Below are positions 1 through 64,000 of a stretch of DNA of 64,000 bases, in pieces. How positions within the stretch are numbered: position 1 is the first letter of the stretch; the number at the start of each line of letters is the position of its first letter. The position numbers were made by a program, and so were the translations under genes. This DNA is from a phage. Below the pieces are notes generated by a model. The model did no database searches and had not been told where the DNA came from. It saw only the letters and a program-made list of their open reading frames with translations. The DNA is taken from the NCBI GenBank assembly GCA_025812035.1, contig GCA_025812035.1_4719.1; one strand, given 5' to 3'.

Positions 1-831
1 CCAGGTAACATCGCAATAACCATTCTCTTTACCGTCGTACTTGTCACCAAACAGTTTGATGAGATTGTTCAGCGGTTCCATCAACTTAGCGAAGCTGTGG
101 ATAAGACAATCGAAATAGGGGGCATGTGGATCGCTTGACCCAGCATTATACGTTTCACTGACTTCACCTGCGTGCGGAATAACGTACTCAACCAGGTTTC
201 TCAACATGTTAAGATCTTTCTTGGAAATCTCAACACCACACCAGTACGTTTTCTTATCTTTCGTGCTGATGTGTTCTTCTTCCATGAACGGGAACGTAAC
301 TACCGCAACACGGGTCATCTTCTTACCCATATAGGTTGCGCCAGTACGACGAAGATAAATTTTAGACAACGTATACGGCGTGTCACGCTTCAACCAAACG
401 GTGACCAGTTTACCTAACGTCGTTAACGTTTTATCGCTGGCATCCGCAAGGATGTTGAAGAACTCTTTTTGTTTCGGACCGAAACGTTTTGCTTCTTTAG
501 GGTTGATTGCGGTTTCAACCATCCAAATCAGCATGGAGCACAGTGTAGCGTTAAAACGAACAACCATCGCACGGCGCAGGAACTGAAGCACTTCCGATTC
601 ACCGTTCATCACGTCTTCACTTAGCGGATGGAACAACACACGTTCAGCCAACTGATTTCCGGTACGAACTTCGGGAACCGGCATCAGCAACGGCATGCTT
701 TCCACGGTAGCGGCAACTGCAACAACTTTACCATCCCCATCCGTAAAACGATATTCTAATTCGTGGGCATCGTTCTCAAAATAGTTAACGCTTTGTAGCG
801 CTTTACGATAAGCTTCAATAAGCTTCGACAT
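1..831 (-). CDS. hypothetical protein, 3'-truncated by window edge
   Basis: Minus-strand frame open from ATG at 831..829 to position 1 with no stop; AAGGA about 10 nt upstream; absent from ORF track because no stop lies in the window. Confidence 0.5.
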   Translation of the reverse strand, partial: MSKLIEAYRKALQSVNYFENDAHELEYRFTDGDGKVVAVAATVESMPLLMPVPEVRTGNQLAERVLFHPLSEDVMNGESEVLQFLRRAMVVRFNATLCSMLIWMVETAINPKEAKRFGPKQKEFFNILADASDKTLTTLGKLVTVWLKRDTPYTLSKIYLRRTGATYMGKKMTRVAVVTFPFMEEEHISTKDKKTYWCGVEISKKDLNMLRNLVEYVIPHAGEVSETYNAGSSDPHAPYFDCLIHSFAKLMEPLNNLIKLFGDKYDGKENGYCDVTW

Positions 832-861
832 ATTACATTTCCTTTTTCTTTTTACGTCAAC

Positions 862-882
862 GGTCCCCCTCAACAGGGGACC
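862..882. terminator. stem-loop between genes (no clear U-tract)
   Basis: GGTCCCC-loop-GGGGACC. Confidence 0.35.
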
Positions 883-888
883 TATGGA

Positions 889-2475
889 TTAGAAGTTGCC
901 TTTGGTAGTTACCGCATCCACCAAGTTGAACAAATCAACGCTCAGCTTATAAACCTCCTGCTGGCTACGGTTGAGCAGCGGGCTGTATGCGGACGGGTTG
1001 ATGTTCGGCATGGTGTACGGAATCGGCGCAGAGCCATCAACGCTGATCTTGAACTGGCTGTCCAGGAACAGGTTAATCGCACCGCTCACCATAACCGCAT
1101 TCGGGTTGTTACCCAACATGGAGGGTAGGATATTGGTAATCATGTCGGAACGCATTTGTTCAGCAGCACGGTTACAATCGTATCCTTTAATGAACGGTAC
1201 GGCATCGGTAACCGCAACCGCCCACTGACCAGGCATGATACCGAGTTCTGGGTGACCATGGTTGTCCGCGATGAAACGGAACGACTCCAGCATGCGATAT
1301 GTCATCGCAGCAGGCATCATCGCAGCAAGCGATGAGCAGTACAATGTCGGATAATCGATAACGTCCCAGCTCTGGCTATCGGTTGGCATCCAACCAAACT
1401 CGGTGGTTGCTGATGTACCACGACGGGCCTCCACATACGGGAATAGCGTTAAGACATCACGGATATGTTCGCCGAACATCCGTTTCATGTCGGCCCAACT
1501 CATGCTACCACTGAAAGCGAATCCTTCATCACGCATAATTGCACCGAATACGGGATGCGCAACCAACGGTTCTTCACGAACGGCTTGAGCTGCTTCTACG
1601 TAAATATCTTCGTTCTCAGCGCTACCTGGATGAGACCCACTTTCGTACGTCTGGCGGATAGCACCAACATTATCGAACGCCTTCCTTAAATAGATAGTCG
1701 GGATGTTCGTATCAACACTGGCTGGTTTGATTTTCTCCGTTGCGAAACACATCGCCGCTTCCACGCCACGAAAAACCGGTTCGGGTTGTGGTGCGTAGGA
1801 TGTACGATTAACCACATCAGCGTAGGCGGGATCGAACTGCTGCATCACGTTCTGCATGGCTGGGTCCATGAATTGGTTATCAAAACCGCCCTGACCCACC
1901 CAGCGTGCCGTCGATGCATACGTCAGCGTATCCTGAACACGAGTACTGAACTGGACGTTGCGGTTAACGGGGTCATATGCACCGGTCAAAAGGTTCGTTG
2001 CGTCCATCGGGGTTGCACGAACGATTTGCTTACCGAACATATCCGTCGTGGTTGTTTCGGTGACCTGGATTACGTTCGTGAAGAAGAACACCAGTTCGTT
2101 CGGTAGATCGATCGCACGTGTTGTAAACGCATCGAGGCTTACAGAATGGTCGGTGTATCCAGAAATGTAGTGGACACGCTTGGTTCCTGGTGCAAGAGCC
2201 AAGGATTCTTCCACAGCCATCATGAAATGGAAACGGCGTGTACCCCAACCATTCGCAATTTCCGAAACCCCCTCAGGTTCCGCAGACTGTTGCAACAAGC
2301 CGGTCGCAAGCTTATTGATTGCTGATGGTGTTGTTGCCGTACCGAACTTCGTCGTGTTGATAAAGTCTTCGATACTACGCATGCTGTCTGCGTGGAATCG
2401 TAGCGGGCGACGTTGTACATTGTTATACGGTGCGGTTTCAACCATCAGTATTTCACGAACATTCATCGGGATCAT
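889..2475 (-). CDS. hypothetical protein (528 aa)
   Basis: Long ORF in track; start abuts stop of upstream gene (2475/2477), consistent with co-translation in an operon. Confidence 0.6.
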   Translation of the reverse strand: MIPMNVREILMVETAPYNNVQRRPLRFHADSMRSIEDFINTTKFGTATTPSAINKLATGLLQQSAEPEGVSEIANGWGTRRFHFMMAVEESLALAPGTKRVHYISGYTDHSVSLDAFTTRAIDLPNELVFFFTNVIQVTETTTTDMFGKQIVRATPMDATNLLTGAYDPVNRNVQFSTRVQDTLTYASTARWVGQGGFDNQFMDPAMQNVMQQFDPAYADVVNRTSYAPQPEPVFRGVEAAMCFATEKIKPASVDTNIPTIYLRKAFDNVGAIRQTYESGSHPGSAENEDIYVEAAQAVREEPLVAHPVFGAIMRDEGFAFSGSMSWADMKRMFGEHIRDVLTLFPYVEARRGTSATTEFGWMPTDSQSWDVIDYPTLYCSSLAAMMPAAMTYRMLESFRFIADNHGHPELGIMPGQWAVAVTDAVPFIKGYDCNRAAEQMRSDMITNILPSMLGNNPNAVMVSGAINLFLDSQFKISVDGSAPIPYTMPNINPSAYSPLLNRSQQEVYKLSVDLFNLVDAVTTKGNF

Positions 2476-2476
2476 T

Positions 2477-4063
2477 TTATTTTTTTCCTCTTAAATTTAC
2501 TACGTGTTCATTTAATCGAACAACTAATTGCACAAGCTGCTGACGGATATCTGCTGGACAAAGCATCAACCCTTTACGATCAGCTGGGACTTTCTCAAGA
2601 ATTTCCGGGCCTGCTGCTGAAACATCCCAGTCCCATTCACAAAACGCATCGGCTACCATGTTAATACCGACAACCGGTAAAGTTGTACGTTCATCTTCAT
2701 ACATGGCATGCGGATACAATTTATTGACGGTAATAATCTCCTGTGGTTTTAACTGGTGGATAATCTGATAAACATCGTCACGTTTAACCTGGATACCTAC
2801 GGTCAGCGCGGCCAGTTGAGGAAAGCCCCAATGGTCTAATAAGCAAGCTGCAATTGCTAACGCTTTTGCCTGATGCACGGCTTCAATCGGTGAAAGACTT
2901 CTCGCCGGAAGATGGCTATCAAGCAGCCATTGCGCCAGCGCTCGGCATCCGCGGTTGATTGGTTTTAACTCAACGGTGTCATCGTGTTTAGCGTACGTGT
3001 ACCCATCGTAACGTTTTGCGATACGTGCGTACATGTCCTCAACTTTACCGTAAGGTGCTGTTTCGTCGACGTCGTGAAGCACCCGTTCCATCTGGGTAAG
3101 ATACGCAATATCAAGGATGAGCACGCGCGGTGAACGTTTATCTTTCACCATCAGTGCATCAATCACACCTTGGCTATCTTCATCTTGCGCGTTCCCTCGT
3201 GGGGTTTTCTCGCGAATAGGTCCACTGAAACGTCGTTCCGTACAAAGGTTATTCACGTAGCTAAAGATCAGTGTCACTAGGTGTGTACAGCTCACCAACA
3301 CCCCATCTTTAACAACAGGCTGTACGGCTTGGTCCAAATCACGTACTGCGAGACGTCTGACGATGGCTTGTGAACGCAACCAACCTGGCACTTTCTCCGT
3401 TGACATGTAATCCACTGTCATCGACAACGTGATCTTTTTATCACCCGTCTGTGCACGGATATAGTCTTCCAGTCGGTCGTAAGCAGCGATGTCGTGAATG
3501 CGTGTTTTATACATCAACGACATAGCCACTTCTTCTTTACGTACCGTCCCGTACGTTTTCCCAGCATCGATCAGAAACTCTGCCCAAATCGGCACCATCA
3601 GACGAACGTAGATCGCTAACGCCGTTAACTCAACGTAATCATTTCGTAAATAGGTTTTCTCGGGTATATCGTCCTCGCCTAATGTCGTTTTCATGTCTGG
3701 TGGTAATTTTACCCAGCCTGGGGTATTACACAACGCCAGAATCTCTTCATACACAACCGGTTTGTAGATTTCACCGACAGCGCGGCTCAACTCCTCCATT
3801 TGTTGTTGTGGAGCAATGTAGTTATCCATCGCCTCACGTGCTTTAACGAACCCTTCAAAGATGTCGTCGATGCGACGTGGGTTCTTTTGTTCTATCCAAG
3901 CGAGATACTTGTTAATCTCCCGCATCTGATTGCTGGCCATATCCCCATCGATCTTGATGTAGCCCTGACCTGAAAATTCCACGGTACGTCCATCACGATG
4001 TTTGATGAGATAGTGATCCAGCTTTTCTTTGCCTTGCGTCGTAATGACCGGCACAATGTGCAT
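2477..4063 (-). CDS. hypothetical protein (528 aa)
   Basis: Long ORF; TATATTACC-type promoter box about 57 nt upstream at 4120-4128. Confidence 0.6.
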   Translation of the reverse strand: MHIVPVITTQGKEKLDHYLIKHRDGRTVEFSGQGYIKIDGDMASNQMREINKYLAWIEQKNPRRIDDIFEGFVKAREAMDNYIAPQQQMEELSRAVGEIYKPVVYEEILALCNTPGWVKLPPDMKTTLGEDDIPEKTYLRNDYVELTALAIYVRLMVPIWAEFLIDAGKTYGTVRKEEVAMSLMYKTRIHDIAAYDRLEDYIRAQTGDKKITLSMTVDYMSTEKVPGWLRSQAIVRRLAVRDLDQAVQPVVKDGVLVSCTHLVTLIFSYVNNLCTERRFSGPIREKTPRGNAQDEDSQGVIDALMVKDKRSPRVLILDIAYLTQMERVLHDVDETAPYGKVEDMYARIAKRYDGYTYAKHDDTVELKPINRGCRALAQWLLDSHLPARSLSPIEAVHQAKALAIAACLLDHWGFPQLAALTVGIQVKRDDVYQIIHQLKPQEIITVNKLYPHAMYEDERTTLPVVGINMVADAFCEWDWDVSAAGPEILEKVPADRKGLMLCPADIRQQLVQLVVRLNEHVVNLRGKK

Positions 4064-4112
4064 AACAACCTCTTTTCGCGGTTCCCTGTTAAAACGTCTT
4101 CAGTGACGTCTA

Positions 4113-4142
4113 CCACAAAGGTAATATAAGCGTGAATAATTT
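4113..4142 (-). promoter_or_regulatory. TATATTACC-box promoter-like element (class E)
   Basis: Plus-strand GGTAATATAAGCGTGAATAATTTT; member of a 4-copy family, each 57-123 nt upstream of a minus-strand start. Confidence 0.5.
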
Positions 4143-4267
4143 TGGATTCCTGCTGAGTTATCGCTCAGCATGCAAGGCATCCCGCCGAAGCGAGACACCT
4201 TGCATTAACGGAAAATATTCGCGTTACCTTCTGAATTAATGATTCAGAATGCGATGCTAAAGCGTTA

Positions 4268-5056
4268 TTAGAACGCTAAGCCATCAAAGGCTATAGACGG
4301 ATCGTCGTCGTCATTTGCGCTTGGTGCATCCCAACGGGTATCAGGGGCTGCTGGAGCCGAACTTGATGCGTTAGAGTTACCGTTGTACTGGCCGTTACCA
4401 GCATTACGGTTACCACCGCCGTTGTTATTGTTACGATTATAGCTGTTGTTGCCATTACTTACACTACGGCTTTCACCGTCGAAATTGGTTGCAAGGATGC
4501 TCGGCAACACCGCACGATGAATACGTACGAATTCCAACGCACAAAGCGGAGAAACAATCCCGATCTGTAATGGTTGTCCGGATTCATCGACCAAAGAGTG
4601 GAAACGTGGTGGCTTGAATACGAACTGAATGTTCGGTTTTTGGTACGCTGTTACAGCAATATATACCGAACCATCATCATTCTTACCAACCCATGTTGTA
4701 CTTTCGGTAATCTGCTTTTTCTTACCAGGGTTATTGCGATCGTCGATAACCTTTTCGTTCTTCATCGCAAAGCGTTGACCCGGTTTACCCTTAGCAACTT
4801 GCTCAAGGATCGCAAGTAGGTTATAGAACGCATATGAACTCATGCGCGCCCAGATACTTTCGGCGCGACCCTGTTGGTCTTTACGACCTGTATAAACCGT
4901 GATACGCGGTTGATTTTTAGCAACGCTAATTTTCAATGAGGGGATTGAATTACCGCCCTCAACCTTTTCGTCCGCCCACAGTTTCCAGTTGTTGTCGTCG
5001 TAAGCCGTAGGAATAATGTTTCCTTGTGGTTTACTGCCCGAATTCCAATTGCTCAT
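4268..5056 (-). CDS. putative ssDNA-binding-like protein (Gly/Asn-rich linker plus acidic C-terminal tip)
   Basis: C-terminal third is low complexity (NRNNNNGGGNRNAGNGQYNGNSNASSSAPAAP) ending in acidic DDDDPSIAFDGLAF, resembling the disordered linker and acidic tip of SSB proteins; N-terminal OB fold not verifiable by eye. Confidence 0.3.
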   Translation of the reverse strand: MSNWNSGSKPQGNIIPTAYDDNNWKLWADEKVEGGNSIPSLKISVAKNQPRITVYTGRKDQQGRAESIWARMSSYAFYNLLAILEQVAKGKPGQRFAMKNEKVIDDRNNPGKKKQITESTTWVGKNDDGSVYIAVTAYQKPNIQFVFKPPRFHSLVDESGQPLQIGIVSPLCALEFVRIHRAVLPSILATNFDGESRSVSNGNNSYNRNNNNGGGNRNAGNGQYNGNSNASSSAPAAPDTRWDAPSANDDDDPSIAFDGLAF

Positions 5057-5129
5057 TTTCAGCCTCGTTACGTAGTGTGAATCAATTTCTGGTTCAGATG
5101 ATAGTTAATATTAGTTAAAAATTACAGCG

Positions 5130-5963
5130 TCAGCGAAACATGTCCAACAGAAAACGTTTTGCAAAGGGGTCGCGTAACTGGTTGACACCGAAGCGTGTAC
5201 GGTCTTCCGTTGTTAATGGATTCCACTGACTCTGTTTCGCAAGGTCTAACAACATCCTTTTTATTTTCACCGGCCCGCTGTTGAATTGTACAGCTTGATC
5301 CCCGAACGTTCCCAACGTCATCTTTGTAAACGGAAGGTTCGCAACCTCTGGACGATCTCCACCAGTAAGTTTGGTCGACCACTGATGTTTTCGTTTCAAG
5401 GTTCCGGTATGGCTTTCTACCAAAATAAGTTCACCAAAACCGGTTCTTGCCAACAAGTCAGAAACATAATGCGTAGTGATATACGATGTCTTGGTTATCG
5501 TAGGTAATTTACAATCCATCGATTCGATATTGGGAAGTCGATCTACAGACGCCATCAACCCACGATAAAGTGTGGCAAGTCCTTTTTGTTTTTCGGTGTG
5601 TGGCTCCTTGTGTATGGCGTGCGGATAGACACGCTTTATTGATGCATAGGTTGGCGCATATATCCGTAAACGAATATGGGGAACGAGTTCATTCACCAAC
5701 TGCCTTAGCTGCAGCAACTCGTTTTGAAAATCCCCCGTTATCATCGATAATGGTAATTTATGCTGTTCAACGTCTTCAAAGCTTTCAACAAAATTGCGTG
5801 CTAAAGTACGCAGGTTGAACAGCCAATCCATCGGTGTTTCTGGCTGTTGCTGCACGGCTGATAATGTTGCTGACGTCCCCACCGATAAAGGATAATCGCC
5901 TAACGTGCGGGCGTACATATCGCTCATACCCCACAACTCCTTCTTATCATGGCAACGTATCAA
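5130..5963 (-). CDS. hypothetical protein
   Basis: ORF in track; true start may be the internal Met (MSDMYAR) at about 5927. Confidence 0.5.
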   Translation of the reverse strand: MIRCHDKKELWGMSDMYARTLGDYPLSVGTSATLSAVQQQPETPMDWLFNLRTLARNFVESFEDVEQHKLPLSMITGDFQNELLQLRQLVNELVPHIRLRIYAPTYASIKRVYPHAIHKEPHTEKQKGLATLYRGLMASVDRLPNIESMDCKLPTITKTSYITTHYVSDLLARTGFGELILVESHTGTLKRKHQWSTKLTGGDRPEVANLPFTKMTLGTFGDQAVQFNSGPVKIKRMLLDLAKQSQWNPLTTEDRTRFGVNQLRDPFAKRFLLDMFR

Positions 5964-7089
5964 GCCAAGCAGAAACCTTTAAGGCGTCAACGTTCGGGTA
6001 TTTATTACGGATGCGTTCGACCAACAAACGCTTAACGTTGTCCTTTGTCAAGTCCCCACCTTTCTCAATAACGTTATTGACAAAACTGTTCTTTAATAAC
6101 GACTGGTTGTTTTTGGCATCCGTTTTAATCGACCAGACAAAGCCGGGATACAAAGAAGGGATAGAACGAAACGTTTTCGCTGCGTCGTCTTCCTTATCAC
6201 AGCGTATTCGAATATGATCGCCCTTCTTCAATGAGGCCAATTCCCGTTCCAACACGCGGACGATTTCATCGCCAACAAGACCGTGCAGTTTTATCGTCTT
6301 GTAGATATCTGCTTTCTTGTTCTCGACAAATTCCCACTGATCGTTAAACGATTCGGTTAGCATATAACGAAGGTATCCTTTCGGACCTTCTTCGCCATGC
6401 GCCAAGCGACCAAACGAACCACCAACCATGATACGACCTTTCTGGGATTGTAGGTGAATATGCCCACTTACAATCCATCCCTGGGTCTTCTCTACCATTG
6501 CGTTATACGCATCGCTGCTATGAACACATGTCGCTTTTAATGCTTCTGGTGGAAGCTGATATTCAAACGCGCCGTGCATCAGAATAAAGTCCGGGGATCC
6601 CTTCTCGTCAATAAGTCGGTTCACAGCCGACAACGTCACATCTGGATCGTGGCTATAGTTATCTGGAAGATAAAGCACTTTTAAACCGAAGTCTTCATCA
6701 ACCATGCAGAGATCGTCGTAATAACGGACTTTCGCTCCTATCTCCATAACCTCGTTCTGCTCGACGAACCATTGGCTTTGCTTCTGGTCGTGTAAATTGG
6801 TGCCTTCAAGAAAGATCAAGGTGATATCATGTTCTCTCGCATACCGTAACAACCAGGTACCCCAGGCACGAACAGCAACCACGTCGCTCGTCACAAACGT
6901 CGTAATGCGATCGAAGACATCGCCACTAAATGTAATCACATCGAGTAATGCGGGATCTTCTTTTGTGATGTAGTAACGTAACTGGCTAATCAGGTTTACT
7001 GTTGGTGTTTGACGATGGATAAAATGAATATCCGATAAATTGATTCCTCGTAATACCCCAGGCGTTTTATTTCGACTGAAGTCTCGCAT
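5947..7089 (-). CDS. calcineurin-like metallophosphoesterase, possibly Mre11/SbcD-family nuclease
   Basis: Ordered phosphoesterase motifs in translation: LSDIHF (D-x-H), GDVFDR (GD-x-x-D-R), EGTNLHD (GNH[DE]), MHGAFE, SGHIHL (GH-x-H). Confidence 0.5.
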   Translation of the reverse strand: MRDFSRNKTPGVLRGINLSDIHFIHRQTPTVNLISQLRYYITKEDPALLDVITFSGDVFDRITTFVTSDVVAVRAWGTWLLRYAREHDITLIFLEGTNLHDQKQSQWFVEQNEVMEIGAKVRYYDDLCMVDEDFGLKVLYLPDNYSHDPDVTLSAVNRLIDEKGSPDFILMHGAFEYQLPPEALKATCVHSSDAYNAMVEKTQGWIVSGHIHLQSQKGRIMVGGSFGRLAHGEEGPKGYLRYMLTESFNDQWEFVENKKADIYKTIKLHGLVGDEIVRVLERELASLKKGDHIRIRCDKEDDAAKTFRSIPSLYPGFVWSIKTDAKNNQSLLKNSFVNNVIEKGGDLTKDNVKRLLVERIRNKYPNVDALKVSAWLDTLP

Positions 7090-7871
7090 CAGAATTCCTC
7101 TAAGTTGTTGCTACTAATAGTCCCTGTCGTTGACGGTATGTTACCACTACCCATTGACGATGTTGGCGAAGAAGTTCTGGTCAGATTCAATCCGTTTAAT
7201 AGCCCACGCTCTTTTACCGTACGACGCGAACCATCACGAACGTCGTAAAGGGGTACGTTATAATGATCGAAAATCCGAAGCCATTGTACGTAATCAGCGA
7301 CAACATGGTCTTTGCTTTCATTCGGAGCAAAGCGGTCAAGCTGATGGTCGACGTAAGCTTTTGCGCTTTCAGGATTGAAGTTATACTGACGGCGTGCTTT
7401 GTCCACCATCGCAAGGAAACATGTATTGGGGTCACGATTGATATACGAACGCGTCCTGATGAATATAGCTGGTACCGTAAATAACACCTTGTTGTTATTC
7501 CCATCAGCGACAATATTAACAGCACGATGGGGTTGGCCTGCTATCTTACACCAATCGTGAACAATGGTGCTATTACTCAACATCTCCGCGTATTCAGGAT
7601 CCTGCGAAAACATACCTGCGAACGGATACAAGAAATGTTTAACGAACAGCGATTCGGGCAGGATGTTGGGGCGCGTCATCTCCTGTAAACCTTTTCGTAG
7701 AAGCTCGCTGTTGTCTACCAGCTCCTGCCACATGTCCGGTCTTGTTTTCGGGATGGACGGATCCTGAGCACGGCGAATGCGTTCTTCTTCATTTACAACC
7801 ACCACCCCAGCCGGATACCCCAATAAATCCGTTCCTTTGCTAGCATTGTTATTAGTTTGGTGCGCCTTCAT
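7089..7871 (-). CDS. hypothetical protein
   Basis: ORF in track; stop/start overlap with upstream gene. Confidence 0.5.
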   Translation of the reverse strand: MKAHQTNNNASKGTDLLGYPAGVVVVNEEERIRRAQDPSIPKTRPDMWQELVDNSELLRKGLQEMTRPNILPESLFVKHFLYPFAGMFSQDPEYAEMLSNSTIVHDWCKIAGQPHRAVNIVADGNNNKVLFTVPAIFIRTRSYINRDPNTCFLAMVDKARRQYNFNPESAKAYVDHQLDRFAPNESKDHVVADYVQWLRIFDHYNVPLYDVRDGSRRTVKERGLLNGLNLTRTSSPTSSMGSGNIPSTTGTISSNNLEEF

Positions 7872-8259
7872 TTACTTCCTCCTGCCACTTGACAAAATTA
7901 CCACGCTCGGACCGCAGAACGCCACTCAAATCGTACGACATGCCTTTCTCTGTGACGATCCCTCCAATCTGAAGATCCACACGCTCCGTAGTCGGATCGA
8001 TATACTTGACACGGACTTTCAATTCCACACGATCGTAATAACGCATTAAATAATCGTACAACATCCGGTATGTCGCATCTTCCAATTTGGGTGCGCTGTA
8101 CTGCGATGTTGCAATAAGGTACGGCAGTGAAACGATAGAGCCTTGATAGCAATACGATTGGGAATAATTCGATATTGCAAAATTGGTCATTAACCCGTCC
8201 AACTTCTTACCCGATGCAGTTAAAAAGCTCGACAGTCCTGGTAAAGGATTCGATGCCAT
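7852..8259 (-). CDS. hypothetical protein
   Basis: ORF in track, same orientation as neighbours. Confidence 0.45.
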   Translation of the reverse strand: MASNPLPGLSSFLTASGKKLDGLMTNFAISNYSQSYCYQGSIVSLPYLIATSQYSAPKLEDATYRMLYDYLMRYYDRVELKVRVKYIDPTTERVDLQIGGIVTEKGMSYDLSGVLRSERGNFVKWQEEVNEGAPN

Positions 8260-8272
8260 GAGGAACTCCTCT

Positions 8273-8722
8273 TTAAGCGTAATTCATTCCGGCCAATCTA
8301 TCGTAGTTAGGCATGTGTCCTAACTTCAGTTCGATAGGCATGGATACATTGGTGCGCGGCGCGTAAAATGTTCGCGTATGCATATCGATATACCCACAGT
8401 CCAAATAAACAATATCGGACAACTCCGCTGGATGTTTAGGTGCTGGAATCTTTAGTCGATTGTAGCATTCGAGCTGCCACCAAGCATGAAAAAAGTTATT
8501 GTAGGCGTACGATTTACTGTTGGCGACTTTAAGTCCATAGATCACCCATAACGCCGCCATGAAGTTGGTCGCATTAACTCGCATCGGCTGCTCATTATTA
8601 AGCATGTACGTATAGGTAAATAACGGTGTATTGCCGTCACCGAAACGTCCGACCAAGGTAGTGTTTGTGCGTTCGACCTCAAAGGAAAAATGCTGGCTGC
8701 TATTACCATCAAAATGAATCAT
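8273..8722 (-). CDS. hypothetical protein
   Basis: ORF in track. Confidence 0.5.
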   Translation of the reverse strand: MIHFDGNSSQHFSFEVERTNTTLVGRFGDGNTPLFTYTYMLNNEQPMRVNATNFMAALWVIYGLKVANSKSYAYNNFFHAWWQLECYNRLKIPAPKHPAELSDIVYLDCGYIDMHTRTFYAPRTNVSMPIELKLGHMPNYDRLAGMNYA

Positions 8723-8774
8723 TCTGTTCTCCCCAAGCTTTTCATTTCATAGAGTGGTGGAAATTCGTAGAAAG

Positions 8775-8830
8775 TTACAAAAATAAAAAAGAATGGGCAG
8801 CCCCTCCCCACCCGAAGGTAGGGAGAGACC
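8775..8830 (-). terminator. intrinsic terminator-like hairpin plus U-tract
   Basis: Stem CTCCCCACC/GGTAGGGAG followed on coding strand by UUCUUUUUUAUUUUU. Confidence 0.5.
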
Positions 8831-8840
8831 ACAGATATAT

Positions 8841-9305
8841 TTAAACCAAAGCCGCGATAACGTCATTAACGTTACGGCCTCGTAACTCTGCCGCCAAACG
8901 AATAATTTCATCCAGGGAACGGTTTGTACGAATCTTAGCTACTTTCCAATTTTCAGGATACTGTTCGAAGTTAAGTAACCAAGTCATTACCTTTGCTTGT
9001 TCCACACCGTTAAGTTTGATGGTTGTACGCGGATTGGCTTTGAACCACTTCTTGCTCAGCTGTGCCATACGGCGAACAGGATAAGCGTAAGCGCGGGTCC
9101 AGTCTTTGGACAGATTGTCGAGTAATTCACGGTAGCTGCTGTCGTAGTCTTTGTTGATACGACGTAATAACCAGTTGGCGGTCATTTGATAAAGTTTATC
9201 ATCTTCACGTAAACGCATACCTGCTACCGCTAAATAAATGATAAGACCTGCACCCATGATGAGAGACAGGATAAACAGAACTTGGTTTTCTTGTGCTAAA
9301 GTCAT
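8841..9305 (-). CDS. small membrane protein (single N-terminal transmembrane helix)
   Basis: Hydrophobic stretch VLFILSLIMGAGLIIYLAVAG near N-terminus; TATATTACC box upstream at 9398-9406; hairpin plus U-tract downstream at 8775-8830. Confidence 0.5.
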   Translation of the reverse strand: MTLAQENQVLFILSLIMGAGLIIYLAVAGMRLREDDKLYQMTANWLLRRINKDYDSSYRELLDNLSKDWTRAYAYPVRRMAQLSKKWFKANPRTTIKLNGVEQAKVMTWLLNFEQYPENWKVAKIRTNRSLDEIIRLAAELRGRNVNDVIAALV

Positions 9306-9390
9306 TTTACTATCCTCGGATTTCGTTAGGATTTGATTTCCAATATAAGGACGATGTGATATGCCTTATACAGTCGATTGATGTTGTACA

Positions 9391-9420
9391 TCACCTAGGT
9401 AATATAGCCGTGAAAAATGT
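9391..9420 (-). promoter_or_regulatory. TATATTACC-box promoter-like element (class E)
   Basis: Plus-strand CCTAGGTAATATAGCCGTGAAAAATG upstream of 8841-9305. Confidence 0.5.
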
Positions 9421-9424
9421 TGGA

Positions 9425-10222
9425 TTAACGTGTTCTCCTATCACGGTGGGTATATGACTGAAGACCAATGTCCATATGCGGTAACGTCAATGTCTGCCAG
9501 ATCTGGCGTGCGTAACGATCGAGCGTATGATCGTTGGTAACACAATCAACGGGTTCAATGAGGTGAGTTGTATACTGGCTTTTCTCAGAGAAAGGTTCGA
9601 TGTTGGCCGTATCCCCTAATCCGCTTTTCACCGTGAAGACGAGACGTGTGATTATCATCGCCTTATGTTGCTGTTCGTTATAGCGAAGGCTACGATATAC
9701 CGCATAGCTTCCTCCTTTTAAGCTTCGGGTATAACGAAGATCGGAGGTTGTCTCGGAAATCTGATACAACATCCAATCCAACGTATCTCGCCAGTACGCA
9801 TCATCCACATCAGGAACCGTGATACCGTACCGCGTAGGCAGCAAATCTAAAAGCAGTTTATACAGTCCGCGACGTAAGCCATGCTCTTCTGTTTCCGATA
9901 AACCGTTTCCAACGTAACGTGAGATACGTGTACGTAAATACATACGGATGAACATGTTTGCCATCAGCGATTTCGCGCTACTACTGGTGTCCTCGAAACG
10001 ATCGACGCTGAAACTCGTTTCAATCAACCGTCCATTAAAATACAACGCGGCAACGTACATCGCATTACTGCTATCTCGTTCGATGTTTAAACGACCGCAG
10101 ATGTTGGCTGCATCATTCATGGTAAATTCTAATTTATCATGTTCGATACGGTAAATAATATCTTCTTGGGTTGCCAGGCTCGCGATGCGGCGGTAGCCCG
10201 GAGAAGTGCGTTTTACACTCAT
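9425..10222 (-). CDS. hypothetical protein
   Basis: ORF in track; preceded on coding strand by hairpin-UUUAUGCCGU module at 10255-10289. Confidence 0.55.
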   Translation of the reverse strand: MSVKRTSPGYRRIASLATQEDIIYRIEHDKLEFTMNDAANICGRLNIERDSSNAMYVAALYFNGRLIETSFSVDRFEDTSSSAKSLMANMFIRMYLRTRISRYVGNGLSETEEHGLRRGLYKLLLDLLPTRYGITVPDVDDAYWRDTLDWMLYQISETTSDLRYTRSLKGGSYAVYRSLRYNEQQHKAMIITRLVFTVKSGLGDTANIEPFSEKSQYTTHLIEPVDCVTNDHTLDRYARQIWQTLTLPHMDIGLQSYTHRDRRTR

Positions 10223-10254
10223 GATTGTCCTCGTTTTTCAATTTAAGATTACAT

Positions 10255-10289
10255 ACGGCATAAACCCTCCCCGCCTTATGCAGGGAGGG
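10255..10289 (-). terminator. hairpin followed by UUUAUGCCGU (terminator with possible overlapping promoter box)
   Basis: CCCTCCC/GGGAGGG stem; coding-strand RNA reads hairpin then UUUAUGCCGUAUG, 37 nt before the next ATG. Confidence 0.5.
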
Positions 10290-10304
10290 TAGCCATTGAA
10301 TGGA

Positions 10305-10943
10305 TTAACCTAATTTACCACCGGCGATGTTGGTGAAATCTTCGCCGTCAGGAACTTGCAATAGAATACGTGCCATGTCCCAGTTGGTTAGTGTGATTGC
10401 TTTATCATCGATACTCAGTTCTGGTAGGTCGAGTTCATGATCGTCAAACTCGTAGGAAATACTCCACGTTTCATCTGTTTTAGGATCGGTTATCAGCACA
10501 CCGTCTGTTACACGCATGTAGTCCGGATGCAGCTCATTACTGAATGTGCTGAACGGATCGGTGTAACATTCAGCATACCCCTCGATCTGCTGACGCTGCG
10601 CCTTCGTACGTAAATCAGGGCACGCCATGATGAGTTGTCGGGATATGCCGTTTGCAGCTCGGAAATCCTCCACGGTGTTACATGGCATAACCACATCGTC
10701 GTGGAAGATGTTCTCCGATTGTCTCAGCAAAGTCTTACGGAGTTCAGCATAGTTTATCTGATTGAATGCGTCGAACGTTGCTAACGATTCAGCGTAAAAA
10801 TGCTTTACGTGTTCGCTTGCGCCGCCGAGACTATTCATCAACTTGTGACCGTACTCCATGAAACTTTTATCGAGACCGGAGGACATTTCTCCGAACCTCA
10901 GTGCACGATAACTGTCTCGTCCACCTGTAAATATTTGCGCCAT
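10305..10943 (-). CDS. hypothetical protein with RNAP beta C-terminal-like GGRxxYxxLRFGEM motif
   Basis: N-terminus MAQIFTGGRDSYRALRFGEMSSG resembles bacterial beta-subunit GGKAQFGGQRFGEME; own AAGGAGG Shine-Dalgarno 8 nt upstream; match is short and could be chance. Confidence 0.35.
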   Translation of the reverse strand: MAQIFTGGRDSYRALRFGEMSSGLDKSFMEYGHKLMNSLGGASEHVKHFYAESLATFDAFNQINYAELRKTLLRQSENIFHDDVVMPCNTVEDFRAANGISRQLIMACPDLRTKAQRQQIEGYAECYTDPFSTFSNELHPDYMRVTDGVLITDPKTDETWSISYEFDDHELDLPELSIDDKAITLTNWDMARILLQVPDGEDFTNIAGGKLG

Positions 10944-10958
10944 TACAGGCGTCCTCCT

Positions 10959-11198
10959 TTAGCAATGGTTGTTAGTTGCTTCTATTTCGTCAAGATAAGG
11001 TTCTACGTCATCGCCCTCCACGAATTCGTTGAACCAGCAGTCAATGGTAGAAATAACCGGTGACTGGTGTTCACATTTCTTAGATACCTTAAAAGGTACG
11101 TTATTATCCATCATACCGAGTTCGGGTCGAAAACGCCCGAAATGTTTCGCAGTCCAAATGTCTGGGACGATATGGTTGTTCATCGTGGTGTTCAGCAT
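10959..11198 (-). CDS. RNAP beta-prime-like segment downstream of the catalytic motif (putative 3' exon or separate polypeptide)
   Basis: Translation ...TTMNNHIVPDIW...ELGMMDNNVPF parallels E. coli beta-prime [29 protein letters not shown] that directly follows NADFDGD; in-frame stop 2 codons upstream of the annotated ATG. Confidence 0.4.
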   Translation of the reverse strand: MLNTTMNNHIVPDIWTAKHFGRFRPELGMMDNNVPFKVSKKCEHQSPVISTIDCWFNEFVEGDDVEPYLDEIEATNNHC

Positions 11199-11574
11199 GA
11201 GTCGCTACCTCATACCCGCAGCTTTACCTGCAGCTTCCGGTGTTACCGGAATGTCCAGAATACATCTTATCCATATTCCAAATGGAACGTAGGACTTCCG
11301 CGCTGGATCTCGCTTGAGACCACGTATTCGTTGAACCTGCGTTGTTTCACATTCTTGCAAACAAGAATGCCGTATTGCTACGCAACAACCAGGCTGCTGA
11401 TCGAACATTGTCATGTACGGTAGGCATCCCCGAAGGGACTGTCATTGAAGCCGCGTACATCCGCTACCTTGTTTCTACCTTATCGGTTCCTCTTACGAGG
11501 CGTAGCGGCCTTAGCCCTTCCCAGCAATTCACGGAATCCAAGCTCTTCCTTTCGGAAGGCAGGGCCTATGATTA
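11184..11574 (-). other. possible second intron or unexplained 390-nt spacer between the DGD micro-exon and the downstream beta-prime segment
   Basis: Contains GGTTCAACGAATACG (R-like) and AAGATGTATTC (S-like); ends ...ACG before ATGAACAACCAT; no convincing P1 pairing found by eye. Confidence 0.25.
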
Positions 11575-11587
11575 AGCGTCACCGTCG
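11575..11587 (-). other. candidate 13-nt micro-exon CGACGGTGACGCT completing NADF-DGDA
   Basis: Only GAYGGNGAY in the interrupted region; lies 20 nt after the endonuclease stop; joined to exon 1 at the proposed splice site it gives GAC TTC GAC GGT GAC GCT, restoring NADFDGD. Confidence 0.35.
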
Positions 11588-13028
11588 CTTACGTGCACCG
11601 ACGTTTATTAACTCATGGTTATCCACTGAAATACGGCGTTAGGGAAATAATCCTTCTTGCCGCGTTTTGAGATTTGCAATGCCATATTACTCGGAGACAA
11701 TCTGTAATGCCATGCTGCTTCATCGATAGAACTAAACTTCTTTGTTTCGCCGTTATCAAAGATGATTTTCAACGCTAGTTTAGGTAAATCGTCTTCCGTT
11801 TCTACTAGTTCGAAAGAATCGATATTCTCTGCCAGCGTTAACGGATCAACAGGTAATATCAGCCAACCAGCACGCTGCAATCCTCCACGTAGACTAATTT
11901 GTTTATTCAACGCAGGGGTAGCCATGCCAACTAACTTAGCAGCCAGCTTGCGGTCTTTAATATAAAGACGATAATCTCCGGTATTATTAATAGCATACAC
12001 ACCAAAGTTATTGAACGATACCTTTCCAGCATCGGAACTAGTAAAGCCTACAAAGTCGTGGCTGTCGGTAGCCACGTCGTATTTAAATGCTAATGGCTTG
12101 TTTCGACTGCCGCTAAGATACTTCTTGGCTGTAGATACCGATATGTTGAGATATCGTCCAATAGCATTCAAACTTTCTAGTTCGATGATTTCTCCTGTCA
12201 ATATGTCCTTTAACCGAACATTACCCATCGGTATTGGTGGTTTACCGACATAACCCAATTCACGATATGCGTGTTTCAAGTTATCTGAATCAGTAGCCCA
12301 TTCCAAATTTTCTAGTCTGTTATCCCAACGCACTCCATTAAGATGATTAGGGACACGACGGATTATACCTGACGTCGGATCTGGGTTAAATGTTTCAAGG
12401 ACGATCTGATGATGGTATTTCACTTTGTTGTTCCTAGTGAAAGCGCGATAGTTGTTTTTGCCCGACTTGGGTGGTTCAGTACGAAACAACACTGTCAGAC
12501 TAGACACATCTACTATCGTACCGTTCTTATTAACAACGATACCATCAAAACCATTAACAGGACGATAATCAGACAAACAATCTTCAGAAATTGCCTGTCC
12601 AACTAAAGGTTCACTCAATTTGACCTCCTTTATAAAAGAAGTCGGTGCACGTAATTATCGACTATATCTTCATCCTCGTTGCGAGGAGTCTCCCGTTTTG
12701 GTCTGTGTTTAACAGAGCCTACTCTACTCGACATCGCGTCTTTCGATAGTCTGTGAGCACACATCTTAACGAACATTCGTGGATTCCTAAGCAGGTGAAC
12801 GTTCTTGTTGAGATGCTTCGCTGCGGATTATTCCCGTCCTACCTCTTTTACCATACCCAGTTCATTACGCTGGCCCTCATCTGTGTCACCACGATGAGTT
12901 GGTGTGTAGTCCGATTACAGAAACTTCCCGTCAATTAGAGAGTTTTAACTACGTTCCTGTTACCAGAAACCCGACTCCGACGATATCAATTAAATCAACG
13001 TAAATTATTGATTTAATTGAAGAAACTG
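11588..13028 (-). mobile_element. putative group I intron carrying the HNH homing endonuclease ORF, inserted in the beta-prime catalytic motif
   Basis: Coding-strand elements upstream of the endonuclease ORF: CAGACTATCGAAAG (plus 12741-12753, R-like) and AAGATATAGTCG (plus 12659-12670, S-like); candidate guide sequence GAGTCGG (plus 12971-12977) pairs with exon end CCGACTT with a terminal U-G; proposed 5' splice after GACTT and 3' splice after GTAAG; boundaries are inferred. Confidence 0.5.
11608..12618 (-). CDS. HNH homing endonuclease (TTG start)
   Basis: HNH motif KYHHQIVLETFNPDP...NHLNGVRWDNRLENLEWAT plus C-terminal helix-turn-helix-like DNA-binding repeats; no in-frame ATG, starts at TTG with AAGGAGG 5-6 nt upstream; sits inside the interrupted beta-prime gene. 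Confidence 0.8.
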   Translation of the reverse strand: MSEPLVGQAISEDCLSDYRPVNGFDGIVVNKNGTIVDVSSLTVLFRTEPPKSGKNNYRAFTRNNKVKYHHQIVLETFNPDPTSGIIRRVPNHLNGVRWDNRLENLEWATDSDNLKHAYRELGYVGKPPIPMGNVRLKDILTGEIIELESLNAIGRYLNISVSTAKKYLSGSRNKPLAFKYDVATDSHDFVGFTSSDAGKVSFNNFGVYAINNTGDYRLYIKDRKLAAKLVGMATPALNKQISLRGGLQRAGWLILPVDPLTLAENIDSFELVETEDDLPKLALKIIFDNGETKKFSSIDEAAWHYRLSPSNMALQISKRGKKDYFPNAVFQWITMS

Positions 13029-14284
13029 AAGTCGGCATTATAACCTTTCAAGATCATCACGCTTAACCCGATGGTGTTATCCTGCGGATCGCGTTTAACC
13101 TTGGTGATTTCAAGACATTGGTTACTGCTTCGGTCAAGTGATGGATTTCGAACAAAACCACACACAATCCCATCAAACGGTGTATCAGCAATAAGCTCAT
13201 CGTGCAGCTCGCTCATCATCGGATGATAATTACGGACATGTTCCGCAACGAACGCACGTGCTGCTCTTGGTGAATAACCACGATGGAATAACTTGGATTG
13301 GATATGTTCTTTATTGGTTAATGTAAATGGCGCGTATGGGAAATGCAGATGATAATAACGATGGTTCGCTGTTATCGAACTGATTACGGTACGCGTGGTG
13401 AATGGATGTAATGTACCTAATATGTTTTTACGTGTGATACCTTTCTTCTTACCGATGAACTCATCGAAAATCGCCGAGTGGTACTGCAGCAGCTTCAGTT
13501 GTACTTTCGCCATCCAGTTTTCTTTCTTTCTGGCGCTCAAAGGTGTTGTTGGGTGATAGATACTATTCAATGTACCGATAGCATCGATCGCACCTTCCAT
13601 TTTGCTATCTGCATAACGACCGGTTGGTGTATTCTCGATAACGAACATCATGGCGGCAGGAAAACTGATATACTGGCTGAAGAACTTATCGCGATGAATG
13701 CGGGTGAATTCTCGTAGCGTATCAACTTTCTCCGTGTTCTTCGGTCCGCGTAACGTAGGTCCTTTATACAAGATCTCCATGATGCGATCGAAGTTCTGTA
13801 TAAAGCTATTTATCCCACGTCGTATCCCGAATACATCGAATTGCTGCTCCAGATAGTTCTTGAGTTCGATGGGTCGTTTTACGTTTGGACGGTAACTGGC
13901 ATCAATGAGCCACGTCATCGTTTCAAAGCTTTTGATATTCAACTCGCTTGCCAGCACGAGATGGACCAACGGGTTAATAAACGCATCAATTCCTTCAGGA
14001 ACACGCGCCCAAACCGTCGAACGAATCTCTTGTTCTGCTGGGTAGGTTACAACCGTTTTACAGTTTGGACACACCGTGCCAAGCAGCTCACCACGATTGT
14101 AGAAACCACATCCACATTGTGGTGTGATATCCAACGTATCGCTGGAGTAAACACGGGTGATAAAACTGTTTAATTTCTTCTTCTCTTCGACGACTTTTGT
14201 GTCGTAATCATTCAACAAAATAGGCGTAAAAGGAAGTTCTGCGAGCTGTCTATCGAAACTCACGATATCGAGCATGATGGCCAT
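13013..14284 (-). CDS. multisubunit RNA polymerase beta-prime N-terminal portion (exon 1), ORF runs into intron
   Basis: Zinc ribbon CGCGFYNRGELLGTVCPNCKTVV (compare E. coli [23 protein letters not shown]); GKKKGITRKNILGTLHPFTTRTVISS (compare [23 protein letters not shown]); frame ends GYNADF-SFFN-stop, i.e. inside NADFDGD. Confidence 0.75.
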   Translation of the reverse strand: MAIMLDIVSFDRQLAELPFTPILLNDYDTKVVEEKKKLNSFITRVYSSDTLDITPQCGCGFYNRGELLGTVCPNCKTVVTYPAEQEIRSTVWARVPEGIDAFINPLVHLVLASELNIKSFETMTWLIDASYRPNVKRPIELKNYLEQQFDVFGIRRGINSFIQNFDRIMEILYKGPTLRGPKNTEKVDTLREFTRIHRDKFFSQYISFPAAMMFVIENTPTGRYADSKMEGAIDAIGTLNSIYHPTTPLSARKKENWMAKVQLKLLQYHSAIFDEFIGKKKGITRKNILGTLHPFTTRTVISSITANHRYYHLHFPYAPFTLTNKEHIQSKLFHRGYSPRAARAFVAEHVRNYHPMMSELHDELIADTPFDGIVCGFVRNPSLDRSSNQCLEITKVKRDPQDNTIGLSVMILKGYNADFSFFN

Positions 14285-14326
14285 GGGGTATCTCCTACAA
14301 ATGAAAAAGAACGTTAGGACGTATAA

Positions 14327-14350
14327 GGGAGGGAGGTTGCCCTCCCTCCC
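14327..14350 (-). terminator. terminator-like hairpin after the 631-aa gene
   Basis: GGGAGGGAGG-TTGC-CCTCCCTCCC perfect 10-bp stem. Confidence 0.5.
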
Positions 14351-14376
14351 GTCAGATTACATCGAACGTTCTTCCA

Positions 14377-16272
14377 TTAGAACAGGTTGAATGCCCCACC
14401 CATGTTGTTACCACCAACGTTCGGACGATCGCTGCGTGCGTAGATGCTACCGGAGATATTACCCAGACCACGAGCACGTGCTGCCATGTTACCACGAACA
14501 GCGGTACCCGCCAGATGCTGGATATTCTCAGGACGGATGGTGAAGCCAGCTTCAGCAGCTGCTTCAATCAACGCAGCAAGCGCTTGCGGTTCGAAGTCGT
14601 AACGCATTGCCCAACCGGTTTGTTCCCAGCTACCAGACAGAACACGATCGATGATTTCGTGACGAGCGACAACACGCTGAGACATCGACATATCGGTACG
14701 GTCGAAGCTGTCTTCCCATGCTTCTACGGTATCCGGGTTAGTGATGTTCATCATGTACAGATCGTCCATATCGCGAATATCGTGACGGTTACCATCCTGG
14801 TGGTTGTAGTGACCCAGCGGGATACGGTTACCGGTAGCGTAGACCAGCGGTTGACCGTATTGATATTTCTTGCTGAAGCAGCCCAGGGTAGTATCATCGA
14901 AGGCACGGAAGAGTGCTTTGTAACCTTCAGAGACTTCCCGAACATCAGCCTCAACATTACCCGTATAGATCTTCTCAGCCGCCGGGATCATACGCAACAG
15001 CCAGCTGTATTCGCCTTCTTCCGGCACGTCGATAGAAATCAGCAGGGACGGATACAGTACCTGTTGCAGGAACTTGTAAATCTGCTCATTGGTTTGAGTA
15101 GACAGATCCAGCGGTGCGGTAACTTCCGGATCCAGCACCATCGCCAGAGCACCCGGGTTATGCGGACCGATACCACGAGCAGCGTTGCTGATTAAAGACT
15201 GCGCCCATGCCATGCCGCTGTTCAGCGTAGCAATGGTACCAATCAGACCCAATACAAAAGTATTCGGTGTGAATGCGTCCAGCTCCAGCGGGTAAGCGCT
15301 GGTCATCACGTAACGCGGCTGGTATTGTACAGTCGGCGGTACCGGATAACCGTTAACCAGAACAGGACCTTGGTTGAAGGTCGGGTTCTGCGGGCTGTAG
15401 GTCAGGTCGATATAGCCGGTAGTTGCGACCAGACGCTGCTGGCTATCGTAATCGCTCATCGCTTGACGGATGCGGTTAGAGATAGTTACAGTGATGTCGG
15501 AACGCACTGGGTTACCAACGATATCGCTGTCCTGCATACCGCTGGTGTTATACTGAACGCTGCTGATCGGCTGATCGCTTGCCATCATGCCCAGGTTGAA
15601 CTGCGGCAGGCCCAGTTTATCACCGAGACGGATTTCGATTGCGGTTTGGATTGCGTTATCTGCAGCAGACAGCAGGGTGGTTGCCAGGTGTGCAGATTCA
15701 GCGGTGATTTCATTGGTCACCACAGCCAGACCAGCGATACGAACAGTACCATTAGCCTTGCCACCAATAGCCGCATACATTGCCGCCATGACTTCGTTGA
15801 TGAACGTGCCGTTCAGGTTATCAACCCAGGTACGCGGTACCAGAATGTTACCATGCGGACCTTGTTCTTCACGACGCGGCAGCGGAGCCAAACCGGCAAC
15901 CAGCGGAAGCACATAACCGAAGAAGTGGTTATGATCACCAACTTTCGCACCACTCATAACCACCAGGGTCGGATACGGTACACTGTACTGACCAGGATCG
16001 ACAGTCACCATGATGAAGTCGTCTTTAAAGCCTTTATCTTCCAGTTCTTTTTCCATCAGACGACGGAGGTTCAGTACTTGCTCAGAACCGGTGTTACGGC
16101 TAATACGACGACTCAGTGTACGGTTGATCGTACGCATCGTATGAGTCACTTTAGGCTGGCCAGCAAAGTCTGCAGCGGTTTCCAGCGCTTCATCTGCACG
16201 TTGTGCGGTGCGGGTTTCAGCTGCACGAATTTCTACATTATCGTTACCGTTTTTACGTACGTCTAAGCCCAT
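14377..16272 (-). CDS. candidate phage-nucleus shell protein (chimallin-like), otherwise abundant early protein
   Basis: 631-aa monocistronic unit between TATATTACC box (16345-16353) and terminator hairpin (14327-14350), adjacent to the zinc-ribbon beta-prime gene as chimallin is in phiKZ; length is close to described chimallins as I recall them; no sequence-level confirmation. Confidence 0.4.
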   Translation of the reverse strand: MGLDVRKNGNDNVEIRAAETRTAQRADEALETAADFAGQPKVTHTMRTINRTLSRRISRNTGSEQVLNLRRLMEKELEDKGFKDDFIMVTVDPGQYSVPYPTLVVMSGAKVGDHNHFFGYVLPLVAGLAPLPRREEQGPHGNILVPRTWVDNLNGTFINEVMAAMYAAIGGKANGTVRIAGLAVVTNEITAESAHLATTLLSAADNAIQTAIEIRLGDKLGLPQFNLGMMASDQPISSVQYNTSGMQDSDIVGNPVRSDITVTISNRIRQAMSDYDSQQRLVATTGYIDLTYSPQNPTFNQGPVLVNGYPVPPTVQYQPRYVMTSAYPLELDAFTPNTFVLGLIGTIATLNSGMAWAQSLISNAARGIGPHNPGALAMVLDPEVTAPLDLSTQTNEQIYKFLQQVLYPSLLISIDVPEEGEYSWLLRMIPAAEKIYTGNVEADVREVSEGYKALFRAFDDTTLGCFSKKYQYGQPLVYATGNRIPLGHYNHQDGNRHDIRDMDDLYMMNITNPDTVEAWEDSFDRTDMSMSQRVVARHEIIDRVLSGSWEQTGWAMRYDFEPQALAALIEAAAEAGFTIRPENIQHLAGTAVRGNMAARARGLGNISGSIYARSDRPNVGGNNMGGAFNLF

Positions 16273-16337
16273 TTGGGATTCCTCTTTTCTTAAACTTTAT
16301 TAAATGACGTCATTGAATCAGCTTCTACTCGCTCATT

Positions 16338-16367
16338 CACCTAGGTAATATAACCCTGAAATTTTTT
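16338..16367 (-). promoter_or_regulatory. TATATTACC-box promoter-like element (class E)
   Basis: Plus-strand CCTAGGTAATATAACCCTGAAATTTTTTT, 73 nt upstream of the 631-aa gene. Confidence 0.5.
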
Positions 16368-16526
16368 TCAATATTGGTGTAACCGTATTGAACGATATAA
16401 ACCCCTAGGTGAATGCTGCCGAGAAGCAACATTCTTTCTACATATAATCAGGATATGTCTGTAAACTTTTACTTCTCTTATTGAGAGTAACATCATATCC
16501 GCTTACTACCTTCTTACGGAGTTCGT

Positions 16527-17621
16527 ATGTTTCGTGTTTTAAATAACCTCCCGCGAACATCATCGGGTGTGCAACCCATCCCTCAGAAAGACTATCTGAT
16601 ACGCGAAGTTCAAAGAAACCTACAAACAATCCAGAACCACTATCAGGGTTTTACCTTCGCGGTTCAGAGTGATCACATCCTTGCGTTGCTGCTCGCACAG
16701 CTCCCTATGAGATACGACATCTCTGTACAAACTTACTACGACATGATTCTCGATCTTACACCAGAATTGGGTAATCGTGTTAAGTTGACAACATCGAGAT
16801 ACGCAGGTAAGTTATTCGACGGAGCTTTCTATCCGGGATTGCATGAAGCCATCATCGCAACCGGTGAAAGCCGTCTTATTTCACGGGATGTTCTTGACAA
16901 CTGGCGTAATTGGTCACCGGTTAGAATCGTGACGCACCCGTACGCAAATCTTCGTTACATTCCTCTTCACCGAAAACAGGTTGAAGAAGGACGAGGTTTC
17001 GCGGTCATCATGGTCGATGTACCTTTATTAGCATTACAGTATCGAATGTGGTCTTTGGTCATGGGCCATAACGTCGACGGTAAATGGGTGGTTAAAGAAC
17101 CGGTTACGAGCTTCCTTGCGAGTTTTCCATTGGTTAACGCATTATACTCACACAACGATGTTGTCATACGCAACCGTTGTTTGTGGGTACCTCCGGCTAA
17201 GAATCCACTCAAGTCGCCGATTTACGTTAACGACCTGGATAACGTATTCAGTCAAGTCGTGCTGTCCGTACAACATCATTTATTACGAAGAAGACGAAGC
17301 TACACCGACATGCTTAAACAGATACCGAGTTTATACGGGGATCAGTACCAAGCAACCCGAATGGGCTACACCGTCGATCTTCGACAAACCCGATGGGCAA
17401 GGGATCTAGGCTGTATGTCATTATGGCAGCAGCTCGTCACACTGCAAAACGTATCTGAAAGCGTCGGGTTCAGCAGTCAAATCGATAATGATCTGTACCG
17501 CGCCGCCGACCGGAGTCTGAAAGAAGGTAGCTGGGAATCCTCTCCGTTACCCGGCGATTTGCGGCGTGAAGTTATCGCACAGGTTGCCGACCTCTTAAAA
17601 ATTCTTCCTGCTGGGACATAA
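16527..17621 (+). CDS. hypothetical protein
   Basis: ORF in track; plus-strand gene bounded 3' by a bidirectional hairpin at 17625-17677. Confidence 0.5.
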   Translation: MFRVLNNLPRTSSGVQPIPQKDYLIREVQRNLQTIQNHYQGFTFAVQSDHILALLLAQLPMRYDISVQTYYDMILDLTPELGNRVKLTTSRYAGKLFDGAFYPGLHEAIIATGESRLISRDVLDNWRNWSPVRIVTHPYANLRYIPLHRKQVEEGRGFAVIMVDVPLLALQYRMWSLVMGHNVDGKWVVKEPVTSFLASFPLVNALYSHNDVVIRNRCLWVPPAKNPLKSPIYVNDLDNVFSQVVLSVQHHLLRRRRSYTDMLKQIPSLYGDQYQATRMGYTVDLRQTRWARDLGCMSLWQQLVTLQNVSESVGFSSQIDNDLYRAADRSLKEGSWESSPLPGDLRREVIAQVADLLKILPAGT

Positions 17622-17624
17622 TCA

Positions 17625-17677
17625 CCTCATCCCTTTCCTTGCATCCTCCCAACCCGTAAAGGGAAGGGAGGATGAGG
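17625..17677. terminator. bidirectional terminator-like inverted repeat between convergent genes
   Basis: CATCCTCCC ... GGGAGGATG plus outer CCTCATCC/GGATGAGG pairing. Confidence 0.45.
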
Positions 17678-17685
17678 GTATTATG

Positions 17686-19839
17686 TTACTCTGCGGCTTC
17701 TTGCTTCGGTAAATAACTTGCAGCGATATCTTGAGCTAACAATGTATTATTTTTATTCGAGATGAAAATACCGTAACTTTCCATCAACGCGTAATACGAA
17801 CGAACAAGCGTAGAGATCAGTCGACGAATATCCATACCTTGAATAAAGATATCAGGAAGCCCGGAGGCTTCGATCACCGGTAATGGTATCGTTAAATTAC
17901 TTATTGTTTTCTTATCGTTACGTACAATCCAATCGCGGAAACGTTGTTGTAACCCTTTATCCTCCCATGAATCAATCCAATCATTAAGAAGCGTTTTGTT
18001 CTTCGTCGCCAACGGCACACGAACCCCAACATAAGGAGGTTCGGAGCAATGGCCGTACGATTGAGCAAACACCTCTTCCCACATATCGTAAGACTGTTTC
18101 GTTACTGCAACATGTGGTTTCACTTTAACACGTGTTAAGAAATCGGGGTCACCTCGTTTCATTGACTCAACGATTTCGTTTTCTAACGAGATGATATCAT
18201 CAAGAACCAATCGAATACTGATCTTCTCGTTACGTAACAGCTTATCCATGATACCACACATCATCCGCTCAACACGTTGGACGATCATCTTCGGCGCTGA
18301 TGCGTCGCGCATAACTGGGCCTTTCAATTCCAGCTTCGGTGGATTGATAGGAACCCCTTCACGCATGGTCATGTAACCGTAATAGTTTTTACCCATCGAG
18401 GTTAACGACAGGATCAAGAACATATATTCGTTCTTCATTTCCATCACGTACATATGCTCTTTCGCCACACCGATATTACCAGAGCACATCGCCATCAGAT
18501 GAACCGTGATCTGTGTAACCAGATAGATAAGCGTGTTGGCTAAGCGCGTCGAAACTGGATTGATCTCCATATTCCCAAATCGCCACTGAACCCACTCCTG
18601 ACAGGTAAATACCGTTGAGTCGGTATCGGACAACACCCCCACTTCACGGATCGCTGATGGGAAAGCATAAACACCCGCCGGTTGGTTCTCGGTACGCCAG
18701 AACGCCATAATCAAGTCAGCGTAACCTTGAATACGTTGCAACATTAATTTTGTCGTTGCTGCGGTAAGACGATAACCAAGTTCATTTCCTTTTTCTAGCG
18801 CGACGTAAATCGCTTCTCCATTCAAGAACTCCGTGCATTGTGCTGTAATCCATGCGACGGTGTTGTTATCCATGGAAGCAATAATGGCTTTAGCTTCTTC
18901 CATCGTTTCAACAGGTTCGGATGCCAGTTCACATAACGAGTCAAGAAAATGACGAACGAATTCAGGATTAAGCTCACGTAACGAGTACAGGTTATTGCTG
19001 TACATATAGCAAGCGCGTTCCAACGGGGTTAAACCAGTGATTAGCTCCCGGATGACCAATTCTTTCTCTGGGTCGAAAGTGTACCGATGCAAGCATTTCG
19101 ATACGTTAGCCCAAACCTCTTCCGGCGTAGGGTAATGCAGTTTGTATTTTACCATCACCTGCTCAATGGCGTTACGATCGCTATTGCGAACAATGCTTAC
19201 GATGTTTTCAATTGCGATATCACAATCGTAATAATGGAAATTGCCTGCCAGGAAGCGTTCATTGTTCGCATTGGCCGAACCTGAAGCGCAGCGACATGTT
19301 GTTGTTAAACTCGGATGCGCAATCGGATTATAAAACGGATTAAACTTGGACGCCTGTGTTCCCGACAAACTGTTGTTATCTAACTTGGTGTTGGTTTGTC
19401 GTTTATCGTGTAGTTCAGCTTCGTCTTTACGTCCGTGTGCTTGTGCTATCGACATTTGTTTCTTTTGTTTCTTACGCAACTTACCGTTTTCAACCGCAAA
19501 GTCGCTTAGCACGCTGGAACGTGTCTCGCGTGGATAACAGTTAGCCCATACCGGCGTGATAATTAAATTATTTTCTTTAATATCGTTGAAATATTGACTG
19601 AACTTGATGACTTCTTTTTCTCGATTTCCTTCGGTACGCTGTGTTAAAACAAGACAGTCGGGATCAACCATCCCGTATTTTCCGCCAGGACGTACCGTAT
19701 CAAGAACAAACTGCAGCGCTTCCTGCTGCGATATCCCACGCATGCGCATTAAGAACAGGGTATAATCCTGCACCGCTTCTTTGGTCATATCCAACGTACG
19801 ACCGTATCCGTTTTCATCGTAAAAGAACGGATTTTCCAT
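17686..19839 (-). CDS. hypothetical protein with family-B DNA polymerase-like motifs (divergent)
   Basis: Ordered motifs NNLYSL (SLYPS-like, but lacking the catalytic Asp), TKLMLQRIQG (compare phi29 KLMLNSLYG), VLSDTDS (YGDTDS-like), GKNYYG (KxY-like); assignment is tentative. Confidence 0.3.
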   Translation of the reverse strand: MENPFFYDENGYGRTLDMTKEAVQDYTLFLMRMRGISQQEALQFVLDTVRPGGKYGMVDPDCLVLTQRTEGNREKEVIKFSQYFNDIKENNLIITPVWANCYPRETRSSVLSDFAVENGKLRKKQKKQMSIAQAHGRKDEAELHDKRQTNTKLDNNSLSGTQASKFNPFYNPIAHPSLTTTCRCASGSANANNERFLAGNFHYYDCDIAIENIVSIVRNSDRNAIEQVMVKYKLHYPTPEEVWANVSKCLHRYTFDPEKELVIRELITGLTPLERACYMYSNNLYSLRELNPEFVRHFLDSLCELASEPVETMEEAKAIIASMDNNTVAWITAQCTEFLNGEAIYVALEKGNELGYRLTAATTKLMLQRIQGYADLIMAFWRTENQPAGVYAFPSAIREVGVLSDTDSTVFTCQEWVQWRFGNMEINPVSTRLANTLIYLVTQITVHLMAMCSGNIGVAKEHMYVMEMKNEYMFLILSLTSMGKNYYGYMTMREGVPINPPKLELKGPVMRDASAPKMIVQRVERMMCGIMDKLLRNEKISIRLVLDDIISLENEIVESMKRGDPDFLTRVKVKPHVAVTKQSYDMWEEVFAQSYGHCSEPPYVGVRVPLATKNKTLLNDWIDSWEDKGLQQRFRDWIVRNDKKTISNLTIPLPVIEASGLPDIFIQGMDIRRLISTLVRSYYALMESYGIFISNKNNTLLAQDIAASYLPKQEAAE

Positions 19840-19900
19840 AAATCCTCCAAAAGTTATTTAGACTGTCTACATCATCTCGTATATCTGTTAAAAAAGAAGG

Positions 19901-19942
19901 ACGGCATAAAAAGAACCGATCCAGCCGAAGCCAGATCGGTTT
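19901..19942 (-). terminator. hairpin followed by UUUUUAUGCCGU
   Basis: ACCGATC/GATCGGT stem then CUUUUUAUGCCGU on the coding strand, about 62 nt before ATG of 17686-19839. Confidence 0.5.
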
Positions 19943-20137
19943 AAATGGATAATAACTGACAGAAAGATATCGATGATGTTCGTGAAACAAGATCTTCTCT
20001 CGTGTACATTGATGCCAGATCAGAGGGAGGTTGTAGCACGAGAGGTGGTTCGCCAAAGAAGGAATAAACACGCGAACCTATCTTAGTTTCACTGATGGCA
20101 CTAACCACTCAAAATATATAGTACTGTATGTAAAAGT

Positions 20138-20551
20138 TTACTGATTAATCAAGTCGTTAGCAACGATCTTGGTGTAACCTGCTTGATTGAGAATTTGATT
20201 AATTTTCGTCACGTCGGTCGCATCCTCAATAATGATGCTGGGTTTATAGATCAACGTCTTAGTAACGATGATTGTACTCTCCTTAATCCAAGGAATCCCT
20301 AAAATTACATACTCGCCATCCGCAGTGATGACCTCAACGTAGTTGTACTTCGTCGGATCGTTCGGTACACTAGATGGGAGTCGGGAATAAATCTGTTGAT
20401 GTATAGCGTCTACATCGCGGCCGTTGCGTACAGCCGTACGATAGTTGTATACGGCACTAATTTCTACTCCGTTGAAGTTAACCCCAAGTTCTGAAGCGTA
20501 CACGTCAAAACTCACAACAGAGCCAATCTTTTCTAAATCAGAAGCTGGCAT
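20138..20551 (-). CDS. hypothetical protein
   Basis: ORF in track. Confidence 0.5.
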   Translation of the reverse strand: MPASDLEKIGSVVSFDVYASELGVNFNGVEISAVYNYRTAVRNGRDVDAIHQQIYSRLPSSVPNDPTKYNYVEVITADGEYVILGIPWIKESTIIVTKTLIYKPSIIIEDATDVTKINQILNQAGYTKIVANDLINQ

Positions 20552-20566
20552 AATAGCACCCTTTAT

Positions 20567-20962
20567 TTAAAAAATGTATTCATATCCGAAAGCCGTCGCT
20601 GACCAAACTCGGATAGATGATAGTGTTCCGCCACGATAAAACGTTTTTGTGAACTCCATATCCTGGACAACACGATAATAGACACGTCCGATGATACGTA
20701 CAATAAGGTATCGCGGTAACGATCGCTCCTCGCAGTACTCATCGATAAAGTCATCGTCGATATCCGATAAGACAACATCTGCGATTTCTTGCAGTAGGTT
20801 CCTCATCAGCATCTGCCTTCCTTCGGTACCCCATCCAGACAAACAGTAATCATCTTCTGCCTGACTATAGATGTCGTTAACCGCCTGTTCGAGCAGCTGC
20901 TCAAGATAGTAGTCATCGCGTTTTATAACGTGGCGACGGCGCTCAATGGCGTATTTTTCCAT
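20567..20962 (-). CDS. hypothetical protein
   Basis: ORF in track; acidic composition. Confidence 0.5.
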   Translation of the reverse strand: MEKYAIERRRHVIKRDDYYLEQLLEQAVNDIYSQAEDDYCLSGWGTEGRQMLMRNLLQEIADVVLSDIDDDFIDEYCEERSLPRYLIVRIIGRVYYRVVQDMEFTKTFYRGGTLSSIRVWSATAFGYEYIF

Positions 20963-21411
20963 CCTGTGTTTCTCTTGTTTGGCGTATGTATTAACGACGC
21001 CACAGTCTTATCTGGATCGTCCCACAACGCACGACGAAAACTGGATACTACCATAACGGTAGGATAGATTTGCACAACCTCCCACCCGTAACGATGCGCG
21101 TTAGTCGTACGTCCGACATTAAACAAACATAGCTGATTTAAGAAACAAAGCTGCATCTTCGTAAACAACATGGTATCTTCGCGTTTAACGTATCCGAGAA
21201 TATAAGCATTCTCGAACGCCTCACGCGACAAGACGGGACGATTAAGATACCGCAACGCTAACACCAGCAACGTCGTTATACGCAACGGATCTTCCGGGTC
21301 ATTCATGCTGTTCAGCTCAGCTTGTAACCAGTCAGGAATAGTAACCGTCAGACGATAGGTATCTGTTCCGCGATCAACCACATTCAACGTTGAAAAAGGC
21401 AACATATCCAT
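20923..21411 (-). CDS. hypothetical protein
   Basis: ORF in track; overlaps neighbours so true start may be an internal Met. Confidence 0.45.
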   Translation of the reverse strand: MDMLPFSTLNVVDRGTDTYRLTVTIPDWLQAELNSMNDPEDPLRITTLLVLALRYLNRPVLSREAFENAYILGYVKREDTMLFTKMQLCFLNQLCLFNVGRTTNAHRYGWEVVQIYPTVMVVSSFRRALWDDPDKTVASLIHTPNKRNTGWKNTPLSAVATL

Positions 21412-21949
21412 GAATTCCTTCTATCTCGAGGTTATTCTCGCCTGTCTTCGGTAATAACCCACTGGCTGTTAACATCTGTGTCATCGAGTAGTCAAAACAC
21501 GGAAATATAAGGTTAACGGTTTCCTGGATCGCATCAACATAACTATAAATGGCTTCATAGTACTCACCGTCATGATCCACGCTAACCAGGTTCTGGCACA
21601 GTTCTTCGCTTATCATTTCATATACCGGCGGATAAAACGAATGAAATGGTCGCTGCATACGTAACGACCAGTACTCGTACGTTGTATACTGAAGCACGTC
21701 ATAAGCCGATACGTTAATGCGATCGAAGAAAGCGTACTTGTCCATGTGCTGGTACAGCATCGCCAGCACGGTTTCCAAGCACACTGATATCCGTACACCG
21801 TCATCTTTTCCGTTAAGGAAATTAGGTTTCTGCCGATAGCGTACAAATGCTGACGGCTTTGATTGTACTATTCCACCACCAACCATAACGTCATACTCGT
21901 ATCTAACGTAAAATTGAAATGCCACCAATCTTCTACACGTGGGATCCAC
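21374..21949 (-). CDS. hypothetical protein
   Basis: ORF in track; start uncertain. Confidence 0.45.
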   Translation of the reverse strand: MDPTCRRLVAFQFYVRYEYDVMVGGGIVQSKPSAFVRYRQKPNFLNGKDDGVRISVCLETVLAMLYQHMDKYAFFDRINVSAYDVLQYTTYEYWSLRMQRPFHSFYPPVYEMISEELCQNLVSVDHDGEYYEAIYSYVDAIQETVNLIFPCFDYSMTQMLTASGLLPKTGENNLEIEGIHGYVAFFNVECG

Positions 21950-22353
21950 GTACGAAGGATCTGGTTAACTTCGCTTCGCATTACCGATAAACGACAACGA
22001 AAGTCAAACTTCTCTTCATGACCGTAGTCTTCATGCAAGAAAACTTCATCCAAAACGAACTCAAGTTGCATGTCGACATCGCGACCCGAGATATTTCGTT
22101 TATACAGATACAGTTCAATCGTGTCGTAAAGCAGTGTATGAATATCATAATTTCCGTTCGGTGAGAAGTAAGGTAATCGCTCATCGAACATCGTAAACAG
22201 ATATTCACTGTAGTTTAATAACGGGATGATGTACCGACGTCCTGTCTGTGGTGTGCGAATATGTATCGAAACCTGACTTGGACGCGGAATAACCGACGGC
22301 TTAGAATCGTCTCTCTGAAATTGCTCTAAAGATCGCAACAAAGGTGGCCGCAT
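21868..22353 (-). CDS. hypothetical protein
   Basis: ORF in track; start uncertain. Confidence 0.45.
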   Translation of the reverse strand: MRPPLLRSLEQFQRDDSKPSVIPRPSQVSIHIRTPQTGRRYIIPLLNYSEYLFTMFDERLPYFSPNGNYDIHTLLYDTIELYLYKRNISGRDVDMQLEFVLDEVFLHEDYGHEEKFDFRCRLSVMRSEVNQILRTWIPRVEDWWHFNFTLDTSMTLWLVVE

Positions 22354-22930
22354 TGTAACTCTCCAACGCCCAATTATAAGGCCCTTCTAACATGTGTTCC
22401 CATACGTGAATAAACTCACTACCGAAGACAGGCTCCAGCGCCATGGTAAGATTCGTAAGTTCTGACGCAGCCACGTGGTAAGCATCGACATGCCTATCCA
22501 TCGACGGATCGTCTTCATTGAAAATACGTTCTGTGTCGCCAGCCCGTTCAATAAGTTCGATGATGAGATCTGTCCATGTCTCGTGACACGTCATCGTTTC
22601 CTGTTCTCGACTTAGTATGCCGATGTCTGCGTGAACGCTGGACTCGAACCGGTCTAAAAGGACCCGAAGAACGTGCACCTTGTCGATGTATTTCACCGTT
22701 ATCCAAGAAAGCGGTTGCCATCGACCCAGCATCCATCCGGTACTCGGGAACCCCAAACTCATATAGTACGGGTTGCACGGGACCGAGGACGGAGCGACGT
22801 TGTTTAAATCGTTCCTTAAGGGCAAGGCCCTGTTTAATGTAAACGGGTTCATTGGCGAGTTGTTCTGCTTTTCGTTTTGCGTGAGCCAATCGAAGTTCTT
22901 CCAATTGCCCAAGCCATTCGAATTGTTCAT
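22301..22930 (-). CDS. hypothetical protein (start uncertain; overlaps 22548-23525 in another frame)
   Basis: ORF in track; internal Mets at about 22762 and 22732 are alternative starts. Confidence 0.4.
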   Translation of the reverse strand: MNNSNGLGNWKNFDWLTQNEKQNNSPMNPFTLNRALPLRNDLNNVAPSSVPCNPYYMSLGFPSTGWMLGRWQPLSWITVKYIDKVHVLRVLLDRFESSVHADIGILSREQETMTCHETWTDLIIELIERAGDTERIFNEDDPSMDRHVDAYHVAASELTNLTMALEPVFGSEFIHVWEHMLEGPYNWALESYNAATFVAIFRAISERRF

Positions 22931-23525
22931 CTGTTAGCTCCTGGGGACGTTCAACAACCACACCAGATGGGCAGACATTGATCGTAATGTTAATTGACGG
23001 CATTGCCATCACACGAGGATTACTGTTGCGTACGTGGACAACATGTTCGGTTGCTGATTTACGATCGACGCAATACTCTGTTTCTTGGAACTCAAATGCT
23101 TTTAACGGTGTTGGTTTTGTTTGACGTTTTGGAACACGACCAAGATCAACAATATAGGCGTAATCACAAACACGTTCTATTCCGTAAATACGGTTATCCG
23201 ACCAGTTCTTACCAAACAGCTTGTTGTGATGATAAGATAGATATTCGGTTACCATACCCTGAACAACATCGAAGTCTTCTCGAAATTCAGGCTGGTACCA
23301 AATCGGACCGAGAATATCTGCGAACGATTCATGACGATATCGAGGATCGTGTCGGGTCCAGGTCATTCTCTGGTTAAGGTCGAAATCAACCAACAATTCT
23401 GTTAATTGCAGTTTTTCCTTCGGAGAAAGCTGGCGTTGATGATGCAAACTCAGGCAATCGATAAGCGGTAATGAAACCCACGATGCTAATGTGTACAAAT
23501 CGATCCTGGCTAATCTCTTGGTCAT
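22548..23525 (-). CDS. hypothetical protein (C-terminal about 80 aa may be read-through)
   Basis: ORF in track; C-terminal tail is Arg/His-rich low complexity and overlaps the next gene. Confidence 0.45.
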   Translation of the reverse strand: MTKRLARIDLYTLASWVSLPLIDCLSLHHQRQLSPKEKLQLTELLVDFDLNQRMTWTRHDPRYRHESFADILGPIWYQPEFREDFDVVQGMVTEYLSYHHNKLFGKNWSDNRIYGIERVCDYAYIVDLGRVPKRQTKPTPLKAFEFQETEYCVDRKSATEHVVHVRNSNPRVMAMPSINITINVCPSGVVVERPQELTDEQFEWLGQLEELRLAHAKRKAEQLANEPVYIKQGLALKERFKQRRSVLGPVQPVLYEFGVPEYRMDAGSMATAFLDNGEIHRQGARSSGPFRPVRVQRSRRHRHTKSRTGNDDVSRDMDRSHHRTY

Positions 23526-23616
23526 ACTCTTTTCCTAAGTCCCCATTGTTTATACACACGATATCTGGGAATAGTTAAAATATACGGCGTATAGCGAAAC
23601 AGGAGAGTTTCTGACG

Positions 23617-23937
23617 TCATTTTCTCCCTCTTCGAATACCACCGATACCTCTTCGATCCAAGACGTCCCATGCACGTTTTATTTCATCCTCCGTTGCTCT
23701 GGTATCTGGAGGGACAACCATAACACAATCGTGGAATGGCCAGTGCGTCGGTCTAGGGTCAGCAAATAGATTATCCCATTCAAGCGTCCATGATTGCTTT
23801 GAACGATTATAGTAGATCGTAAGGTACGTATTAGTGTACGCTGGGTAACCACGCATAACTTCAACATCTTTACGATCCTGCCGTTCCTGATTCCAATCGT
23901 TAAATCGTTTTCTTATTTTATCCCATCGCTTTCCCAT
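23617..23937 (-). CDS. hypothetical protein (trimmed to internal Met; track ORF extends to 24081)
   Basis: ATG at 23937..23935 has AGGAG 6 nt upstream and sits directly after a hairpin-UUUUAUGCCGU module at 23950-23980; the longer track ORF would read through that hairpin. Confidence 0.5.
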   Translation of the reverse strand: MGKRWDKIRKRFNDWNQERQDRKDVEVMRGYPAYTNTYLTIYYNRSKQSWTLEWDNLFADPRPTHWPFHDCVMVVPPDTRATEDEIKRAWDVLDRRGIGGIRRGRK

Positions 23938-23949
23938 GCTTTCTCCTAC

Positions 23950-23980
23950 ACGGCATAAAAGCCTGCCCCGAAGGACAGGC
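23950..23980 (-). terminator. hairpin followed by UUUUAUGCCGU
   Basis: GCCTG/CAGGC stem then UUUUAUGCCGUG, 18 nt before ATG at 23937. Confidence 0.5.
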
Positions 23981-23990
23981 TCGATAGAAC

Positions 23991-24191
23991 TTAACGACCA
24001 TCCAATTTCAACGAAGGATGGTTGACGATATGTGCGTGTTTTGCTGGGTCGTATGGCAGATATGGAAAATAACCATGCCATTCACGACCTTGGCATTTCG
24101 TACACACGAACTGACCACCGCTCCGTTGATTCTCGTAAGCGAGTTCAGTACTATCAACATGACCGCAACGTTCGCAGATAAACAGCGACAT
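23991..24191 (-). CDS. small zinc-ribbon protein
   Basis: Two CxxC pairs (CERCGH ... CTKCQG) in a 66-aa ORF. Confidence 0.45.
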   Translation of the reverse strand: MSLFICERCGHVDSTELAYENQRSGGQFVCTKCQGREWHGYFPYLPYDPAKHAHIVNHPSLKLDGR

Positions 24192-24228
24192 AACGCATCC
24201 CCATTCACTTGAACCTTTCGGTTCTGCA

Positions 24229-25209
24229 TTAGAATAGCAAGAAACCGCTGTTCTTCGCTTCCGCTACAGTTTCGTCACCAACTTTCGGTGCCTGTTGACG
24301 CGCGTTACGATGTTCAATGTAACGTTTCGCTTCGTCAGCGATTTGTTTGATAATACCCCCTAAACGATCGGTACTTAAAACAAACGACGTCGCTTCACGG
24401 ATTGGGCTGCTGTCAGGCACAAAACCGTCACAACTGTAAATAGCGTTAACACCCATGACTTTTGTCGCGTCTTTCGGATAAAGCGTACAGAAAGCAATGG
24501 GGCTATCGTTCTCTTTTGTCCAATCGTATCCCATGAACGTATTCAGTTCGGTGATCGTTGGTTCCAAACCGGTAACACGTGGATGGTTCAAGAAGTTTTC
24601 CAGGTCAGCGCTGTCAAGACGACGGTTCTCACCAGAAAACAGAACACAAAGCTGGCTAATAACAACCTGCACGTCCAGGTTGACATCCTGCTCCGATTTC
24701 CCATTTTCGCCATTCATGTGATAGCTGACGATCACCGGACGTTTCAACCCTTCTGCGGCTGCCATCAGTCCTTTAAAGGTGCGGTCTGCGTTGATCGTCT
24801 GACGCTCATCATCGAACGAGGCAACGATGCAACATACCACACGTTCACCGCGTTCCAGCAGGTTAGCAACCAACGCAGGACCTGCAACAGAACCCGAACC
24901 ACCGCTTAAACTAAAGACCACGATATTAAATTTACCTGGCGTATGTTTGTTGAGAATACCTGGGATTTGTGAACAGATCAGTTCAGCGTTCTCGTCACGC
25001 TTCTTACCCGAACCGTCTAACTCGCGGCCTGCTGCATCTTTAAAGATGTAAATATGATCATCGTCCAGTGTGCTATCGCGTAGGTTAGCACGGCTGGTAT
25101 CGACATACGTCATGCTGTGTAATCCTTTCGCGACTTCGCCTTCAAACGCTGAGCCGATTTCGCCACCACAACCGCCGACAGCCCAAATATGTACTTGGTT
25201 CTCTTGCAT
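24229..25209 (-). CDS. phuZ: tubulin/FtsZ-like GTPase, PhuZ-like phage tubulin
   Basis: N-terminal glycine-rich loop IWAVGGCGGEIG (FtsZ/tubulin T1-like) and SLSGGSGSVAGPALV (GGGTGSG-type signature loop); about 326 aa with a C-terminal tail, typical of PhuZ; AGGAG before the ATG. Confidence 0.7.
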   Translation of the reverse strand: MQENQVHIWAVGGCGGEIGSAFEGEVAKGLHSMTYVDTSRANLRDSTLDDDHIYIFKDAAGRELDGSGKKRDENAELICSQIPGILNKHTPGKFNIVVFSLSGGSGSVAGPALVANLLERGERVVCCIVASFDDERQTINADRTFKGLMAAAEGLKRPVIVSYHMNGENGKSEQDVNLDVQVVISQLCVLFSGENRRLDSADLENFLNHPRVTGLEPTITELNTFMGYDWTKENDSPIAFCTLYPKDATKVMGVNAIYSCDGFVPDSSPIREATSFVLSTDRLGGIIKQIADEAKRYIEHRNARQQAPKVGDETVAEAKNSGFLLF

Positions 25210-25273
25210 GTGAACTCCTAACTTAGTATGTATTTAACGCACAATGAATCTTTCTTTACTAAAGGGGTGACCC

Positions 25274-26116
25274 ATGGGTGCTATTGACTACAGTGTAGAT
25301 CGTATCTGTCGTACAATACCGGCAGATATCCTACAGTATTGCTATATCGATCGTTACGACTGGCGTAACCGATATCCACGTTCCGTCGAAGACATCATTA
25401 CCGATTGGGTAATTCGTAAACGGGTTATCGGCGACATTGATATCTACGGGGGACTACAAACCGTTGTTCCCCTTGATGATGCAGGTGTTACTATCGAAGA
25501 AGTCACCATTAACTGTTATGTTTTCCATATTCCATTGGAAGCCACACAGGGACGTTATATCACGTCCGCATTATCCATTATTTCAGGGAGTGTGAACAAC
25601 TACGGTATAAACTATAACGGTCAATGGGGCGCTTTCAACCAAACCCAGTTCCAACGACAGCTTTGCGGATGGAACCCTGCAAGCAACACATTACAGCAAG
25701 GGATGAACGCATTCGGTCCCATGAACGTTCTTAGTACAGCGAACGTTGATATCATCGCTCCTAACACCATCATGGTGAACAACGTCACGCCTGTGCAGTT
25801 TCCACTGAGTCTACGTTGTTTCCTTGCCCACGATCCGGAACTCACCAACCTCAGCATGGAGGTTTGGAACGACTTCTACAAACTCTGTTTATATGCCACA
25901 CAAAGTGACATTTACAACAGAACCGTTATCCGTCTTGATAGAGGTGTTACCGCACAAGGACAAGAAGTCGGTGCATTCAAGGAATACATCGACCGCTTTG
26001 CTGACGCTGAAAACACGTATCAAGAATTCCTGAACGAAACGTGGGCAGGTGTTGCCGCATGGAACGATCCACAAACTAAACGTCGCGCTATTCGTTTGCA
26101 AACCGGTTACTTCTGA
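25274..26116 (+). CDS. hypothetical protein
   Basis: ORF in track; followed by hairpin 26130-26154. Confidence 0.5.
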   Translation: MGAIDYSVDRICRTIPADILQYCYIDRYDWRNRYPRSVEDIITDWVIRKRVIGDIDIYGGLQTVVPLDDAGVTIEEVTINCYVFHIPLEATQGRYITSALSIISGSVNNYGINYNGQWGAFNQTQFQRQLCGWNPASNTLQQGMNAFGPMNVLSTANVDIIAPNTIMVNNVTPVQFPLSLRCFLAHDPELTNLSMEVWNDFYKLCLYATQSDIYNRTVIRLDRGVTAQGQEVGAFKEYIDRFADAENTYQEFLNETWAGVAAWNDPQTKRRAIRLQTGYF

Positions 26117-26643
26117 TTAGCTACCGCTTCCTCCCTCGGTGTTTTCGAGGGAGGTATTTGCCGTTTGAATACTTTCAGCATGTTCGCAAATTTAGCCGCG
26201 ATGACACAGGCCGAAGCCGATAGTTTATTGCTGAAGATAAGATCGTCCGGCAAACAATCGAAATGAATACCGTATTCGGTCTTTGTCTCTTCAACAATCA
26301 ACGACAACGCTGGTCTTGTCTTCTTAATGTCGGTGGTATACAAACGTAAGAACGTTTCACCGTCTTCGCTATCCGTTAAACGATAAGCGTTTCCAGAAAA
26401 CTCAACGTGTGGTGTAACGATATATTGAACACGATCGTCGGCAGGATGGATATTTAACCAACGTGTCATATCGCTGCTACTCACATTTTGCATATTTACT
26501 ACGGTAAAAGCAAATAGCGTATCGTTTTGTTTGGAATAATGCAACACATATGCCGCATCTTTCTTTCCGTGAATCCCTTCAATATACTCTATTAACGTAT
26601 AGCCTGATTTATATAGCTTTACTTGCGGTTTCTCGTTCATCAT
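26107..26643 (-). CDS. hypothetical protein (trimmed to Met-28 of track ORF)
   Basis: ATG at 26643..26641 overlaps the TGA of the upstream gene (ATGATG/ATGA arrangement), suggesting translational coupling. Confidence 0.45.
   Translation of the reverse strand: MMNEKPQVKLYKSGYTLIEYIEGIHGKKDAAYVLHYSKQNDTLFAFTVVNMQNVSSSDMTRWLNIHPADDRVQYIVTPHVEFSGNAYRLTDSEDGETFLRLYTTDIKKTRPALSLIVEETKTEYGIHFDCLPDDLIFSNKLSASACVIAAKFANMLKVFKRQIPPSKTPREEAVANQK
26130..26154 (+). terminator. terminator-like hairpin after 25274-26116
   Basis: CCTCCCTCG-loop-CGAGGGAGG followed by UAUUUG. Confidence 0.4.
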
Positions 26644-26939
26644 AACAACCCTTCCCGTTTCATCGCAGCACGCATACTTGCGTAAAGCGCATTCTTCATT
26701 GCACCTGGACGCAACGGATAACAAATCTCATATCGACGTCCTTGTTTCACAGCAATTTTCCTTCCATTCAAAAACAGCGTGCCATTATCCAGCAGCAACT
26801 CACCTTGTAGTACCATGAGTCCTGCTTTAACGTGACGTCCTTCTTCTTTAGTTAAGACCTTATAACCGTGTTTATCCAGTAACCACAATTCGTAGATACC
26901 GTGCGCAGCCTTCGGCATTACTTTCTTCTTCGTCGTCAT
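26640..26939 (-). CDS. hypothetical protein
   Basis: ORF in track. Confidence 0.5.
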   Translation of the reverse strand: MTTKKKVMPKAAHGIYELWLLDKHGYKVLTKEEGRHVKAGLMVLQGELLLDNGTLFLNGRKIAVKQGRRYEICYPLRPGAMKNALYASMRAAMKREGLL

Positions 26940-26951
26940 GGAAGATCCTCC

Positions 26952-27326
26952 TTAAACCCCTTGTCGGACCATCACCAACCGGAGCATGTTGTATTCCAAT
27001 GTAGCGCTTTCTAATTCGAATTCATATCGATACCAGAAATTCGGTTCTAATTGACCTACAACACATTTACGAACTTCGGTCTGCACCTTCCTTGACAATC
27101 CCTGTAATAGTTGCGTTATCTCCGGCTTGAAGTAATACGCCAAACCTAACTGGTCAGAATAAAACAGGCCACAATCAAAGATGGCCTGTAAAATAACATA
27201 TTCAACCATCAGGTGTCGCGCGTCAGGTTCAGGAAACGGCGAACGTAAAGCGAGGTCTAACACATCGACGATTGGGCCGACATAAACGGCGGCACGGTAC
27301 TCACGAATAACACTGATGTTATCCAT
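26952..27326 (-). CDS. hypothetical protein
   Basis: ORF in track. Confidence 0.5.
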   Translation of the reverse strand: MDNISVIREYRAAVYVGPIVDVLDLALRSPFPEPDARHLMVEYVILQAIFDCGLFYSDQLGLAYYFKPEITQLLQGLSRKVQTEVRKCVVGQLEPNFWYRYEFELESATLEYNMLRLVMVRQGV

Positions 27327-27339
27327 GGTAGCCTATTCG

Positions 27340-28164
27340 TTAACTGTCGCTTTCCGACGTATCGATGTAGTTGAAAATACGATCCCGTAAACACTCGTAA
27401 CGAGGCAACGCGCTAAGAATGATCATCTTCAGCTGCATCGCGATCGATGTACGTTCTTCGTCCGATGCGTCGTCTCCCCATTTACCCGGCATAACCTGAA
27501 TGGGTTCGTTCGGATCATGCGGAAATATAAAACTTAACAACAGATAATCCGTGCGGAACTCCCACACTTCCCGACCGTCGTTATCGGTTTCTTTACGCAA
27601 TGTGAAGAGTTGACGTTCGGTGGTTGGATCCAACATCAATGGTCGACCACGGACGATCTCCAGTTTACGCGGACTGACGAACGTTGTACGTTCCGGAAGG
27701 TACTTTTCAACATCGTCTGTATCCAGCAAGAACAAAATGATATCGTCGAAATACTTCGGTGCGTACGTGTGTATCGGTTCACCGTCGGTATACGAAGAGA
27801 TCTCTTGAAGTATCGGCGTCTTATACGAGAAGTTCTGGCACGAACCACGAGTGATCGGTAAGGTGTTCCACTGATGCTCTGTAGACAATTCAACAGGCAC
27901 CAACGGATAGTCATCAATGAACACCACACACGTTGTGCTGACGGGTATTCTTCCATCGTTGCCTGGTTCAAAAACCAAACGTATCTTACCGGTAATTAAC
28001 GCCATCTCATCCGGCATTAAATGGCTTGCTGAACGGGCGAGTCTGAAACCGCTCGCCTGTTTATAAGGTTCGGGTTTATATCCACGTACGATAAGAGAGA
28101 TATCCGCAAGTTCAACGCTCACGAATGCGTTTTCGGTATCTTCATTGTTCGTCGTTAACGTCAT
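27340..28164 (-). CDS. hypothetical protein
   Basis: ORF in track. Confidence 0.5.
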   Translation of the reverse strand: MTLTTNNEDTENAFVSVELADISLIVRGYKPEPYKQASGFRLARSASHLMPDEMALITGKIRLVFEPGNDGRIPVSTTCVVFIDDYPLVPVELSTEHQWNTLPITRGSCQNFSYKTPILQEISSYTDGEPIHTYAPKYFDDIILFLLDTDDVEKYLPERTTFVSPRKLEIVRGRPLMLDPTTERQLFTLRKETDNDGREVWEFRTDYLLLSFIFPHDPNEPIQVMPGKWGDDASDEERTSIAMQLKMIILSALPRYECLRDRIFNYIDTSESDS

Positions 28165-29179
28165 TGTTCATTTTCTCCGTTACAACAAATCGTTCAAGTT
28201 CACGTAATAAACGCTCTTTTAACGCAGGATCAACTTCCGGAGCATGTTTATCACGATACCATTCTGTCCCGTTGTATTGCAGGCTAACATGCCATGTTCC
28301 TAACGGGCTTTCCTCTGCAGCAGCGATGAAATTCTTAACACCGGTTTTGGTAGGATACTCCATGATAGGAACAGCCTGCTTCAGATCCATTACAGTAAGA
28401 TCCTGGAAGTTATAATCCAGGAGCGTTAACGCACGATTCTTGCGTAACAGTAACCCGCAATCCAAGATAGTGAAATCGATACCCCAGAAACGTAACTTGC
28501 CTCCAACCCCAACAGGAGTATGGCCACGATAAACCGCAAGATAAATTTCACCTTTATCGGTTTCTTTGTTGTATCCGGCAATGAAAGCCGCTGTGATTAA
28601 TGGTTGGTGTCCTTTTGCTAAGAAGACGGGGTGGTTTTGATACAACCAGTCACTACGAATCAGATCGGTAACCTGACCTAAACGTGCGGTTGGTACCATC
28701 GTTGATCCTAAAGTCTCATCAACAGGAATCTGATAATACTCGAACAGAACACCGTCGACTTCTTCGGTAGCGTAAGGGGTACGTGCGGGATCGTTAAGCA
28801 GCTTACGGAGTTTTGTGTCGATTTCATTAACGCGATTATCATGTTCTTTCTCACGGCTACCGATCACAAAAGCAACAAGATTGCGTACGCTAACAAAAAC
28901 ATCATCTTTTTCCGTGTCACTGAGATCAGCTTCATCAGGCATTGTTGTCCAATGTAGTGGTCCTTCAACAACCTTAAGCCATTTATCTTCGCGTTCAGGA
29001 TAAACAAAAGGCTTATGCACAGGAACACTGGTGTGCTGAACACGTAATAACAGATTGCATAACGACGGTAATGTTTTCTCTAAAGGTGGGACAATACCTG
29101 ATGTAACGGAAATAACGTAGCGATTAAGAACAAGAGAAGCTGAATAGGTAATGTTATCTAATCCTGGTAATTGATCCAT
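28142..29179 (-). CDS. hypothetical protein
   Basis: ORF in track; AAGGA before ATG; about 300 nt non-coding leader upstream. Confidence 0.55.
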   Translation of the reverse strand: MDQLPGLDNITYSASLVLNRYVISVTSGIVPPLEKTLPSLCNLLLRVQHTSVPVHKPFVYPEREDKWLKVVEGPLHWTTMPDEADLSDTEKDDVFVSVRNLVAFVIGSREKEHDNRVNEIDTKLRKLLNDPARTPYATEEVDGVLFEYYQIPVDETLGSTMVPTARLGQVTDLIRSDWLYQNHPVFLAKGHQPLITAAFIAGYNKETDKGEIYLAVYRGHTPVGVGGKLRFWGIDFTILDCGLLLRKNRALTLLDYNFQDLTVMDLKQAVPIMEYPTKTGVKNFIAAAEESPLGTWHVSLQYNGTEWYRDKHAPEVDPALKERLLRELERFVVTEKMNNDVNDEQ

Positions 29180-29436
29180 GATAGAAATCCTTAGTATGTT
29201 TGATATGTTGTTTAATTGACATATTAAGTTTAAAAGAGGTTATGTTTTACGTATGGTTAATAAAGTATTCTTATCTCTATTAAGTTACGTTCTATCTAAA
29301 GATAGTAAACTGATATAATGCTCCCCACCGCCCCATTCTCCCAAGTAATACTGGCCTACCGGCCCTCTCCTTTTTAAGGGAGAGAGTAAGCATTCAGTAT
29401 TGCTCAAATGAATAAGCAAAACAGTATAAACTTACC

Positions 29437-29458
29437 GTCTTGAGATTTCAAGACGGCG
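29437..29458 (-). terminator. terminator-like hairpin
   Basis: CCGTCTTGA-GATT-TCAAGACGG downstream of 29482-29820. Confidence 0.45.
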
Positions 29459-29481
29459 TAGTAACTATTTGTCTCTTTAGG

Positions 29482-29820
29482 CTAACAACCTATTTCTGCG
29501 TAAACCTTCAACGATTCGAATACATCTTCCTTCTTTATCATCGTCTTGTATAAACGTGATTGAGCAATGATCTTTATCCATTGTTGAGGATCGTGTAAGT
29601 TCACATTTTCAAAACAAGGTGAGGTATTAGCTCCATCGAGTCGGATATACCCTAAGAGCAATCCATCATGATGACCTCGACGGATTTCGATGTGTGGTTT
29701 GAAGAAGATACGATTGTCTGGTGGATACCAGCTTACAGTGTAGTAATGGTTTCCTGAAACAACGGTTTCATGAACGGTTTTTGTTTCGCCGTCAATAGCC
29801 GCGTTTACGCCGGGAATCAT
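29482..29820 (-). CDS. hypothetical protein (trimmed; track ORF extends to 29919)
   Basis: ATG at 29820..29818 overlaps the TAA of the upstream gene (TAATG); terminator-like hairpin downstream at 29437-29458. Confidence 0.45.
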   Translation of the reverse strand: MIPGVNAAIDGETKTVHETVVSGNHYYTVSWYPPDNRIFFKPHIEIRRGHHDGLLLGYIRLDGANTSPCFENVNLHDPQQWIKIIAQSRLYKTMIKKEDVFESLKVYAEIGC

Positions 29821-30419
29821 TAATTTTTGAAGCATGGGACATAAACCTCCATCAACATCGCATAAAGCGCACCGAGCCCATGCAGGACTCGGTCGGGGGC
29901 GAAGGTTGGCGTGTAACACACTTGTTCGGTTGGTGCTTGTTGACGAAAATCTAACGGATCTCCATTGATAAGCATCTGTAGAAGATCAACATCATCTTGC
30001 AGCGTATCTTCATCGATGTATGCATCAACACAAAGCAGTCGGTGTAGCTGCTCTGGTTTAATTGAAATACCCACAACCATGCAGTTGTTGTAGGTGGCGT
30101 TGTCCAGAAAGAAGTGAATGACGCCTGCTTGAGGATCGCCGCCGTAGTGTAGCCAACGCGTAAAGCCAGCTGACATCATCCACAACGGATTGTGTTGCAG
30201 TGCACTGACGACGCGGGTCTCGAATTCCAAACCAAACTTCTGGAAGATCGCACCCATCTGGAAACGATCTTCATCGAGACGGTAACGGAATATACAGGCA
30301 TCGGATCCTGTTGAGTTGTCGTACACCGAAAGAAACCCGCGATGGATTTCCACGGTAACATTGTTGTCGTCAAGCGTGGCACTTGCAGTGCCGTTAGAAA
30401 AGGTTGGAACAAAGCTCAT
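29820..30419 (-). CDS. hypothetical protein
   Basis: ORF in track. Confidence 0.5.
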   Translation of the reverse strand: MSFVPTFSNGTASATLDDNNVTVEIHRGFLSVYDNSTGSDACIFRYRLDEDRFQMGAIFQKFGLEFETRVVSALQHNPLWMMSAGFTRWLHYGGDPQAGVIHFFLDNATYNNCMVVGISIKPEQLHRLLCVDAYIDEDTLQDDVDLLQMLINGDPLDFRQQAPTEQVCYTPTFAPDRVLHGLGALYAMLMEVYVPCFKN

Positions 30420-30967
30420 CTTGTAATCCTTAATTTACCTGAATGAATTATCGTTGATGGGTCCACGATGCGACCGTATTTCGCGCTACGTAATACACGA
30501 TGCCCAAAGAAGTCAGCGGTTTCCAAAACAACCGTATAACAACCGAGTTGATGTTGGTGTCCCCAAAACCGTTCAATGGGAATCCAGCAGGGCGTCATGC
30601 CCTTGTGTCGCCAATCCGTAACGCAACCGAATTCAGCAAACTGTTCAGTAAACCACTCATCAATATCGGTATCCGTAAAGAGAAACACGTGGTCTTTAAC
30701 CAGATAAGCAAACCCCGGATAAAAAAGCTGAGGGTCATCCGGGTCACGAAGATAAACACGAAGTTTATCTAGCGTACCCTCGATAACGATTGTATCGGGT
30801 AATCCTGGTGGTGTGAACCGAAGTTGGAAGTTATCCTCGTTTGCCGAGGCGTTAACCAAATACCCCAATTGAAGGGGTCGATGCAATTCGAAAAGGTTGA
30901 ACGTTAATGCATATTCGATATACTCTAATCCTATATTCATGTCTGACCTATGTGGTATGGATGACAA
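30416..30967 (-). CDS. hypothetical protein
   Basis: ORF in track; 4-nt overlap with downstream gene. Confidence 0.5.
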   Translation of the reverse strand: MSSIPHRSDMNIGLEYIEYALTFNLFELHRPLQLGYLVNASANEDNFQLRFTPPGLPDTIVIEGTLDKLRVYLRDPDDPQLFYPGFAYLVKDHVFLFTDTDIDEWFTEQFAEFGCVTDWRHKGMTPCWIPIERFWGHQHQLGCYTVVLETADFFGHRVLRSAKYGRIVDPSTIIHSGKLRITR

Positions 30968-31072
30968 CGCTTTGCCTTCCGCGAGTGTAATCAGGAAGGT
31001 AATGTAGGTTTATTTTAATCTCCATTTCGCGATGATATGACAGTCTTTATTACGTTTACCATCTGAGGGAGC

Positions 31073-32317
31073 ATGCTCATGTCTTCTATTTTACAGGTGT
31101 TTAATGCGCATGCGGAAGGCATTGACATCGACGAGTATTTTGTTAATCAGGTTATCCGTTACGCGACGCGCTTCCGTACGCAAGACCAAGAACACATGCG
31201 TTTTTTCGGTGGGGTTCTGTTAGGCGTGCAAAAAATCCGGTTCACAACAAAACATAACGATATGTGGTTTTCCGACGTCTTGATGATGGATGAAGAAAGC
31301 TTACGACGCGATTTGAGTAAACTGCCCTTTTACAATACGCAGACCAACCGCGTTGCATCGAATGCGTTTAATCTAAGTTGCTGTTGGTTGCTCTATGCGA
31401 TTTTCCATAGCAAACGAATCAAAAAAGAAAAGGTTCGTGAAGCCGGGATGCTTGCAGCAATGCAAGTCCTTCATTATAAATTCATTTGTGGTTTGGTAGC
31501 ACGACGTTACCCTTATAACGCCGATCCGGCTATTGCCATTAAGGCGTACGATGAGTTGACACTCAAATCGGGTATCAAACGCATGAATAGCTGGAACGAG
31601 TACATCGATGAGCGCTGTAATGCCATCATCGCGCGTAATAGTACACATTTCAGTCGCTGGTCAACCCTGGAACCTGACAGTGTCGCCGAACGATTCGTGC
31701 GTGATGTGAATACCGGAATCCGTAAAGTTATCAACCGTATCACCGATACGTACTACGCGATGTATGAAGAAGGTAAGAAAATCGGCACGTCTTCTCAAAC
31801 CGTAGAGTTGGACGATGGTCTCGCTGTCCGCGATATTAAACGTAACGAAACCACGTATCGTCAATACCTGTTCGAAATCGCTTATGATCGAACAAGTTTC
31901 GTTAAACGCGAACTCATGGTTGTCATCCTCGACGTACATCATACCACCAATCTCCTATCCCTTGAGCGAGCATTAAGCTACATCAGTGCTAACGTAGAAC
32001 GACCGACGAAAGATGGAAAACAGGTCTCTCAGATGTTGCGGCTTGTAATGGAGCATGCTATCGAGTATATCATCTTGAATAAGGTCGATATGCGTGATCT
32101 TACGTTCTTATTCTACATGCGTAACGTGTATACGTCTAACCGTACCAGCAACCCGAAACTGTTAGAACTGCGTAAACTCGGCTCTGAAATCATTAAGAAA
32201 GCAACCAATGCAAGAAACGACGCTGAAGCCGCAGCGACACGCACAGGCGTCTTTCTCTACATCCTGCTTCGTGTGTTTAGCCGTAACTACTATGTTCGTC
32301 GTGCGATGTCGCGTTAA
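31073..32317 (+). CDS. hypothetical protein
   Basis: ORF in track; followed by long inverted repeat at 32465-32507. Confidence 0.5.
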   Translation: MLMSSILQVFNAHAEGIDIDEYFVNQVIRYATRFRTQDQEHMRFFGGVLLGVQKIRFTTKHNDMWFSDVLMMDEESLRRDLSKLPFYNTQTNRVASNAFNLSCCWLLYAIFHSKRIKKEKVREAGMLAAMQVLHYKFICGLVARRYPYNADPAIAIKAYDELTLKSGIKRMNSWNEYIDERCNAIIARNSTHFSRWSTLEPDSVAERFVRDVNTGIRKVINRITDTYYAMYEEGKKIGTSSQTVELDDGLAVRDIKRNETTYRQYLFEIAYDRTSFVKRELMVVILDVHHTTNLLSLERALSYISANVERPTKDGKQVSQMLRLVMEHAIEYIILNKVDMRDLTFLFYMRNVYTSNRTSNPKLLELRKLGSEIIKKATNARNDAEAAATRTGVFLYILLRVFSRNYYVRRAMSR

Positions 32318-32464
32318 CAAGGTAACGGTAAAACTTTACTGACCTTGGTTATTATTTGAAGCATAGGGCTTCACCCAGGAGTACCATCCCTTTAAGTCGT
32401 TTGTCCTCTCCTGGTTAACTGTCGTTCTCTCACAGTGCTCGGCAGACCAAAAAATGCTCAGGCC

Positions 32465-32507
32465 TCATAGCCTCCTCTGGGAATGGAACCCAGAGGAGGA
32501 CTATGTT
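32465..32507. terminator. long inverted repeat, bidirectional terminator-like
   Basis: CATAGCCTCCTCTGGG-AATGGAA-CCCAGAGGAGG(A)CTATG between convergent genes. Confidence 0.5.
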
Positions 32508-32511
32508 TGCT

Positions 32512-32832
32512 TTAAAATTCAATGCGACCTTTTGTCGTAAATAATACGCCTCTTTGCCAACAGAAAAGATCCTCCGATTGAGCGCAAACACGAATACCCG
32601 CATCGAATAGATGTTTTGTTCTGGCGCTTAAACAATCTGGATCTTCTACATACAACAGAAGACGTTGACATTTATTTTGAATGCGTTCAACAAGGATGTT
32701 CTTATCGCTTAAAATAAAATGCGCGTTATCTGTTAAGTTATCGTCAGTTTCCAGCTGTCTGACAAGTTTGATTAAAATACGCAATTGCTCAAGTGTGTCA
32801 TGATCAAATGAATCGCCCATGGCGTACCTCAA
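32512..32832 (-). CDS. hypothetical protein
   Basis: ORF in track. Confidence 0.45.
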   Translation of the reverse strand: MRYAMGDSFDHDTLEQLRILIKLVRQLETDDNLTDNAHFILSDKNILVERIQNKCQRLLLYVEDPDCLSARTKHLFDAGIRVCAQSEDLFCWQRGVLFTTKGRIEF

Positions 32833-32909
32833 CGTTCTACGTCGTTAGTATTATAATACTAACGTTATAATCTCCCCGCCGGTATTAACGGGGAGTCTGC
32901 AGACTACTC

Positions 32910-35141
32910 TTAGAAAAAACCTCCCGGACGGTACTGACCCATCGTCATCCACGCATTACGAGAAATATTTCGTTCGTTCGAAGAGCGGCTTATCTGACGA
33001 TAAGTATTCGCACGTTCCTCCCTTGCTTTCGTGATCATCGCGTCAATAGAAACGGACGCTGAATCCTCTCCACGTATTTTTCCTTTATACGTAAGAAGCT
33101 CTGCCTCCAACCGATCCAAGATAAGACCGTTAGTTTCGGTTTTAAGCAACTCATAGATTTCAGCAACGCGCTGACGCAATTTCGTCTGCTGTTGGTTCAG
33201 ATAAGCTTCGTACGGATCAATTTCACCCGTTACAGATGCCGGTAAACGACTCATGACTTTAAGCGGATCGATACCGTAGTGAATCTGTTTCTTAGCGCGC
33301 TTAATGAACCACATCGCTAACATCCATGCGAAGGTCATGTCATCGTGCATGCCATCCTGGTGGTCGACACGCCCGTCTTTGATAACCAATCCAAGGATCT
33401 CAGAACACAGCATCTTGTCACGTAACTGCCCGCGGGTTTCTACAATACCTTCCATCAAGATGTCGGAATACAACTCCATACGTTTGCGTGCATCCGTCGT
33501 GAAGCCTAAATGCCGTTTACGTTGAGCGTACCAACTTTCGTCACGCATACTCAATGGTAACTTCAGGTCTTCAAACATCGCTGGGTTATCGGCGTGTCGG
33601 TCCACAATGGTGTTGTACACGCGTTTGAACACGTCGATACCTGCTTGTCTCAGGAACTCTTCAATCGCGTCTAGCAACATGATTGCACTGCTTTTACGTT
33701 CAGGAATCAACGTAACGTTCTTATAGCGCATCATGAAGTTGGCCATCCAACGAGCAAAAGAAAGCAAGCTTAGTTTATTGAAACGTCCTGTAGCGACAAC
33801 TTCTGCTGTTTCCACATCTACCATCACCAGACCGATGGCATCACGACCGATAGCGTCACTGGTGTCTAAACCCGCAACCACCTTATTGTTCTGCATGTAC
33901 GTCTCGATTTGACCTCGGGGTATATACCAGTTAATGCAGTAGCCTTCGGGTGAGATCTCAATATGGTCGATTTCACGTTGCCCTGCCATGATCATCTCAA
34001 CCATCTCAGCGGTTAACGGGCTTTCTGCTGAACCGTTGGTCCAGATGTTCATGTAGTCGCGGTCTTTCTGAAGTTTATCACCTTCCGTTTCGTTCATGGT
34101 TTTTGCTAACCATTCATCACTGAATCCCAACTGAGCATGGTTCCATTGTGCCCCGATCCTGACAGTCGCTTTACTAAGCTCGCACGGTACGTTGTTCAAT
34201 ACCGTCTGATGCAGATGCTTTTCGTTACGACAGTCAAAGAAACTTTCAGAGAACGGCGCTGAACGCATGAAAACTTCATAGGCCCATTTACCTTCACGTT
34301 TATCCAATTCACCCGCTGTTGTCGTATAGATGATACTTGTCAAGTCGCCGTTGCTTAACGCTTCATCACGCGCCGCACCCATCGCACCGATACCAGCAGG
34401 AACAATAATTTCGATGTACTTTGTAAACGCGGTTTCGTCGCTATGGAATATCGGGGTTGTTAGACCACGACCGATGTTTGTTGCTTGTTTCTTATCCGAA
34501 CGTGGGATCTTCACCGATAACTTGTTCTTGAAACGTGTGTAGGTCACGTTCTCTTTGTTCGATGAGTCACGACTATCCAACGTCCAAAGATACGCAGGTA
34601 ACAGGTCGCGTATACTGCGCACGTCTTCTACTGTTTTCGTACGAGCATCACCGTCTTTTGTTAGCTGAATAACCTCGGTGTTTCGACTACGAACATAGGT
34701 TAGATAACAGAACAATCCCAACATGGTCATGGATTTACCGGTCTGACGTATCTGTATCTGATACCAGTTCGTTCGGGTAAATATTCCCCAGAGCATCGGA
34801 ATGTTACCGCGGTTAGCGCGGAAAGAAATTTTGTTATCACCCGCTTTAGCTGGAACGCGCATCACTTCACGGAAGAAGTACCACGGATTAAGATAGCATT
34901 CCGCACCGATCATCTGAATTTGTTCTGACGTCAAATTCGGTGCGTGGGGATCAACACCAATCAATCTTGGGTTTAATAGCGCCATGAAAAACGCGGAGTT
35001 TCGGACACCGAATTCACGGCGATACAAGATCGCTAAATCACGCCAACTTGTGTTTGTGGTTTCCCAGTGTGGGACAGCCTGAGGAAAATAATCCCAATCT
35101 TCCTCAAACAGGATGATTTTTTTCGGATCGACAATCGACAT
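32910..35141 (-). CDS. terL: terminase large subunit
   Basis: Walker A-like IRQTGKSMT in the N-terminal half; C-terminal nuclease-like acidic motifs VVAGLDTSDAIGRDAIGLVMVD and DHQDGMHDDMTFAW; 743 aa. Confidence 0.7.
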   Translation of the reverse strand: MSIVDPKKIILFEEDWDYFPQAVPHWETTNTSWRDLAILYRREFGVRNSAFFMALLNPRLIGVDPHAPNLTSEQIQMIGAECYLNPWYFFREVMRVPAKAGDNKISFRANRGNIPMLWGIFTRTNWYQIQIRQTGKSMTMLGLFCYLTYVRSRNTEVIQLTKDGDARTKTVEDVRSIRDLLPAYLWTLDSRDSSNKENVTYTRFKNKLSVKIPRSDKKQATNIGRGLTTPIFHSDETAFTKYIEIIVPAGIGAMGAARDEALSNGDLTSIIYTTTAGELDKREGKWAYEVFMRSAPFSESFFDCRNEKHLHQTVLNNVPCELSKATVRIGAQWNHAQLGFSDEWLAKTMNETEGDKLQKDRDYMNIWTNGSAESPLTAEMVEMIMAGQREIDHIEISPEGYCINWYIPRGQIETYMQNNKVVAGLDTSDAIGRDAIGLVMVDVETAEVVATGRFNKLSLLSFARWMANFMMRYKNVTLIPERKSSAIMLLDAIEEFLRQAGIDVFKRVYNTIVDRHADNPAMFEDLKLPLSMRDESWYAQRKRHLGFTTDARKRMELYSDILMEGIVETRGQLRDKMLCSEILGLVIKDGRVDHQDGMHDDMTFAWMLAMWFIKRAKKQIHYGIDPLKVMSRLPASVTGEIDPYEAYLNQQQTKLRQRVAEIYELLKTETNGLILDRLEAELLTYKGKIRGEDSASVSIDAMITKAREERANTYRQISRSSNERNISRNAWMTMGQYRPGGFF

Positions 35142-35148
35142 ATAAACT

Positions 35149-35180
35149 CCTCCGATGGAGGGTGCCGAGCACCCTCCATC
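35149..35180 (-). terminator. hairpin immediately upstream of the terminase RBS
   Basis: GATGGAGGGTG-CTCGG-CACCCTCCATC followed by GGAGGAGTTTAT-ATG. Confidence 0.4.
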
Positions 35181-35191
35181 GTTGTATTACT

Positions 35192-36931
35192 TTATGCGAC
35201 TTTACTAATAACGACTGCGGTGATGCCGAGATGTAGGTCGACGCCATTCTGTACTTTAATCCAGCGGATATACAGGTTAGCGTTATCCTGTCCCGTACCA
35301 CCTGGGACGTTATTGTTCTTATTCCATTGTGAGATTTCGAAACGTTTCTGCACGTTAGGACCAACCATGATTTCAAAGTGGGTCGGTTCTGGCGCTTTCG
35401 ATTCCGTCTTCTCAAGATAGAGTGGGTGTGTCGCGTAGTAAAGCTGATTCAACCATTCGCCCAGATCTGAGTGTTTGTTTGTCAAATCAACATACGCGTT
35501 ACCAGCAACATCGTAAGTAAACAGCGCTTTCGTATTACGGCCATACACGTCTGTTGTCGTCGGTGTTGTTTGCGAACTGAACGTTACTGTCCAGTAATCA
35601 CCGGATGTTGCCGAACCTGCTTGCAGTAGCGTCATTCGAATAGTCTGCGTATGACGTACGCGTTTGTAAATGGTAGGGTCGACTTCATCTAACCAGATAT
35701 TGTACGCAAATTCTTGAACCTGTCCGTATTTCTTAGGACTAAACTCAGGACTATTCAATGCCAACTGTACTTTATCGGTTACGTTGTAATACCGTTCGCG
35801 GTCAACGTTATACAACCAGAATACCAGCTGGTACCCCACAGCATCAGATACCCATTGCGGATAACAGAACAGTTTAACACTGTAAGCACCCTTCGCCTCT
35901 TTAGAAACGACGGTATAAGGTACGCTGATATGTTTCACTGCTCCTGGTAATGCGTAGGACGTGTCCTCATCGTCATCCAGGTAGTAGTGTAACGCCAGCG
36001 GATGTTTGCTGTTGATGACCTGAGACGTGAAGACGTTAAGGCCGTCCAACACAACCTTGTTACCCGTAACCGGCCAATGCTTAATGGAACCGTCACTGTA
36101 GGTGACTTCCGCTTGAAGGTCAACGGAATCCAGGTTGACGTTAATCGGTAGCTCAAGCAGTTTGGAATCACTGCTACTTAGCCACGTTGACTTCAGTCGT
36201 ACCCCGTCTTCCAGAATGTATTTAATACCCTGGTCAGGTGTGCGTACATAGTCGGTGATACGAACGATCATGCGTTTCATGGACAGCGGTTGTGGTCCAT
36301 CACCATAACCTACCACCATCACCTGCTCGAAATCTTCGACAGGCTTAATGCAGTAACCTTCACGGGGTGCCCAGATGGCTTTATTCGTTCCGTCTTTGTA
36401 AGCGATAAGCTGACACGGAATGAAATCACTGATCTTATTCCCGCTGTTGTCATACATCGCACTGATGATTTCACCTTTGGCACTGATATCAGAACCACGG
36501 AACACCGCAATACGTCGAATATCTGATCCATGCAAATGGAAACGACGATCGATATTCATTGTAGCAGGGATCGTGTTCGTATTAATCAATACGCGCCATG
36601 TATCGTACGACCACGTCGGATCAATACCCTCAAAGGTTGTCGTCCCATCGTCCTGACCATCGAACGGAGCAGAAAGTTGACCGATAAGTTTAAGGGTACT
36701 TAGTTTAGTGCGATCGTCTACGGCGATAACACGGTATACTGCGTTGGTATCCCAGTCTTCAACTTTATCGTCCACGTTGGGAACGTAAAGTTTCCAGTCT
36801 TCTTCAACACCATTATAGATCTCTTTATACGCATAGGTGGTATAGCGTCTGTCGAGATCCTGAATAGCGAGTTTATCCGGATGCTGTTGTGCGTAAAGCA
36901 CCGGATTGGTAATCTCTCTTCCCATTATCAC
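35192..36931 (-). CDS. virion structural protein (function unassigned)
   Basis: Long ORF co-oriented and overlapping (ATGA) with neighbouring structural genes next to terminase. Confidence 0.45.
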   Translation of the reverse strand: MIMGREITNPVLYAQQHPDKLAIQDLDRRYTTYAYKEIYNGVEEDWKLYVPNVDDKVEDWDTNAVYRVIAVDDRTKLSTLKLIGQLSAPFDGQDDGTTTFEGIDPTWSYDTWRVLINTNTIPATMNIDRRFHLHGSDIRRIAVFRGSDISAKGEIISAMYDNSGNKISDFIPCQLIAYKDGTNKAIWAPREGYCIKPVEDFEQVMVVGYGDGPQPLSMKRMIVRITDYVRTPDQGIKYILEDGVRLKSTWLSSSDSKLLELPINVNLDSVDLQAEVTYSDGSIKHWPVTGNKVVLDGLNVFTSQVINSKHPLALHYYLDDDEDTSYALPGAVKHISVPYTVVSKEAKGAYSVKLFCYPQWVSDAVGYQLVFWLYNVDRERYYNVTDKVQLALNSPEFSPKKYGQVQEFAYNIWLDEVDPTIYKRVRHTQTIRMTLLQAGSATSGDYWTVTFSSQTTPTTTDVYGRNTKALFTYDVAGNAYVDLTNKHSDLGEWLNQLYYATHPLYLEKTESKAPEPTHFEIMVGPNVQKRFEISQWNKNNNVPGGTGQDNANLYIRWIKVQNGVDLHLGITAVVISKVA

Positions 36932-39522
36932 TCACCTTTGATTGTGTAAAACTTCGTGAAGTCCACGCGATCTTTCAAGAACTCACGACTGACACGTTCT
37001 AAGAACCGCAGTTGTTTAACCGTAACTTCGAGCGGCGTCCAACTGTCATGTGGATGAATAGAAACCATCCGCCAATCGTAATTACGTAACGCGGGATCGT
37101 AGTCATAGAACCATTTATACGGCTCCATGAAATCCATCAGCTTAACGTCCTGCATATCAGGATCAGGGTCGATAACACCGTTGATAAGATCGTACGTTAC
37201 CGCCATCAGCGTTGGACTGATAAGCTGATATTTGTTTTCAATCGTTACCGGCGTATCATACTTCACACGAGGGAAATACAAGGACATATAGTCTTCAACA
37301 CGTTTATCGGTTTCAAGACTCTTGTCGCGTAGATAATAGGTGTCCGTGTTCACGAGACCGCGGATAGGAGCAATAACACGGTAAATCGCATAAGGCACCC
37401 CATCGTTGACTTTGATGTCGGCAGGGTATTGCGTATCCTCTGCGGTAACCACTTCGCTACGATCGTAAATACGTCCACCAACCACAATACGAACAACATG
37501 ATCGTCACGAACATTGAACACGTCATCGTAAGAAAGCTGGCCATGCATCGTCCAACCGGTATCGTAAACAGGTTCGGTGGTTAAGTCTGTGCGTGGGAAA
37601 CCCGTACATCTCACGGTAACCGTGTGCGTGTTCCCTTCACTGAAATAACGTTTCGCATTGATCACGATCGTTGGCCATTTTACGATATAATCGATATCGC
37701 GTACCAAGCTGTAGCTTTTGGTTGCTTTCCCGTCACCTAACCATACTTCGATTTGACCCGGTTCGAAAGGTAACGGATATTCAACATCGATGCCCGTAGT
37801 AACATCCAACCACACGGTGTGATTACGATGTTGTATCGTGGTCTTATACGCTAAGAAGTAGGTATCGAACAATACGAGACCGGTTTTCTTGCGCCCGTCT
37901 AACGCCCATTTTATTACCCCGTTCTCTTCCGTTACCACAGAAGCATCGTCGGTAACATCCTTCCATGTGCTTGCAACAGGTTGTCCGTTACGAAGGTTTA
38001 CGCTGTAGCAGCGGTAGCTCGCCCATTCGCGGATTGGAACGTCGGCAACACCCATCACGTAATCAAGCGTTCTTCCACCAACACCAGACCGACCCTCAAC
38101 GTAGGACGTTGTTTTATACTGCGGGTAAAAATGTCGACCTGCCGGATGTTGTGTGATACCCAATAATAGACCGTTATTATCGTACTCGAAGAACGTCGCG
38201 TTTGCACGCAAGCCCCACGGTACTTCAGCGGCAGGCGTACCTATTTCGTCGGTAACACGTTGTGGACTATCTGCAACCAGTTTCGCCATCGCGTTATACC
38301 CGTAAGCGGAGGTCACCATGTCGATTGTGATGTTGCTTTCCTTATTACGCATGATACGCGTATAATCACTGGCTTCAAGCGTACGCGCAAAGAACTCGGG
38401 TATGTTAGCGTTCTGTTCCAGCATCGCGCCGATGATGACGTCGTCTGGAAGTTTATACAGTTCGTGGATACGATTATGTTCGAAGGTTAAACGCGTTTTC
38501 AAACCGCTATCGCGGACAACCACTTCCAGGGTTAAATCACGAAGCGATTCTGCACCATCAATTCGTTCAACGAAGTAGCTGACATAATCAACAGGAATCC
38601 CGTAATCACGATGCGTGAGCATGCGGATACTATTTTCCTGGTTGGTATGGTAATAACGCCCTTTTCCATTAGGGCCTTTCACGTAGATGTCGACGTCATC
38701 ACGATACTGGATCTTAGTATCCGTTTCATCTTTCGGTGGATGAATAAGATACTTCACTTTTTTGTCCAGATCGCTGTTGTACGTTTTAAGATCTTCTACA
38801 CGGAAGCTGTAACGATGAACAACCGTACCATCATAGACGACCTGAATACTATCGCCGATCTTAAAACTTGACGGTGGAATATCTTCAACCGCTTCACCAT
38901 TGATGCTACAGTGCGTCCAACCGATCCCGGTTTCCTGGATTTTTTTACGCCAAGCGTATAACTGACGCTGCCATTGTAGAACCTGCGTTGAACTGGTGAC
39001 AATCCCACCAAGGACATGCACCTCACGTCCCGTCGGTTTCGTAAATGCTGGGTACCCTTCCGCGAAGTCGGCATTGAGATAGGTGCGCCAGTAATAATCA
39101 CCAACGCCGAGGTCGGCGATATTCGGTTGGTCCAACACACAGACCAACATCGTTTCATTTTCCAGATTACCCGTCCACGTTAATGTCAGCGGGAATTCTT
39201 TACCGTCCTCAGTGTAGATGTTGTAATACGATCCCTTCACTTCACAGAACTTGCTGAGTTCCCGCCACCACAACCGACCCGCCCCGACATTAAAATCCTC
39301 TCCCATGTGTCGTCCAATAACAAACACATGGAACGTATTCGTATCGTCAGGAAGATTGAATGTACGATGCCAAGCCGTAAAGTTTTTTACTGCGCCGGTC
39401 TTTCCGGTAATACGACGCATCTTAATACGATGCTGGTTGTCCATTAATGGACGGCAGTTCACGTTCAGCGCAGCATGATTTATCAAGTATTGCGCTGTAG
39501 GATTAGAAGCGTTCAACACCAC
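36928..39522 (-). CDS. large virion structural protein (possibly portal or baseplate; unassigned)
   Basis: 864-aa ORF in the terminase-proximal structural block; no motif-level assignment possible. Confidence 0.4.
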   Translation of the reverse strand: MVLNASNPTAQYLINHAALNVNCRPLMDNQHRIKMRRITGKTGAVKNFTAWHRTFNLPDDTNTFHVFVIGRHMGEDFNVGAGRLWWRELSKFCEVKGSYYNIYTEDGKEFPLTLTWTGNLENETMLVCVLDQPNIADLGVGDYYWRTYLNADFAEGYPAFTKPTGREVHVLGGIVTSSTQVLQWQRQLYAWRKKIQETGIGWTHCSINGEAVEDIPPSSFKIGDSIQVVYDGTVVHRYSFRVEDLKTYNSDLDKKVKYLIHPPKDETDTKIQYRDDVDIYVKGPNGKGRYYHTNQENSIRMLTHRDYGIPVDYVSYFVERIDGAESLRDLTLEVVVRDSGLKTRLTFEHNRIHELYKLPDDVIIGAMLEQNANIPEFFARTLEASDYTRIMRNKESNITIDMVTSAYGYNAMAKLVADSPQRVTDEIGTPAAEVPWGLRANATFFEYDNNGLLLGITQHPAGRHFYPQYKTTSYVEGRSGVGGRTLDYVMGVADVPIREWASYRCYSVNLRNGQPVASTWKDVTDDASVVTEENGVIKWALDGRKKTGLVLFDTYFLAYKTTIQHRNHTVWLDVTTGIDVEYPLPFEPGQIEVWLGDGKATKSYSLVRDIDYIVKWPTIVINAKRYFSEGNTHTVTVRCTGFPRTDLTTEPVYDTGWTMHGQLSYDDVFNVRDDHVVRIVVGGRIYDRSEVVTAEDTQYPADIKVNDGVPYAIYRVIAPIRGLVNTDTYYLRDKSLETDKRVEDYMSLYFPRVKYDTPVTIENKYQLISPTLMAVTYDLINGVIDPDPDMQDVKLMDFMEPYKWFYDYDPALRNYDWRMVSIHPHDSWTPLEVTVKQLRFLERVSREFLKDRVDFTKFYTIKGE

Positions 39523-40450
39523 GGCATGCCTCCAGGAGGTATTTCATGTTGGCTTGGAAGTCATTAACGTCACGCGCCATACGACGCTGATCCGCCATGA
39601 GACGAGCCAACACGGTATCACGATAACCACGGTCGTGGTCGGCAGCAGAGCATAAAAGAATAAATGTTGGTGGGTGCTCTAAAGCAATCCCAGCAACTTC
39701 TTTACTGTACCCCCCAACCCAACTGTACGCGGTGATTTCAAACAACAGCGCTTGGGTTAACGTATTCAAACGGGGACTAATATTACTTTCTTTTAGCGCG
39801 GTTACAAAAGCCGCCATGTTAGGGATATAACCCAGGTTTTCGGTTACGATACCGATGCTTGCAAAATCGTAACGAAGCGTTGTCTGGATGGTGCGCACCA
39901 TAGTTAGTCTTTCATTATTTGTAAGGCTATCTTTAAACAAGCAAAGATAATACCATGCTGTTATGATGGCAACATCACGACGTTGTTGAAGGTCCAGTCC
40001 TAGACGCTGTGTAATTTGTCCGCTAATCCAATCACAAAAGACACGCATCGGGATAGGGCCAAGACGTTCAAAAGGACGTGTGCCCAAGGATTCCCATCCT
40101 ACCTGAAGATACGCACGTGATTGAAGAAAGTTATATTCACGTTCGTTAACAACGGTAGTACGCGATCCTGGGCGTGAGGTGTCTGTTGGAGTGCGTGCGT
40201 AAGCACGTTGGTCAACAACAACGCGCTGTCCATCCATCACCGTTTTAATGACCAACGGATGGCCAAAAGAAGGGATATCGTCCAGCGTATTTTTGTTGCC
40301 GATAACTTCGAGAACGGGGGTGTTTACAGCACTTTCTTCACCTGGTGCACTTAACAATCCGCCGACGTAAGCAATTTCGACAGCGGTTCGGATACGGTCA
40401 ATGCCTTTCAGTTTTGTTCCAACAGTTGTGTCGTAAGGAGAGATGAACAT
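39503..40450 (-). CDS. hypothetical (structural block) protein
   Basis: ORF in track; AAGGAA before ATG; TATATGCCGT box upstream. Confidence 0.5.
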   Translation of the reverse strand: MFISPYDTTVGTKLKGIDRIRTAVEIAYVGGLLSAPGEESAVNTPVLEVIGNKNTLDDIPSFGHPLVIKTVMDGQRVVVDQRAYARTPTDTSRPGSRTTVVNEREYNFLQSRAYLQVGWESLGTRPFERLGPIPMRVFCDWISGQITQRLGLDLQQRRDVAIITAWYYLCLFKDSLTNNERLTMVRTIQTTLRYDFASIGIVTENLGYIPNMAAFVTALKESNISPRLNTLTQALLFEITAYSWVGGYSKEVAGIALEHPPTFILLCSAADHDRGYRDTVLARLMADQRRMARDVNDFQANMKYLLEACRGVERF

Positions 40451-40466
40451 ATGTAATTCCTTTATT

Positions 40467-40476
40467 ACGGCATATA
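40467..40476 (-). promoter_or_regulatory. TATATGCCGT box upstream of 39503-40450 (no hairpin)
   Basis: Coding-strand TATATGCCGT 16 nt before the ATG; variant of the UAUGCCGU core. Confidence 0.35.
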
Positions 40477-40520
40477 AGAAAACGGGTTAAGCACACAGAT
40501 TTACGCATAATTGTAATTTT

Positions 40521-40536
40521 TTACGTTATGCCTATG
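40521..40536 (+). promoter_or_regulatory. TTATGCCTATG box upstream of putative sheath gene
   Basis: Plus-strand CGTTATGCCTATG about 65 nt before ATG at 40594; resembles the UAUGCCGU core in the opposite orientation. Confidence 0.3.
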
Positions 40537-40593
40537 ACATTGTGTCACGTGTGCAATTATGTCATACAATTTCCTTAAATTAAGGAGAGTTCC

Positions 40594-42666
40594 ATGAGGC
40601 TTAAGAATAGCACGCCTCGCGCGATTTTTACGGGCTTTAAAGAGGGTCTTACCACGGATCCGGTTACAGCCCCAGAGATCACGCCCATTCACCTCCCGTA
40701 TGTTTTCATTCAGGGTGGTCGTGGTAAAGAGGACACCTTGCTGTTAACAGGGGACGCCCTGTCTACAGTCTACGGTGAAGATATGCTGAACTACCGCAGT
40801 AAGTACGCTTCTCCGGCAACATTGATTGCTCGTCAAGCTGCTTCTACGGGTAGCGCAATCTTCACAAAACGTTTGGTTGCACCGGATGCGACAGCTGCAC
40901 GTATTCGTATCGGTGTTGAAATCGTTGCCGATAAACTGGTCGTTTACCAGCGTAACGTTGACGGGTCTTTCAAAAAGGACACCGCCGGTAACAAAATCCC
41001 CGACGGCGATAAAACCGTTGATGGGTTGAAACTGCGTTGGGTTGTTAACCACGACAAAGATGCCGAAACACCGAATGTTTTCGGTAAGGATGAAGTGGTT
41101 ATTGGCCAACTGACGGCAACTGACGGTACCCAGAGTAACTACTATCCTATTCTGGATGGGTTAGTGAGCTGGCGCGGTGCTGACGGGGATAACATCGGCG
41201 TGCGTTTGGAAGCACCGACCGCGCTGAGCAGTAACCCTACCCGTACCGATATTATCGAACGCATCGGTGCTTTCCTGTACCGCATTCAGTTCGTGGAACG
41301 CAAGTCTTCACGTACTGCGCCGACAGTCATTCGTACAATCAGCGGTATGGAACAAGAAACCTTCGCACTGCAGGAAGGTGTTATCCAACCTGATGATGAA
41401 ACCGATCTGTCCTTCGGTAAAGTGGTCGTTGACGCCTACGAGTATAATGAGACGGGTAACACCCCGATCTTTGCTCCGATGGATCAGATGCATCTTTATC
41501 AGAAGAACATCGACGAAATCGTCAAGAAGCTGTACGAATCTGAAAGCAAAGTTAACAACGATCTGTTAACCGACGTTGAATTCGTCGAAGGACAGATGAA
41601 CATCTTCACCGGTGTTGATTACAACGGTATTCCGTATCAAACCATCGAAGTTCTCGATGCGGATCAGGGCGGCGCTATCTTCGATGGTACCAGCACCTTT
41701 TACGCAATCGATGGTAGTGATGGCGACGTAAGCTGGGATACCTTCGATGCGTTAGCGAAGCAGCAGTTCGAATCGTTCGGCAACATGGGCGAAGATCTGG
41801 AAGACATGGCTTTCTATCCGTTCTCCATCGTGTATGACATTGGTTACAAAGTCGACACGAAGAAAGCGATGGCGAATGTCTTGTCTCTGCGTCCTGACGT
41901 CATGATTATTGCATCAACCCACACCTGGAAGGGCGTGGAGCTGAACGTCGACGAAGAAAGCTCCATGGGTGCAATGCTGCGTAACTACTACCGTCTGCAT
42001 CCAGAAAGCGTGCTTTACAATACCCCAGCCTGTCGTGCTGCTGTGTTTATGCAATATGGCGAAAGCATCGAAGCGCCAAGCCTGGGTAAAGTTCCGCTGA
42101 CGCTGGAAGTTGCTAATAAACTTGCAACGTACATGGGTGCTTCAGATGGTGTTATCCGCGGTACCCGCATCGATAACAACCCTGGTAACGTTGTCACAAC
42201 GATGCGTAAAATCAACAAGACGTATCGTAACGCAACGGTCCGCGATCGTGATTGGGAAAACGGCTTGAACTATGTTCAGACCTATAACCGTAATTCCAAC
42301 TTCTTCCCGGCTTGGGGCACGATTTACAATAACGACCGTTCGGTATGGCGTTCGTTGATCAACGTGATCATCGGTTGCGATCTGACTCGTGTCTGCTATC
42401 GTCTCTGGGCAGAAACCACCGGTACCACAGGAATGGACGAGTCGCTGTTCCTGAAACTGATGGGCGAACGCTTCCTGGAATACACCACGGGTCGTTACAA
42501 CGACCATGTGACTGTTAAGGGACGTTTCTACCTGGATAAAGAAGACGGTTATAATGGCTTCAGCTATCATGGTGATATCAGCCTGATCGGTGATCCGGGT
42601 ATGACCGTGGGTACGTTTACCATCACCGGGCTGCGTCGTAACACCGAAGCAGCAGAAGCGGCGTAA
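40594..42666 (+). CDS. putative tail sheath protein
   Basis: 690-aa ORF immediately followed by a 296-aa ORF and a strong bidirectional terminator; size and arrangement match the phiKZ-type sheath/tube pair (about 695 aa and about 32 kDa, from memory); GGAGAG before ATG. Confidence 0.45.
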   Translation: MRLKNSTPRAIFTGFKEGLTTDPVTAPEITPIHLPYVFIQGGRGKEDTLLLTGDALSTVYGEDMLNYRSKYASPATLIARQAASTGSAIFTKRLVAPDATAARIRIGVEIVADKLVVYQRNVDGSFKKDTAGNKIPDGDKTVDGLKLRWVVNHDKDAETPNVFGKDEVVIGQLTATDGTQSNYYPILDGLVSWRGADGDNIGVRLEAPTALSSNPTRTDIIERIGAFLYRIQFVERKSSRTAPTVIRTISGMEQETFALQEGVIQPDDETDLSFGKVVVDAYEYNETGNTPIFAPMDQMHLYQKNIDEIVKKLYESESKVNNDLLTDVEFVEGQMNIFTGVDYNGIPYQTIEVLDADQGGAIFDGTSTFYAIDGSDGDVSWDTFDALAKQQFESFGNMGEDLEDMAFYPFSIVYDIGYKVDTKKAMANVLSLRPDVMIIASTHTWKGVELNVDEESSMGAMLRNYYRLHPESVLYNTPACRAAVFMQYGESIEAPSLGKVPLTLEVANKLATYMGASDGVIRGTRIDNNPGNVVTTMRKINKTYRNATVRDRDWENGLNYVQTYNRNSNFFPAWGTIYNNDRSVWRSLINVIIGCDLTRVCYRLWAETTGTTGMDESLFLKLMGERFLEYTTGRYNDHVTVKGRFYLDKEDGYNGFSYHGDISLIGDPGMTVGTFTITGLRRNTEAAEAA

Positions 42667-42681
42667 TGAGAGGAGTCCATA

Positions 42682-43572
42682 ATGCGTCCTGATAATACCC
42701 TACTCGGTGAACAGGGTGTTGGTGCTCTTAGCAACGCGGCTATGGTCGATATTCGTGCGGGTGCCCAAAACGGGTACATCAGCAATATCGGTACGTACGT
42801 TGCTAACGCCAACTACATTCCGAACCAAATGTTCTGTCTCCTGCTGGAGGCACCACGTGGTTTCAACTATCTACCTAACCCGGATGTACAGATTGGTTAT
42901 CTGAAGGCGTTGGTAGAAGAGGTTGCGCATTCGATTACCGGTCTGCAACGCGGATTGGAAGTTGAATTCGTTAGCGTCCCGGTTTCTGGTTCCGGTGAAA
43001 TCCAGGAAGAAGTCTCTGACGTTAAACGTCCTCGCTCTAACCCGACTTTCGGGATCTATGAGAAAGAAGGTCGTTCCGTTAGCTACTTCCTGGAACAATG
43101 GATCACGTATCTGTTGATGGACCCGGATGCTAAATATCCGATGCTGTCGTCTATCGTATCCACCGGTGGTCCGACCGACCTGCTGGCGGATTATCGTAGC
43201 GCAACAATGCTGTTCGTTGAACCAGACCGTCAACACAAGAAAGTGGTTAACGCCTGGTTGTGTACGAACATGATGCCTCACGGTACCGGCGACTGGACAT
43301 CACGTCGTAACAAGAACGATGCACCAAACGTGGTAGAATTGAGCATTCAGTTCACTGCGCTAACACAGACCAACTACGGCGTGCGTGCTTTTGCGCAGCG
43401 TCTGTTGGACAAGATGAATCTGCTTAAAGTAAACCCGGATTTCCGTCCGGCTTATCTGAGCGACATCGATCCCGCTGTGGCAGCGCAGAAGGTTGGCTAC
43501 ACCTTCGACTTTGATAACAGCGATACCTTCGAGGTACCGAACGCTTATCAAAACGTAACACCTCGCGTGTAA
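42682..43572 (+). CDS. putative tail tube protein
   Basis: 296-aa ORF 15 nt downstream of the putative sheath gene with AGGAG before ATG, followed by hairpin plus U-tract at 43596-43633. Confidence 0.4.
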   Translation: MRPDNTLLGEQGVGALSNAAMVDIRAGAQNGYISNIGTYVANANYIPNQMFCLLLEAPRGFNYLPNPDVQIGYLKALVEEVAHSITGLQRGLEVEFVSVPVSGSGEIQEEVSDVKRPRSNPTFGIYEKEGRSVSYFLEQWITYLLMDPDAKYPMLSSIVSTGGPTDLLADYRSATMLFVEPDRQHKKVVNAWLCTNMMPHGTGDWTSRRNKNDAPNVVELSIQFTALTQTNYGVRAFAQRLLDKMNLLKVNPDFRPAYLSDIDPAVAAQKVGYTFDFDNSDTFEVPNAYQNVTPRV

Positions 43573-43595
43573 CGTAAAAAAAAAAGCATAGTAAC

Positions 43596-43633
43596 TCCCT
43601 CCTTCCCTAGCCATCAAGGCCGGGGAAGGAGGG
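43596..43633. terminator. bidirectional intrinsic terminator
   Basis: CCCTCCTTCCC ... GGGAAGGAGGG stem flanked by A10 on one side and T-rich on the other, between convergent tube gene and 43646-44185. Confidence 0.6.
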
Positions 43634-43645
43634 TTTATAGTTTAT

Positions 43646-44185
43646 TTACTGTTTGTTCTTAGCTTCACGGATGAAAATGACGTCGGGATATTCTTGGGAT
43701 TCAATGAATTCAGGATTACGATAACGACGAATATGACGCATCGTCGTACATGCAAGTTTATAAAGATGTTCCTCCTCACGTTGTGTTAGTAACATCAATT
43801 GTGTATCTGGAATCACGAACGGGAGTCTTTCATTCACGTATTCTTGAAGGTTGTCGAGATCATCGTGATGAATACCCTCTGAGAGCTTATATAACGCTTC
43901 CAGCAATTCTAATCCACCGAATTGATAACTTCCTATTGTTGTCTTAAACAATGCGCCAGAACGCGTGGTGGATGCTCTATCGGCAACATCGTATTGTTCC
44001 AACATATATCCGTAGACCATGCTGCGTCTATCCAACGTTTCCGTAACGAGATTACGCCACCGTTCCAGTCTTTTGAGCGCCTTGTCGATAGAGTAAACGA
44101 TCATGTCATACTCATCCAACTCTTCCGCGATACCCAATAGCTCGGTGTTGTTAGGTTTTGCTGCGCCGATAAGAAAAACACTCAT
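43646..44185 (-). CDS. hypothetical protein
   Basis: ORF in track. Confidence 0.5.
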   Translation of the reverse strand: MSVFLIGAAKPNNTELLGIAEELDEYDMIVYSIDKALKRLERWRNLVTETLDRRSMVYGYMLEQYDVADRASTTRSGALFKTTIGSYQFGGLELLEALYKLSEGIHHDDLDNLQEYVNERLPFVIPDTQLMLLTQREEEHLYKLACTTMRHIRRYRNPEFIESQEYPDVIFIREAKNKQ

Positions 44186-44598
44186 TACTCAAACTCCTTA
44201 TTCCAAAACTCGATTAACGAATCGAGCTGTTCCTTACTGGTTATCTCACCTCCTCTAACAAAATGAAATCGTTCTTGAATCGCGATCTTTTCGAGGATAT
44301 CGGTAAGCAAATGACGGTGACAGAAATTTCCTGCAGGACAATAACACCCTAACACCACAACCGGATGAGAGAATAAAGCCAGCCATTCCGGTGTGTGATC
44401 AACAAAGCTTTTACGCATAAGCGCGTAATAGCCTGTGGTATATTCATCCTCGGTTAACGTTTTTGATTTGATTCCTGTAACAAGTTCCCATGATGGTGCG
44501 AAGAGCGGGTTACCTGTTTTCACCGTCGTGTCCAGTAGGAACGCTCGTGTGCCTGAAAGCCAACGATGTTTGGCTAATTGAAGGGTGTATAAAAACAC
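44185..44598 (-). CDS. hypothetical protein
   Basis: ORF in track; Cys/His cluster GCYCPAGNFCHRH. Confidence 0.5.
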   Translation of the reverse strand: MFLYTLQLAKHRWLSGTRAFLLDTTVKTGNPLFAPSWELVTGIKSKTLTEDEYTTGYYALMRKSFVDHTPEWLALFSHPVVVLGCYCPAGNFCHRHLLTDILEKIAIQERFHFVRGGEITSKEQLDSLIEFWNKEFE

Positions 44599-44702
44599 AG
44601 CGCTAACCCCAAAGGATAAAAATAAAACCTTGACATAACCACCACCGCAACCCCGTTACAGGGCTACGGTGGGGTCATACAGAGAGACGTGTTAGGTTAT
44701 AA

Positions 44703-45182
44703 TCAGTCTTTCAGCAGCTCAGCTGCATACGCACTGATATTGTCGCGGATATGCTTAACCTGAGTTGTTGGGAAAGATTTCTTATACGCGGTGGTCAGAC
44801 GTCCGTAAACCTGTTTCTTCTCGTTAGAGCCGAAACCAACTTCAGCGCTACGTTGAATTGTTGCAGACACAACGTCTTTACCCAGCGGCAGTGTAACAGA
44901 AACAACGTCAACCTGCTTGTTATCCGCCATGAACTGCGCACCAACGCGACCAACTGCCAGGCCGTGAGCCAGACCGATATCAGTGGTCAGCTTCTGCGCT
45001 TTTTCCAGGATTTCTTTTTCTTCCGGTGTTACCAGAGTACCCAGGAAATCACTGCCTAACTTCTGGCTACCGGATTCGTCCAGTTTGATACCAGCTGCGA
45101 TTTTATCAGAAAGCGCCTGAACTTCCGGACGTACGTTAGAAGTGGTTTCAGTTGCTACGGTGGTTTCTACAGCTTCAGACAT
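44703..45182 (-). CDS. hypothetical protein with strong upstream TATATTACC box
   Basis: ORF in track; promoter-like box at 45305-45313. Confidence 0.55.
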   Translation of the reverse strand: MSEAVETTVATETTSNVRPEVQALSDKIAAGIKLDESGSQKLGSDFLGTLVTPEEKEILEKAQKLTTDIGLAHGLAVGRVGAQFMADNKQVDVVSVTLPLGKDVVSATIQRSAEVGFGSNEKKQVYGRLTTAYKKSFPTTQVKHIRDNISAYAAELLKD

Positions 45183-45297
45183 GTTAATACTCCAATTAGT
45201 TTTTTCGATCGATCAAAAGGATAAAATCAGAAGATTCTTTCTTCATAGGGAAAACACAAGTCGGTTAAGGTTTACTTCTCAAACTCCTTGCGTTCTA

Positions 45298-45327
45298 TCA
45301 GTTAGGTAATATAGACCTCAACTTTTT
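45298..45327 (-). promoter_or_regulatory. TATATTACC-box promoter-like element (class E)
   Basis: Plus-strand GTTAGGTAATATAGACCTCAACTTTTTT upstream of 44703-45182. Confidence 0.5.
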
Positions 45328-46115
45328 TCCAATAATGCCGCAACGTTCCGCGCGAAGCGAATAACTTTGTAATTGCGGGTCTGTTTGACATCTTCTCCAT
45401 CGCTGTCATCTTCGGACGGATCATCCCACATGAAGTCTTGTTCGTCCGCTTTCTGTAAGTAGCGGTATAACTGCACCATGCTGCGTGCGGTTGGAGAGAT
45501 AGCGCGAAGTTCGTCTAAATCTTCATCGGTAAGCAGAACGCACGGTGAACGCAGTGGTTCCATTGCCGTATTACACAGTAGACGAATAAGCAGATCGACA
45601 CACGGAATAACGGAACTTGGTGAGGCGATTTCTGGGTGTAGTGTATAACCCCAATACACGCTGTTAAAATAAGTCAATACCGCAGGTAATGAAGGATGCT
45701 CCATCACACGACCAATTTGCTGTCTTACAATAGATGCACGATCGTTCAGTACATCGAGAGTAATTTGTTGCGGTTCCATAACAGCGAGTGACATACCGTA
45801 CGCATCGGCTACGCCAAGGATTTCATGAAGAGCCGAACGCTCTTCTTCTGCGGATGTTGTCCCGATCGCTTTACGTCCAGCAAGTTCGATTAGCATCGGT
45901 GAAACAGTTTCTTTAACCTCGTTTAAAGAAGCCTGGTAAGCATGTTTGTGAAGGTACAGTGTCCACGCTAATGCGCGCACAGCTGCATGAAGCAGATCGA
46001 CATAAGACTGTTCTTGATAGCATGGCCCGTACACGCTCACCGCAAGCTTGGTGGCTTTCTCGGAAGCTTGCATAATAGCATCAGGTGATTTAGGCATATC
46101 GCGTTCTTCTTGCAT
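45318..46115 (-). CDS. hypothetical protein
   Basis: ORF in track; upstream leader carries ATACGGCGTAT box and hairpin-UUUUUAUGCCGU module. Confidence 0.55.
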   Translation of the reverse strand: MQEERDMPKSPDAIMQASEKATKLAVSVYGPCYQEQSYVDLLHAAVRALAWTLYLHKHAYQASLNEVKETVSPMLIELAGRKAIGTTSAEEERSALHEILGVADAYGMSLAVMEPQQITLDVLNDRASIVRQQIGRVMEHPSLPAVLTYFNSVYWGYTLHPEIASPSSVIPCVDLLIRLLCNTAMEPLRSPCVLLTDEDLDELRAISPTARSMVQLYRYLQKADEQDFMWDDPSEDDSDGEDVKQTRNYKVIRFARNVAALLEKS

Positions 46116-46203
46116 CTTTTAAATTCCTACTTAACAATAAAGTTTATATACGGCGTATGTATCCGTAGAATAATGAGTTCCGGTAAGATCTTACATCAAA
46201 ATG

Positions 46204-46245
46204 ACGGCATAAAAAGTACCTCCTTACCCACATGGGTAAGGAGGT
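46204..46245 (-). terminator. hairpin followed by UUUUUAUGCCGU
   Basis: 13-bp perfect stem ACCTCCTTACCCA/TGGGTAAGGAGGT then ACUUUUUAUGCCGU. Confidence 0.55.
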
Positions 46246-46396
46246 TCGTCCATCACGACGGAAGGACGTTATGTGACGCGGTGTCCATAACGGCCCTGGT
46301 AGCAGGCATTAAAAAGATAACAAAAGGATGTAAGTTGAGCTAAACCACCTAAATACGGTAACGATTACTTCCGTACACAATATAACGTAACATCTT

Positions 46397-47206
46397 TTAC
46401 CACTGATTAAAGCTGCCCGCTTTAACGATGTCACAACGCAGATGGTTACATAACTGATCCAGGAAGACAACCGGACTGTCACCGGACAACATGGCCAGTG
46501 CGTGCTGACCACCAGAACGAACAACGAGATCATCAACCATTGGCGCAGTAATCGGGAGATCGTACGCGTCCATGATTGCTTTGGCTTCCTGTTCTACGTC
46601 TTTCTGAAACCCTTCCATCGTCGGAGAGTCATATTTGGTTGCAAACTCGATCCCAGGCAAGTTAACGTAATCGTAAGTCATCACGCGGGTCATAACGCGA
46701 CGGCGCTCACGTTGCCAGATTTGGGGATCGGTTAACGCACGAACTGAAAAACACACGTTCACTAGCGGTGTTTCAAAATCCTTACGTAACGCATCACCGT
46801 ACGGACCACAAGGAATAACGTCCCCCATCACCATCACGACAGGACGACCACGACGATCACGTCCAGCTTCTTCCAACCAAATCTTAGAAAAGCAATGACT
46901 CACTTTGGTTTCTTCGATTCGTAATGCGCGCTGTAAAAAGCTGGTGGCATCCTGACCGATCTCTGGTTTAGGGTGACCGTATTCACCTTTCAGCGAACGA
47001 TTGCGTGCGTTTGTTTGCAGTAAGCTGTTTTCCAGGAACAACGGTTTCGAACGCTCAAGTTCGTAATATTCTTCGGTATTGTTAAAACAGTTAAACCCAC
47101 CGATAACACAGGTGTAGGCACCGTCAGCGTTAGGACGGATAATACCTTTTTTATTCACACCAAGATAACTGGTGCAAACAAGATTACTAATTGGTGGTTG
47201 CATCAT
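46397..47206 (-). CDS. hypothetical protein
   Basis: ORF in track. Confidence 0.5.
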   Translation of the reverse strand: MMQPPISNLVCTSYLGVNKKGIIRPNADGAYTCVIGGFNCFNNTEEYYELERSKPLFLENSLLQTNARNRSLKGEYGHPKPEIGQDATSFLQRALRIEETKVSHCFSKIWLEEAGRDRRGRPVVMVMGDVIPCGPYGDALRKDFETPLVNVCFSVRALTDPQIWQRERRRVMTRVMTYDYVNLPGIEFATKYDSPTMEGFQKDVEQEAKAIMDAYDLPITAPMVDDLVVRSGGQHALAMLSGDSPVVFLDQLCNHLRCDIVKAGSFNQW

Positions 47207-47283
47207 AACCCCTTTATAAGCAACTGAATGAAAAACGTTACCTTCCCGCTTTTACGTCAAGAAGGCGACACGTAAGCGTTATA

Positions 47284-48015
47284 TCACCATTCATACGATC
47301 CGGCGCACTGATGTCCCAACAGCACCAATGCGTCGTCTTTGGCGGCCAGGTATTTTTCCAACGTTATCCGTGAAACAGACACATTGGAGAAATCCATCAC
47401 ACCTAAGCGATGATCGTAATGGTTAATTTGCATCCGGTAATAACCTTTCTTTACCACCAAAAACTCACCCTGACGCAACCATAACGGAACGTTGTCCACC
47501 TCCGCATGGATATAAAACACCGGACATTCTGTCGTAACGGAGTTTTCCTTCCCATCACTATCCGTGATCTTCCCTTTGGGAACAGCCGCGATAAAACATT
47601 CTCCGATACGTTCGGTTTGATACCCGTTCGGATAGCATGGATCGTGAAATAGCCAATGCTCATCGCTGATATCAACATCGGATAACAGCGTACGATGTGG
47701 GCGTAAGGCGATGTCGAACGGAACACGATAGATAACGTATCCGCCTAACCAATGCGCTAAGTGGCCACCGGAATAGTACTGCTTGATTGCGGTACTGTAA
47801 CCGTATACACAACCCATCAAACTACTGGATACACAGATCCTTGGAAACGATCCATCCTCCATACGCAAGGTACGTTGAGGAATGCGCGGCATCATCGTTT
47901 TCAGTTCGGTATCGGTGCTAATATGCAATAAACCGAAAGGAAGCGTTTTACTCGGGACCCACGCGCAACGTTCCATAATCGCTCTTGGGACAATAGTCTC
48001 GATAGACGATAACAT
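47284..48015 (-). CDS. hypothetical protein
   Basis: ORF in track. Confidence 0.5.
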   Translation of the reverse strand: MLSSIETIVPRAIMERCAWVPSKTLPFGLLHISTDTELKTMMPRIPQRTLRMEDGSFPRICVSSSLMGCVYGYSTAIKQYYSGGHLAHWLGGYVIYRVPFDIALRPHRTLLSDVDISDEHWLFHDPCYPNGYQTERIGECFIAAVPKGKITDSDGKENSVTTECPVFYIHAEVDNVPLWLRQGEFLVVKKGYYRMQINHYDHRLGVMDFSNVSVSRITLEKYLAAKDDALVLLGHQCAGSYEW

Positions 48016-48016
48016 A

Positions 48017-48727
48017 TCACCCCCTCAGAATCGCTTCTGTTTCGCTGATCGTGTCCGCGGGATAAACCAAACTACTATCGATTGCATTGTTCACGTAACC
48101 ACCCATCAGGTTGGTGATGGTGTTTGTGCCGCTATCGATAATGTTTCGTAATCCGATGTCGATGGCTTTTAACGTGCTGCGTTCTTCATCTGAAAGCAGA
48201 CGCCACGCCCGACGGCGATCGTTGGGGTCACGCGTGGTGATAGAAGCCAGAACAGAATAGATACTGCTATCCGCATTCAATTTAACACCGGCCAATTTCG
48301 CCGATGTGTAGAGCAGCTGATATTTTTCTTTTTCAGTATACCACCATGGCACTTTACCGAGTGTATAGATCTCGTTATACATCAGCCATGGGAAAGAGTT
48401 TCGCATCACGACATCGGTCGACACCAACACCGTGTCACCAGGAAGAAATACGAACTCGTAAAACGGCTGACCATCCATGGTAATTTCACGGATGTCAGAC
48501 GGGTCGATATGGAGCTGGGTCAATGCGTGGCTGACACCATACTGACCATCAGGAAGAATAATCGGGCAGCACGCACAAACCCGGTTCTCACTCCCAATGA
48601 TAGATAAACCCAATCCCTCGTAACGGACGGGCGTCAGAATCGAACACCCGCCACGAGTAACAACAGATTTATCTTCTTGTATGTCCCAGTCCGCAAGCAC
48701 CGCAGCACCGTTGCGGACAAGCGCCAT
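48017..48727 (-). CDS. hypothetical protein
   Basis: ORF in track; abuts neighbours. Confidence 0.5.
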   Translation of the reverse strand: MALVRNGAAVLADWDIQEDKSVVTRGGCSILTPVRYEGLGLSIIGSENRVCACCPIILPDGQYGVSHALTQLHIDPSDIREITMDGQPFYEFVFLPGDTVLVSTDVVMRNSFPWLMYNEIYTLGKVPWWYTEKEKYQLLYTSAKLAGVKLNADSSIYSVLASITTRDPNDRRRAWRLLSDEERSTLKAIDIGLRNIIDSGTNTITNLMGGYVNNAIDSSLVYPADTISETEAILRG

Positions 48728-50251
48728 TTACACCTCGCTAATCTGGATAACGTAAAGCTGCTGGGCCACGTAATCGGTGGTCAGATGCATTGTTGCGATG
48801 GTTGCTGCTTCGAATACCGTAAGTTCAGGACGTTCACGCATAATCAAATCGATTTCATCGATGAGACGGTTAACACCTTGAGCGTCTTCATGATGCATCG
48901 TTTTCACGTAGAGCGTACGGAAATACTGCTGGAAATTAGCTACGTCGGTATCGGTAAGGTTAGCAACTTCACCACGCACAATTTCCATGACCTTCTTACG
49001 GGCATCTTCGTCGAGGTCGACCGTAATCAGATCAGCGAACACACCCTGCAATGCCAGCGCGTATGCACGTAAGCGGTTTGCGGCCTGCTGACTGGCTTTC
49101 ATGTTGATGTAGTTACGGTAATGCTGCATGAAGCCTGCACCGTTAGCCAGCAGTTCATCTTTACTGATGAGTTCACGCTCTAACAGAACGGCTGCGGTTA
49201 ATGCTTCCGGTGAACCACCTTCTTGCAGATAACCCATGTAAACATCCGCGTTAACGAAAATCGTCATCGTTGACGCATCTTCAGCACGTTGAATCTGAGA
49301 AGCTGACGGCGCAGAAAGAATCAGCTCGCCACGCTCCATACGCAAGATACGATCACGACCGACGCGCGCCATCCCGTTGATCGCCGCAGCGCGAGCTTGT
49401 TGCATTTTAGCGCGGTAGTTTTCAAGCATCATGTCGTTGCCGTCCTGGATATCTTCCAGCAGGTTAACGGCCCACATATAGCAGAGGAATGCAGGAGTTG
49501 CCGCAGCGCGCGAACCATGGAATGCAACGTTATCGCTATCTGGGTACGTAATCAGATAAGCGGTGATGTTCGAAGAAGGGGCGGAACCACGGAAGAAAAG
49601 GTTGTAAATGTCTTCCAGTGCCTGATCGCTCATCCCTTCCGTTGCTTGCTGTACAAAACGATCCAGGTTTTCATTACCGGTATACAGCAACGTACGCAGC
49701 TTGTCACCAGTGATAAATGCAAGCTTTTCGGTTGGGGTGAAATCGTTATTAATCGAAATCAAGCCATTGAGATCATAATCGCTAACTAATGCCTGATATT
49801 CTTCGGAGTTATAAAACTCAGGATAGTAACTCAGGCTTACCGTCGGGATCAGTTTCGGTGCCAGGATGATCGAATCGATACGTTTTTCCAGTTCCGGGTA
49901 CAGCGCACGGCATTTCGGCAGGATGGTATTACGCGCCAACTCTTTGGCATACACCACTTTTTCCACCACGTCTTGAACTGCGGTCTGTAAAACTTCATCG
50001 TGGATATAAACCTCGCGTTCGCTGGCAGGTGCTACAGCGCCATCTTCGGTTTCATCAAGTGTTTCAGCAACAACCATACGTTCAGCACTGAGCTGCACCA
50101 ACGCATCAGCGTCTTCTGGTGGTTGGTTCCAATGCATGGTTTCACAAACTGCGGCTAACGGAGTGCCTGGAATCGCAGCAACGATTTGATTACGTTTGAT
50201 AAACCCTTCAACAATAGGCTCAACGGCATAAACAGTTTTATTGGTGATCAT
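48728..50251 (-). CDS. hypothetical protein (507 aa)
   Basis: ORF in track. Confidence 0.55.
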   Translation of the reverse strand: MITNKTVYAVEPIVEGFIKRNQIVAAIPGTPLAAVCETMHWNQPPEDADALVQLSAERMVVAETLDETEDGAVAPASEREVYIHDEVLQTAVQDVVEKVVYAKELARNTILPKCRALYPELEKRIDSIILAPKLIPTVSLSYYPEFYNSEEYQALVSDYDLNGLISINNDFTPTEKLAFITGDKLRTLLYTGNENLDRFVQQATEGMSDQALEDIYNLFFRGSAPSSNITAYLITYPDSDNVAFHGSRAAATPAFLCYMWAVNLLEDIQDGNDMMLENYRAKMQQARAAAINGMARVGRDRILRMERGELILSAPSASQIQRAEDASTMTIFVNADVYMGYLQEGGSPEALTAAVLLERELISKDELLANGAGFMQHYRNYINMKASQQAANRLRAYALALQGVFADLITVDLDEDARKKVMEIVRGEVANLTDTDVANFQQYFRTLYVKTMHHEDAQGVNRLIDEIDLIMRERPELTVFEAATIATMHLTTDYVAQQLYVIQISEV

Positions 50252-50484
50252 TACTGCGCTCCCTCCAACGCATTACTACCTACGGGTTCTTTGGTTTCCA
50301 AACGGCTGTTTAAACGCGCAGCAACCGCATCTTCCAGCCCCAACGGCATAACCTTTTTGTTCACGTCAGGATCGGCAGCATCATTACCAACGGTTTGACG
50401 TACGACCTCAGCAACCAACGTTACCGCGTTCGTCAGCGCAACAAAGCTCGCTGCTCGAGCCGTGTTAAGTTGTTCTTGGTTCAT
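50251..50484 (-). CDS. hypothetical small protein
   Basis: ORF in track; stop overlaps next start. Confidence 0.4.
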   Translation of the reverse strand: MNQEQLNTARAASFVALTNAVTLVAEVVRQTVGNDAADPDVNKKVMPLGLEDAVAARLNSRLETKEPVGSNALEGAQ

Positions 50485-50559
50485 TCACTTTTCCTTTTAA
50501 TGTCAGAGCATCGCATTCTTGACATACGTCAAGAAGGTACTGCGTTCAGCGAAATAAAC

Positions 50560-50585
50560 GAGCAGGGGCATGAAGCCCCCTGCTC
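50560..50585 (-). terminator. intrinsic terminator-like hairpin after the beta-like RNAP gene
   Basis: GAGCAGGGG-loop-CCCCTGCTC then CGUUUAUUUCG on coding strand. Confidence 0.5.
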
Positions 50586-53500
50586 TTATTTAGCGTCGTT
50601 AAAATAAATATCAACAGCTCGTTCCGTTGCGTAGAGGAGACCAAGGTTCACAGTCCCAACCACTTCCGGCGAAGCGATGATACGGTTAGCGATACTGGTG
50701 CCACTGAAGATAGCATCAAGGGTGTGCCCGTCTTCGGTTTTGTTCACACCATGACCCACGGAAGAGACAACGGATTTCGCTTGTGCTGCGAAGGTACCCT
50801 TATCACCCATCCCCGCACCAAGGTCGTAACGCATGAAAATACGGATGGCGATCTGGTTCTCGCCTAACGGATTACCGTCTATTCTCACGTTACTGTTGTT
50901 GATACGCCCCGTCGTTGCTTCATTGAGTTTCAGTTCCTTGACGCGTTTAGCTCGCGCTTTATCCGCATCGCCGACGAGCGCCGCCATGGTTTCACTCATA
51001 TCCTCAATCTGAGCGCGGTACAGCACATCGATCTGTACAACTTCACCATGAACGTCAGCACGTGGGTTATACTGACTCATACGACGTAATGCTTCAACAG
51101 CTTCCTGACTCTCATCACTCAGATCGGTTGCGATCGGTTCTTCCAGTGTTGCAAGAATCGTTCGAGGTTCAACATGATCGCCGATTTTTACGAGACCACG
51201 AATGTTGAGATGGGCGTCAACAATGAGCGTACGGCTCTTAATCGATGGTGTTACGAGACGATCGGCAAGATTGTCGAAGATATACGAACTGTCCTCGTGC
51301 GTCTCTGGAATATCCAGAATACCGACAAGAGACAGGACGCCTGCGCGCCAAACAACCTGACCTGGGTTCCACCAATCGCGTTTAAAATAAAGACGATGGA
51401 AAACCACCACGTCCTGATCCTTAACGCGATCCCCAACTTTATAATCGGTAATGAGGTCGTGAGGATAATACTTACCTGGTCCTTTCCCGATTATCGTACC
51501 GAGTTGGAAAACCTCTTCTCCTAACTCTGGATCGTCGTATTGTACCGTAAGCGCAGTTTTGGTGACCTTCTTAACAACACCATCGCCTTGGGCAGCTGCG
51601 GCGAAGAGTTTACCGACACGATGCGCGATAACAGTCTCGCCACCCGTACGCCATGGTTGTACATCGTAACCTTCAGCAGCAATCATGCGGTTGTGTTGGA
51701 TCCCGACGAAGACCAGACGTTTTCCATCGTCACGGTCTACAGCCGGAACAGCTAACGCCGATGTACTCATTACCGATGAGATGCCGTCTGTCTTTTCATC
51801 GAATGGTCGTGTTTCACCATATACAGACACGATATTAGCATTAGGTGCCAGATAGGCAGAAATACCTACATCCCCGCTATCCTTCGTACCTTCTGATACA
51901 ATACCGACATCTGACTTATCGTATTCACGATCGCGTGCGCGGCGAAGCGATGTCTTTGAGCGACCCCCGATACCGGTCATCGTTGCTTCTTCACCCTGCT
52001 TGATATCCAGCATCGGGTTGGTTTCATCGATCACGATGGACGCGCTGTCGTCGAGAATTTGGTTCCAGACACTCACTGGACTGATTGAGATTTTCTGTCG
52101 GTTTCCTTGACTGCTGTTCTCGTTTTGACGAATAGCACCAACCAGGTCCTTATACACCAGCTCAGCGAACTTATCGTACGTTTTAAAACGTTGGTAGTTC
52201 ACATCGTTCGTGTTAGGTGCCCAATCATCCAGAAGCAGTTCAACAGCACGCAGCAACAACATGGCGAAATCGGTAGGTTCTCCCATGTTCTGTAATAGCG
52301 TACGGCTTACCGGATCGACGAAAAGACGCTCCATGAGTTCAAGTTCGCGTAAATGGCGAACCTTAAGTCCAGCACCATCGACAACGTTAAAATAGATATC
52401 TCGATTGTCAAAAGCACCGCGAGCGTAACCGATGTAGTTACGGTATTCGTTAAACCCACCCATCAACAACGTCGTCATGCGATCGTCTTTACTGAAGATC
52501 AAACTTTCGTCGTCGAAGCTCACCGCGAACTCGTCTGATGCTAAACCCATACGAGAGCCACGAGGAACAGTACGATAATTCGCTTTAAGATGTTCTAATA
52601 ACGGGGTAAGCCCACCCAGATAACTTAGAACAACGCCAACCGGAATACGTACGCCCATGAATTCAAGATCGGCAGCTTCGATTGGCATCTTAGCCGCATT
52701 GATGCCGAAGAAATCAGGGAACGTCCCTACAGGTGTTGGTGTTTGTCCTGACTGACAGATATAGAGCTGGTTGCGTTCATCGATCGCTAAGAATTCGCCC
52801 GACGTATTACGCGCGAACGTCAGGAGTCCTTCGGCTAACTGTTCGTTGAACCGATCTTCCCCAATGAACTCCGGTAACGTTTTTATATCGAGACGTATAT
52901 CCCAATCAGCGAATTGGATTTGGGTATAATTGCGCGCAAGCACGGCGAAGTAATACGGGACTTTGACAGCCGGATCAAAGACGTTACCACGTTTTAACGT
53001 TGTTAAGGGCGAGGACTTATCGTAATACATCGCCGTAAGTTGACGTGTTAGCCAACGACCAGCGTTATTAACGACGCGCTCTGAACGTTTAACGAACACC
53101 TTACCGTAGGCGGTACTCAACGCAACTTCGGATGACGATACCTTTCTAATAGGTTTATCAACGCGCTGTTTACGCATCCGGTACTTGATACCGTTAACAA
53201 CATAAATGCCATCCTTACGAACCTTCGGCAACATCACCGGGAACGTGGTTGGGACACCGCCTACAGGAGCCAGTTTAATCGTGATGACTTGATAATCCCC
53301 CATCACGTCAACAACATCTTCAACTTTATATCCCGTAACAGGGTAACCTGCTTGCTGTACCGCAACAACGGCAGCTGCGATGTCCTTTTGCATTACATGT
53401 TCAACGTAATGTTTATCCCACACCGCGAGCGTTGATTTACATAAGCTCTTATCAACGATAACATCCGCTTCCGGCATAACCTTTGCGGGAGCTAGTTTCG

Positions 53501-54932
53501 CGGCTTTTGGTTTAACTTCAACATATTCAGCGAGCGTTAATCCAGAACCGTCAGGTGCTTCGATTTCGTGGATGGCGTCAGCATTACGCATCGCTGCTTT
53601 ATATTGGACGCCACTTAACTGACCTGCATCCGCCAGATCGCTCGCACGCACCAACACCGCATCCGATAACGACTGAATATACTCACCATGTGTTTTTGGT
53701 AACGTTGCTGCGTCAAAGACATCAACCTTTTCTTCGGCGGTATCGTCGGGGACGACTTCGAAGAGATCGTCGGTAATGTCCTGATCTTCATCAGGTTGGA
53801 AATCCGGTTGTACTTCTACCCCAGGTACTTCACGAACATCTTCAAACGTGCGCTCTACGATTGCGTTCCACGCATCAGCATCATCGTCTTCATCCGACCC
53901 ACCGACCAACTCCGCTTCTAACTCATCGGGGTCAAGAACAGTGGCCAGATCCTCACCGTTAGGAAGCACGACATCGCGATCATCGTACTCCGCATCCGGG
54001 CTGTCCGCAAGAATATCTCGCTCTTGACGAAGAACCTGTTCCTCTTCTTGTTTCTGTTCTTCTTCATTCGCGCTCTGCGACCACAGACGTGTTACCGCCA
54101 TCATCCAACGACGCTGGAAGGTTTCAAGTGTCGTTTTATCGAGTTCTTCCCCTTCCTTTACGAGCCCGGTACGCCATTCCTCCAGCAGACCGAGATTCAG
54201 CGTAAAGAAGTACACACCGTCTGTAAATACAACGTTAAGCTTATCCAGCGTGGCTCTGTCTAACGAAGCCATCGTGCTGTTCTCACGATCGGTTCCCAAC
54301 CAGCGGAAGAAGTCAAAGAACGACAGCTCCTCCGGTGTGGCGAAATTCATGAGGTTGTTACGGGTCGGTGCCTGTTGCGTGGTACGCATCAACGAAATCT
54401 TCGGCAATGTTGACGGTATACGGAACAACAAAAAGTGTTGACGATCGCTTTGCTGGGCGATTTCGTTGGCTTTCGACCAAATTGTTTTACGTACGTTGAA
54501 CCACTCATCGTACCAACGGGTGAGCGTTGGACGATAGATGTACATGTGGTTAAGATGCGCGTAGTTAGCAACGATCTGCGCGTTGATGTTTTTCTCCACC
54601 GTGCTTAGATCGGTAACCAAACGAAAACGACGATGTGATGCACGATAATCCAATTTCGCTCGTGGAAGTTGGAATCGTTGATCGCGTCGAGGTGCGCCCT
54701 GTTTGGTTGCGAGATCATCAGCAAACGAAATCCATAGTTGAGCATTTTCTTTACTCAGCATGTATTCGTTTTCTGGAGGACCTATCAATGATGGATCCGT
54801 TGCGGTGTAATGATAGACAGCATAACGCGGCAGCTGCAATAGCTGCACTAAACGTAATCTCGGTGACAATAGCTCTTGGTATCGTCTGACGCCAAACTGT
54901 CGGTAGTAATCAAGGTATTTAAGTTTTGCCAT
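50586..54932 (-). CDS. multisubunit RNA polymerase beta-like subunit (large, divergent; likely virion RNAP component)
   Basis: C-terminal region IAIRIFMRYDLGAGMGDKGTFAAQAKSVVSSV...EDGHTLDAIFSGTSIANRII parallels beta-subunit [30 protein letters not shown]...[26 protein letters not shown]; ORF ends before the RFGEME region; hairpin plus U-tract after the stop. Confidence 0.6.
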   Translation of the reverse strand: MAKLKYLDYYRQFGVRRYQELLSPRLRLVQLLQLPRYAVYHYTATDPSLIGPPENEYMLSKENAQLWISFADDLATKQGAPRRDQRFQLPRAKLDYRASHRRFRLVTDLSTVEKNINAQIVANYAHLNHMYIYRPTLTRWYDEWFNVRKTIWSKANEIAQQSDRQHFLLFRIPSTLPKISLMRTTQQAPTRNNLMNFATPEELSFFDFFRWLGTDRENSTMASLDRATLDKLNVVFTDGVYFFTLNLGLLEEWRTGLVKEGEELDKTTLETFQRRWMMAVTRLWSQSANEEEQKQEEEQVLRQERDILADSPDAEYDDRDVVLPNGEDLATVLDPDELEAELVGGSDEDDDADAWNAIVERTFEDVREVPGVEVQPDFQPDEDQDITDDLFEVVPDDTAEEKVDVFDAATLPKTHGEYIQSLSDAVLVRASDLADAGQLSGVQYKAAMRNADAIHEIEAPDGSGLTLAEYVEVKPKAAKLAPAKVMPEADVIVDKSLCKSTLAVWDKHYVEHVMQKDIAAAVVAVQQAGYPVTGYKVEDVVDVMGDYQVITIKLAPVGGVPTTFPVMLPKVRKDGIYVVNGIKYRMRKQRVDKPIRKVSSSEVALSTAYGKVFVKRSERVVNNAGRWLTRQLTAMYYDKSSPLTTLKRGNVFDPAVKVPYYFAVLARNYTQIQFADWDIRLDIKTLPEFIGEDRFNEQLAEGLLTFARNTSGEFLAIDERNQLYICQSGQTPTPVGTFPDFFGINAAKMPIEAADLEFMGVRIPVGVVLSYLGGLTPLLEHLKANYRTVPRGSRMGLASDEFAVSFDDESLIFSKDDRMTTLLMGGFNEYRNYIGYARGAFDNRDIYFNVVDGAGLKVRHLRELELMERLFVDPVSRTLLQNMGEPTDFAMLLLRAVELLLDDWAPNTNDVNYQRFKTYDKFAELVYKDLVGAIRQNENSSQGNRQKISISPVSVWNQILDDSASIVIDETNPMLDIKQGEEATMTGIGGRSKTSLRRARDREYDKSDVGIVSEGTKDSGDVGISAYLAPNANIVSVYGETRPFDEKTDGISSVMSTSALAVPAVDRDDGKRLVFVGIQHNRMIAAEGYDVQPWRTGGETVIAHRVGKLFAAAAQGDGVVKKVTKTALTVQYDDPELGEEVFQLGTIIGKGPGKYYPHDLITDYKVGDRVKDQDVVVFHRLYFKRDWWNPGQVVWRAGVLSLVGILDIPETHEDSSYIFDNLADRLVTPSIKSRTLIVDAHLNIRGLVKIGDHVEPRTILATLEEPIATDLSDESQEAVEALRRMSQYNPRADVHGEVVQIDVLYRAQIEDMSETMAALVGDADKARAKRVKELKLNEATTGRINNSNVRIDGNPLGENQIAIRIFMRYDLGAGMGDKGTFAAQAKSVVSSVGHGVNKTEDGHTLDAIFSGTSIANRIIASPEVVGTVNLGLLYATERAVDIYFNDAK

Positions 54933-54935
54933 GGG

Positions 54936-56582
54936 TTAGGCTCCACGAGGTCCCGTTAAGTTGCGTAATAGGAACGCAACCGTATCGTAACCAATATCGA
55001 TGTTGAATTTATTTTTACCACTTACCCAGAAAGCACGTTTCTTGTGCGAGTTGGTAATTTCGTCAATGGCTTCCATGGAATAAAGAACGTTAACCGAGAC
55101 CGTATCGCCATCAAAGTCCCCACCAAGTCCGGCGAGGTACGGGGCTGGAACAATAGTCGTTTCTACGAACGAAGCATTAGGTAACCAATCTGGGTATTCC
55201 CATGCGATAAATCGCTCATCCGTTATTGGTTCCCAGTTACTATCCAGTTCGGTTTTCGGTTTTGCTGCAACGGTCGTACGCGCATAACAGGTTAACGGAA
55301 TGACGGATTGCATACCCGATACCGGATAACGTGTTACCATCGCTGCCAGGTTATTCCAGTATTTATATCCAGCAATATAGATAAGCTCAGTATACGTAAT
55401 GGGGTGAACATCCGCCCCGGGTTTGTTAAGCATCTCTGGGGGTAATTCACTCATACCACGGAATAACCGAAACGAATCATTATTCACATAGACCAGGCAG
55501 AGATAACGTCCATTGACCATGATAGGTTCGTTACGCACACCTGGATCGCTTAAGGTGTTCAGTAAACGTTCTATCCCATCCCATGTTGTAAAGTCATCGA
55601 TGGTGTCTGGATCAAGCGTGACGCGTTCACGTTCCATCGTTTCGGTATCAATAAGTTCAACTTCTGTAACATCACGGACAAATATTTCCTGCAAAATCCC
55701 CGTACGTAACGCATGTTGCGTTACTGGGAGAGCAGCTTTACTCATCTGGTATAACCCTAACTGAACTGCAGTACAGGAAGGCTGGTTAGGCGACCCTAGT
55801 ACCTCCGTTGTGGGGTTAATTGCTGAAATAACGTTACGGGTTGAGTTCCAAACACGACGTGAGCCGAACTTACCTTGGAAGATCCCTTTCTTACCTTGGA
55901 ACATATCCAACAACAAAGCGTAGATGTCGTTAAATGTTCTCTGTAAGCTCCAGCGCTGACCGTCGTAAACGGGATCCGAATAATCTTTTAATCCATCCGG
56001 GACGGTGTTAGAAATTGCCAGGAAACGACGATACAACTCTGTGATTTCTTGCTCGCTTTCATACCCGCCTTCTTTTACTTCTATTTCACGTAAACCCGCA
56101 GGTAAAACCAGTAGATGACGAGTCATCGCTTTGAACATGTTCTCTTCGACAACCTTGATTCGTAGCTCTCGTTGAGCTGAACCCGTTGAAACGAACTTGA
56201 TATCAGCGACGTGTTGTGCAAAGAACCCGTATCCTGTTTGTCCTGTTAGCGCATCGGACGCAACGAAGTCACGTTGTTCAGGATCCCAACGCGCGTACGC
56301 CTTCCCCGACATGATATCACCGTAGAGGTGTTTTAGTCGAATGAGACGATCGTAGATGACAGGGTGTAGGATTTCAACTTTGCATTCAATCACCGCAAAT
56401 CGACGGTCTCGATCTTCGCTACCCGCACTACCAAAGATGGTGTATGAATAGAAACCGTCATCGTGGAAATTACCGGTGCTTGGATCACGAATGCTCATGC
56501 TCGTGATCTTGGGGAGAAAACGTAACTGCTGTTTATCGAGGTGTAAAATGCTAATATTAAACGGCTCTCTGACTTTAGCCAT
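54936..56582 (-). CDS. multisubunit RNA polymerase beta-prime N-terminal-like subunit without zinc ribbon (start trimmed to MAKVREPF)
   Basis: RRFAVIECKVEILHPVIY (compare beta-prime RMGHIELAAPVAHIW), GKKGIFQGKFGSRRVWNSTRNVISAINP (compare [27 protein letters not shown]) and intact GGDFDGDTVSVN catalytic motif; GAGGAG 8 nt before ATG at 56582. Confidence 0.65.
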   Translation of the reverse strand: MAKVREPFNISILHLDKQQLRFLPKITSMSIRDPSTGNFHDDGFYSYTIFGSAGSEDRDRRFAVIECKVEILHPVIYDRLIRLKHLYGDIMSGKAYARWDPEQRDFVASDALTGQTGYGFFAQHVADIKFVSTGSAQRELRIKVVEENMFKAMTRHLLVLPAGLREIEVKEGGYESEQEITELYRRFLAISNTVPDGLKDYSDPVYDGQRWSLQRTFNDIYALLLDMFQGKKGIFQGKFGSRRVWNSTRNVISAINPTTEVLGSPNQPSCTAVQLGLYQMSKAALPVTQHALRTGILQEIFVRDVTEVELIDTETMERERVTLDPDTIDDFTTWDGIERLLNTLSDPGVRNEPIMVNGRYLCLVYVNNDSFRLFRGMSELPPEMLNKPGADVHPITYTELIYIAGYKYWNNLAAMVTRYPVSGMQSVIPLTCYARTTVAAKPKTELDSNWEPITDERFIAWEYPDWLPNASFVETTIVPAPYLAGLGGDFDGDTVSVNVLYSMEAIDEITNSHKKRAFWVSGKNKFNIDIGYDTVAFLLRNLTGPRGA

Positions 56583-56702
56583 GGAGACACTCCTCTTTAC
56601 CACCACCGGCGGCGGTATCATCTGAACACACGAGAGACGTAATGGGTGATGGCGTCACCCATCGCTTCCTTGCTTGAGGCGAGGAAGTTATTAGGTTACG
56701 TA

Positions 56703-56725
56703 CCTGTTTGATAAAATCAAACAGG
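56703..56725. promoter_or_regulatory. perfect 10-bp-arm palindrome in divergent intergenic region
   Basis: CCTGTTTGAT-AAA-ATCAAACAGG between the beta-prime-like gene (start 56582) and the giant gene (start 56825). Confidence 0.4.
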
Positions 56726-56824
56726 CGATGTGTGAAGTTACGCTTCAACATTATCAATGCCGAAGGTAAACTTCGTGCATCACGTTCCAACGTAACATGG
56801 GAACGTATCGAACTGGAGGTATAC

Positions 56825-59800
56825 ATGGTAGATAAAACCCGTGTTGAGGGTGATGATAATTGGGACAACTGGGATGAAGACTTCTCCCTGGATCTCGATT
56901 TTAACGAGCCTAAAGACGATCGTAAACCAATAACACGCTTTGCGATAGGAGCGGTTAAAGGTGCTGCTGAGGATCTTACTTCCTACGAAAGAATGAAGGA
57001 GATCGCCAGAAACGCATTGCCTAAGGGCTATAGCGACGGTATGGATCTTATCGATTCCGCCGTCGGATCCACGAAGGAACTATACAATGAAGCCGTTCGT
57101 GATGTTCTTCCTAAGGTCCAAAGCTCAAAACGGTTAGCAGCACAACTAACCAAGAAATATCGTGCAAGCATGCCCGATTTCTCGAAGAAAATTATCGAGC
57201 GTTGGGAGCAAGAAGCCAAAGAAGAAGACGAACGTAAACAGGCTGAAGCAGAACTCAAGCAACGCATGGCGAACGCGGGAGATGATGAAATCGCCCGTAA
57301 GGTTGCCGAAGCGTTAGGCGAGTCAGCAAACCAAAGCGCGGATCAGTTTGCCGAACAGCAAGCAAAAGAAAGTATCCGTGACGATATTGCCGACAAACGG
57401 TACGCTGTAACCAACAAACAAATGAGTGCGATGCAAGAAGGCGTCGCCAAGATGGTTGGTTTCAACAACGAATTCGCTGCACGCTACATGCGTAAAAGCC
57501 TGGAACTGAAATATCGTTCCTTAGCGATTCAACGTGCAAGTTTTGATCAGCATAAAAAGTTAGCCGAAGTCTATATCGGTTTATTACAAAACATCCAGAA
57601 GAACACGGCTTTACCTGATGCAGCTAAAGCGAAAATGTCGGAAGAATTCCGTCGTAGTGCATACCAACGTTTCTTTGGTAATGCGTTAGATGCGATGAGT
57701 TCTTTCGAGAGCCGTTTCTTTGCCGATGTTAAGAAAAACCTTGCCACCAACGCATTAGGTGCTTTAAAAGGCGTCGTGTCTGGAGCAAACGATGCGTTAT
57801 ACGGTTTAAACGAAGCGCGTGACTCGATGTCCATGATGGATGGGATGGGGTCAGAAGGCGATATTAAGGAAATGCAAGGAAAGATGTTGGGTCAGTTTAT
57901 TGGCTCAACTGTTGCACCATGGATGGCTAATAAAGGCATGATGGCATTACGCGATTTAGCAAAACGTCATCCCAATGCTAAATTCGCAAGTGCGTTAAAA
58001 GCCGTGGATCAAGGTGGTGAGGCCGCCGCCTACACAACGCGTAATATCGGTAAACTGCTCCAGGAAGATATTCGTAAAAACGAATTCAATCTTAACGATC
58101 CGTTTTACAAGCAGTTGTTACGTGGTGCAGGGCGTTGGGCGTTCAACATGGACAGTGGACGTAACTTCCGTGTGATGAACGACACCGCTGAAACACTGGC
58201 GGAGCAAACGTCATTCGATGGTTTGACTTACCGCAGCATCAATGAGGTTATTCCTGGTTTTCTTGCTCGCATTCTGAAAAGCAGTGAAGGCATCCGCACG
58301 GGAAACAGTGATCCCGACTACGAGGTCTATGACGGCATCAGCGGGCAATTCGTGGCTCAGCGCACGCGCGAACAAAGCGTCAACGACACACTGTTTAACA
58401 AACGTTCGTTTGGTTATTACGCGAGTCGTTTCAATGAGGTCATCTCGGTCATCGATCCCGATAAACAGTTATCGGAAAAAGCCAGGAAGGCATTGGCTAA
58501 ACAGCTGGCACGAGACAGTGACGCAAACATCGCATTCGACCCAGCTCGTTTTACGGATGAAAGTAACTTCGATCGCAGTATCGACCGTGACGCTATTAAG
58601 GAACTTTCCACGTACTTCCGTGACCGTTACGGTATTCGCGATCATGTCGATGATAAGGGCGAACGTCAGCAAGTCATTGAAAACCGCGGGCAATATTACA
58701 CGGAACGTAACCGAGCGGATCTTCGTTACGGTAATCTGAAATCCTTACAGCCGGATATCCAGCGTAACCTTAACCTACTGAAACGTACTGGCGACGTCCA
58801 ATATCTGGAACGTATCGGTATCGTAACAAGAAATAGTGACGGTAGCTACTCGGTTAACCACGATCGGTATTTCTCTGAAATCGATCAATACATCGATCGA
58901 CCAGAGTACGCTGACCGCGGCGATGTCAGTACGCGATTAACCGATCAGGAAACAAGAGCGCTGGCGCTGGGTTATCGTGACGCAAAACCATCAACTGGCG
59001 ACGTCCAAAATTCTGGTCTGCCGAACATCGATCGTAAGGCTGCTGGAACAGTAACCGTTGATGAAAACATCGGTTACGATAAATGGTGGAATGACGCAGG
59101 TGTTATCACCACATCGCTTGAAGAACAGAATCGAGCATGGCAAGAGCTTTATCTCGAAGCGCTGTCTGAAGCATCCGAACAACGTGTTGAGATGCTTGCG
59201 TTACTGAAAGCCATTTCTGAGAAAGACTGGTCTAATAACGTTTCGCTGGATGGCGAAGACGTACCTGAAGGTACAGCACCCATTTCGTTTATCGATCGCG
59301 CTAAACAAAAACTCGGTACACACAACCTCTTTAAACGTGGTCGTAATCTCCTCTGGAAAGGAATTAAAAATACCGCACGGTTGGGTGTTAAAGGTGCGCG
59401 TTGGGGTGCAGAACGCACGTTGGGTAGTTTGGTAAATTCTGGCCGACGTATTATCAACTTCAACCGCTTCGTGTTCGGCGCATTATCCAAGGTTGATCAG
59501 GTTCCATTCGACATTTACGTTAAAGGGGAATCCCAACCGCGTATATTGGCAGCCAAGCTTCGTCAGGGGTTATACTTCGACGAAGCTACGGGAAAAGCCG
59601 TAAAACGGATGAAGGATATCAAAGGCCCACTCGTTGATGCAGATGGAAACATCGTAATCAGCAACGAGGATATCGAGAAAGGGCTGGTCACTCGCGCCGG
59701 TCGTGCTTTTGAGAATTCGGGACTTAAAGCGTGGGCGCGTGAAGGCCTTAATGGGATAACAACGGTATTAAGTCTACCACGGATGTTAAAACGCGGTGCG

Positions 59801-62800
59801 GTTGAGATCTATAAACAGCTTGACAAGACGCCCGACGTTTACGTCAAAGGAGAATCAACACCTCGCCTACTGTCCATGGTGTTAGCGGCGGGCGGGTATT
59901 TCCGTCGCTCTGATGGACAAGTCATCAAAAATCTTGAAGACATTGACGGTGACGTTGTTGATGCGCAAGGTAACGTTGTACTTACGCTTGCCGACATGCA
60001 GAAAGGGCTTGTCGATAAAAACGGTAAAGCGATTCGTCGCTTAAAAGAAAAGCTTATCAACTTCGGTGTGAAAGCTTTCACGTTACCGTTAACCCTGCTA
60101 CGTAAAACAAAGGACATCCTTAAAACCCTTCCCAGTAAAACGGTTAATGGTTTACGACGGATGGGATTAAACTTCCAATCACCTGATGCATTATTGGTAG
60201 GAACAACGTCGGGTATGGTAGATCGCCTCGATGCTATTTACCAGCTTCTTGACCAGCGTATGCCGGGTGGTGACAGGGATTATCGCGATTGGAATGGTGA
60301 CGGTGTTCGAGAAGGATCGTTGGAAGACCTGAAACGTAAACGTGAAGCCAAGGAAAACGGTAAGGATAACGCAGGCAAAGATTCTGGTAAAGGAGAAGAA
60401 AAGGAGAAGAAACGAGGATTACTCGGAAGCCTTTTCGATATGCTCGGCGATACCGCGTTAGGTAAACGACTCATGGCGAGTCCGCTTGGAAAAATCCTAG
60501 GTGGTCTTGGGGCGGTGTTAAGTGGTGGTGCATCACTAACCGGGTTGTTAGGTAAGGGACTTGTTAGAGGAACCGGTGCGCTGGTTAGAGGAGGACTCAG
60601 TGCGGCGGGATGGTTAGGACGTGGTGCGCTGATGGCTGGTGGGGCCGCACTTAATGCTGTTGGTGGTATGGCTGGACTAGGCGCGTTCCTCATCTCACCT
60701 GTTGGGCTTGCTATTGCTGGCGGTGCGTTGGCTGCTTATGCTGGATGGAAAATCTATCAGCATTTCGCTGAGAAGCCTGACCCAATGCAGAAGCTCCGTC
60801 TTATTGCATACGGTGCAAAAGGGGACGATAAAGACTTCAATAAGAAGTTGCTTGCGACAGAAACATACCTCACCGATCACGTGGTCATGACCGGGGACAC
60901 CATCGGATTCGATCCAAAAGCCGATTCTGAAAAGATTCTCGAAATCTGGGAATTGTCTCTGGAAGATTCCGATCGAATGAACGAATGGAAACGTTGGTAT
61001 CTGCATCGTTTTATTCCTGTTTTCGCTCGTGCGTACAAACTCTGGAAAGAGCATATGCCGGACGAGAAGAAATACATGGAAATGGACAAATATCCAAACG
61101 GTGAGAACAAAGTGAAATGGTCGGAAGCATTCATCTGGCCTTCCGATAGTCCTGACGGTCCGTATTACGTTGAGGCGAATCCGTTGGGTTCTTCCGGCGC
61201 GACGCTTTATATTGCCGGTCAAGACGTCAAAACCTTGATGCTGAAACAACTCGAAGCCATCAAGAAAGAGTACCAGAATCAGATTAAACAATACTCTCAT
61301 GATGAGGCTATTGCTGATTGGTCACGGATGTCTGACACACAGCGTAAATCCGTCGCACCTAATGCGTTGCGAGGCCAGAAAGCGTCATTACGTTTTAACG
61401 ATAAACGTTACAACAGTGCTGGTGCTAAAGGACGACAGAAACTGGATGCAACCGCGGTTATCGAAAGCGTAGACCGTCGTGGTAGAAAATGGGTTGCCGG
61501 TGGGTACATCGATGAACTCACCAGTCTCCGTGTTCGTGCGTACGGTATTAAGGTTCCGTTGCTAAGCCAGATAAAAGTGCTGATGGAACTCGAAGACGCT
61601 GTAGAACCGGGCGTTGTCGCTGAAGGTAAAGGCGTTAAATACGGCGGTGATCTTGTCGCTCTCTACAAGAAATTCGCGACGAAGTTCGGAAGAGACGTTA
61701 ACGGTAAACAGGATCAGGATATCTGGTTTGCTTGGATGAACAACCGTTTCCTGCCCGTCTTTTTAACCTATTACCAACAAGTTAGCGAAATGGGTGGTCA
61801 AGGTCTTCTGTCCGATGTGGTACAGAACCTGAAAGACAGCCAACGTTGGGAAATCGGTGAAGCGCTTGTCGCGACGCAATACCGCGATAAAAAGGGTGCG
61901 CTACAACCCGTGTGGTCGTGGAATAGCTGCGGTTTCTCCGGTACCGAAGCCAACACCACCAGCAGTTCAACAAAGAGCCAGCTCGATCTGTTAAAAGAAT
62001 ACGCGGATAAAGAGAAGGTTCGTGAGAAGAACGCGGAAGCATCGCAAGAGGATACCGATAAATTATCGAAGATCCAAGAGCTGATGATGAAGCAGGCTGG
62101 GTACGAGAAGAAAGACGGTGTCTGGCAGAAGAAATCTCGCATTACCGGCGGAATGAGTAATTCCGAAGCGAATTACAACCCCAATGGGAATAAAGTCGGT
62201 GCAAGCAGCTTTACCGCCTCGGCTACTTCCGGTGCGGGATTGGGATCAACCGGCGATCTTACTGGGTTGCCGAACATGGGCTTACAGAAACCTGCAACGG
62301 GACCAGGTCCTGAAGCTGGACGACGTACGCTTGTTAAATCCGCTGTGAAACACGGCATCACCGATCCAATGGAAATGGCCATGTTCCTTGCGAACATCGA
62401 ACATGAATCGGGGAACTACACTCACGTACGTGAGGGGAACTATAAGACGCCCGAGCGTCTTAAACAGGTCTTCCCTTACAAATTCCGTGACGTGCAGGAT
62501 GCCGCACAGACGATTAGCATGGGGCCAGAAGCGGTATTCGAACGTGTGTATGGTAATCGTAAAGATCTAGGGAACACACAGAAAGGGGACGGAGCGAAGT
62601 ATTTAGGACGTGGCTTCATTCAGGTTACCGGTAAAGCTAACTACGCTCGTCTGTCCAAGACCTTGAATAAGGATCTTGTCAGCGATCCGTCTTACCTGGA
62701 AACGCCGGAAGGTGCAGCGGAAGGTAGTGTTGCGTGGTGGCTCAACCGAGGTAACGTACTACGTGATCCCGCAAAACGGGGTGATGTACGCAAAGTTCGT

Positions 62801-63490
62801 TATCTGGTTAACGGCGGCTATAACGGATTACGTGATGTCGAACAACGTTCTGCCTATTGGATTCAGGCGGCTAAGAATGGCACCCTGAAGAAAATGATGG
62901 ACGAGTTATCGGGATCAACATCGGGCGATCAAACTGAAGGACCAACTACCGCCGAACAGGTGAAGAACGAAGCAGCGCAGGAGGCAAACGGAACACCTGC
63001 GACAAGCAACGATCCGCAAGCTCCAGCGCCTTCTACCACCCCTGAAGCTAAACCGGCTGCGGCTGCCGGGACGGCTCCAGCACCCGGAGAAACGTCACCG
63101 ACACCTGGAAGTTTCGAAACAGCAAAAGCCGCAGCAGGACAACCGGCATCAACCCCAGCACCGAGCGATTTACCGTCAAACCCCGGCGCAAATCGAGGGA
63201 TATCGGTTCCGAGCACACCTACACAGGTTGCGCAGTCAGCGTCACAAACATCGGCTGCAAGCGAGAACTTCTACGGTAGCGCAGGCGAAATTCTCCGACA
63301 ACAGCTGACCACACAGCAGAACATCGAGAAGAACACTGGTAGAACGAATGAACTTATTTCGGAACTGATCCAGGCCGTTAAGGGTTCTTCTATCGGTAAG
63401 GGTTCTGCAAGTCCTTCTCAACAACAGACGATGCCGCTACCTAATCGTCCGCAAGGAATCTCTCCGACACGGACAAGGTACGCACAGTAG
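56825..63490 (+). CDS. giant virion-associated protein with C-terminal GH19-type peptidoglycan hydrolase domain (tape-measure or ejection-protein-like)
   Basis: 2221 aa from the first in-frame ATG (GGAGG 8 nt upstream); coiled-coil-like charged N-terminal half, Gly-rich hydrophobic segment, C-terminal domain with MAMFLANIEHESG, YLGRGFIQVTGKANY and VAWWLNRG matching glycoside hydrolase family 19 signatures; a phiKZ protein of similar size and position is recalled. Confidence 0.65.
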   Translation: MVDKTRVEGDDNWDNWDEDFSLDLDFNEPKDDRKPITRFAIGAVKGAAEDLTSYERMKEIARNALPKGYSDGMDLIDSAVGSTKELYNEAVRDVLPKVQSSKRLAAQLTKKYRASMPDFSKKIIERWEQEAKEEDERKQAEAELKQRMANAGDDEIARKVAEALGESANQSADQFAEQQAKESIRDDIADKRYAVTNKQMSAMQEGVAKMVGFNNEFAARYMRKSLELKYRSLAIQRASFDQHKKLAEVYIGLLQNIQKNTALPDAAKAKMSEEFRRSAYQRFFGNALDAMSSFESRFFADVKKNLATNALGALKGVVSGANDALYGLNEARDSMSMMDGMGSEGDIKEMQGKMLGQFIGSTVAPWMANKGMMALRDLAKRHPNAKFASALKAVDQGGEAAAYTTRNIGKLLQEDIRKNEFNLNDPFYKQLLRGAGRWAFNMDSGRNFRVMNDTAETLAEQTSFDGLTYRSINEVIPGFLARILKSSEGIRTGNSDPDYEVYDGISGQFVAQRTREQSVNDTLFNKRSFGYYASRFNEVISVIDPDKQLSEKARKALAKQLARDSDANIAFDPARFTDESNFDRSIDRDAIKELSTYFRDRYGIRDHVDDKGERQQVIENRGQYYTERNRADLRYGNLKSLQPDIQRNLNLLKRTGDVQYLERIGIVTRNSDGSYSVNHDRYFSEIDQYIDRPEYADRGDVSTRLTDQETRALALGYRDAKPSTGDVQNSGLPNIDRKAAGTVTVDENIGYDKWWNDAGVITTSLEEQNRAWQELYLEALSEASEQRVEMLALLKAISEKDWSNNVSLDGEDVPEGTAPISFIDRAKQKLGTHNLFKRGRNLLWKGIKNTARLGVKGARWGAERTLGSLVNSGRRIINFNRFVFGALSKVDQVPFDIYVKGESQPRILAAKLRQGLYFDEATGKAVKRMKDIKGPLVDADGNIVISNEDIEKGLVTRAGRAFENSGLKAWAREGLNGITTVLSLPRMLKRGAVEIYKQLDKTPDVYVKGESTPRLLSMVLAAGGYFRRSDGQVIKNLEDIDGDVVDAQGNVVLTLADMQKGLVDKNGKAIRRLKEKLINFGVKAFTLPLTLLRKTKDILKTLPSKTVNGLRRMGLNFQSPDALLVGTTSGMVDRLDAIYQLLDQRMPGGDRDYRDWNGDGVREGSLEDLKRKREAKENGKDNAGKDSGKGEEKEKKRGLLGSLFDMLGDTALGKRLMASPLGKILGGLGAVLSGGASLTGLLGKGLVRGTGALVRGGLSAAGWLGRGALMAGGAALNAVGGMAGLGAFLISPVGLAIAGGALAAYAGWKIYQHFAEKPDPMQKLRLIAYGAKGDDKDFNKKLLATETYLTDHVVMTGDTIGFDPKADSEKILEIWELSLEDSDRMNEWKRWYLHRFIPVFARAYKLWKEHMPDEKKYMEMDKYPNGENKVKWSEAFIWPSDSPDGPYYVEANPLGSSGATLYIAGQDVKTLMLKQLEAIKKEYQNQIKQYSHDEAIADWSRMSDTQRKSVAPNALRGQKASLRFNDKRYNSAGAKGRQKLDATAVIESVDRRGRKWVAGGYIDELTSLRVRAYGIKVPLLSQIKVLMELEDAVEPGVVAEGKGVKYGGDLVALYKKFATKFGRDVNGKQDQDIWFAWMNNRFLPVFLTYYQQVSEMGGQGLLSDVVQNLKDSQRWEIGEALVATQYRDKKGALQPVWSWNSCGFSGTEANTTSSSTKSQLDLLKEYADKEKVREKNAEASQEDTDKLSKIQELMMKQAGYEKKDGVWQKKSRITGGMSNSEANYNPNGNKVGASSFTASATSGAGLGSTGDLTGLPNMGLQKPATGPGPEAGRRTLVKSAVKHGITDPMEMAMFLANIEHESGNYTHVREGNYKTPERLKQVFPYKFRDVQDAAQTISMGPEAVFERVYGNRKDLGNTQKGDGAKYLGRGFIQVTGKANYARLSKTLNKDLVSDPSYLETPEGAAEGSVAWWLNRGNVLRDPAKRGDVRKVRYLVNGGYNGLRDVEQRSAYWIQAAKNGTLKKMMDELSGSTSGDQTEGPTTAEQVKNEAAQEANGTPATSNDPQAPAPSTTPEAKPAAAAGTAPAPGETSPTPGSFETAKAAAGQPASTPAPSDLPSNPGANRGISVPSTPTQVAQSASQTSAASENFYGSAGEILRQQLTTQQNIEKNTGRTNELISELIQAVKGSSIGKGSASPSQQQTMPLPNRPQGISPTRTRYAQ

Positions 63491-63501
63491 TCATTAGTTA
63501 A

Positions 63502-63520
63502 GGGCGGGAGATTCCCGCCC
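63502..63520 (+). terminator. hairpin after giant gene stop
   Basis: GGGCGGGAG-A-TTCCCGCCC followed by TCTTCTTG; next gene starts 19 nt later. Confidence 0.45.
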
Positions 63521-63538
63521 TCTTCTTGAGGAATGTTA

Positions 63539-64000
63539 CATGGGTATTCTTGTTCAAAACGCCCTAATCACCAAACAGGCGTTTTTATTACCAGGCGATA
63601 GCAGCACGCTTAGTGCCGACATGATTAAAGCGAGACATACACCGTATTCCTACGATAACGTCGATGATACCACCTTAGGTGGGAACTGGGTGCTTAACCC
63701 ACCACCGCAATATACAAAATTTGCTGATATCAAGGAACGACGGCGTGCGGTTATGCCGGGGTCAACGGGTATGGGTCGCGGCTACAGTGAAAGCATTAAC
63801 AGCTTTAAAGAAGTCGTTACGTTACGATTCGGTAAACCTCGCTTTACAGGCGCAAGTATCTTCTTCACTGATTTCTACGATGCGGATGTTGCTGTAACGG
63901 TTAAAACAGGCCGCGATCCTGGTATTCTTTATTACGCAGCCAAAGCGTATACGACCGTTCTTTCTTACCTCACACCCCTACCTTACTTGTATATGGTTGG
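63539..64000 (+). CDS. hypothetical protein, 3'-truncated by window edge
   Basis: Open frame from ATG at 63539 (GAGGA 8 nt upstream) to the window end without stop; not in ORF track. Confidence 0.45.

Follow-up and report, generated by a model that had tools for sequence, protein, structure and literature searches.

Four copies of a TATATTACC box, probably joined by a fifth variant, are very likely the early promoters of a Goslar-like phage of the Chimalliviridae and would be read by its virion RNA polymerase (vRNAP). The boxes lie in the window, i.e. the whole 64 kb stretch of DNA analysed here. We infer the reading polymerase, the start site and the timing from phiKZ and from AR9. The promoter type is already known from phiKZ, and in this sense the finding is correct but ordinary and confirms expectation. 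In the literature searched we found no catalogue of early promoters for Goslar-type phages; our results provide a sequence-level map of predicted early transcription units in Goslar-type jumbo phages of E. coli.

The boxes and the phage that carries them

Comparison of a 14-kb slice of the window with the phage collection gave Escherichia phage vB_EcoM_Goslar as the sole match (94.7% identity), and the Goslar annotation transfers to the window gene by gene. Together these identify the window, by its sequence, as a second Goslar-type nucleus-forming jumbo phage of the Chimalliviridae. The genes mapped in this way include chimallin, a non-virion RNAP fragment, DNA polymerase, PhuZ tubulin, terminase, tail sheath, prohead protease and large vRNAP subunits. 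The coding fraction of the window is 93.2%, and an Rfam scan of the whole window at the gathering threshold gave zero matches.

An early promoter of the phiKZ type is served by a multisubunit RNA polymerase packaged in the virion. Three of the five vRNAP subunit genes are present in the window (48017-56621, minus strand), as indicated by synteny and about 95% DNA identity with Goslar. The Goslar subunit list, which includes gp205, gp207 and gp210, comes from virion mass spectrometry (bioRxiv 10.64898/2026.04.21.720040). The homologs are:

48017-48727, minus strand, gp210 homolog
50586-54932, minus strand, gp207 homolog
54936-56621, minus strand, gp205 homolog

At 55106-55117, inside the last of these genes, the window is without a 2,054-bp insertion of Goslar, for which the annotation gives a group I intron and the gp206 gene (homolog of phiKZ ORF179), and the gp205-type gene is therefore a single unbroken 561-codon ORF here. 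The Goslar record has another group I intron at the spot of the non-virion RNAP beta' gene that is equivalent to window 12619-13012; an HNH endonuclease gene (11608-12618) adjoins this segment.

The sequence TATATTACC is found exactly four times in the 64 kb window, as compared to 0.41 copies expected, and four copies were reached in none of 100 shuffles. All copies are exact matches on the minus strand (4120-4128, 9398-9406, 16344-16352 and 45305-45313), as the original prediction had it. All four 8-nt cores are intergenic, for which the probability by chance is about 2e-5, or about 1e-6 when orientation is counted. Counted from the final base of each box, the A of the following minus-strand ATG is 57, 93, 72 and 123 nt away, in agreement with the range of 57-123 nt that had been proposed. 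In each case the core is exactly TATATTAC, the core of the phiKZ type, and each box is co-oriented with the gene behind it, among them the early genes for chimallin (chmA) and the gp68 homolog. With one mismatch allowed, the 8-mer by itself is no more frequent in the window than expected by chance (55 found, 55.5 expected); the signal is therefore the exact core plus its flanks.

When the elements are aligned in register over 38 nt, the order is an upstream element made of an A-run and then a T-run, TATATTAC, six bases and TG. Pairwise identity is 23-30 of 38 positions and there are 21 invariant columns (...A.T..AA.A...TT.A.G..TATATTACCT...TG), so that the earlier description of near-identical elements of 25-30 nt is overstated. 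Moreover, the third interval given there (16338-16367) is shifted by one base relative to the other three, and the CTAG noted 3' of the box is present in only two of the four copies. A G at core+7 is found in all four window sites and in 12 of 12 Goslar sites, as read from the sequence alone. The predicted promoter elements, with the fifth candidate described below, are as follows.

P1: 4114-4151, minus strand, early-promoter element with the upstream A/T element at 4129-4151, core TATATTAC at 4121-4128 and N6; predicted start G 4114, leader 51 nt to the ATG at 4063; Goslar counterpart of the start 160777
P2: 9392-9429, minus strand, early-promoter element with core at 9399-9406; predicted start G 9392, leader 87 nt to the ATG at 9305; 5-nt overlap of its 5' end with the stop of the gene upstream; Goslar counterpart 166055
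P3: 16338-16375, minus strand, early-promoter element (chmA promoter) with core at 16345-16352; predicted start G 16338, leader 66 nt; Goslar counterpart 172964
P4: 45299-45336, minus strand, early-promoter element with core at 45306-45313; predicted start G 45299, leader 117 nt to the ATG at 45182; its upstream half, 19 nt long, lies over the 3' end of the gene before it; Goslar counterpart 201930
Fifth candidate: 30992-31029, minus strand, weaker member with core variant TACATTAC at 30999-31006, then C-N5-TGA; predicted start G 30992

The genes behind P1 to P4 are:

2477-4063, minus strand, first gene behind P1, homolog of phiKZ gp68 (BLASTP 24% identity, E 2e-34, full length)
889-2475, homolog of phiKZ gp69 following the gp68 homolog (E 3e-15)
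8841-9305, minus strand, first gene behind P2, 154 aa, Goslar gp182 homolog
14377-16272, minus strand, first gene behind P3, chimallin ChmA (Pfam PF25677 at 1.1e-27, PHROG 4795)
13013-14284, non-virion RNAP beta' fragment gene following chmA
44703-45182, minus strand, first gene behind P4, Goslar gp214 homolog (159 aa, 99.4% identical, PHROG 9746)
44185-44598, second gene of the P4 unit, with a DUF488-N3a domain (PF22751)
43646-44185, third gene of the P4 unit

ChmA is the shell protein of the phage nucleus, and the protein encoded in the window is 96.2% identical to that of Goslar. The gp182 homolog, for which the family search gave no match, heads a co-oriented gene run that ends in the chmC homolog (4268-5056); by eye, its hydrophobic N-terminal segment looks like a transmembrane helix. 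PHROG matches for the gp68 and gp69 homologs are 3209 and 3141, respectively. In phiKZ, gp68 is the fifth, promoter-recognition subunit of the non-virion RNA polymerase (PMC13282480) and gp69 has been named Imp1 (PMC12676376).

A scan of the whole window with a position weight matrix (PWM), which had been suggested as a check, recovers all four boxes and adds the fifth, weaker member; no comparable motif density is seen inside coding regions, where equal density had been named as a sign against the promoter reading. With the core-only PWM the four main sites score 22.8-31.6 bits and the fifth box, TACATTACC at 30998-31006 on the minus strand, scores 20.2 bits, as compared to 8.4 bits for the next match. 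With the full PWM the fifth site reaches 12.0 bits against a null maximum of 11.6. It is intergenic, co-oriented with a gene whose ATG is at 30940, has no canonical upstream A/T element, and is kept in Goslar at 187639.

The Goslar genome was assembled from seven pieces for a genome-wide motif scan. It contains ten copies of TATATTAC, all on the minus strand: eight are intergenic, lie before minus-strand genes and carry the extended motif, while the two intragenic copies are both without it. A matrix derived from Goslar finds 12 sites of 46-57 bits in the Goslar genome, where the shuffled-genome maximum is 11.6 bits, plus two marginal ones; with the same matrix P2 gets the top score, 58.2 bits. 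All 12 strong sites are on the minus strand and have the form core-N5-TG. Ten strong sites were placed on the annotation and all lie upstream of co-oriented genes; the site at 49732 is inside the annotated gp047 ORF and 86705 is placed approximately. Four Goslar sites (15067, 43266, 49732 and 86705) have TACATTAC in place of TATATTAC, with the same flanks and TG(A), and may form a sub-class that differs in strength or timing. All four are outside the region covered by the window, and one of them adjoins the major head protein gene. Besides the counterparts of P1 to P4, the predicted starts in Goslar are 2553, 113783, 142786 and 226681 for the other strong sites, 15053, 43252, 49718 and 86691 for the TACATTAC sites, and a position near 187625 for the weak site. 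There are also two flavours of the upstream element, a CCAACATTTTTCACGG-type and a TGAAAAAAATTTCAGG-type, both of which occur in phiKZ too; they could possibly mark distinct early sub-classes.

Agreement with the phiKZ early promoter and conservation across genera

The 'consensus early promoter' of phiKZ, tatattaaaaaaaatttaagatgTATATTACaaatgtG, is given in the supplement of a 2025 transposon study (PMC12676376). It ends in ...TATATTAC-N6-G and its core is identical to that of the window sites. Over 38 positions P1 to P4 match this consensus at 21, 22, 29 and 26, respectively. The flanks taken separately agree at 13-21 of 30 positions and include the T-rich/A-rich upstream element. Previously, the early motif of phiKZ has been described as an extended -10 box with a T-rich element upstream of -19, present in 32 promoters, and Wicke et al. 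mapped a primary transcription start site with this motif at PHIKZ054 (orf54, chmA) (PMC8244752). The phiKZ site before orf54 (chimallin) reads aatgaaaaaaatttgagattTATATTACtaaattGaat and the chimallin site of the window attgaaaaaaatttcagggtTATATTACctaggtGaat.

The first 100 kb of phiKZ has 14 TATATTAC copies, of which ten lie between genes on the gene strand and show the same architecture. From these ten phiKZ sites a phiKZ-only PWM was built that contains no window sites. Among about 128,000 positions it places the window sites at ranks 1-4, with 35.0 bits for P3, 21.2 for P4, 17.0 for P2 and 5.7 for P1; the next best position has -0.8. Shuffled maxima for this PWM have a mean of 4.5 and a maximum of 14.4 bits. 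The score of P1 thus falls inside the range of shuffled maxima; nonetheless, the position of P1 is conserved. When the core is masked, flank scores of the four sites are still in the top 8e-6 to 5e-3 of window positions, and the flank-only score of P3 is the highest in the whole window. The published consensus and the ranking together bear out the original prediction that the box is the core of phiKZ early promoters.

A different reader of the boxes may be considered, namely the non-virion RNA polymerase, with the boxes as middle or late promoters, or both phage polymerases. In its favour, the first product behind P4 is a virion-associated protein of high abundance, and phiKZ orf54 has a middle promoter in addition to the early one (PMC8244752). 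However, the late promoter of phiKZ is TATG with G at +1 and all four bases required (PMC7598289), and its middle promoter has a TACT motif near -22 plus an A-rich repeat (PMC7598289, PMC8244752). The predicted start regions in the window are GTGG, GTGA, GTGA and CTGA, none of them TATG, and the TACT motif is absent too. Moreover, two of the boxes head genes for subunits of the non-virion enzyme itself, which the same enzyme could not make at the outset. It is therefore very unlikely that the non-virion polymerase reads these boxes, and we keep to the vRNAP as their reader.

Between the window and Goslar the elements differ by 3 substitutions in 152 nt as compared to 5.3% overall (P = 0.04), which is a weak test as the genomes are too similar (about 5% divergence); the comparison was therefore extended across genera. 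A search of IMG/VR with ChmA gave only three genomes, with 96-98% identity, all with an identical chmA promoter. At the level of gene order, the phiKZ site at 57984, flanked by gp67 and gp68, is the positional ortholog of P1; the gene upstream of P1 in the window (4268-5056) encodes the homolog of phiKZ gp67, which is reported as ChmC. P3 is the positional ortholog of the phiKZ chmA (orf54) site. A box before the gp68 homolog is found in phiKZ, Erwinia phage RAY (core TACATTAT), Klebsiella phage Eowyn, Serratia phage Moabite and Pseudomonas phage BRkr, in an arrangement of hairpin, A/T element, TATATTAC, N6 and G; the order of hairpin and then box is seen in phiKZ, Eowyn, Moabite and BRkr. Before chmA, TATATTAC-N6-G is present in phiKZ, Eowyn, RAY, Psa21 and SA002, and one-base variants of the core are seen in PhiPA3 (TATATCAC) and RP12 (CATATTAC). 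The boxes at the chmA and chmC-gp68 junctions thus recur in four to six other genera.

The proteins of the compared genera are only 22-33% identical to those of the window and the box is kept; the promoter is therefore far better conserved than the genes it serves. The core, the spacing and the upstream element of the virion-polymerase promoter are conserved across these genera, and one matrix could therefore annotate early regulons family-wide. The predicted chmA leader is 66 nt both in the window and Goslar (16338-16375) and in phiKZ (45545-45582), at about 25% protein identity; this may be a coincidence, and the leader lengths of other genera look different.

Positional conservation also bears on the idea that the boxes are a dispersed repeat of non-promoter nature, either the site of a regulatory or DNA-organising protein or a scar of recombination or duplication. 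A stretch of about 33 nt is almost the same in some copies (for example P2 of the window and the Goslar sites 2567 and 166069), and copying could account for it. Against this, the similarity ends at promoter size (about 40 nt) and the flanks are unrelated, the orientation is always that of the downstream gene with a leader of 51-117 nt, the same gene junctions are occupied in genera with 22-33% identical proteins, and the motif coincides in phiKZ with mapped early transcription start sites (PMC8244752). We regard a non-promoter repeat as highly improbable. Host E. coli sigma-70 promoters with TATATT as the -10 hexamer are extremely improbable: TATATT is one base off TATAAT and the elements do precede genes, but a consensus scan finds no -35/-10 pair at 16-18 nt spacing in any of the four boxes, conservation reaches past the -10 hexamer (AC, N5, TG and the upstream A/T runs), the conserved positions match a phage-polymerase promoter of a Pseudomonas phage, and transcription of phiKZ-type phages is independent of the host polymerase (PMC10914365, PMC13282480).

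Predicted transcription units and the P4 cassette

With the boxes taken as vRNAP promoters, the enzyme would bind the extended -10-like core TATATTAC at about -14 to -7, and the A-run/T-run element at about -37 to -15 would assist binding. Transcription would start at the conserved G six bases past the core, i.e. at minus-strand positions 4114, 9392, 16338 and 45299. Transcription from P3 would cover chmA followed by the non-virion RNAP beta' gene, that from P2 the run of small genes that ends in chmC, and P1, located just after a pair of hairpins, would re-initiate for the gp68 and gp69 (Imp1) homologs. For P4 the predicted unit is a self-contained cassette of three genes that ends at a bidirectional terminator. 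Early boxes ahead of chimallin and of non-virion polymerase subunits fit the logic of the life cycle. RNA-seq of Goslar has shown transcripts of chmA at 5 min, which start in a region at most 91 nt from the ATG, and 175 genes switched on at this time (PMC10541120). As there are about 12 strong sites in Goslar, 175 active genes would need either very long transcripts or further promoters.

Hairpins and a second intergenic motif accompany these units:

4152-4205, minus strand, tandem hairpins at the end of the chmC unit, directly upstream of P1 (-38.3 kcal/mol, z -7.0)
14306-14374, minus strand, hairpin between chmA and the non-virion RNAP beta' gene, then a T-rich run (-40 kcal/mol, z -7.5)
43597-43633, strong hairpin with T-rich tails on both strands (-32.6 kcal/mol, z -4.4)
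10255-10262, 19901-19908, 23950-23957 and 46204-46211, minus strand, and also 40467-40474, TATGCCGT motif

The hairpins at 4152-4205 and P1 together form a predicted terminator-then-promoter junction. The hairpin at 14306-14374 looks like an attenuator or terminator within the P3 unit; a separate start region for the beta' gene of Goslar has been mentioned (PMC10541120). The hairpin at 43597-43633 separates the final gene of the P4 unit (three genes in about 1.7 kb) from the tail-tube gene that converges on it.

The second intergenic motif consists of a GC-rich hairpin, a T-run and then TATGCCGT. In Goslar, TTTATGCCGT is found in eight copies as compared to 0.5 expected, seven of them directly after a hairpin, and at least three of those hairpins are annotated as terminators in the Goslar record. 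The layout of a hairpin followed by TATGCC is also seen before the gp68 homolog in phiKZ, Eowyn and BRkr. Since TATGCCGT contains TATG, it was considered as a promoter of the non-virion RNAP, and this was rejected as it nearly always follows a GC-rich hairpin and a T-run. A conserved terminator motif has been reported for phiKZ and 201phi2-1, and the TATGCCGT motif is probably the same one. Given TATG, the core of phiKZ late promoters, it may also act as a junction of terminator and promoter.

P4 has the prohead protease gene (46397-47206) on one side and the tail tube/sheath genes (40594-43572) on the other. The original prediction placed this box inside the structural block, which holds, and implied an early-expressed gene among virion genes, which has to be put differently, as the product is a homolog of gp214. 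In Goslar, gp214 is reported to be present in more than 200 copies per virion and to be one of the three most abundant unexplained virion-associated proteins (bioRxiv 10.64898/2026.04.21.720040). With 99.4% identity to gp214, the product in the window is therefore a virion-associated protein with an early-type promoter. An abundant virion product behind P4 is not what purely early expression would predict. There is no hairpin between the preceding gene and P4, and P4 overlaps the end of that gene; we can speculate that later read-through could add to early expression. The 117-nt leader of P4 holds a 16-codon upstream ORF, MKKESSDFILLIDRKN (45196-45246, minus strand), without an obvious ribosome-binding site.

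In Goslar the box at 142800 belongs to the gp159-gp158 operon, with gp158 as the second gene, and the box at 201944 has gp214 as the first gene. Both gp158 and gp214, which are among the three unexplained virion-associated proteins that are most abundant in Goslar, thus lie behind TATATTAC early-type boxes. One tentative explanation, which we consider rather unlikely, is that some packaged or injected cargo proteins are made from the first minutes of infection via promoters of the vRNAP type. If this is true, such cargo might act first in or around the early infection vesicle or the nascent nucleus and be packaged later, and the early regulon would be tied to the function of the injected protein cargo.

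Early-type boxes adjoin the tail sheath block in phiKZ too (23585 and 29398). The P4 cassette was compared with the genes behind the first of these, the phiKZ early-type cassette after the tail sheath genes (gp31); there is no homology, the likeness is positional only, and an equivalence of the two was rejected. The only distant homolog of gp214 is in Xanthomonas phage RTH11, whose chmA upstream region has a different core. On the practical side, one matrix for the family could supply portable early promoters for engineering its phages.

Comparison with known early-promoter systems

An AT-rich motif is present near -10 of early operons in every jumbo phage that encodes RNA polymerases, and wherever tested it is the early promoter of the injected virion RNAP (PMC7598289). 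In phiKZ, phiR1-37 and AR9 early transcription starts 6 nt past the element (PMC5312081). For 201phi2-1 an early motif that mirrors that of phiKZ has been mapped by ONT-cappable-seq (PMC11512511). By description, its early promoters have an AT-rich motif about 10 bp before the start site with conserved -10, -20 and -30 positions, and they are seen before hypothetical early genes as well as near the genes for non-virion RNAP subunits (PMC11512511).

Bacillus phage AR9 injects a multisubunit virion RNAP, and its early promoter is AAATATATATTAT-N6-G+1 (PMC5312081). AR9 falls outside the chimalliviruses, and its DNA contains uracil (PMC13282480, PMC7598289). The AR9 promoter and the window boxes have in common TATATTA, the six-base spacer and the G start, which is predicted for the window. 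They differ in the last base of the core, which is T in AR9 and C in the window, and upstream, where AR9 has an extended AT run, whereas the A-run/T-run of the window is set apart from the core. Coliphage N4 follows the same strategy, as its virion brings along a polymerase for a few early promoters of its own. N4 uses a single-subunit enzyme that recognises DNA hairpins, and there is no resemblance to the TATATTAC box in either sequence or structure.

In comparison with phiKZ, the number of sites is different (28-32 there and about 12 strong ones per Goslar genome), and so are the host (Pseudomonas for phiKZ and E. coli here) and the GC content (37% in the first 50 kb of phiKZ and about 46% in the window). 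The window sites favour C after the core (TATATTACC), just upstream of the core they have TCACGG or CAGGG where phiKZ has AAACAG or GAGAT, and the TACATTAC sub-variant is found in Goslar-type genomes. The two systems are alike in the 8-nt core TATATTAC, the A-run/T-run element, the G six bases after the core, the intergenic and co-oriented placement, and the presence of sites at matching positions before chmA and the gp68 homolog.

Follow-up and report, generated by a model that had tools for sequence, protein, structure and literature searches.

The window, a 64,000-nucleotide stretch of DNA, is a 98% relative of phage Goslar and represents a Goslar-like giant phage of E. coli. An interrupted gene on its minus strand is identified by homology as the gene for the β′-N subunit of the phage non-virion multisubunit RNA polymerase (nvRNAP), a homologue of phiKZ gp55. 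A 423-aa open reading frame (ORF; 14284–13013) terminates ...GYNADF-SFFN-stop, as an earlier note had read and the ORF list confirms. All the elements listed in that note lie on the minus strand where it had placed them. We consider it very probable that a single β′-N gene runs across the region and is broken by two group I introns around a 13-nt micro-exon. The features, with the evidence for each, are as follows.

13029–14284, minus: exon 1 of the nvRNAP β′-N gene (ORF list, colinearity in tblastn and HMM searches, guide pairing in P1)
11588–13028, minus: intron 1, group I, 1441 nt (RF00028 match, Goslar annotation, ORF-less alleles, P1 covariation)
12633–12654, minus: 5′ arm of a 22-nt inverted repeat (86% complementary), core UUACGUGCACCGAC
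11608–12618, minus: putative HNH homing-endonuclease ORF of intron 1, 336 aa, TTG start (Pfam, phrog_59, chimallivirus HNH ORFs)
11589–11610, minus: 3′ arm of the same repeat, core GUCGGUGCACGUAA, with omega-G immediately after
11575–11587, minus: 13-nt micro-exon CGACGGTGACGCT (frame restoration, synonymous-only variation, flanking splice-site features)
11184–11574, minus: intron 2, group I, 391 nt, without an ORF (nhmmer, fold, covariation, custom model R1)
10959–11183, minus: exon 3, ATG AAC AAC CAT... (MNNHIVPD...) to the stop, 74 codons (ORF list, frame, colinearity with P0002, P0003, and 7OGP_A)

Exon 1 ends ...AAT GCC GAC TT, within the Phe codon of the NADFDGD motif. Joining 14284–13029, 11587–11575, and 11183–10959 gives an in-frame coding sequence of 1494 nt, the 497-aa product of which reads GYNADFDGDAMNNHIVP. 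The NADFDGD metal-binding motif of β′-N is complete only once both introns are removed. In Pfam scans, PF00623 scores 36.8 bits at residues 371–428 of the spliced product and is absent from the unspliced ORF. The spliced product is matched in one stretch to positions 1–474 of 478 of phrog_2987, and the solved phiKZ subunit 7OGP_A, the record of which is labelled 'PHIKZ055 | PHIKZ056.1', is colinear with it (residues 21–476 versus 41–495, E 1.7e-74). At the junction, the intronless homologues P0002 (65% identity) and P0003 read GYNADFDGDAMNHH and AYNADFDGDEMNNHIPPD, respectively, and more than 100 phage genes align in one piece through it. The 79-aa ORF at 10959–11198, which the earlier note took for a β′ continuation, does continue the subunit colinearly with P0002, P0003, and 7OGP_A. 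In the comparison with intronless homologues that the note had suggested, the predicted spliced protein is one colinear polypeptide and fits the family.

The first base of the micro-exon is the third of the Phe codon; codons for Asp-Gly-Asp-Ala follow. Three aspartates hold the catalytic magnesium of RNA polymerase. Two introns lie within 13 bases of each other, and the magnesium-binding DGD aspartates therefore sit on the micro-exon. The micro-exon starts right after the omega-G of intron 1, its other end is marked by the 5′ splice-site U of intron 2, and a UAA stop follows it immediately in the genome. GAYGGNGAY is found once in 11184–13030, in keeping with the sole GAC-GGT-GAC reported earlier; about 0.13 occurrences are expected per strand per 1.85 kb, a value derived from the shuffle mean of 9.33 across the whole window. 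The micro-exons of Goslar and L017 are identical to that of the window, and that of L007 (CGACGGGGATGCT) shows synonymous differences only. Across the four Goslar-like genomes, the variation is confined to third codon positions, indicating that the micro-exon behaves as coding sequence. Positions 1–6 pair with the guide of intron 1 and positions 11–13 with that of intron 2, so that the segments do not overlap, and the two L007 substitutions fall at positions 7 and 10, between them. The exon is thus positioned to give P10 to the first ribozyme and P1 to the second, as in tandem introns of the Twort orf142 type.

We give almost no credence to a single intervening sequence from 13028 to 11184, in which GACGGTGAC would be a chance match and the product would be without DGD, or the gene a decaying pseudogene. 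Rfam does detect only a single intron core in the interval. However, exon 1 joined directly to exon 3 gives 1481 nt, out of frame, and the polymerase would be left without its metal-binding aspartates. Moreover, micro-exon substitutions are synonymous only, ORF-less alleles place the end of intron 1 before CGACGG (see below), and relatives conserve the protein sequence of exon 1 to 99%. A tblastn search of Goslar shows no second β′-N copy among the matches listed; the two places reported are consistent with the ends of a split query.

Intron 1 matches the whole of RF00028 (model positions 1–253) at 13019–12642 with 47.8 bits, 2.2 bits below the gathering score of 50 (E 1.8e-10). Its ORF-less form in L007 scores 47.0 bits, and its counterpart in Goslar is annotated as Intron_gpI. 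The R-like and S-like group I elements of the earlier note fall in this match, as its J6/7-P7 and J8/7-P7′ segments. The guide pairing proposed there is also found: exon CCGACUU (13035–13029) and guide GAGUCGG (12977–12971) form a 7-bp P1 with a terminal U-G. L007 has CAGAUUU/GGAUCUG instead, which amounts to two double compensatory changes. The P1 loop holds an extra AU-rich hairpin (13020–12986), and P1 is followed by a P2 helix with a GUAA loop (12970–12953). Directly 5′ of the P1 strand, (U)CGUCG (12983–12978) is complementary to the micro-exon start CGACG(G), forming P10. In the window, the intron ends ...GUAAG/CGACGG (slash, splice site), the last G being omega-G (11588). The ORF-less alleles of L007 and L017 end AUAGUCGAUAACAG/CGACGG, that is ...AACAG/CGACGG, and place the 3′ end of intron 1 directly before CGACGG. 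The ORF-less intron stops just 8 nt past P7, without any P9.

The ORF of intron 1 starts with TTG behind the ribosome-binding site (RBS) AAGGAGG (12630–12624), as described earlier. It scores above the Pfam cut-offs for HNH_3 (31.1 bits; cut-off 24.8) and NUMOD1 (24.0 bits; cut-off 22.8), and weakly, below cut-off, for an I-HmuI NUMOD-like match (16.9 bits). It matches the HNH endonuclease family phrog_59 (E 2.9e-23) and shares 25–30% identity with the HNH ORFs that introns at nearby sites carry in other chimalliviruses; a PDB sequence search gave nothing at E<=0.01. The ORF is placed in the 3′ peripheral loop of intron 1, which is closed by the inverted repeat. In domain content (HNH_3 plus NUMOD) and location, it corresponds to an HNH homing endonuclease of I-HmuI-like type. 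The 5′ splice-site sequence recurs, as CCGACUU(C), in the 5′ arm of the repeat (12645–12638). In L007 and L017, the cassette 12654–11589 is entirely replaced by CA. By nicking or cutting the intron-less alleles of relatives that co-infect the cell, the putative endonuclease would presumably drive homing and possibly interference competition.

The elements of intron 2 are predicted as follows.

11577–11564, minus: P1, GCU/UA-AUCA-UAGGC
minus: P10, UCAU with exon-3 AUGA
11558–11545, minus: P2
11536–11521, minus: P3 and P4 5′ strands
11400–11395, minus: P4 3′ strand
11392–11337, minus: P6 hairpin, window-specific
11329–11324, minus: P7 5′ strand GAAUAC
11321–11306, minus: P7.1
11302–11292, minus: P3 3′ strand
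11286–11270, minus: P8
11263–11258, minus: P7 3′ strand GUAUUC
11251–11235, minus: P9
11233–11216, minus: P9.1
11215–11195, minus: P9.2
11184, minus: final omega-G of the tail UGAACACCACG

In the group I covariance-model scan advocated in the earlier note, intron 1 scores just below the gathering score (47.8 bits); for intron 2, a 2.6-kb search gave no RF00028 match even at E<=10. Intron 2 is missed by Rfam because its P7 is altered by two compensatory changes (GAAUAC/GUAUUC versus the consensus GACUAU/AUAGUC), the G-C and A-U at the start of the helix being invariant. L012, with another P7 variant, is likewise Rfam-negative, whereas the phiKZ-type intron is detectable because its P7 has the consensus sequence. 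This T2P/phiKZ-type intron, which scores 80.4 bits in Rfam, matches 11404–11183 when used as an nhmmer query (E 5.8e-6), and the match ends on the proposed 3′ splice site. A custom covariance model, R1, built from the 3′ domain of intron 2 only, recovers both the T2P intron (41 bits, E 1.3e-9) and intron A of L007 (43.5 bits, E 2.8e-10), each match ending on the respective omega-G. In the R1 alignment of the 3′ domain, paired cells make up 93.8%, and of the 37 pairs, 16 are compensatory; because this alignment was made by fitting to the model, its figures favour the structure. In a helix-by-helix alignment of P3, P4, and P7 across eight family members, hand-extracted with sequence anchors, 94.1% are paired and 10 of the 19 pairs are changed on both sides, which none of 500 shuffles equals; at the third pair of P7, all four Watson-Crick combinations occur. 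The minimum-free-energy fold of intron 2 (z -4.58) recovers P1–P6 and P9–P9.2. P1, of 5 bp with three exon pairs and a splice-site U-G, also forms in the unconstrained fold; P10 has four pairs only. As both helices are short, they are weak evidence alone. Between the window and Goslar, the P6 hairpin of intron 2 is cleanly swapped and the core is unchanged. Judged by sequence and structure, intron 2 is a group I intron with a core clearly homologous to the Rfam-validated phiKZ-type intron and maintained by covariation.

The second reading in the earlier note, which we disfavour and consider improbable, is one intron followed by fission: splicing would be confined to intron 1, the UAA behind DGDA would end the N-terminal polypeptide, intron 2 would be defunct, and the 79-aa ORF (MLNTTMNNH...) would be translated separately, its product assembling non-covalently. 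The UAA indeed adjoins the micro-exon, but an in-frame stop soon after an intron start is expected anyway. Likewise, intron 2 is without an Rfam match, but its ribozyme core is intact, with P3, P7, P9, and P9.2 kept by compensatory changes, and its omega-G and P10 lie exactly where the reading frame resumes. Jumbo phages already have split RNA polymerase genes, for which a fission driven by introns has been suggested (PMC7598289); at this point, however, all intronless homologues are one polypeptide. The 79-aa ORF (11198–10959) is a separate gene, gp185, in the Goslar annotation, and its ATG has a GAGG 9 nt upstream. This putative RBS and the ATG make up opposite strands of the P9.2 hairpin, a conserved part of intron 2, and the homologous phiKZ-type hairpin has no ATG at that place. 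The annotated 79-aa ORF begins 15 nt too early, within intron 2.

Two introns flanking a micro-exon, the other reading in that note, are supported by the guide pairing, the homology of intron 2, the coding pattern, and the colinear protein. In the first step, the guide 5′-(U)CGUCG-GAGUCGG-3′ would pair with the exon-1 end CCGACUU to form P1, with the U-G at the cleavage site 13029/13028. Exogenous guanosine would attack, and the guide would then align the micro-exon start CGACG(G) through P10. Exchange of omega-G at 11588 would ligate exon 1 to the micro-exon. Intron 2 would splice likewise, using its short P1 (GCU/UA with UAGGC), P10 (UCAU with AUGA), and omega-G 11184. We infer that both ribozymes splice in vivo. 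The resulting 1494-nt mRNA would encode the 497-aa protein ...GYNADF-DGDA-MNNHIVP..., for which the tryptic peptide GYNADFDGDAMNNHIVPDIWTAK is expected.

We consider it improbable that the stacked introns form a functionally coupled unit instead of being independent parasites. The ORF-less intron 1, being without P9 and ending 8 nt past P7, may need intron 2 or an inter-intron pairing for folding or choice of the 3′ splice site. A candidate for such a pairing is offered by the P5 hairpin of intron 1, in which 11 nt are perfectly complementary to the 3′ junction of intron 2. If coupling were real, splice order, or inclusion versus skipping of the 13-nt exon, would control whether active nvRNAP is made, and the internal 5′ splice-site copy upstream of the endonuclease RBS would serve as a processing or decoy site.

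Group I introns are common at the NADFDGD motif in chimalliviruses. Two other Goslar-like genomes have a three-intron allele with two 13-nt micro-exons, and in L014, a distant chimallivirus, two Rfam-positive introns are separated by a micro-exon of 12 nt. The gp55/gp56 intron of phiKZ-like phages (e.g. T2P) interrupts the same nvRNAP β′-N gene in the same catalytic motif and belongs to the same family as intron 2 of the window. Like intron 1 of the window with its HNH ORF, it contains an HNH endonuclease, or what is left of one. However, phiKZ-type genomes have a single intron, at AAT/GCG (N/ADFDGD), without a micro-exon; this site is 8 nt upstream of the intron 1 site and 21 nt upstream of the intron 2 site. 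The phiKZ intron was predicted in 2002 (cited in PMC11512511 and PMC10914365). In a long-read study of phiKZ, the predicted gp56 intron splicing was not seen under the conditions used (PMC10914365). The solved phiKZ polymerase (7OGP_A) nevertheless contains the joined polypeptide as its subunit.

Two group I introns likewise surround a very short exon in Twort orf142 (introns 2 and 3), the phiNIT1 rNDP reductase gene, and Coxiella 23S rRNA, where the exon is 23 nt, 'a small exon', and 34 nt in Twort, phiNIT1, and Coxiella, respectively (PMC10136302, PMC11878797). The Twort-type exon is the P10 partner of the upstream intron and the P1 partner of the downstream intron, as in the window. The exons of the window (13 nt) and L014 (12 nt) are shorter than the reported phage and bacterial tandem-intron exons that we found. 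Unlike the Twort-type exon, the window micro-exon bears a catalytic triad and its skipping would shift the reading frame, and the three-intron Goslar-like alleles have two such exons back to back. The earlier note had called the architecture unusual. This is only partly right: introns at the motif are common in chimalliviruses, and Twort provides a known case of a short exon between phage group I introns. The components are of known kinds; their arrangement is unusually extreme and absent from public annotation, and represents an extreme form of a kind already known, in which phage group I introns stand in tandem within an active-site motif.

PhiPA3 gp210 is an HNH endonuclease in a group I intron of the virion RNA polymerase β-subunit gene and nicks the allele without the intron in a relative that co-infects the cell (PMC11620839). 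As in the window, the intron splits a chimallivirus RNA polymerase gene where conserved aspartates of the catalytic region are encoded, but the polymerase is the virion one, the subunit is β, the site is another, and the intron is single; the window endonuclease is a prediction from sequence. In fungal and protist mitochondrial genes, exons of fewer than ~4 codons lie between group I or II introns in highly conserved coding stretches and are routinely missed in automatic annotation (PMC10352661). These mini-exons are organellar and often maturase-dependent, whereas the window belongs to a lytic bacteriophage, and its introns are phage-type, related to the T4 td intron.

The stretch at 10300-14400 is 98.1% identical to Escherichia phage vB_EcoM_Goslar, which serves as the model of the nucleus-forming jumbo phages in E. 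coli. Its features of interest are all on the minus strand, directly downstream of the chimallin (nuclear shell) gene. The Goslar record lists, in order, a 423-aa 'RNA polymerase beta subunit', an ncRNA 'Intron_gpI', an HNH endonuclease, and a 79-aa hypothetical protein. Therefore, the first intron had already been noticed by the depositors. Goslar's public record holds no spliced gene model of the β′-N subunit, an essential part of the non-virion RNA polymerase (nvRNAP), and its annotated 'RNA polymerase beta subunit' fragment lacks the catalytic aspartates.

The ORF list contains the β′ ORF described in the earlier note (14284..13013, ending GYNADF-SFFN-stop) as well as its 79-aa ORF (11198..10959). 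The GAC-GGT-GAC singled out there lies in CGACGGTGACGCT (11587..11575), which holds the sole GAYGGNGAY of the interval. Joining the three exons listed below yields 1494 nt, in frame, encoding a 497-aa protein that reads ...LKGYNADFDGDAMNNHIVPD.... Judged from sequence, this protein, made from three exons of which one is 13 nt, is very probably the correct product. The predicted spliced mRNA would read ...AATGCCGACTT, CGACGGTGACGCT, and ATGAACAACC across the two junctions, and the predicted peptide spanning them is GYNADFDGDAMNNHIVPDIWTAK.

Features of the β′-N locus.
16272..14377, minus strand, chimallin gene
14284..13029, minus strand, exon 1
13028..11588, minus strand, intron 1
12618..11608, minus strand, HNH endonuclease ORF within intron 1
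11587..11575, minus strand, micro-exon
11574..11184, minus strand, intron 2
11183..10959, minus strand, exon 3

The spliced protein is typical of its family. The unspliced 423-aa ORF has no Pfam match; for the spliced protein, a PF00623 match spans the junctions and a phrog_2987 match covers 474/478 positions. The protein is also colinear (E 1.7e-74) with PDB 7OGP chain A, the spliced phiKZ subunit, named 'PHIKZ055 | PHIKZ056.1' by its depositors. The junction peptide aligns without interruption to more than 100 chimallivirus genes, and the comparison with intron-less homologues suggested earlier agrees, the closest reading GYNADFDGDAMNHH (65% identity) and AYNADFDGDEMNNHIPPD (62% identity). 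A single long intron, or a pseudogene, fails: the direct join of exon 1 to exon 3 is 1481 nt and out of frame (skipping of the micro-exon would give the junction GACTT-ATGAAC), the catalytic aspartates are lost, and alleles exist in which intron 1 has no ORF.

The first six bases of the micro-exon pair with the intron 1 guide and the last three with the intron 2 guide. Across four Goslar-like genomes the micro-exon is identical or carries two third-codon changes only (GGT to GGG and GAC to GAT), both between the two pairing segments. This is the substitution pattern that a translated D-G-D-A segment should show. A degenerate DNA pattern search of viral contigs found no intron-less Goslar-type allele.

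The earlier note had proposed a group I scan of both introns with Rfam. In the permissive scan, RF00028, the group I model, matches intron 1 full-length at 13019..12642 (47.8 bits, below the gathering score of 50; E 1.8e-10) and does not match intron 2. The guide proposed for intron 1, GAGTCGG, is present at 12971-12977 and pairs with the exon end CCGACUU with a terminal U-G (P1). The guide region reads 5'-AU CGUCG GAGUCGG-3', and (U)CGUCG, adjoining the P1 strand, pairs with the micro-exon start CGACG(G) to form P10. In L007, a Goslar-like metagenomic contig, the exon end is CAGAUUU and the guide GGAUCUG, two double compensatory changes relative to the window, indicating that the P1 pairing is under selection.

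In L007 and in a fourth Goslar-like genome, L017, the same intron lacks the endonuclease gene and ends AUAGUCGAUAACAG immediately before CGACGG. In the window, a 1066-nt cassette lies between GAUAA and the final G; the 22-nt inverted repeat at its two ends (11589-11610 and 12633-12654) encloses the endonuclease ORF. The ORF-less alleles and this layout place the 3' splice site directly before the micro-exon and the endonuclease in a 3' peripheral loop. The ORF-less intron ends 8 nt past the P7 3' strand (L007 2206-2213; L017 780-773, minus strand; AUAGUC GAUAACAG) and so lacks any P9 helix; if capable of splicing unaided, it would be an unusually minimal group I intron.

The endonuclease ORF is, as previously described, TTG-initiated with AAGGAGG upstream. 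The 336-aa protein matches Pfam HNH_3 and NUMOD1 above cut-offs, and a PDB sequence search with it gave no match. The HNH proteins of the introns in this motif region are distant mutual relatives (25-47% identical). The putative intron-less target of the endonuclease would be AATGCCGACTTCGACGGTGACGCTATGAAC. The 5' splice-site sequence CCGACUUC recurs without change inside intron 1 (12638-12645, minus strand), where it lies in the 5' arm of the inverted repeat, shortly before the endonuclease RBS. Chance would place a same-strand copy within intron 1 with a probability of about 0.03; the copy may be a cryptic or internal guide target, or a relic of acquisition of the endonuclease cassette.

Rfam scans show intron 1 only, and Rfam alone would therefore have rejected a second intron; intron 2 thus needed its own test. 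Rfam-positive group I introns occur in the same gene of phiKZ-like phages (T2P, 80.4 bits) and of Xanthomonas phage LucasX (54.7 bits). The homology between intron 2 and the T2P intron is evident from P3 through to the final base; the two share AAUUGCUGGG, AUCAGCAGC, GGUUCAACGA, a GUAGCGA-type P9.2 loop, and a UGAACAyyACG tail. With the T2P intron alone as query against the whole 64-kb window, nhmmer finds 11404..11183 (E 5.8e-6), which ends exactly at the proposed 3' splice site. A profile HMM (A1) from a MAFFT alignment of seven family 3' halves is weaker (E 0.013 for intron 2) than this single query, because MAFFT misaligned the variable hairpins.

P7 of intron 2 is GAAUAC/GUAUUC versus GACUAU/AUAGUC, two compensatory double changes. 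Rfam misses the intron because these fall in the model's most conserved segments. Further P7 variants in the family are GAGCAU/GUGCUC (locus L014) and GAUCGU/AUGAUC (locus L012, also Rfam-negative). In P3, P4, and P7 of eight family members, 94.1% of cells are paired and 10/19 pairs change on both sides; none of 500 shuffles reaches the observed pairing, and sliding the partner strand lowers it to 34-55%.

A covariance model from the non-Goslar introns (alignment A3) was dropped, as 1-nt loop shifts by MAFFT broke its helices, and a reverse model (R1) was built in its place from the intron 2 3' domain only. Searched against 50 kb of other loci, R1 finds intron A of L007 (43.5 bits, E 2.8e-10) and the T2P intron (41 bits, E 1.3e-9), both full-length and ending on the terminal guanosine, omega-G; 16/37 pairs are compensatory in this alignment, which was fitted to the model. 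In addition, the unconstrained minimum-free-energy fold of the micro-exon plus intron 2 (z -4.58) recovers P1 (GCU-UA with UAGGC), P2, P3, P4, P6, P7.1, P9, P9.1, and P9.2. The weak points are P1, with three exon pairs only, and P10, with four pairs only (UCAU with AUGA).

Between the window and Goslar, the sole large difference in intron 2 is a cleanly swapped P6 hairpin, the core being untouched. This hairpin is 56 nt in the window (11337-11392) and about 20 nt (GAAGCUCCGUUCAGGAGAAC) in Goslar, L007, and L017, where it resembles P6 of the phiKZ-type intron. Outside P6, intron 2 is about 99% identical; one P5-region pair has three states (G-U, A-U, A/C) across the four genomes.

Homology, covariation, micro-exon conservation, and the family-typical product support the earlier note's first reading, two introns flanking a 13-nt micro-exon, which we consider highly likely and which does not call for a new mechanism. 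Its other reading, one intron plus gene fission after DGD, is disfavoured: compensatory changes maintain the ribozyme core of intron 2, what looks like an RBS and ATG for the 79-aa ORF makes up the two strands of the conserved P9.2 hairpin, and the intronless homologues are all single polypeptides. A promoter and terminator scan gave nothing above shuffle expectation in support of separate transcription units.

The two-intron arrangement has relatives. In the 78 clusters of homologues, many of the predicted proteins terminate within the motif, at positions that vary. As read from the DNA, the ~40 nt encoding LKAPNADFDGDxM in chimallivirus nvRNAP genes hold about nine distinct insertion points, with up to three introns per allele.

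Intron insertion sites in the motif region (L009-L014, homologous loci of other phages).
Between LKA and P: LucasX
GG(G/U)U-AU, inside the Tyr codon: L007 and L017, intron A
Between N and A: phiKZ-type
Between A and D: L014, first intron
Between D and F: L010
UU-C, inside the Phe codon: window, intron 1
Between G and D: L009, L012, L011, and L014 second intron
Between D and x: L013
Between A and M: window, intron 2

L007 (1467-2590; Logan SRR5130533_29614) and L017 (2700-300, minus strand; IMGVR_UViG_3300045988_173921) carry three introns: an extra intron A at GGGU-AU (Tyr codon), intron 1 without the HNH ORF, and intron 2. They have two consecutive 13-nt micro-exons, ATAATGCAGATTT and CGACGGKGAYGCT, the second in consensus form CGACGG(G/T)GA(T/C)GCT. 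Where intron A is present, the endonuclease is missing and the flanking exon shows synonymous changes.

L014 (3719-4443; ENA ERZ27249479 k141_82391), from a distant chimallivirus (31% aa identity), has a 12-nt micro-exon, GATTTCGACGGT (DFDG; APNA-DFDG-DALNYS), between introns of 54.8 and 68.3 bits, both above the Rfam gathering score; the micro-exon architecture originated there independently. Micro-exons of 12-13 nt have evolved on at least two separate occasions. In L014, an IS605 OrfB/TnpB-like gene follows about 1 kb further on, downstream (5519-6245). A hidden micro-exon in L009 was rejected; the third Asp codon starts the downstream exon (UUG-GAU GCA), indicating a single intron.

Group I introns with HNH endonucleases are established in chimallivirus polymerase genes: the introns of phiKZ gp56, gp72, and gp179 have been predicted since 2002, as cited in PMC10914365 and PMC11512511, and PhiPA3 gp210 has been shown to nick the allele of phiKZ (PMC11620839). 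Phages and bacteria are also known to have short exons flanked by group I introns, measuring 23 nt in Twort and 34 nt in Coxiella and described as small in phiNIT1 (PMC10136302, PMC11878797); in mitochondria, mini-exons of fewer than four codons are frequent (PMC10352661). Our literature search found no description of the Goslar-type second intron, of the 13-nt micro-exon carrying the catalytic Asp triad, of three-intron alleles or of the density of insertion sites at the NADFDGD motif, and no paper pairing NADFDGD with such an intron.

Expression, knock-down, or modelling of Goslar nvRNAP requires the three-exon gene model, and the locus offers, besides this correction in a model phage, a natural system for intron stacking. 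Its insertion-site density, stacking, and repeated micro-exons make it a compact system for three questions: how homing endonucleases compete, how group I ribozymes cope with minimal exons, and whether transcription-translation uncoupling in the phage nucleus eases intron accumulation.

In the whole window (1-64000), Rfam at gathering thresholds gives no match, ARAGORN finds no tRNA or tmRNA genes, and no other group I intron signal appears at E<=0.01. Permissive thresholds give intron 1 and a weak S15-leader-like match, nothing else. The latter (57556-57661, plus strand; RF00114, ribosomal S15 leader, 29.9 bits against a gathering score of 39.5, E 0.0056) is probably due to chance. A P5-region hairpin of intron 1, UCAUCGUGGUG (12887-12897), is perfectly complementary over 11 nt to the 3' junction of intron 2, CACCACG-AUGA (11180-11190); in a region of 2 kb, chance alone would give such a match nearly as often, and L007 and L017 retain it with one G-U pair.

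Follow-up and report, generated by a model that had tools for sequence, protein, structure and literature searches.

The open reading frame at 14377..16272, on the minus strand of the window (the whole 64,000-nt stretch of phage DNA analysed here), is, as judged from sequence, chmA, the orthologue of a structurally solved chimallin, and it belongs to the chimallins by every measure that could be applied. We are close to certain of the best overall reading, namely that this is the chmA of a Goslar-like Escherichia coli jumbo phage, with a shell function assigned by orthology, an early promoter and a hairpin at the end of the gene. The features on which this reading draws are the following.

14377..16272, minus strand: chmA open reading frame, ATG start, 631 aa, intact
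16344..16352, minus strand: TATATTACC box, motif of the chimallivirus early-promoter type, located 71 nt before the ATG of chmA
16273..16343, minus strand: presumed chmA 5' UTR, read from sequence, with zero differences from Goslar
14327..14350, minus strand: perfect 10-bp GC-rich hairpin GGGAGGGAGG-GCAA-CCUCCCUCCC, then UUAUA; probable 3'-end, terminator or attenuator element

Identity of the 631-residue protein

The sequence-only reading of this DNA had proposed a candidate nuclear-shell (chimallin-like) gene of 631 aa at 14377-16272. The gene is present as claimed, as an intact frame that lies on the minus strand (the earlier reading named no strand), and its assignment is borne out by PF25677, PHROG 4795, the structure 7SQT and Goslar ChmA alike. 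Comparison with profiles of characterised chimallins, suggested earlier as a check, gave 96.9 bits to the Pfam family PF25677 (Chimallin_Phikzvirus, Phikzvirus chimallin family), against a gathering cut-off of 27, and E = 2e-54 (186 bits) to PHROG 4795, 'nuclear shell protein'. The Pfam alignment covers residues 20-596 of the protein and profile positions 11-592 of 627, placing most of the protein above the curated threshold. In a PDB search, 7SQT (Goslar chimallin) was matched full-length with E = 0; weaker, colinear matches were to PhiPA3 PhuN (8FNE) and to the chimallin entries 7SQQ and 8IGG. The alignment to 7SQT is gap-free, and by sequence the protein would thus have the two-domain core and the NTS, CTS1 and CTS2 tails. 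Indeed, 607 of the 631 residues (96.2%) are identical, without a gap, to Goslar YP_009820873.1 ('gp189'), which Laughlin et al. 2022 (PMC9365700) expressed and solved by cryo-EM. This 96% gap-free match to a solved chimallin settles the question of identity, and nothing counts against it. The alternative named in the earlier reading, that the frame encodes a different abundant early protein and not the shell protein, is contradicted by the family profiles, by the match to a solved structure and by the 96% identity to the characterised Goslar ChmA; no support for it was found, and we regard it as extremely improbable.

The Goslar gene (RefSeq HOV27_gp246, labelled there 'nuclear shell protein'; PDB 7SQT/7SQU/7SQV) also encodes 631 aa and has the same neighbours in the same orientation; the two coding sequences are 93.5% identical at the DNA level, with 24 substitutions in the protein. 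The similarity extends well beyond chmA. Megablast of window positions 13000-17700 returned a single close phage, Escherichia phage vB_EcoM_Goslar, at 94.6% over the whole query, and positions 20000-44999 are 93.3% identical to Goslar in DNA. An identity of 93-95% to Goslar lies near the usual species boundary. Gene order is as in Goslar: divergent family-B DNA polymerase, a 364-aa divergently transcribed gene, chmA, beta'-N, group I intron, HNH. The core-gene context is that of a chimallivirus, with the nvRNAP beta'-N gene adjoining chmA, the divergent DNA polymerase found by PF20286 (676.7 bits in the window) and the tubulin PhuZ, which, together with terminase and tail sheath, is among the genes annotated in Goslar under window positions 20000-44999. 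The window comes from a Goslar-like phage of the Chimalliviridae, in the genus Goslarvirus or very close to it. In the phage collection only Goslar was close, the next chimallins being less than 30% identical. No match to chmA came up in a megablast search of 5,426 complete E. coli genomes, indicating that the phage is absent from those assemblies.

The place of the gene had been described as immediately upstream of a zinc-ribbon beta-prime gene, as in phiKZ, and both halves of this description hold. The downstream gene, 13013..14284 (minus strand), has a zinc ribbon of the form CxC...CxxC, and its match to PHROG 2987 (RNA polymerase beta subunit) has E = 4e-117; in phiKZ, gp54 (chimallin) is followed by gp55 (beta'). 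The chimallin-beta' adjacency also holds in Erwinia phage RAY, where gp222 precedes nvRNAP beta' subunit 1, and, by match coordinates, in Noxifer, KpGz_1, AH06 and LucasX. The chimallins 201phi2-1 gp105 (7SQQ), PhiPA3 gp53/PhuN (8FNE) and phiKZ gp54 likewise lie directly upstream of nvRNAP beta'-N; they belong to the same Pfam family and are colinear with the window protein over about residues 62-600, although only about 20-25% identical to it. RAY gp222 differs in length (711 aa) and shows about 24% identity over part of its sequence. Goslar-type chimallin has a shorter CTS2 tail than that of 201phi2-1, with different contacts (PMC9365700). Length and position alone would be compatible with another abundant early protein as well.

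Predicted shell function and variation in ChmA

By orthology with Goslar ChmA, the window protein should form the shell. Structure, localisation and essentiality were published for the Goslar orthologue, 96% identical, and not for the window phage. Goslar ChmA has a cryo-EM structure and an in situ lattice (PMC9365700), and its GFP fusion forms a halo around phage DNA (PMC9891218). Knockdown of Goslar ChmA with dCas13d lowered plaquing at least 10,000-fold and arrested infection at the early vesicle stage, at which chmA mRNA was still produced (PMC10541120); the production of this mRNA so early places chmA in the early programme driven by the virion RNAP. On the strength of the Goslar orthology, ChmA would self-assemble into a square lattice, one molecule thick, around the replicating phage DNA (the 'phage nucleus'). 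Assembly would involve the two-domain core together with N- and C-terminal tail segments docking onto neighbouring protomers, and the resulting shell would keep out host nucleases and ribosomes. With structure and function of the Goslar orthologue already published, the chmA finding is a known one.

The codons of the two chmA genes differ synonymously at 88 positions and non-synonymously at 24, which indicates a real gene under strong purifying selection. The 24 substitutions fall at residues 76-94, 173/177, 439-474, 495, 529, 561-574, 609 and 621, whereas residues 178-438 contain zero amino-acid changes despite about 40 synonymous differences. The tails are nearly unchanged, with N7K alone in residues 1-75 and N609S and V621G in 575-631. 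The lattice-forming tails in 201phi2-1 numbering are NTS 48-61, CTS1 590-611 and CTS2 622-631 (PMC9365700), and the PDB-search alignment implies similar positions in the window protein. A decaying or non-functional copy of chmA might be suspected from the 24 amino-acid differences and from their local clustering, mainly at residues 76-94, 439-474 and 561-574. However, the frame is full-length, intact and without indels, and codons with non-synonymous changes are far fewer than those with synonymous changes (24 versus 88). Many independent contigs from public metagenomes encode exactly this protein, and several of them, at 238-240 kb, have the length of an entire phage genome; roughly 84 public assemblies have this exact ChmA. 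A decaying copy is scarcely credible against this evidence, and the comparison of sequences identifies the window ChmA as a circulating allele. It is useful as a natural allele set for structure-function work, with its 24 tolerated substitutions and 261-residue invariant core.

Promoter and gene-end hairpin

The promoter box predicted upstream of the 631-aa gene was recovered: the TATATTACC 9-mer at 16344-16352 (minus strand) is one of four copies in the 64-kb window, where 0.41 are expected, and none of 100 shuffles reached four. All four sites lie on the minus strand in intergenic DNA, 57-123 nt upstream of minus-strand genes, and share an extended pattern of an A/T-rich run, TTTCAsGs, TATATTACC and TwdGTG. 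The published predicted promoter consensus of phiKZ is TATATTAC, and that of 201phi2-1 is ...TTTRARR-B-TATATTAC-DWHD-GTG (PMC7058600 Table 2); the window motif equals the former and closely fits the latter. In the window and in phiKZ alike, the 8-mer TATATTAC ends at a distance of 73 nt from the chimallin ATG; in RAY this distance is 70 nt. The site upstream of chmA thus has an enriched motif of the TATATTAC type, an A/T-rich upstream part and a suitable distance, as an early-promoter consensus would have. A scan for sigma-70 sites around chmA gave 5 against 8.0 expected, with no host-type promoter signal. A Shine-Dalgarno GAGG lies at 16284-16281, 8 nt before the ATG. The stretch from box to ATG is 100% identical to Goslar, with 7 differences in the 175 nt further upstream; this identity may reflect extra constraint, for which the evidence is marginal. 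The injected virion RNA polymerase would transcribe chmA early from this TATATTACC-type promoter 71 nt upstream, and both use of the promoter and early timing are most likely in the window phage.

At the other end of the gene, 26 nt after the chmA stop and 42 nt before the next ATG, lies the hairpin at 14327-14350, with arms GGGAGGGAGG and CCTCCCTCCC on the two sides of the loop. Its extended fold has a dG of -40.4 kcal/mol (z = -7.1). The earlier description of a perfect 10-bp terminator hairpin is right about the ten perfect base pairs and goes too far in the word terminator: a canonical rho-independent terminator has a GC-rich stem-loop with at least 5 T directly after it, and here the stem is followed by TTATACG. 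With no T-run behind its stem, the hairpin was passed over by the scan for canonical intrinsic terminators. In the extended fold, a U-rich CUUUUUCAUU located 17 nt beyond is paired with A-rich sequence upstream. As the canonical scan is silent, we infer, and do not observe, that the hairpin is a terminator and chmA monocistronic.

The hairpin is not alone in the window. Ten loci have a perfect hairpin whose stem is 9 bp or longer. Together they give 16 stem/loop registers, whereas 30 first-order Markov resamplings of the window averaged 1.6. Most of these loci lie just past the ends of open reading frames, and several have stems rich in GGAGG/CCUCC and a UUUAU-like tail on the coding strand. 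We therefore class the chmA hairpin as a gene-end hairpin of a phage-specific class and not as a canonical terminator. A 9-bp hairpin after the chimallin stop is also found in phiKZ and RAY. The hairpin and the whole 3' flank of chmA are 100% identical to Goslar; conservation of the flank was dropped as a sign of function, since identity to Goslar is about 98% throughout the downstream block anyway.

What is doubtful in the earlier reading is that chmA is monocistronic and very highly expressed. We favour a GC-rich hairpin that would end or attenuate the transcript 26 nt past the stop, ahead of the nvRNAP beta'-N gene, and the hairpin probably marks 3' ends or attenuates transcription for the phage polymerases. 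Neither a TATATTAC box nor a sigma-70-like site occurs in the 92 nt that separate the stop of chmA from the start of beta'-N, and beta'-N may depend on read-through because no such box lies between the hairpin and its ATG. It is possible, though we think it doubtful, that chmA and beta'-N form one early operon, in which the hairpin would act as a leaky attenuator, or would stabilise or process the mRNA, and would thereby keep the ratio of ChmA to nvRNAP high. The promoterless gap, the missing T-run with the silence of the canonical scan and the early requirement for nvRNAP subunits would all fit such an operon. However, the 10 perfect hairpin loci, mostly past the ends of frames and several with UUUAU-like tails, suggest a phage-specific 3'-end signal, and the legend of Extended Data Fig. 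4 in PMC10541120 mentions separate transcriptional start sites for chmA and nvRNAP beta'(1).

Two bolder readings concern the hairpin and the substitutions in ChmA, and we think them unlikely. In the first, the GGAGG-rich hairpin without a U-tract would be a dedicated termination or attenuation signal of the phage multisubunit RNAPs, tuning the ratio of ChmA to nvRNAP-beta' from one early promoter. In the second, the 24 substitutions, in three surface-sized patches beside an invariant core of 261 residues, would mark interfaces that co-evolve with shell partners or host defences, and not neutral drift. The layout of promoter and hairpin around chmA is kept from Pseudomonas to E. coli chimalliviruses.

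A predicted split in the nvRNAP beta'-N gene

The gene downstream of chmA, whose Goslar counterpart is labelled nvRNAP beta'(1) in PMC10541120, appears from sequence alignment to be interrupted by two group I introns, with a 13-nt microexon between them. Its predicted parts, with the endonuclease gene inside the first intron, are as follows.

13029..14284, minus strand: nvRNAP beta'-N exon 1, zinc ribbon CGCG...CPNC, PHROG 2987; ends ...KGYNADF (GAC TT)
11588..13028, minus strand: group I intron A, 1441 nt, with HNH/NUMOD endonuclease ORF; Rfam RF00028; ends ...GTAAG
11608..12618, minus strand: HNH/NUMOD ORF in intron A; Pfam HNH_3 and NUMOD1
11575..11587, minus strand: 13-nt microexon CGACGGTGACGCT (C GAC GGT GAC GCT), encoding the DGD of the catalytic NADFDGD
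11184..11574, minus strand: intron B, 391 nt, no ORF, group-I-like by fold and covariation; ends ...CCACG
10959..11183, minus strand: beta'-N exon 3, MNNHIVPD... (ATG AAC AAC CAT) to the stop, with a profile match of the spliced protein

The annotated beta'-N frame of 423 aa stops four codons after ...KGYNADF, inside the universal catalytic motif NADFDGD, and all intron-less homologues align only up to ...NADF. One of these, RAY gp223, whose gene has no introns, continues ...NADFDGDELNVML... to 495 aa. Exon 1 is 99.3% identical to Goslar. The boundaries of exons and introns were set by aligning the window with metagenomic relatives that encode an identical ChmA, and both junctions obey the group I rule, with U as the final base of the exon and G as that of the intron. 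The spliced frame stays open over 497 aa, reading ...KGYNADFDGDAMNNHIVPD..., with the removal of intron B restoring the frame. Splicing raises the match to PHROG 2987 from 392.8 bits (profile positions 1-419) to 444.8 bits (positions 1-474 of 478), and the spliced protein is colinear with RAY gp223 across the junctions. In the relative L006 the sequence GAC TTT GAC GGT GAC GCG ATG AAC AAC CAT is contiguous. The view that the DGDA* at 11586 is a chance match and that beta' ends at NADF was rejected by the alignment with intron-poor relatives.

A complete group I core of intron A was found with Rfam RF00028 at 12642-13019 (47.8 bits, E = 2e-10, gathering cut-off 50). At gathering thresholds Rfam returned nothing over positions 9000-17800, and the group I intron appears only at E-value thresholds. 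Intron B, searched in Rfam by itself, gave no match. It is nonetheless strongly structured, its fold having z = -4.1, and 23 of its base pairs are kept through compensatory changes in the L006 variant. Among these is a P7-like helix GAAUAC/GUAUUC adjoining GGUUCAACGA and AAGAUGUAUUC, two sequences that resemble group I core elements.

The equivalent of exon 3 is annotated in Goslar RefSeq as a separate hypothetical protein of 79 aa, and the literature searched yielded no description of the two-intron/microexon structure of the Goslar beta'-N gene. In phiKZ, the annotated end of gp55, ...KAPN, lies just before the expected ADFDGD, and next come the HNH gene gp56 and a group I core. The HNH ORF of the window was rejected as an orthologue of phiKZ gp56, as only the HNH/NUMOD part aligns (30% over 87 aa).

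Intron occupancy differs among phages with the same ChmA. The window, Goslar and the relatives L005 and L007 have intron A, with its HNH gene, and intron B. L006 has a single B-like intron inserted 5 nt upstream of site A, after AAT GCT, and L008 has the same layout of called genes. In L004 there are three introns, leaving two 13-nt microexons: intron A without an HNH ORF (42.9 bits), intron B, and intron C, another of group I (Rfam 30.6 bits, E = 1.6e-4), inserted after AAA GGG T. L009 shares the called-gene layout of L004. Four intron insertion sites thus lie within 27 nt of the beta'-N sequence that encodes the catalytic loop of the polymerase.

The chmA finding itself adds little beyond correctly naming the shell gene of another Goslar-type phage; the Goslar orthologue already ranks among the best-characterised chimallins. 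The beta'-N gene is the more promising lead. Its four alternative insertion sites, across near-identical phages, seem to offer a natural setting in which to study how introns compete in nucleus-forming phages.

Two group I introns in the polymerase gene beside chmA

The nvRNAP β′-N gene of the window, which encodes the zinc-ribbon subunit and lies beside the nuclear-shell gene chmA on the minus strand (10959-14284), contains two group I introns. Between them lies a 13-nt microexon, CGACGGTGACGCT, that encodes the DGD of the catalytic NADFDGD motif.

Introns and microexon of the β′-N gene
11588-13028, minus strand: intron A, group I, with an HNH/NUMOD endonuclease ORF inside
11575-11587, minus strand: microexon CGACGGTGACGCT, 13 nt
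11184-11574, minus strand: intron B, group-I-like, without an ORF

Intron B was not detected by Rfam. Predicted splicing yields a product of 497 aa that is colinear with homologues free of introns.

The same region in Goslar, phiKZ and close relatives

The RefSeq annotation of Goslar (NC_048170.1, 3997-7285) seems to be incomplete at the β′ gene. A single Intron_gpI feature is recorded at this locus, the annotated β′ is a 423-aa protein whose end is intron read-through, and exon 3 is listed on its own as HOV27_gp185, a hypothetical protein of 79 aa. Likewise, annotated phiKZ gp55 (NC_004629.1, 4583-7137) ends in KAPN plus five read-through codons, just short of the expected ADFDGD; next come the HNH gene gp56 and, after it, group-I-like core sequence (GGTTCAACGACTA ... 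GAAGATATAGTC). The catalytic-loop region of phiKZ is therefore intron-occupied, like that of the window, at a site 7 nt away from that of intron A. The gp56 protein has only the HNH/NUMOD part in common with the HNH protein of intron A.

Even among phages that encode identical ChmA (loci L004-L009, metagenomic relatives), the intron complement of β′-N varies. Some carry intron A, with its HNH ORF, and intron B; others have a single B-like intron inserted at a different site; and further phages have three introns (a further one, C, then A without the HNH ORF, and B) together with two 13-nt microexons.

β′-N intron regions in two of these relatives
L004, 6190-7610
L006, 6190-6870

In all, four insertion sites fall inside a 27-nt stretch that codes for the catalytic loop, a hotspot where introns have apparently been gained and lost.

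Sequence signals around chmA and across the window

Four TATATTACC boxes are present in the window, all of them intergenic, on the minus strand and upstream of minus-strand genes, with the common flanks AAAAwTTTCAsGs...TATATTACCTwdGTG. They probably mark its early transcription units.

TATATTACC boxes and the inverted repeat upstream of chmA
4120-4128, minus strand: box
9398-9406, minus strand: box
16344-16352, minus strand: box, putative promoter of chmA
45305-45313, minus strand: box
16334-16345 and 16404-16415: 12-nt perfect inverted repeat, CATTCACCTAGG / CCTAGGTGAATG, between chmA and a 364-aa gene

One arm of the repeat, the left, reaches into the end of the promoter box of chmA. In the right arm, two positions differ in Goslar; this arm is preceded by GATATAAACC on the plus strand, and the site may be a variant promoter of the divergent 364-aa gene.

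Perfect hairpins with a stem of at least 9 bp occur at 10 loci in the window (16 stem/loop registers; mean in Markov resamplings, 1.6), namely at 14327, 26130, 29435, 32471, 32843, 35153, 46218, 50560, 56703 and 63501. Comparison with the ORF list of the window places the majority just past ORF ends. Several have stems rich in GGAGG/CCTCC and a TTTAT-like tail without a T-run; the class may represent a 3′-end signal specific to the phage polymerase.

The chmA coding sequence (14377-16272) has a G+C content of 52.5%, compared with 46.7% for the window. Long ORFs of 313, 226 and 109 aa run antisense to it on the plus strand; they most likely reflect codon composition and do not represent genes.

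Lineage of the window phage

DNA identity between the window phage and Goslar is only 93-95%. No record of the window phage was found in the phage GenBank collection searched, and none in complete E. coli genomes. Its exact ChmA is recorded in 84 blocks of public assemblies, contigs of 238-240 kb among them. The phage probably represents an undescribed yet common Goslarvirus lineage.

Follow-up and report, generated by a model that had tools for sequence, protein, structure and literature searches.

Does the minus-strand open reading frame at positions 24229-25209 of this phage DNA encode a PhuZ tubulin, and what would such a gene reveal about the phage that carries it? The stretch analyzed (64,000 nucleotides; hereafter, the window) had been given a first-pass annotation from its letters alone, in which this frame was read as a PhuZ-like phage tubulin on account of two glycine loops at a tubulin-like spacing and, together with split multisubunit RNA polymerase genes, was taken to mark a phiKZ-like phage that builds a proteinaceous nucleus and a tubulin spindle. 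The frame is almost certainly the PhuZ tubulin of a Goslar-like chimallivirus of Escherichia coli, a nucleus-forming jumbo phage.

The phuZ gene and its product

The list of open reading frames and their translations gives a gene of 981 nt that encodes 326 amino acids plus a stop codon; the ATG start and the TAA stop were read directly from the sequence, and the list contains no overlapping frame of more than 108 amino acids on the opposite strand. The gene and its motifs, with invariance judged from an alignment of six PhuZ proteins, are as follows:

24229..25209, minus strand: phuZ coding sequence (open reading frame list, PHROG 4733, PDB 9pm9_C, comparison with Goslar PhuZ)
25215..25219, minus strand: AGGAG resembling a Shine-Dalgarno sequence, 5 nt upstream of the start codon (read from the sequence)
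25153..25179, minus strand: T1-loop glycine motif VGGCGGEIG, aa 11-19; G12 and G13 invariant
24994..25014, minus strand: GSGKKRD, aa 66-72, resembling a T3 loop (G-x-G-K-x-R); G66, G68, K69 and R71 invariant
24880..24906, minus strand: SGGSGSVAG, aa 102-110, resembling the T4-loop tubulin signature; G103 and G106 invariant
24604..24615, minus strand: T7-loop DSAD, aa 199-202; D199 and D202 invariant
24232..24312, minus strand: C-terminal tail, aa 300-326, ending in NSGFLLF; G322 followed by hydrophobic residues in 6 of 6 PhuZ

The length and strand of the frame and the positions of its two glycine motifs are all as the first-pass annotation described them, and the tubulin-like spacing that it claimed is borne out: the distance from the T1 motif to the T4 motif is 91 residues, and both fall within residues 9-151, the part aligned to the Pfam Tubulin/FtsZ model. 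Its reading of the frame as a PhuZ-like tubulin is upheld by profile searches, in which the protein matches PHROG 4733 ('tubulin PhuZ') along nearly its full length (E=2.4e-68, 231.6 bits, residues 1-323 of 326 on profile positions 1-321 of 323), and by matches to solved PhuZ chains. The sole Pfam domain detected is the Tubulin/FtsZ GTPase domain (PF00091, E=5.6e-7, the 143 residues 9-151 on model positions 5-173 of 190), with a score of 30.5 bits that is just below the curated cut-off of 33, as expected for the divergent PhuZ branch. Because this score is below the cut-off, membership in the tubulin superfamily rests on PhuZ structures and not on Pfam.

A sequence search of the PDB matched 9pm9_C (E=2.5e-218), the phiKZ protein PHIKZ039 (3zbp/3zbq, E=2.2e-29, residues 5-291) and the 201phi2-1 protein (3r4v, 3rb8 and 3j5v, E about 3e-15, residues 65-297). 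The matches comprise four distinct PhuZ sequences and, as a fifth, 3j5v, the 201phi2-1 filament subunit; no chain of FtsZ, TubZ or eukaryotic tubulin was matched at E up to 1. Judged by sequence, 9pm9_C is Goslar PhuZ, because both have the same four differences from the protein of the window. A literature search for a paper on PDB 9pm9 and 9pmk returned only one methods preprint, which is unrelated. An AlphaFold2 model computed from the single sequence reached a pLDDT of 38.9 and a pTM of 0.42; the tubulin/FtsZ fold would follow from the near-identity (98.8%) with a chain of solved structure and from the homologous crystal structures of phiKZ and 201phi2-1 PhuZ.

The alignment included PhuZ of the window, Goslar, the phiKZ-type phage vB_Pae3705-KEN49, PhiPA3, RAY and PCH45; the protein of the window is 25-28% identical to the members other than Goslar. 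Twelve positions are invariant throughout (G12, G13, G66, G68, K69, R71, G103, G106, N140, D199, D202 and G322). The C-terminal tail is similar in length to those of its relatives, with a weaker acidic cluster than in the tails of the Pseudomonas phages. A tblastn search of deposited phages found PhuZ relatives in 187 records; among the matches listed, the genomes are of jumbo size (about 195-322 kb), except for one 26-kb bin, and Goslar alone is above 33% identity.

Goslar PhuZ (PDB 9pm9, 9pmk) has 326 residues, as in the window, of which 322 are identical (98.8%). The substitutions from the window to Goslar (D49G, D229E, N255S and D266E) include none of the four in a conserved column, and D202, the target of mutation in the work on Goslar, is conserved. 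Goslar phuZ also agrees with that of the window in genomic position, neighbors and orientation, and the gene of the window is evidently its ortholog (gp201 in GenBank numbering, gp234 in RefSeq numbering). Codons that differ between the two genes number 46, of which 42 are synonymous and 4 non-synonymous; given this ratio and the retention of all invariant family residues, phuZ is evidently under purifying selection.

The source phage and its nucleus-forming genes

The remainder of the window was inspected for genes that bear on the identity and life cycle of the phage:

14377..16272, minus strand: chimallin, main protein of the nuclear shell (PHROG 4795, Pfam PF25677, annotated 'nuclear shell protein' in Goslar)
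50586..54932, minus strand: RNA polymerase fragment gene, 1448 aa, ortholog of Goslar gp207 (PHROG 3148, E=0)
54936..56621, minus strand: RNA polymerase fragment gene, 561 aa, with intact GGDFDGD, ortholog of Goslar gp205 (PHROG 2986, E=2.2e-179)
13013..14284, minus strand: RNA polymerase fragment gene, 423 aa, ending in NADF at a group I intron (PHROG 2987, E=4e-117)
17686-19839, minus strand: jumbo-phage DNA polymerase
32910-35141, minus strand: large terminase

The chimallin gene is recognized both by PHROG 4795 (E=2.1e-54) and by Pfam PF25677 (Chimallin_Phikzvirus, 96.9 bits where the cut-off is 27). The three RNA polymerase fragment genes (PHROGs 2987, 3148 and 2986) agree with the split multisubunit polymerase of the first-pass annotation; one fragment carries DFDGD and another carries NADF|DGD. 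The Goslar orthologs gp207 and gp205 are virion RNA polymerase subunits according to mass spectrometry (preprint 10.64898/2026.04.21.720040).

PhuZ occurs in 66.2% of the phages that encode chimallin and can be dispensed with (PMC10299810). Being accessory, it is suggestive of a nucleus-forming phage without defining one, and its earlier description as a marker has to be softened to that extent: chimallin, not PhuZ, is the real marker of the nucleus. The inference of a nucleus-forming jumbo phage stands nevertheless, because chimallin is encoded in the same window, and the phage is a close relative of Goslar, which has been shown experimentally to form a nucleus.

By direct BLAST, the window is collinear throughout with positions 156666-222685 of Goslar, at 93.6-93.9% DNA identity, and the annotated 'tubulin PhuZ' of Goslar sits at exactly the corresponding position. 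When three segments of the window were run through Megablast, Escherichia phage vB_EcoM_Goslar was the only deposited relative found. The window represents 64 kb, compared with 237 kb for the Goslar genome. An identical PhuZ protein was found in 74 index blocks of public assemblies (24 contigs read), some of them contigs of 238-240 kb; the phage recurs as contigs of ~239 kb in ENA metagenomes and, in Logan assemblies of sequencing runs, on contigs that reach 139 kb. With the exact PhuZ in 74 index blocks, this relative of Goslar is thus common in sequenced samples, and it is not present in the collection of deposited phages. The metagenome loci with identical PhuZ differ from the window at 84-101 of 6,981 bases (about 1.2-1.4%).

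The genome size of more than 200 kb that characterizes the Chimalliviridae is indicated by the collinear 237-kb Goslar genome and by the 238-240 kb contigs with PhuZ. The source phage is a chimallivirus of the genus Goslarvirus, and the earlier term 'phiKZ-like' applies to it only in a distant sense: its PhuZ has 28% identity with the counterpart in a phiKZ-type phage. On the basis of 64 kb and not of a whole genome, the source phage may represent a second, undeposited Goslarvirus lineage.

An intron in an RNA polymerase gene distinguishes the two phages. An insertion of 2,045 bp in Goslar (NC_048170, 211754-213798), absent from the window, is the single large difference between them. It consists of an annotated group I intron with gp206, a 490-aa HNH_3/NUMOD1 protein, and it splits a virion RNA polymerase subunit gene inside the catalytic motif (GGD|FDGD). 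In the window this gene is uninterrupted (54936-56621, minus strand, junction at 55115/55117) and encodes 561 aa, in comparison with the truncated 502-aa annotation of Goslar. A second intron, which the window retains, interrupts a different fragment gene, after GYNADF and inside the universal NADFDGD motif, in a locus that spans 11572-14284:

13013-14284, minus strand: exon 1 of the intron-bearing RNA polymerase fragment gene
12642-13019, minus strand: group I intron core
11608-12618, minus strand: HNH/NUMOD1 open reading frame, resembling a homing endonuclease, after the intron core
11586-11572, minus strand: candidate exon 2, DGDA-stop, the sole downstream 'DGD', with putative splice sites

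The intron core matched the full RF00028 model in a relaxed search (47.8 bits against a cut-off of 50, E=2.5e-10), and Rfam at gathering thresholds had zero matches in the window. If the candidate exon 2 is genuine, DGDA-stop would restore NADFDGD. The intron polymorphism between Goslar and the window can be likened to the intron-endonuclease competition of PhiPA3 and phiKZ, and it predicts that the phage of the window would be a cleavage target of Goslar gp206.

Genes and signals beside phuZ

The following features flank phuZ:

23991..24191, minus strand: 66-aa open reading frame with CxxC...CxxC and WH, beginning 37 nt after the phuZ stop (Goslar gp235)
23960..23981, minus strand: GC-rich hairpin (-18.0 kcal/mol), then TTT(T)AT (sequence read and folded)
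23617-24081, minus strand: 154-aa open reading frame
25274-26116, plus strand: DUF7484 / PHROG 3179 gene

The 66-aa frame has no Pfam or PHROG family. In its homologs, C6, C9, C30, C33, W38 and H39 are invariant, in the manner of a zinc ribbon. Homologs of 35-47% identity follow phuZ directly in Xanthomonas phages LucasX and RTH11 and, 1.8 kb downstream, in Pseudomonas phage DT01. The hairpin is located just after the 66-aa frame, at the same position as the annotated putative terminator of Goslar just after gp235; the terminator scan missed it by reason of a strict T-run rule. The hairpin likely ends the phuZ transcription unit, in which phuZ and the 66-aa frame are probably cotranscribed. 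A scan for sigma-70 promoters around phuZ found 4, with 3.9 expected, which is chance level and uninformative because these phages use their own polymerases.

From the apparent shared unit and the same adjacency in the distant phages LucasX and RTH11, the four-cysteine protein could be imagined to act with PhuZ, for instance by nucleating or anchoring its filaments or by deciding between vortex and spindle, although such a role is improbable. As a constant companion of PhuZ the 66-aa frame was rejected: the two genes are not linked in Erwinia phage pEa_SNUABM_54, and in Xoo-sp14 the frame is present beside the adaptor gene of a phage in which PhuZ is undetectable.

In the open reading frame list, the 154-aa frame overlaps the 3' end of the 66-aa frame and spans the terminator hairpin. 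Goslar (gp236) and most metagenome annotations have only a 106-aa version, and the 154-aa call is found in one contig; the longer form probably has an over-extended start.

On the other side, the DUF7484 gene is divergent from phuZ across a gap of 64 nt. The same divergent pair is found in Erwinia phage RAY and Serratia phage PCH45, the PhuZ proteins of which are about 26% identical to that of the window. The DUF7484 ortholog of Goslar (gp233) is the portal adaptor in a cryoEM preprint on the virion (10.64898/2026.04.21.720040), by which the DUF7484 gene of the window gains a structural assignment as a portal adaptor. A functional partnership of DUF7484 with PhuZ was rejected on the same grounds, the adjacency being attributed to synteny of a structural block.

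Filament function and comparison with known tubulins

Goslar PhuZ filaments are seen from about 30 min after infection, and at 60 min a PhuZ vortex wraps the chimallin shell and reaches the membrane; the orientation of the filaments sets the direction in which the nucleus rotates, and the vortex rotates the nucleus without positioning it (PMC9891218; PMC12908238). The D202A mutant of Goslar PhuZ, which is dominant-negative, polymerizes at much lower expression and stabilizes filaments, abolishes the vortex and strongly reduces rotation, with nucleus position and phage growth unchanged (PMC9891218; PMC12908238). In the Pseudomonas phages, PhuZ filaments are three-stranded, dynamically unstable and treadmilling, and they also carry capsids to the nucleus (PMC9891218; PMC12908238). 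The factors that decide how PhuZ filaments are organized have been stated to be unknown (PMC12908238). The Avs5 paper, consulted for PhuZ as an immune trigger, names PhuZ as background only.

Because PhuZ of the window is 98.8% identical to that of Goslar, a vortex-and-rotation role may be proposed for it. By analogy with experiments on Goslar, 201phi2-1 and phiKZ, GTP-bound monomers would polymerize head to tail, each subunit supplying the T7 aspartates that complete the GTPase site of the next and so make the filaments dynamic, and the C-terminal tail would bind neighboring subunits. Late in infection, the filaments would form a vortex-like array around the chimallin shell, pushing on the cell membrane, and the resulting rotation of the nucleus may spread capsids over its surface for DNA packaging. 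Rotation would raise efficiency without being essential, and the filaments probably would not center the nucleus.

The tubulin spindle of the first-pass annotation belongs to the Pseudomonas phages and calls for correction, in that the nearly identical PhuZ of Goslar assembles into a vortex by which the nucleus is rotated (PMC9891218, PMC12908238). A bipolar spindle of the kind that phiKZ, PhiPA3 and 201phi2-1 build, with the nucleus centered at midcell, would accord with the family and the catalytic residues, which are the same as in spindle-forming PhuZ, and with the two long filaments that flank the nucleus in some Goslar-infected cells (PMC9891218). However, the catalytic mutant of Goslar PhuZ, a protein 98.8% identical to that of the window, left the position of the nucleus unchanged (PMC9891218; PMC12908238), and identity to the spindle-forming PhuZ of the phiKZ-type phage and PhiPA3 is only 25-28%, so that a spindle in the phage of the window is very unlikely.

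It is scarcely conceivable that the gene encodes a TubZ-like partition tubulin, segregating a plasmid or prophage genome by type III partition: PhuZ and TubZ share a superfamily, and a single Vibrio phage homolog among those deposited is annotated 'monomeric subunit of TubZ', but the PDB matches at E up to 1 include zero TubZ chains versus three PhuZ proteins, the neighbors of phuZ are a portal adaptor gene and small open reading frames with no TubR-type DNA-binding adaptor, and the genome is that of a lytic chimallivirus. That phuZ might be a decaying or non-functional copy, annotated by homology alone, would be compatible with the dispensability of PhuZ and its absence from about 1/3 of chimalliviruses (PMC10299810; PMC12908238); yet the frame is intact and full-length, differs from Goslar by 42 synonymous versus 4 non-synonymous codons with all invariant family residues retained, and its exact product recurs in the 74 index blocks (24 contigs read), which leaves decay with a negligible probability.

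The preferred reading, a Goslar-type PhuZ, describes a protein that is already known: for an ortholog, the cell biology has been published and a structure deposited. PhuZ serves as a fast and reliable classifier of the window, and in combination with chimallin and split RNA polymerases it leads to Goslarvirus within the Chimalliviridae. Few amino acid changes against many silent ones indicate that selection maintains this 'accessory' cytoskeletal gene in natural populations.

Beyond Goslar, PhuZ of phiKZ (gp39) has the T1, T4 and T7 motifs and the C-terminal glycine and hydrophobic tail in common with the protein of the window, to which the phiKZ-type PhuZ of vB_Pae3705-KEN49 is about 28% identical; unlike the Goslar vortex, phiKZ-type PhuZ forms a bipolar spindle that centers the nucleus. 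In 201phi2-1 PhuZ (gp59), which is about 27% identical to Goslar PhuZ (PMC9891218), RLDVHD aligns with the paired T7 aspartates of the window; a three-stranded filament and an acidic tail 'knuckle' have been demonstrated for this protein, whereas the tail of the window is less acidic. The N-terminal GTPase domain of PhuZ of the window aligns with the model of the tubulin/FtsZ superfamily, including TubZ and FtsZ, but the role of PhuZ lies in the mechanics of the phage nucleus rather than in the partition of plasmids or the division of cells.
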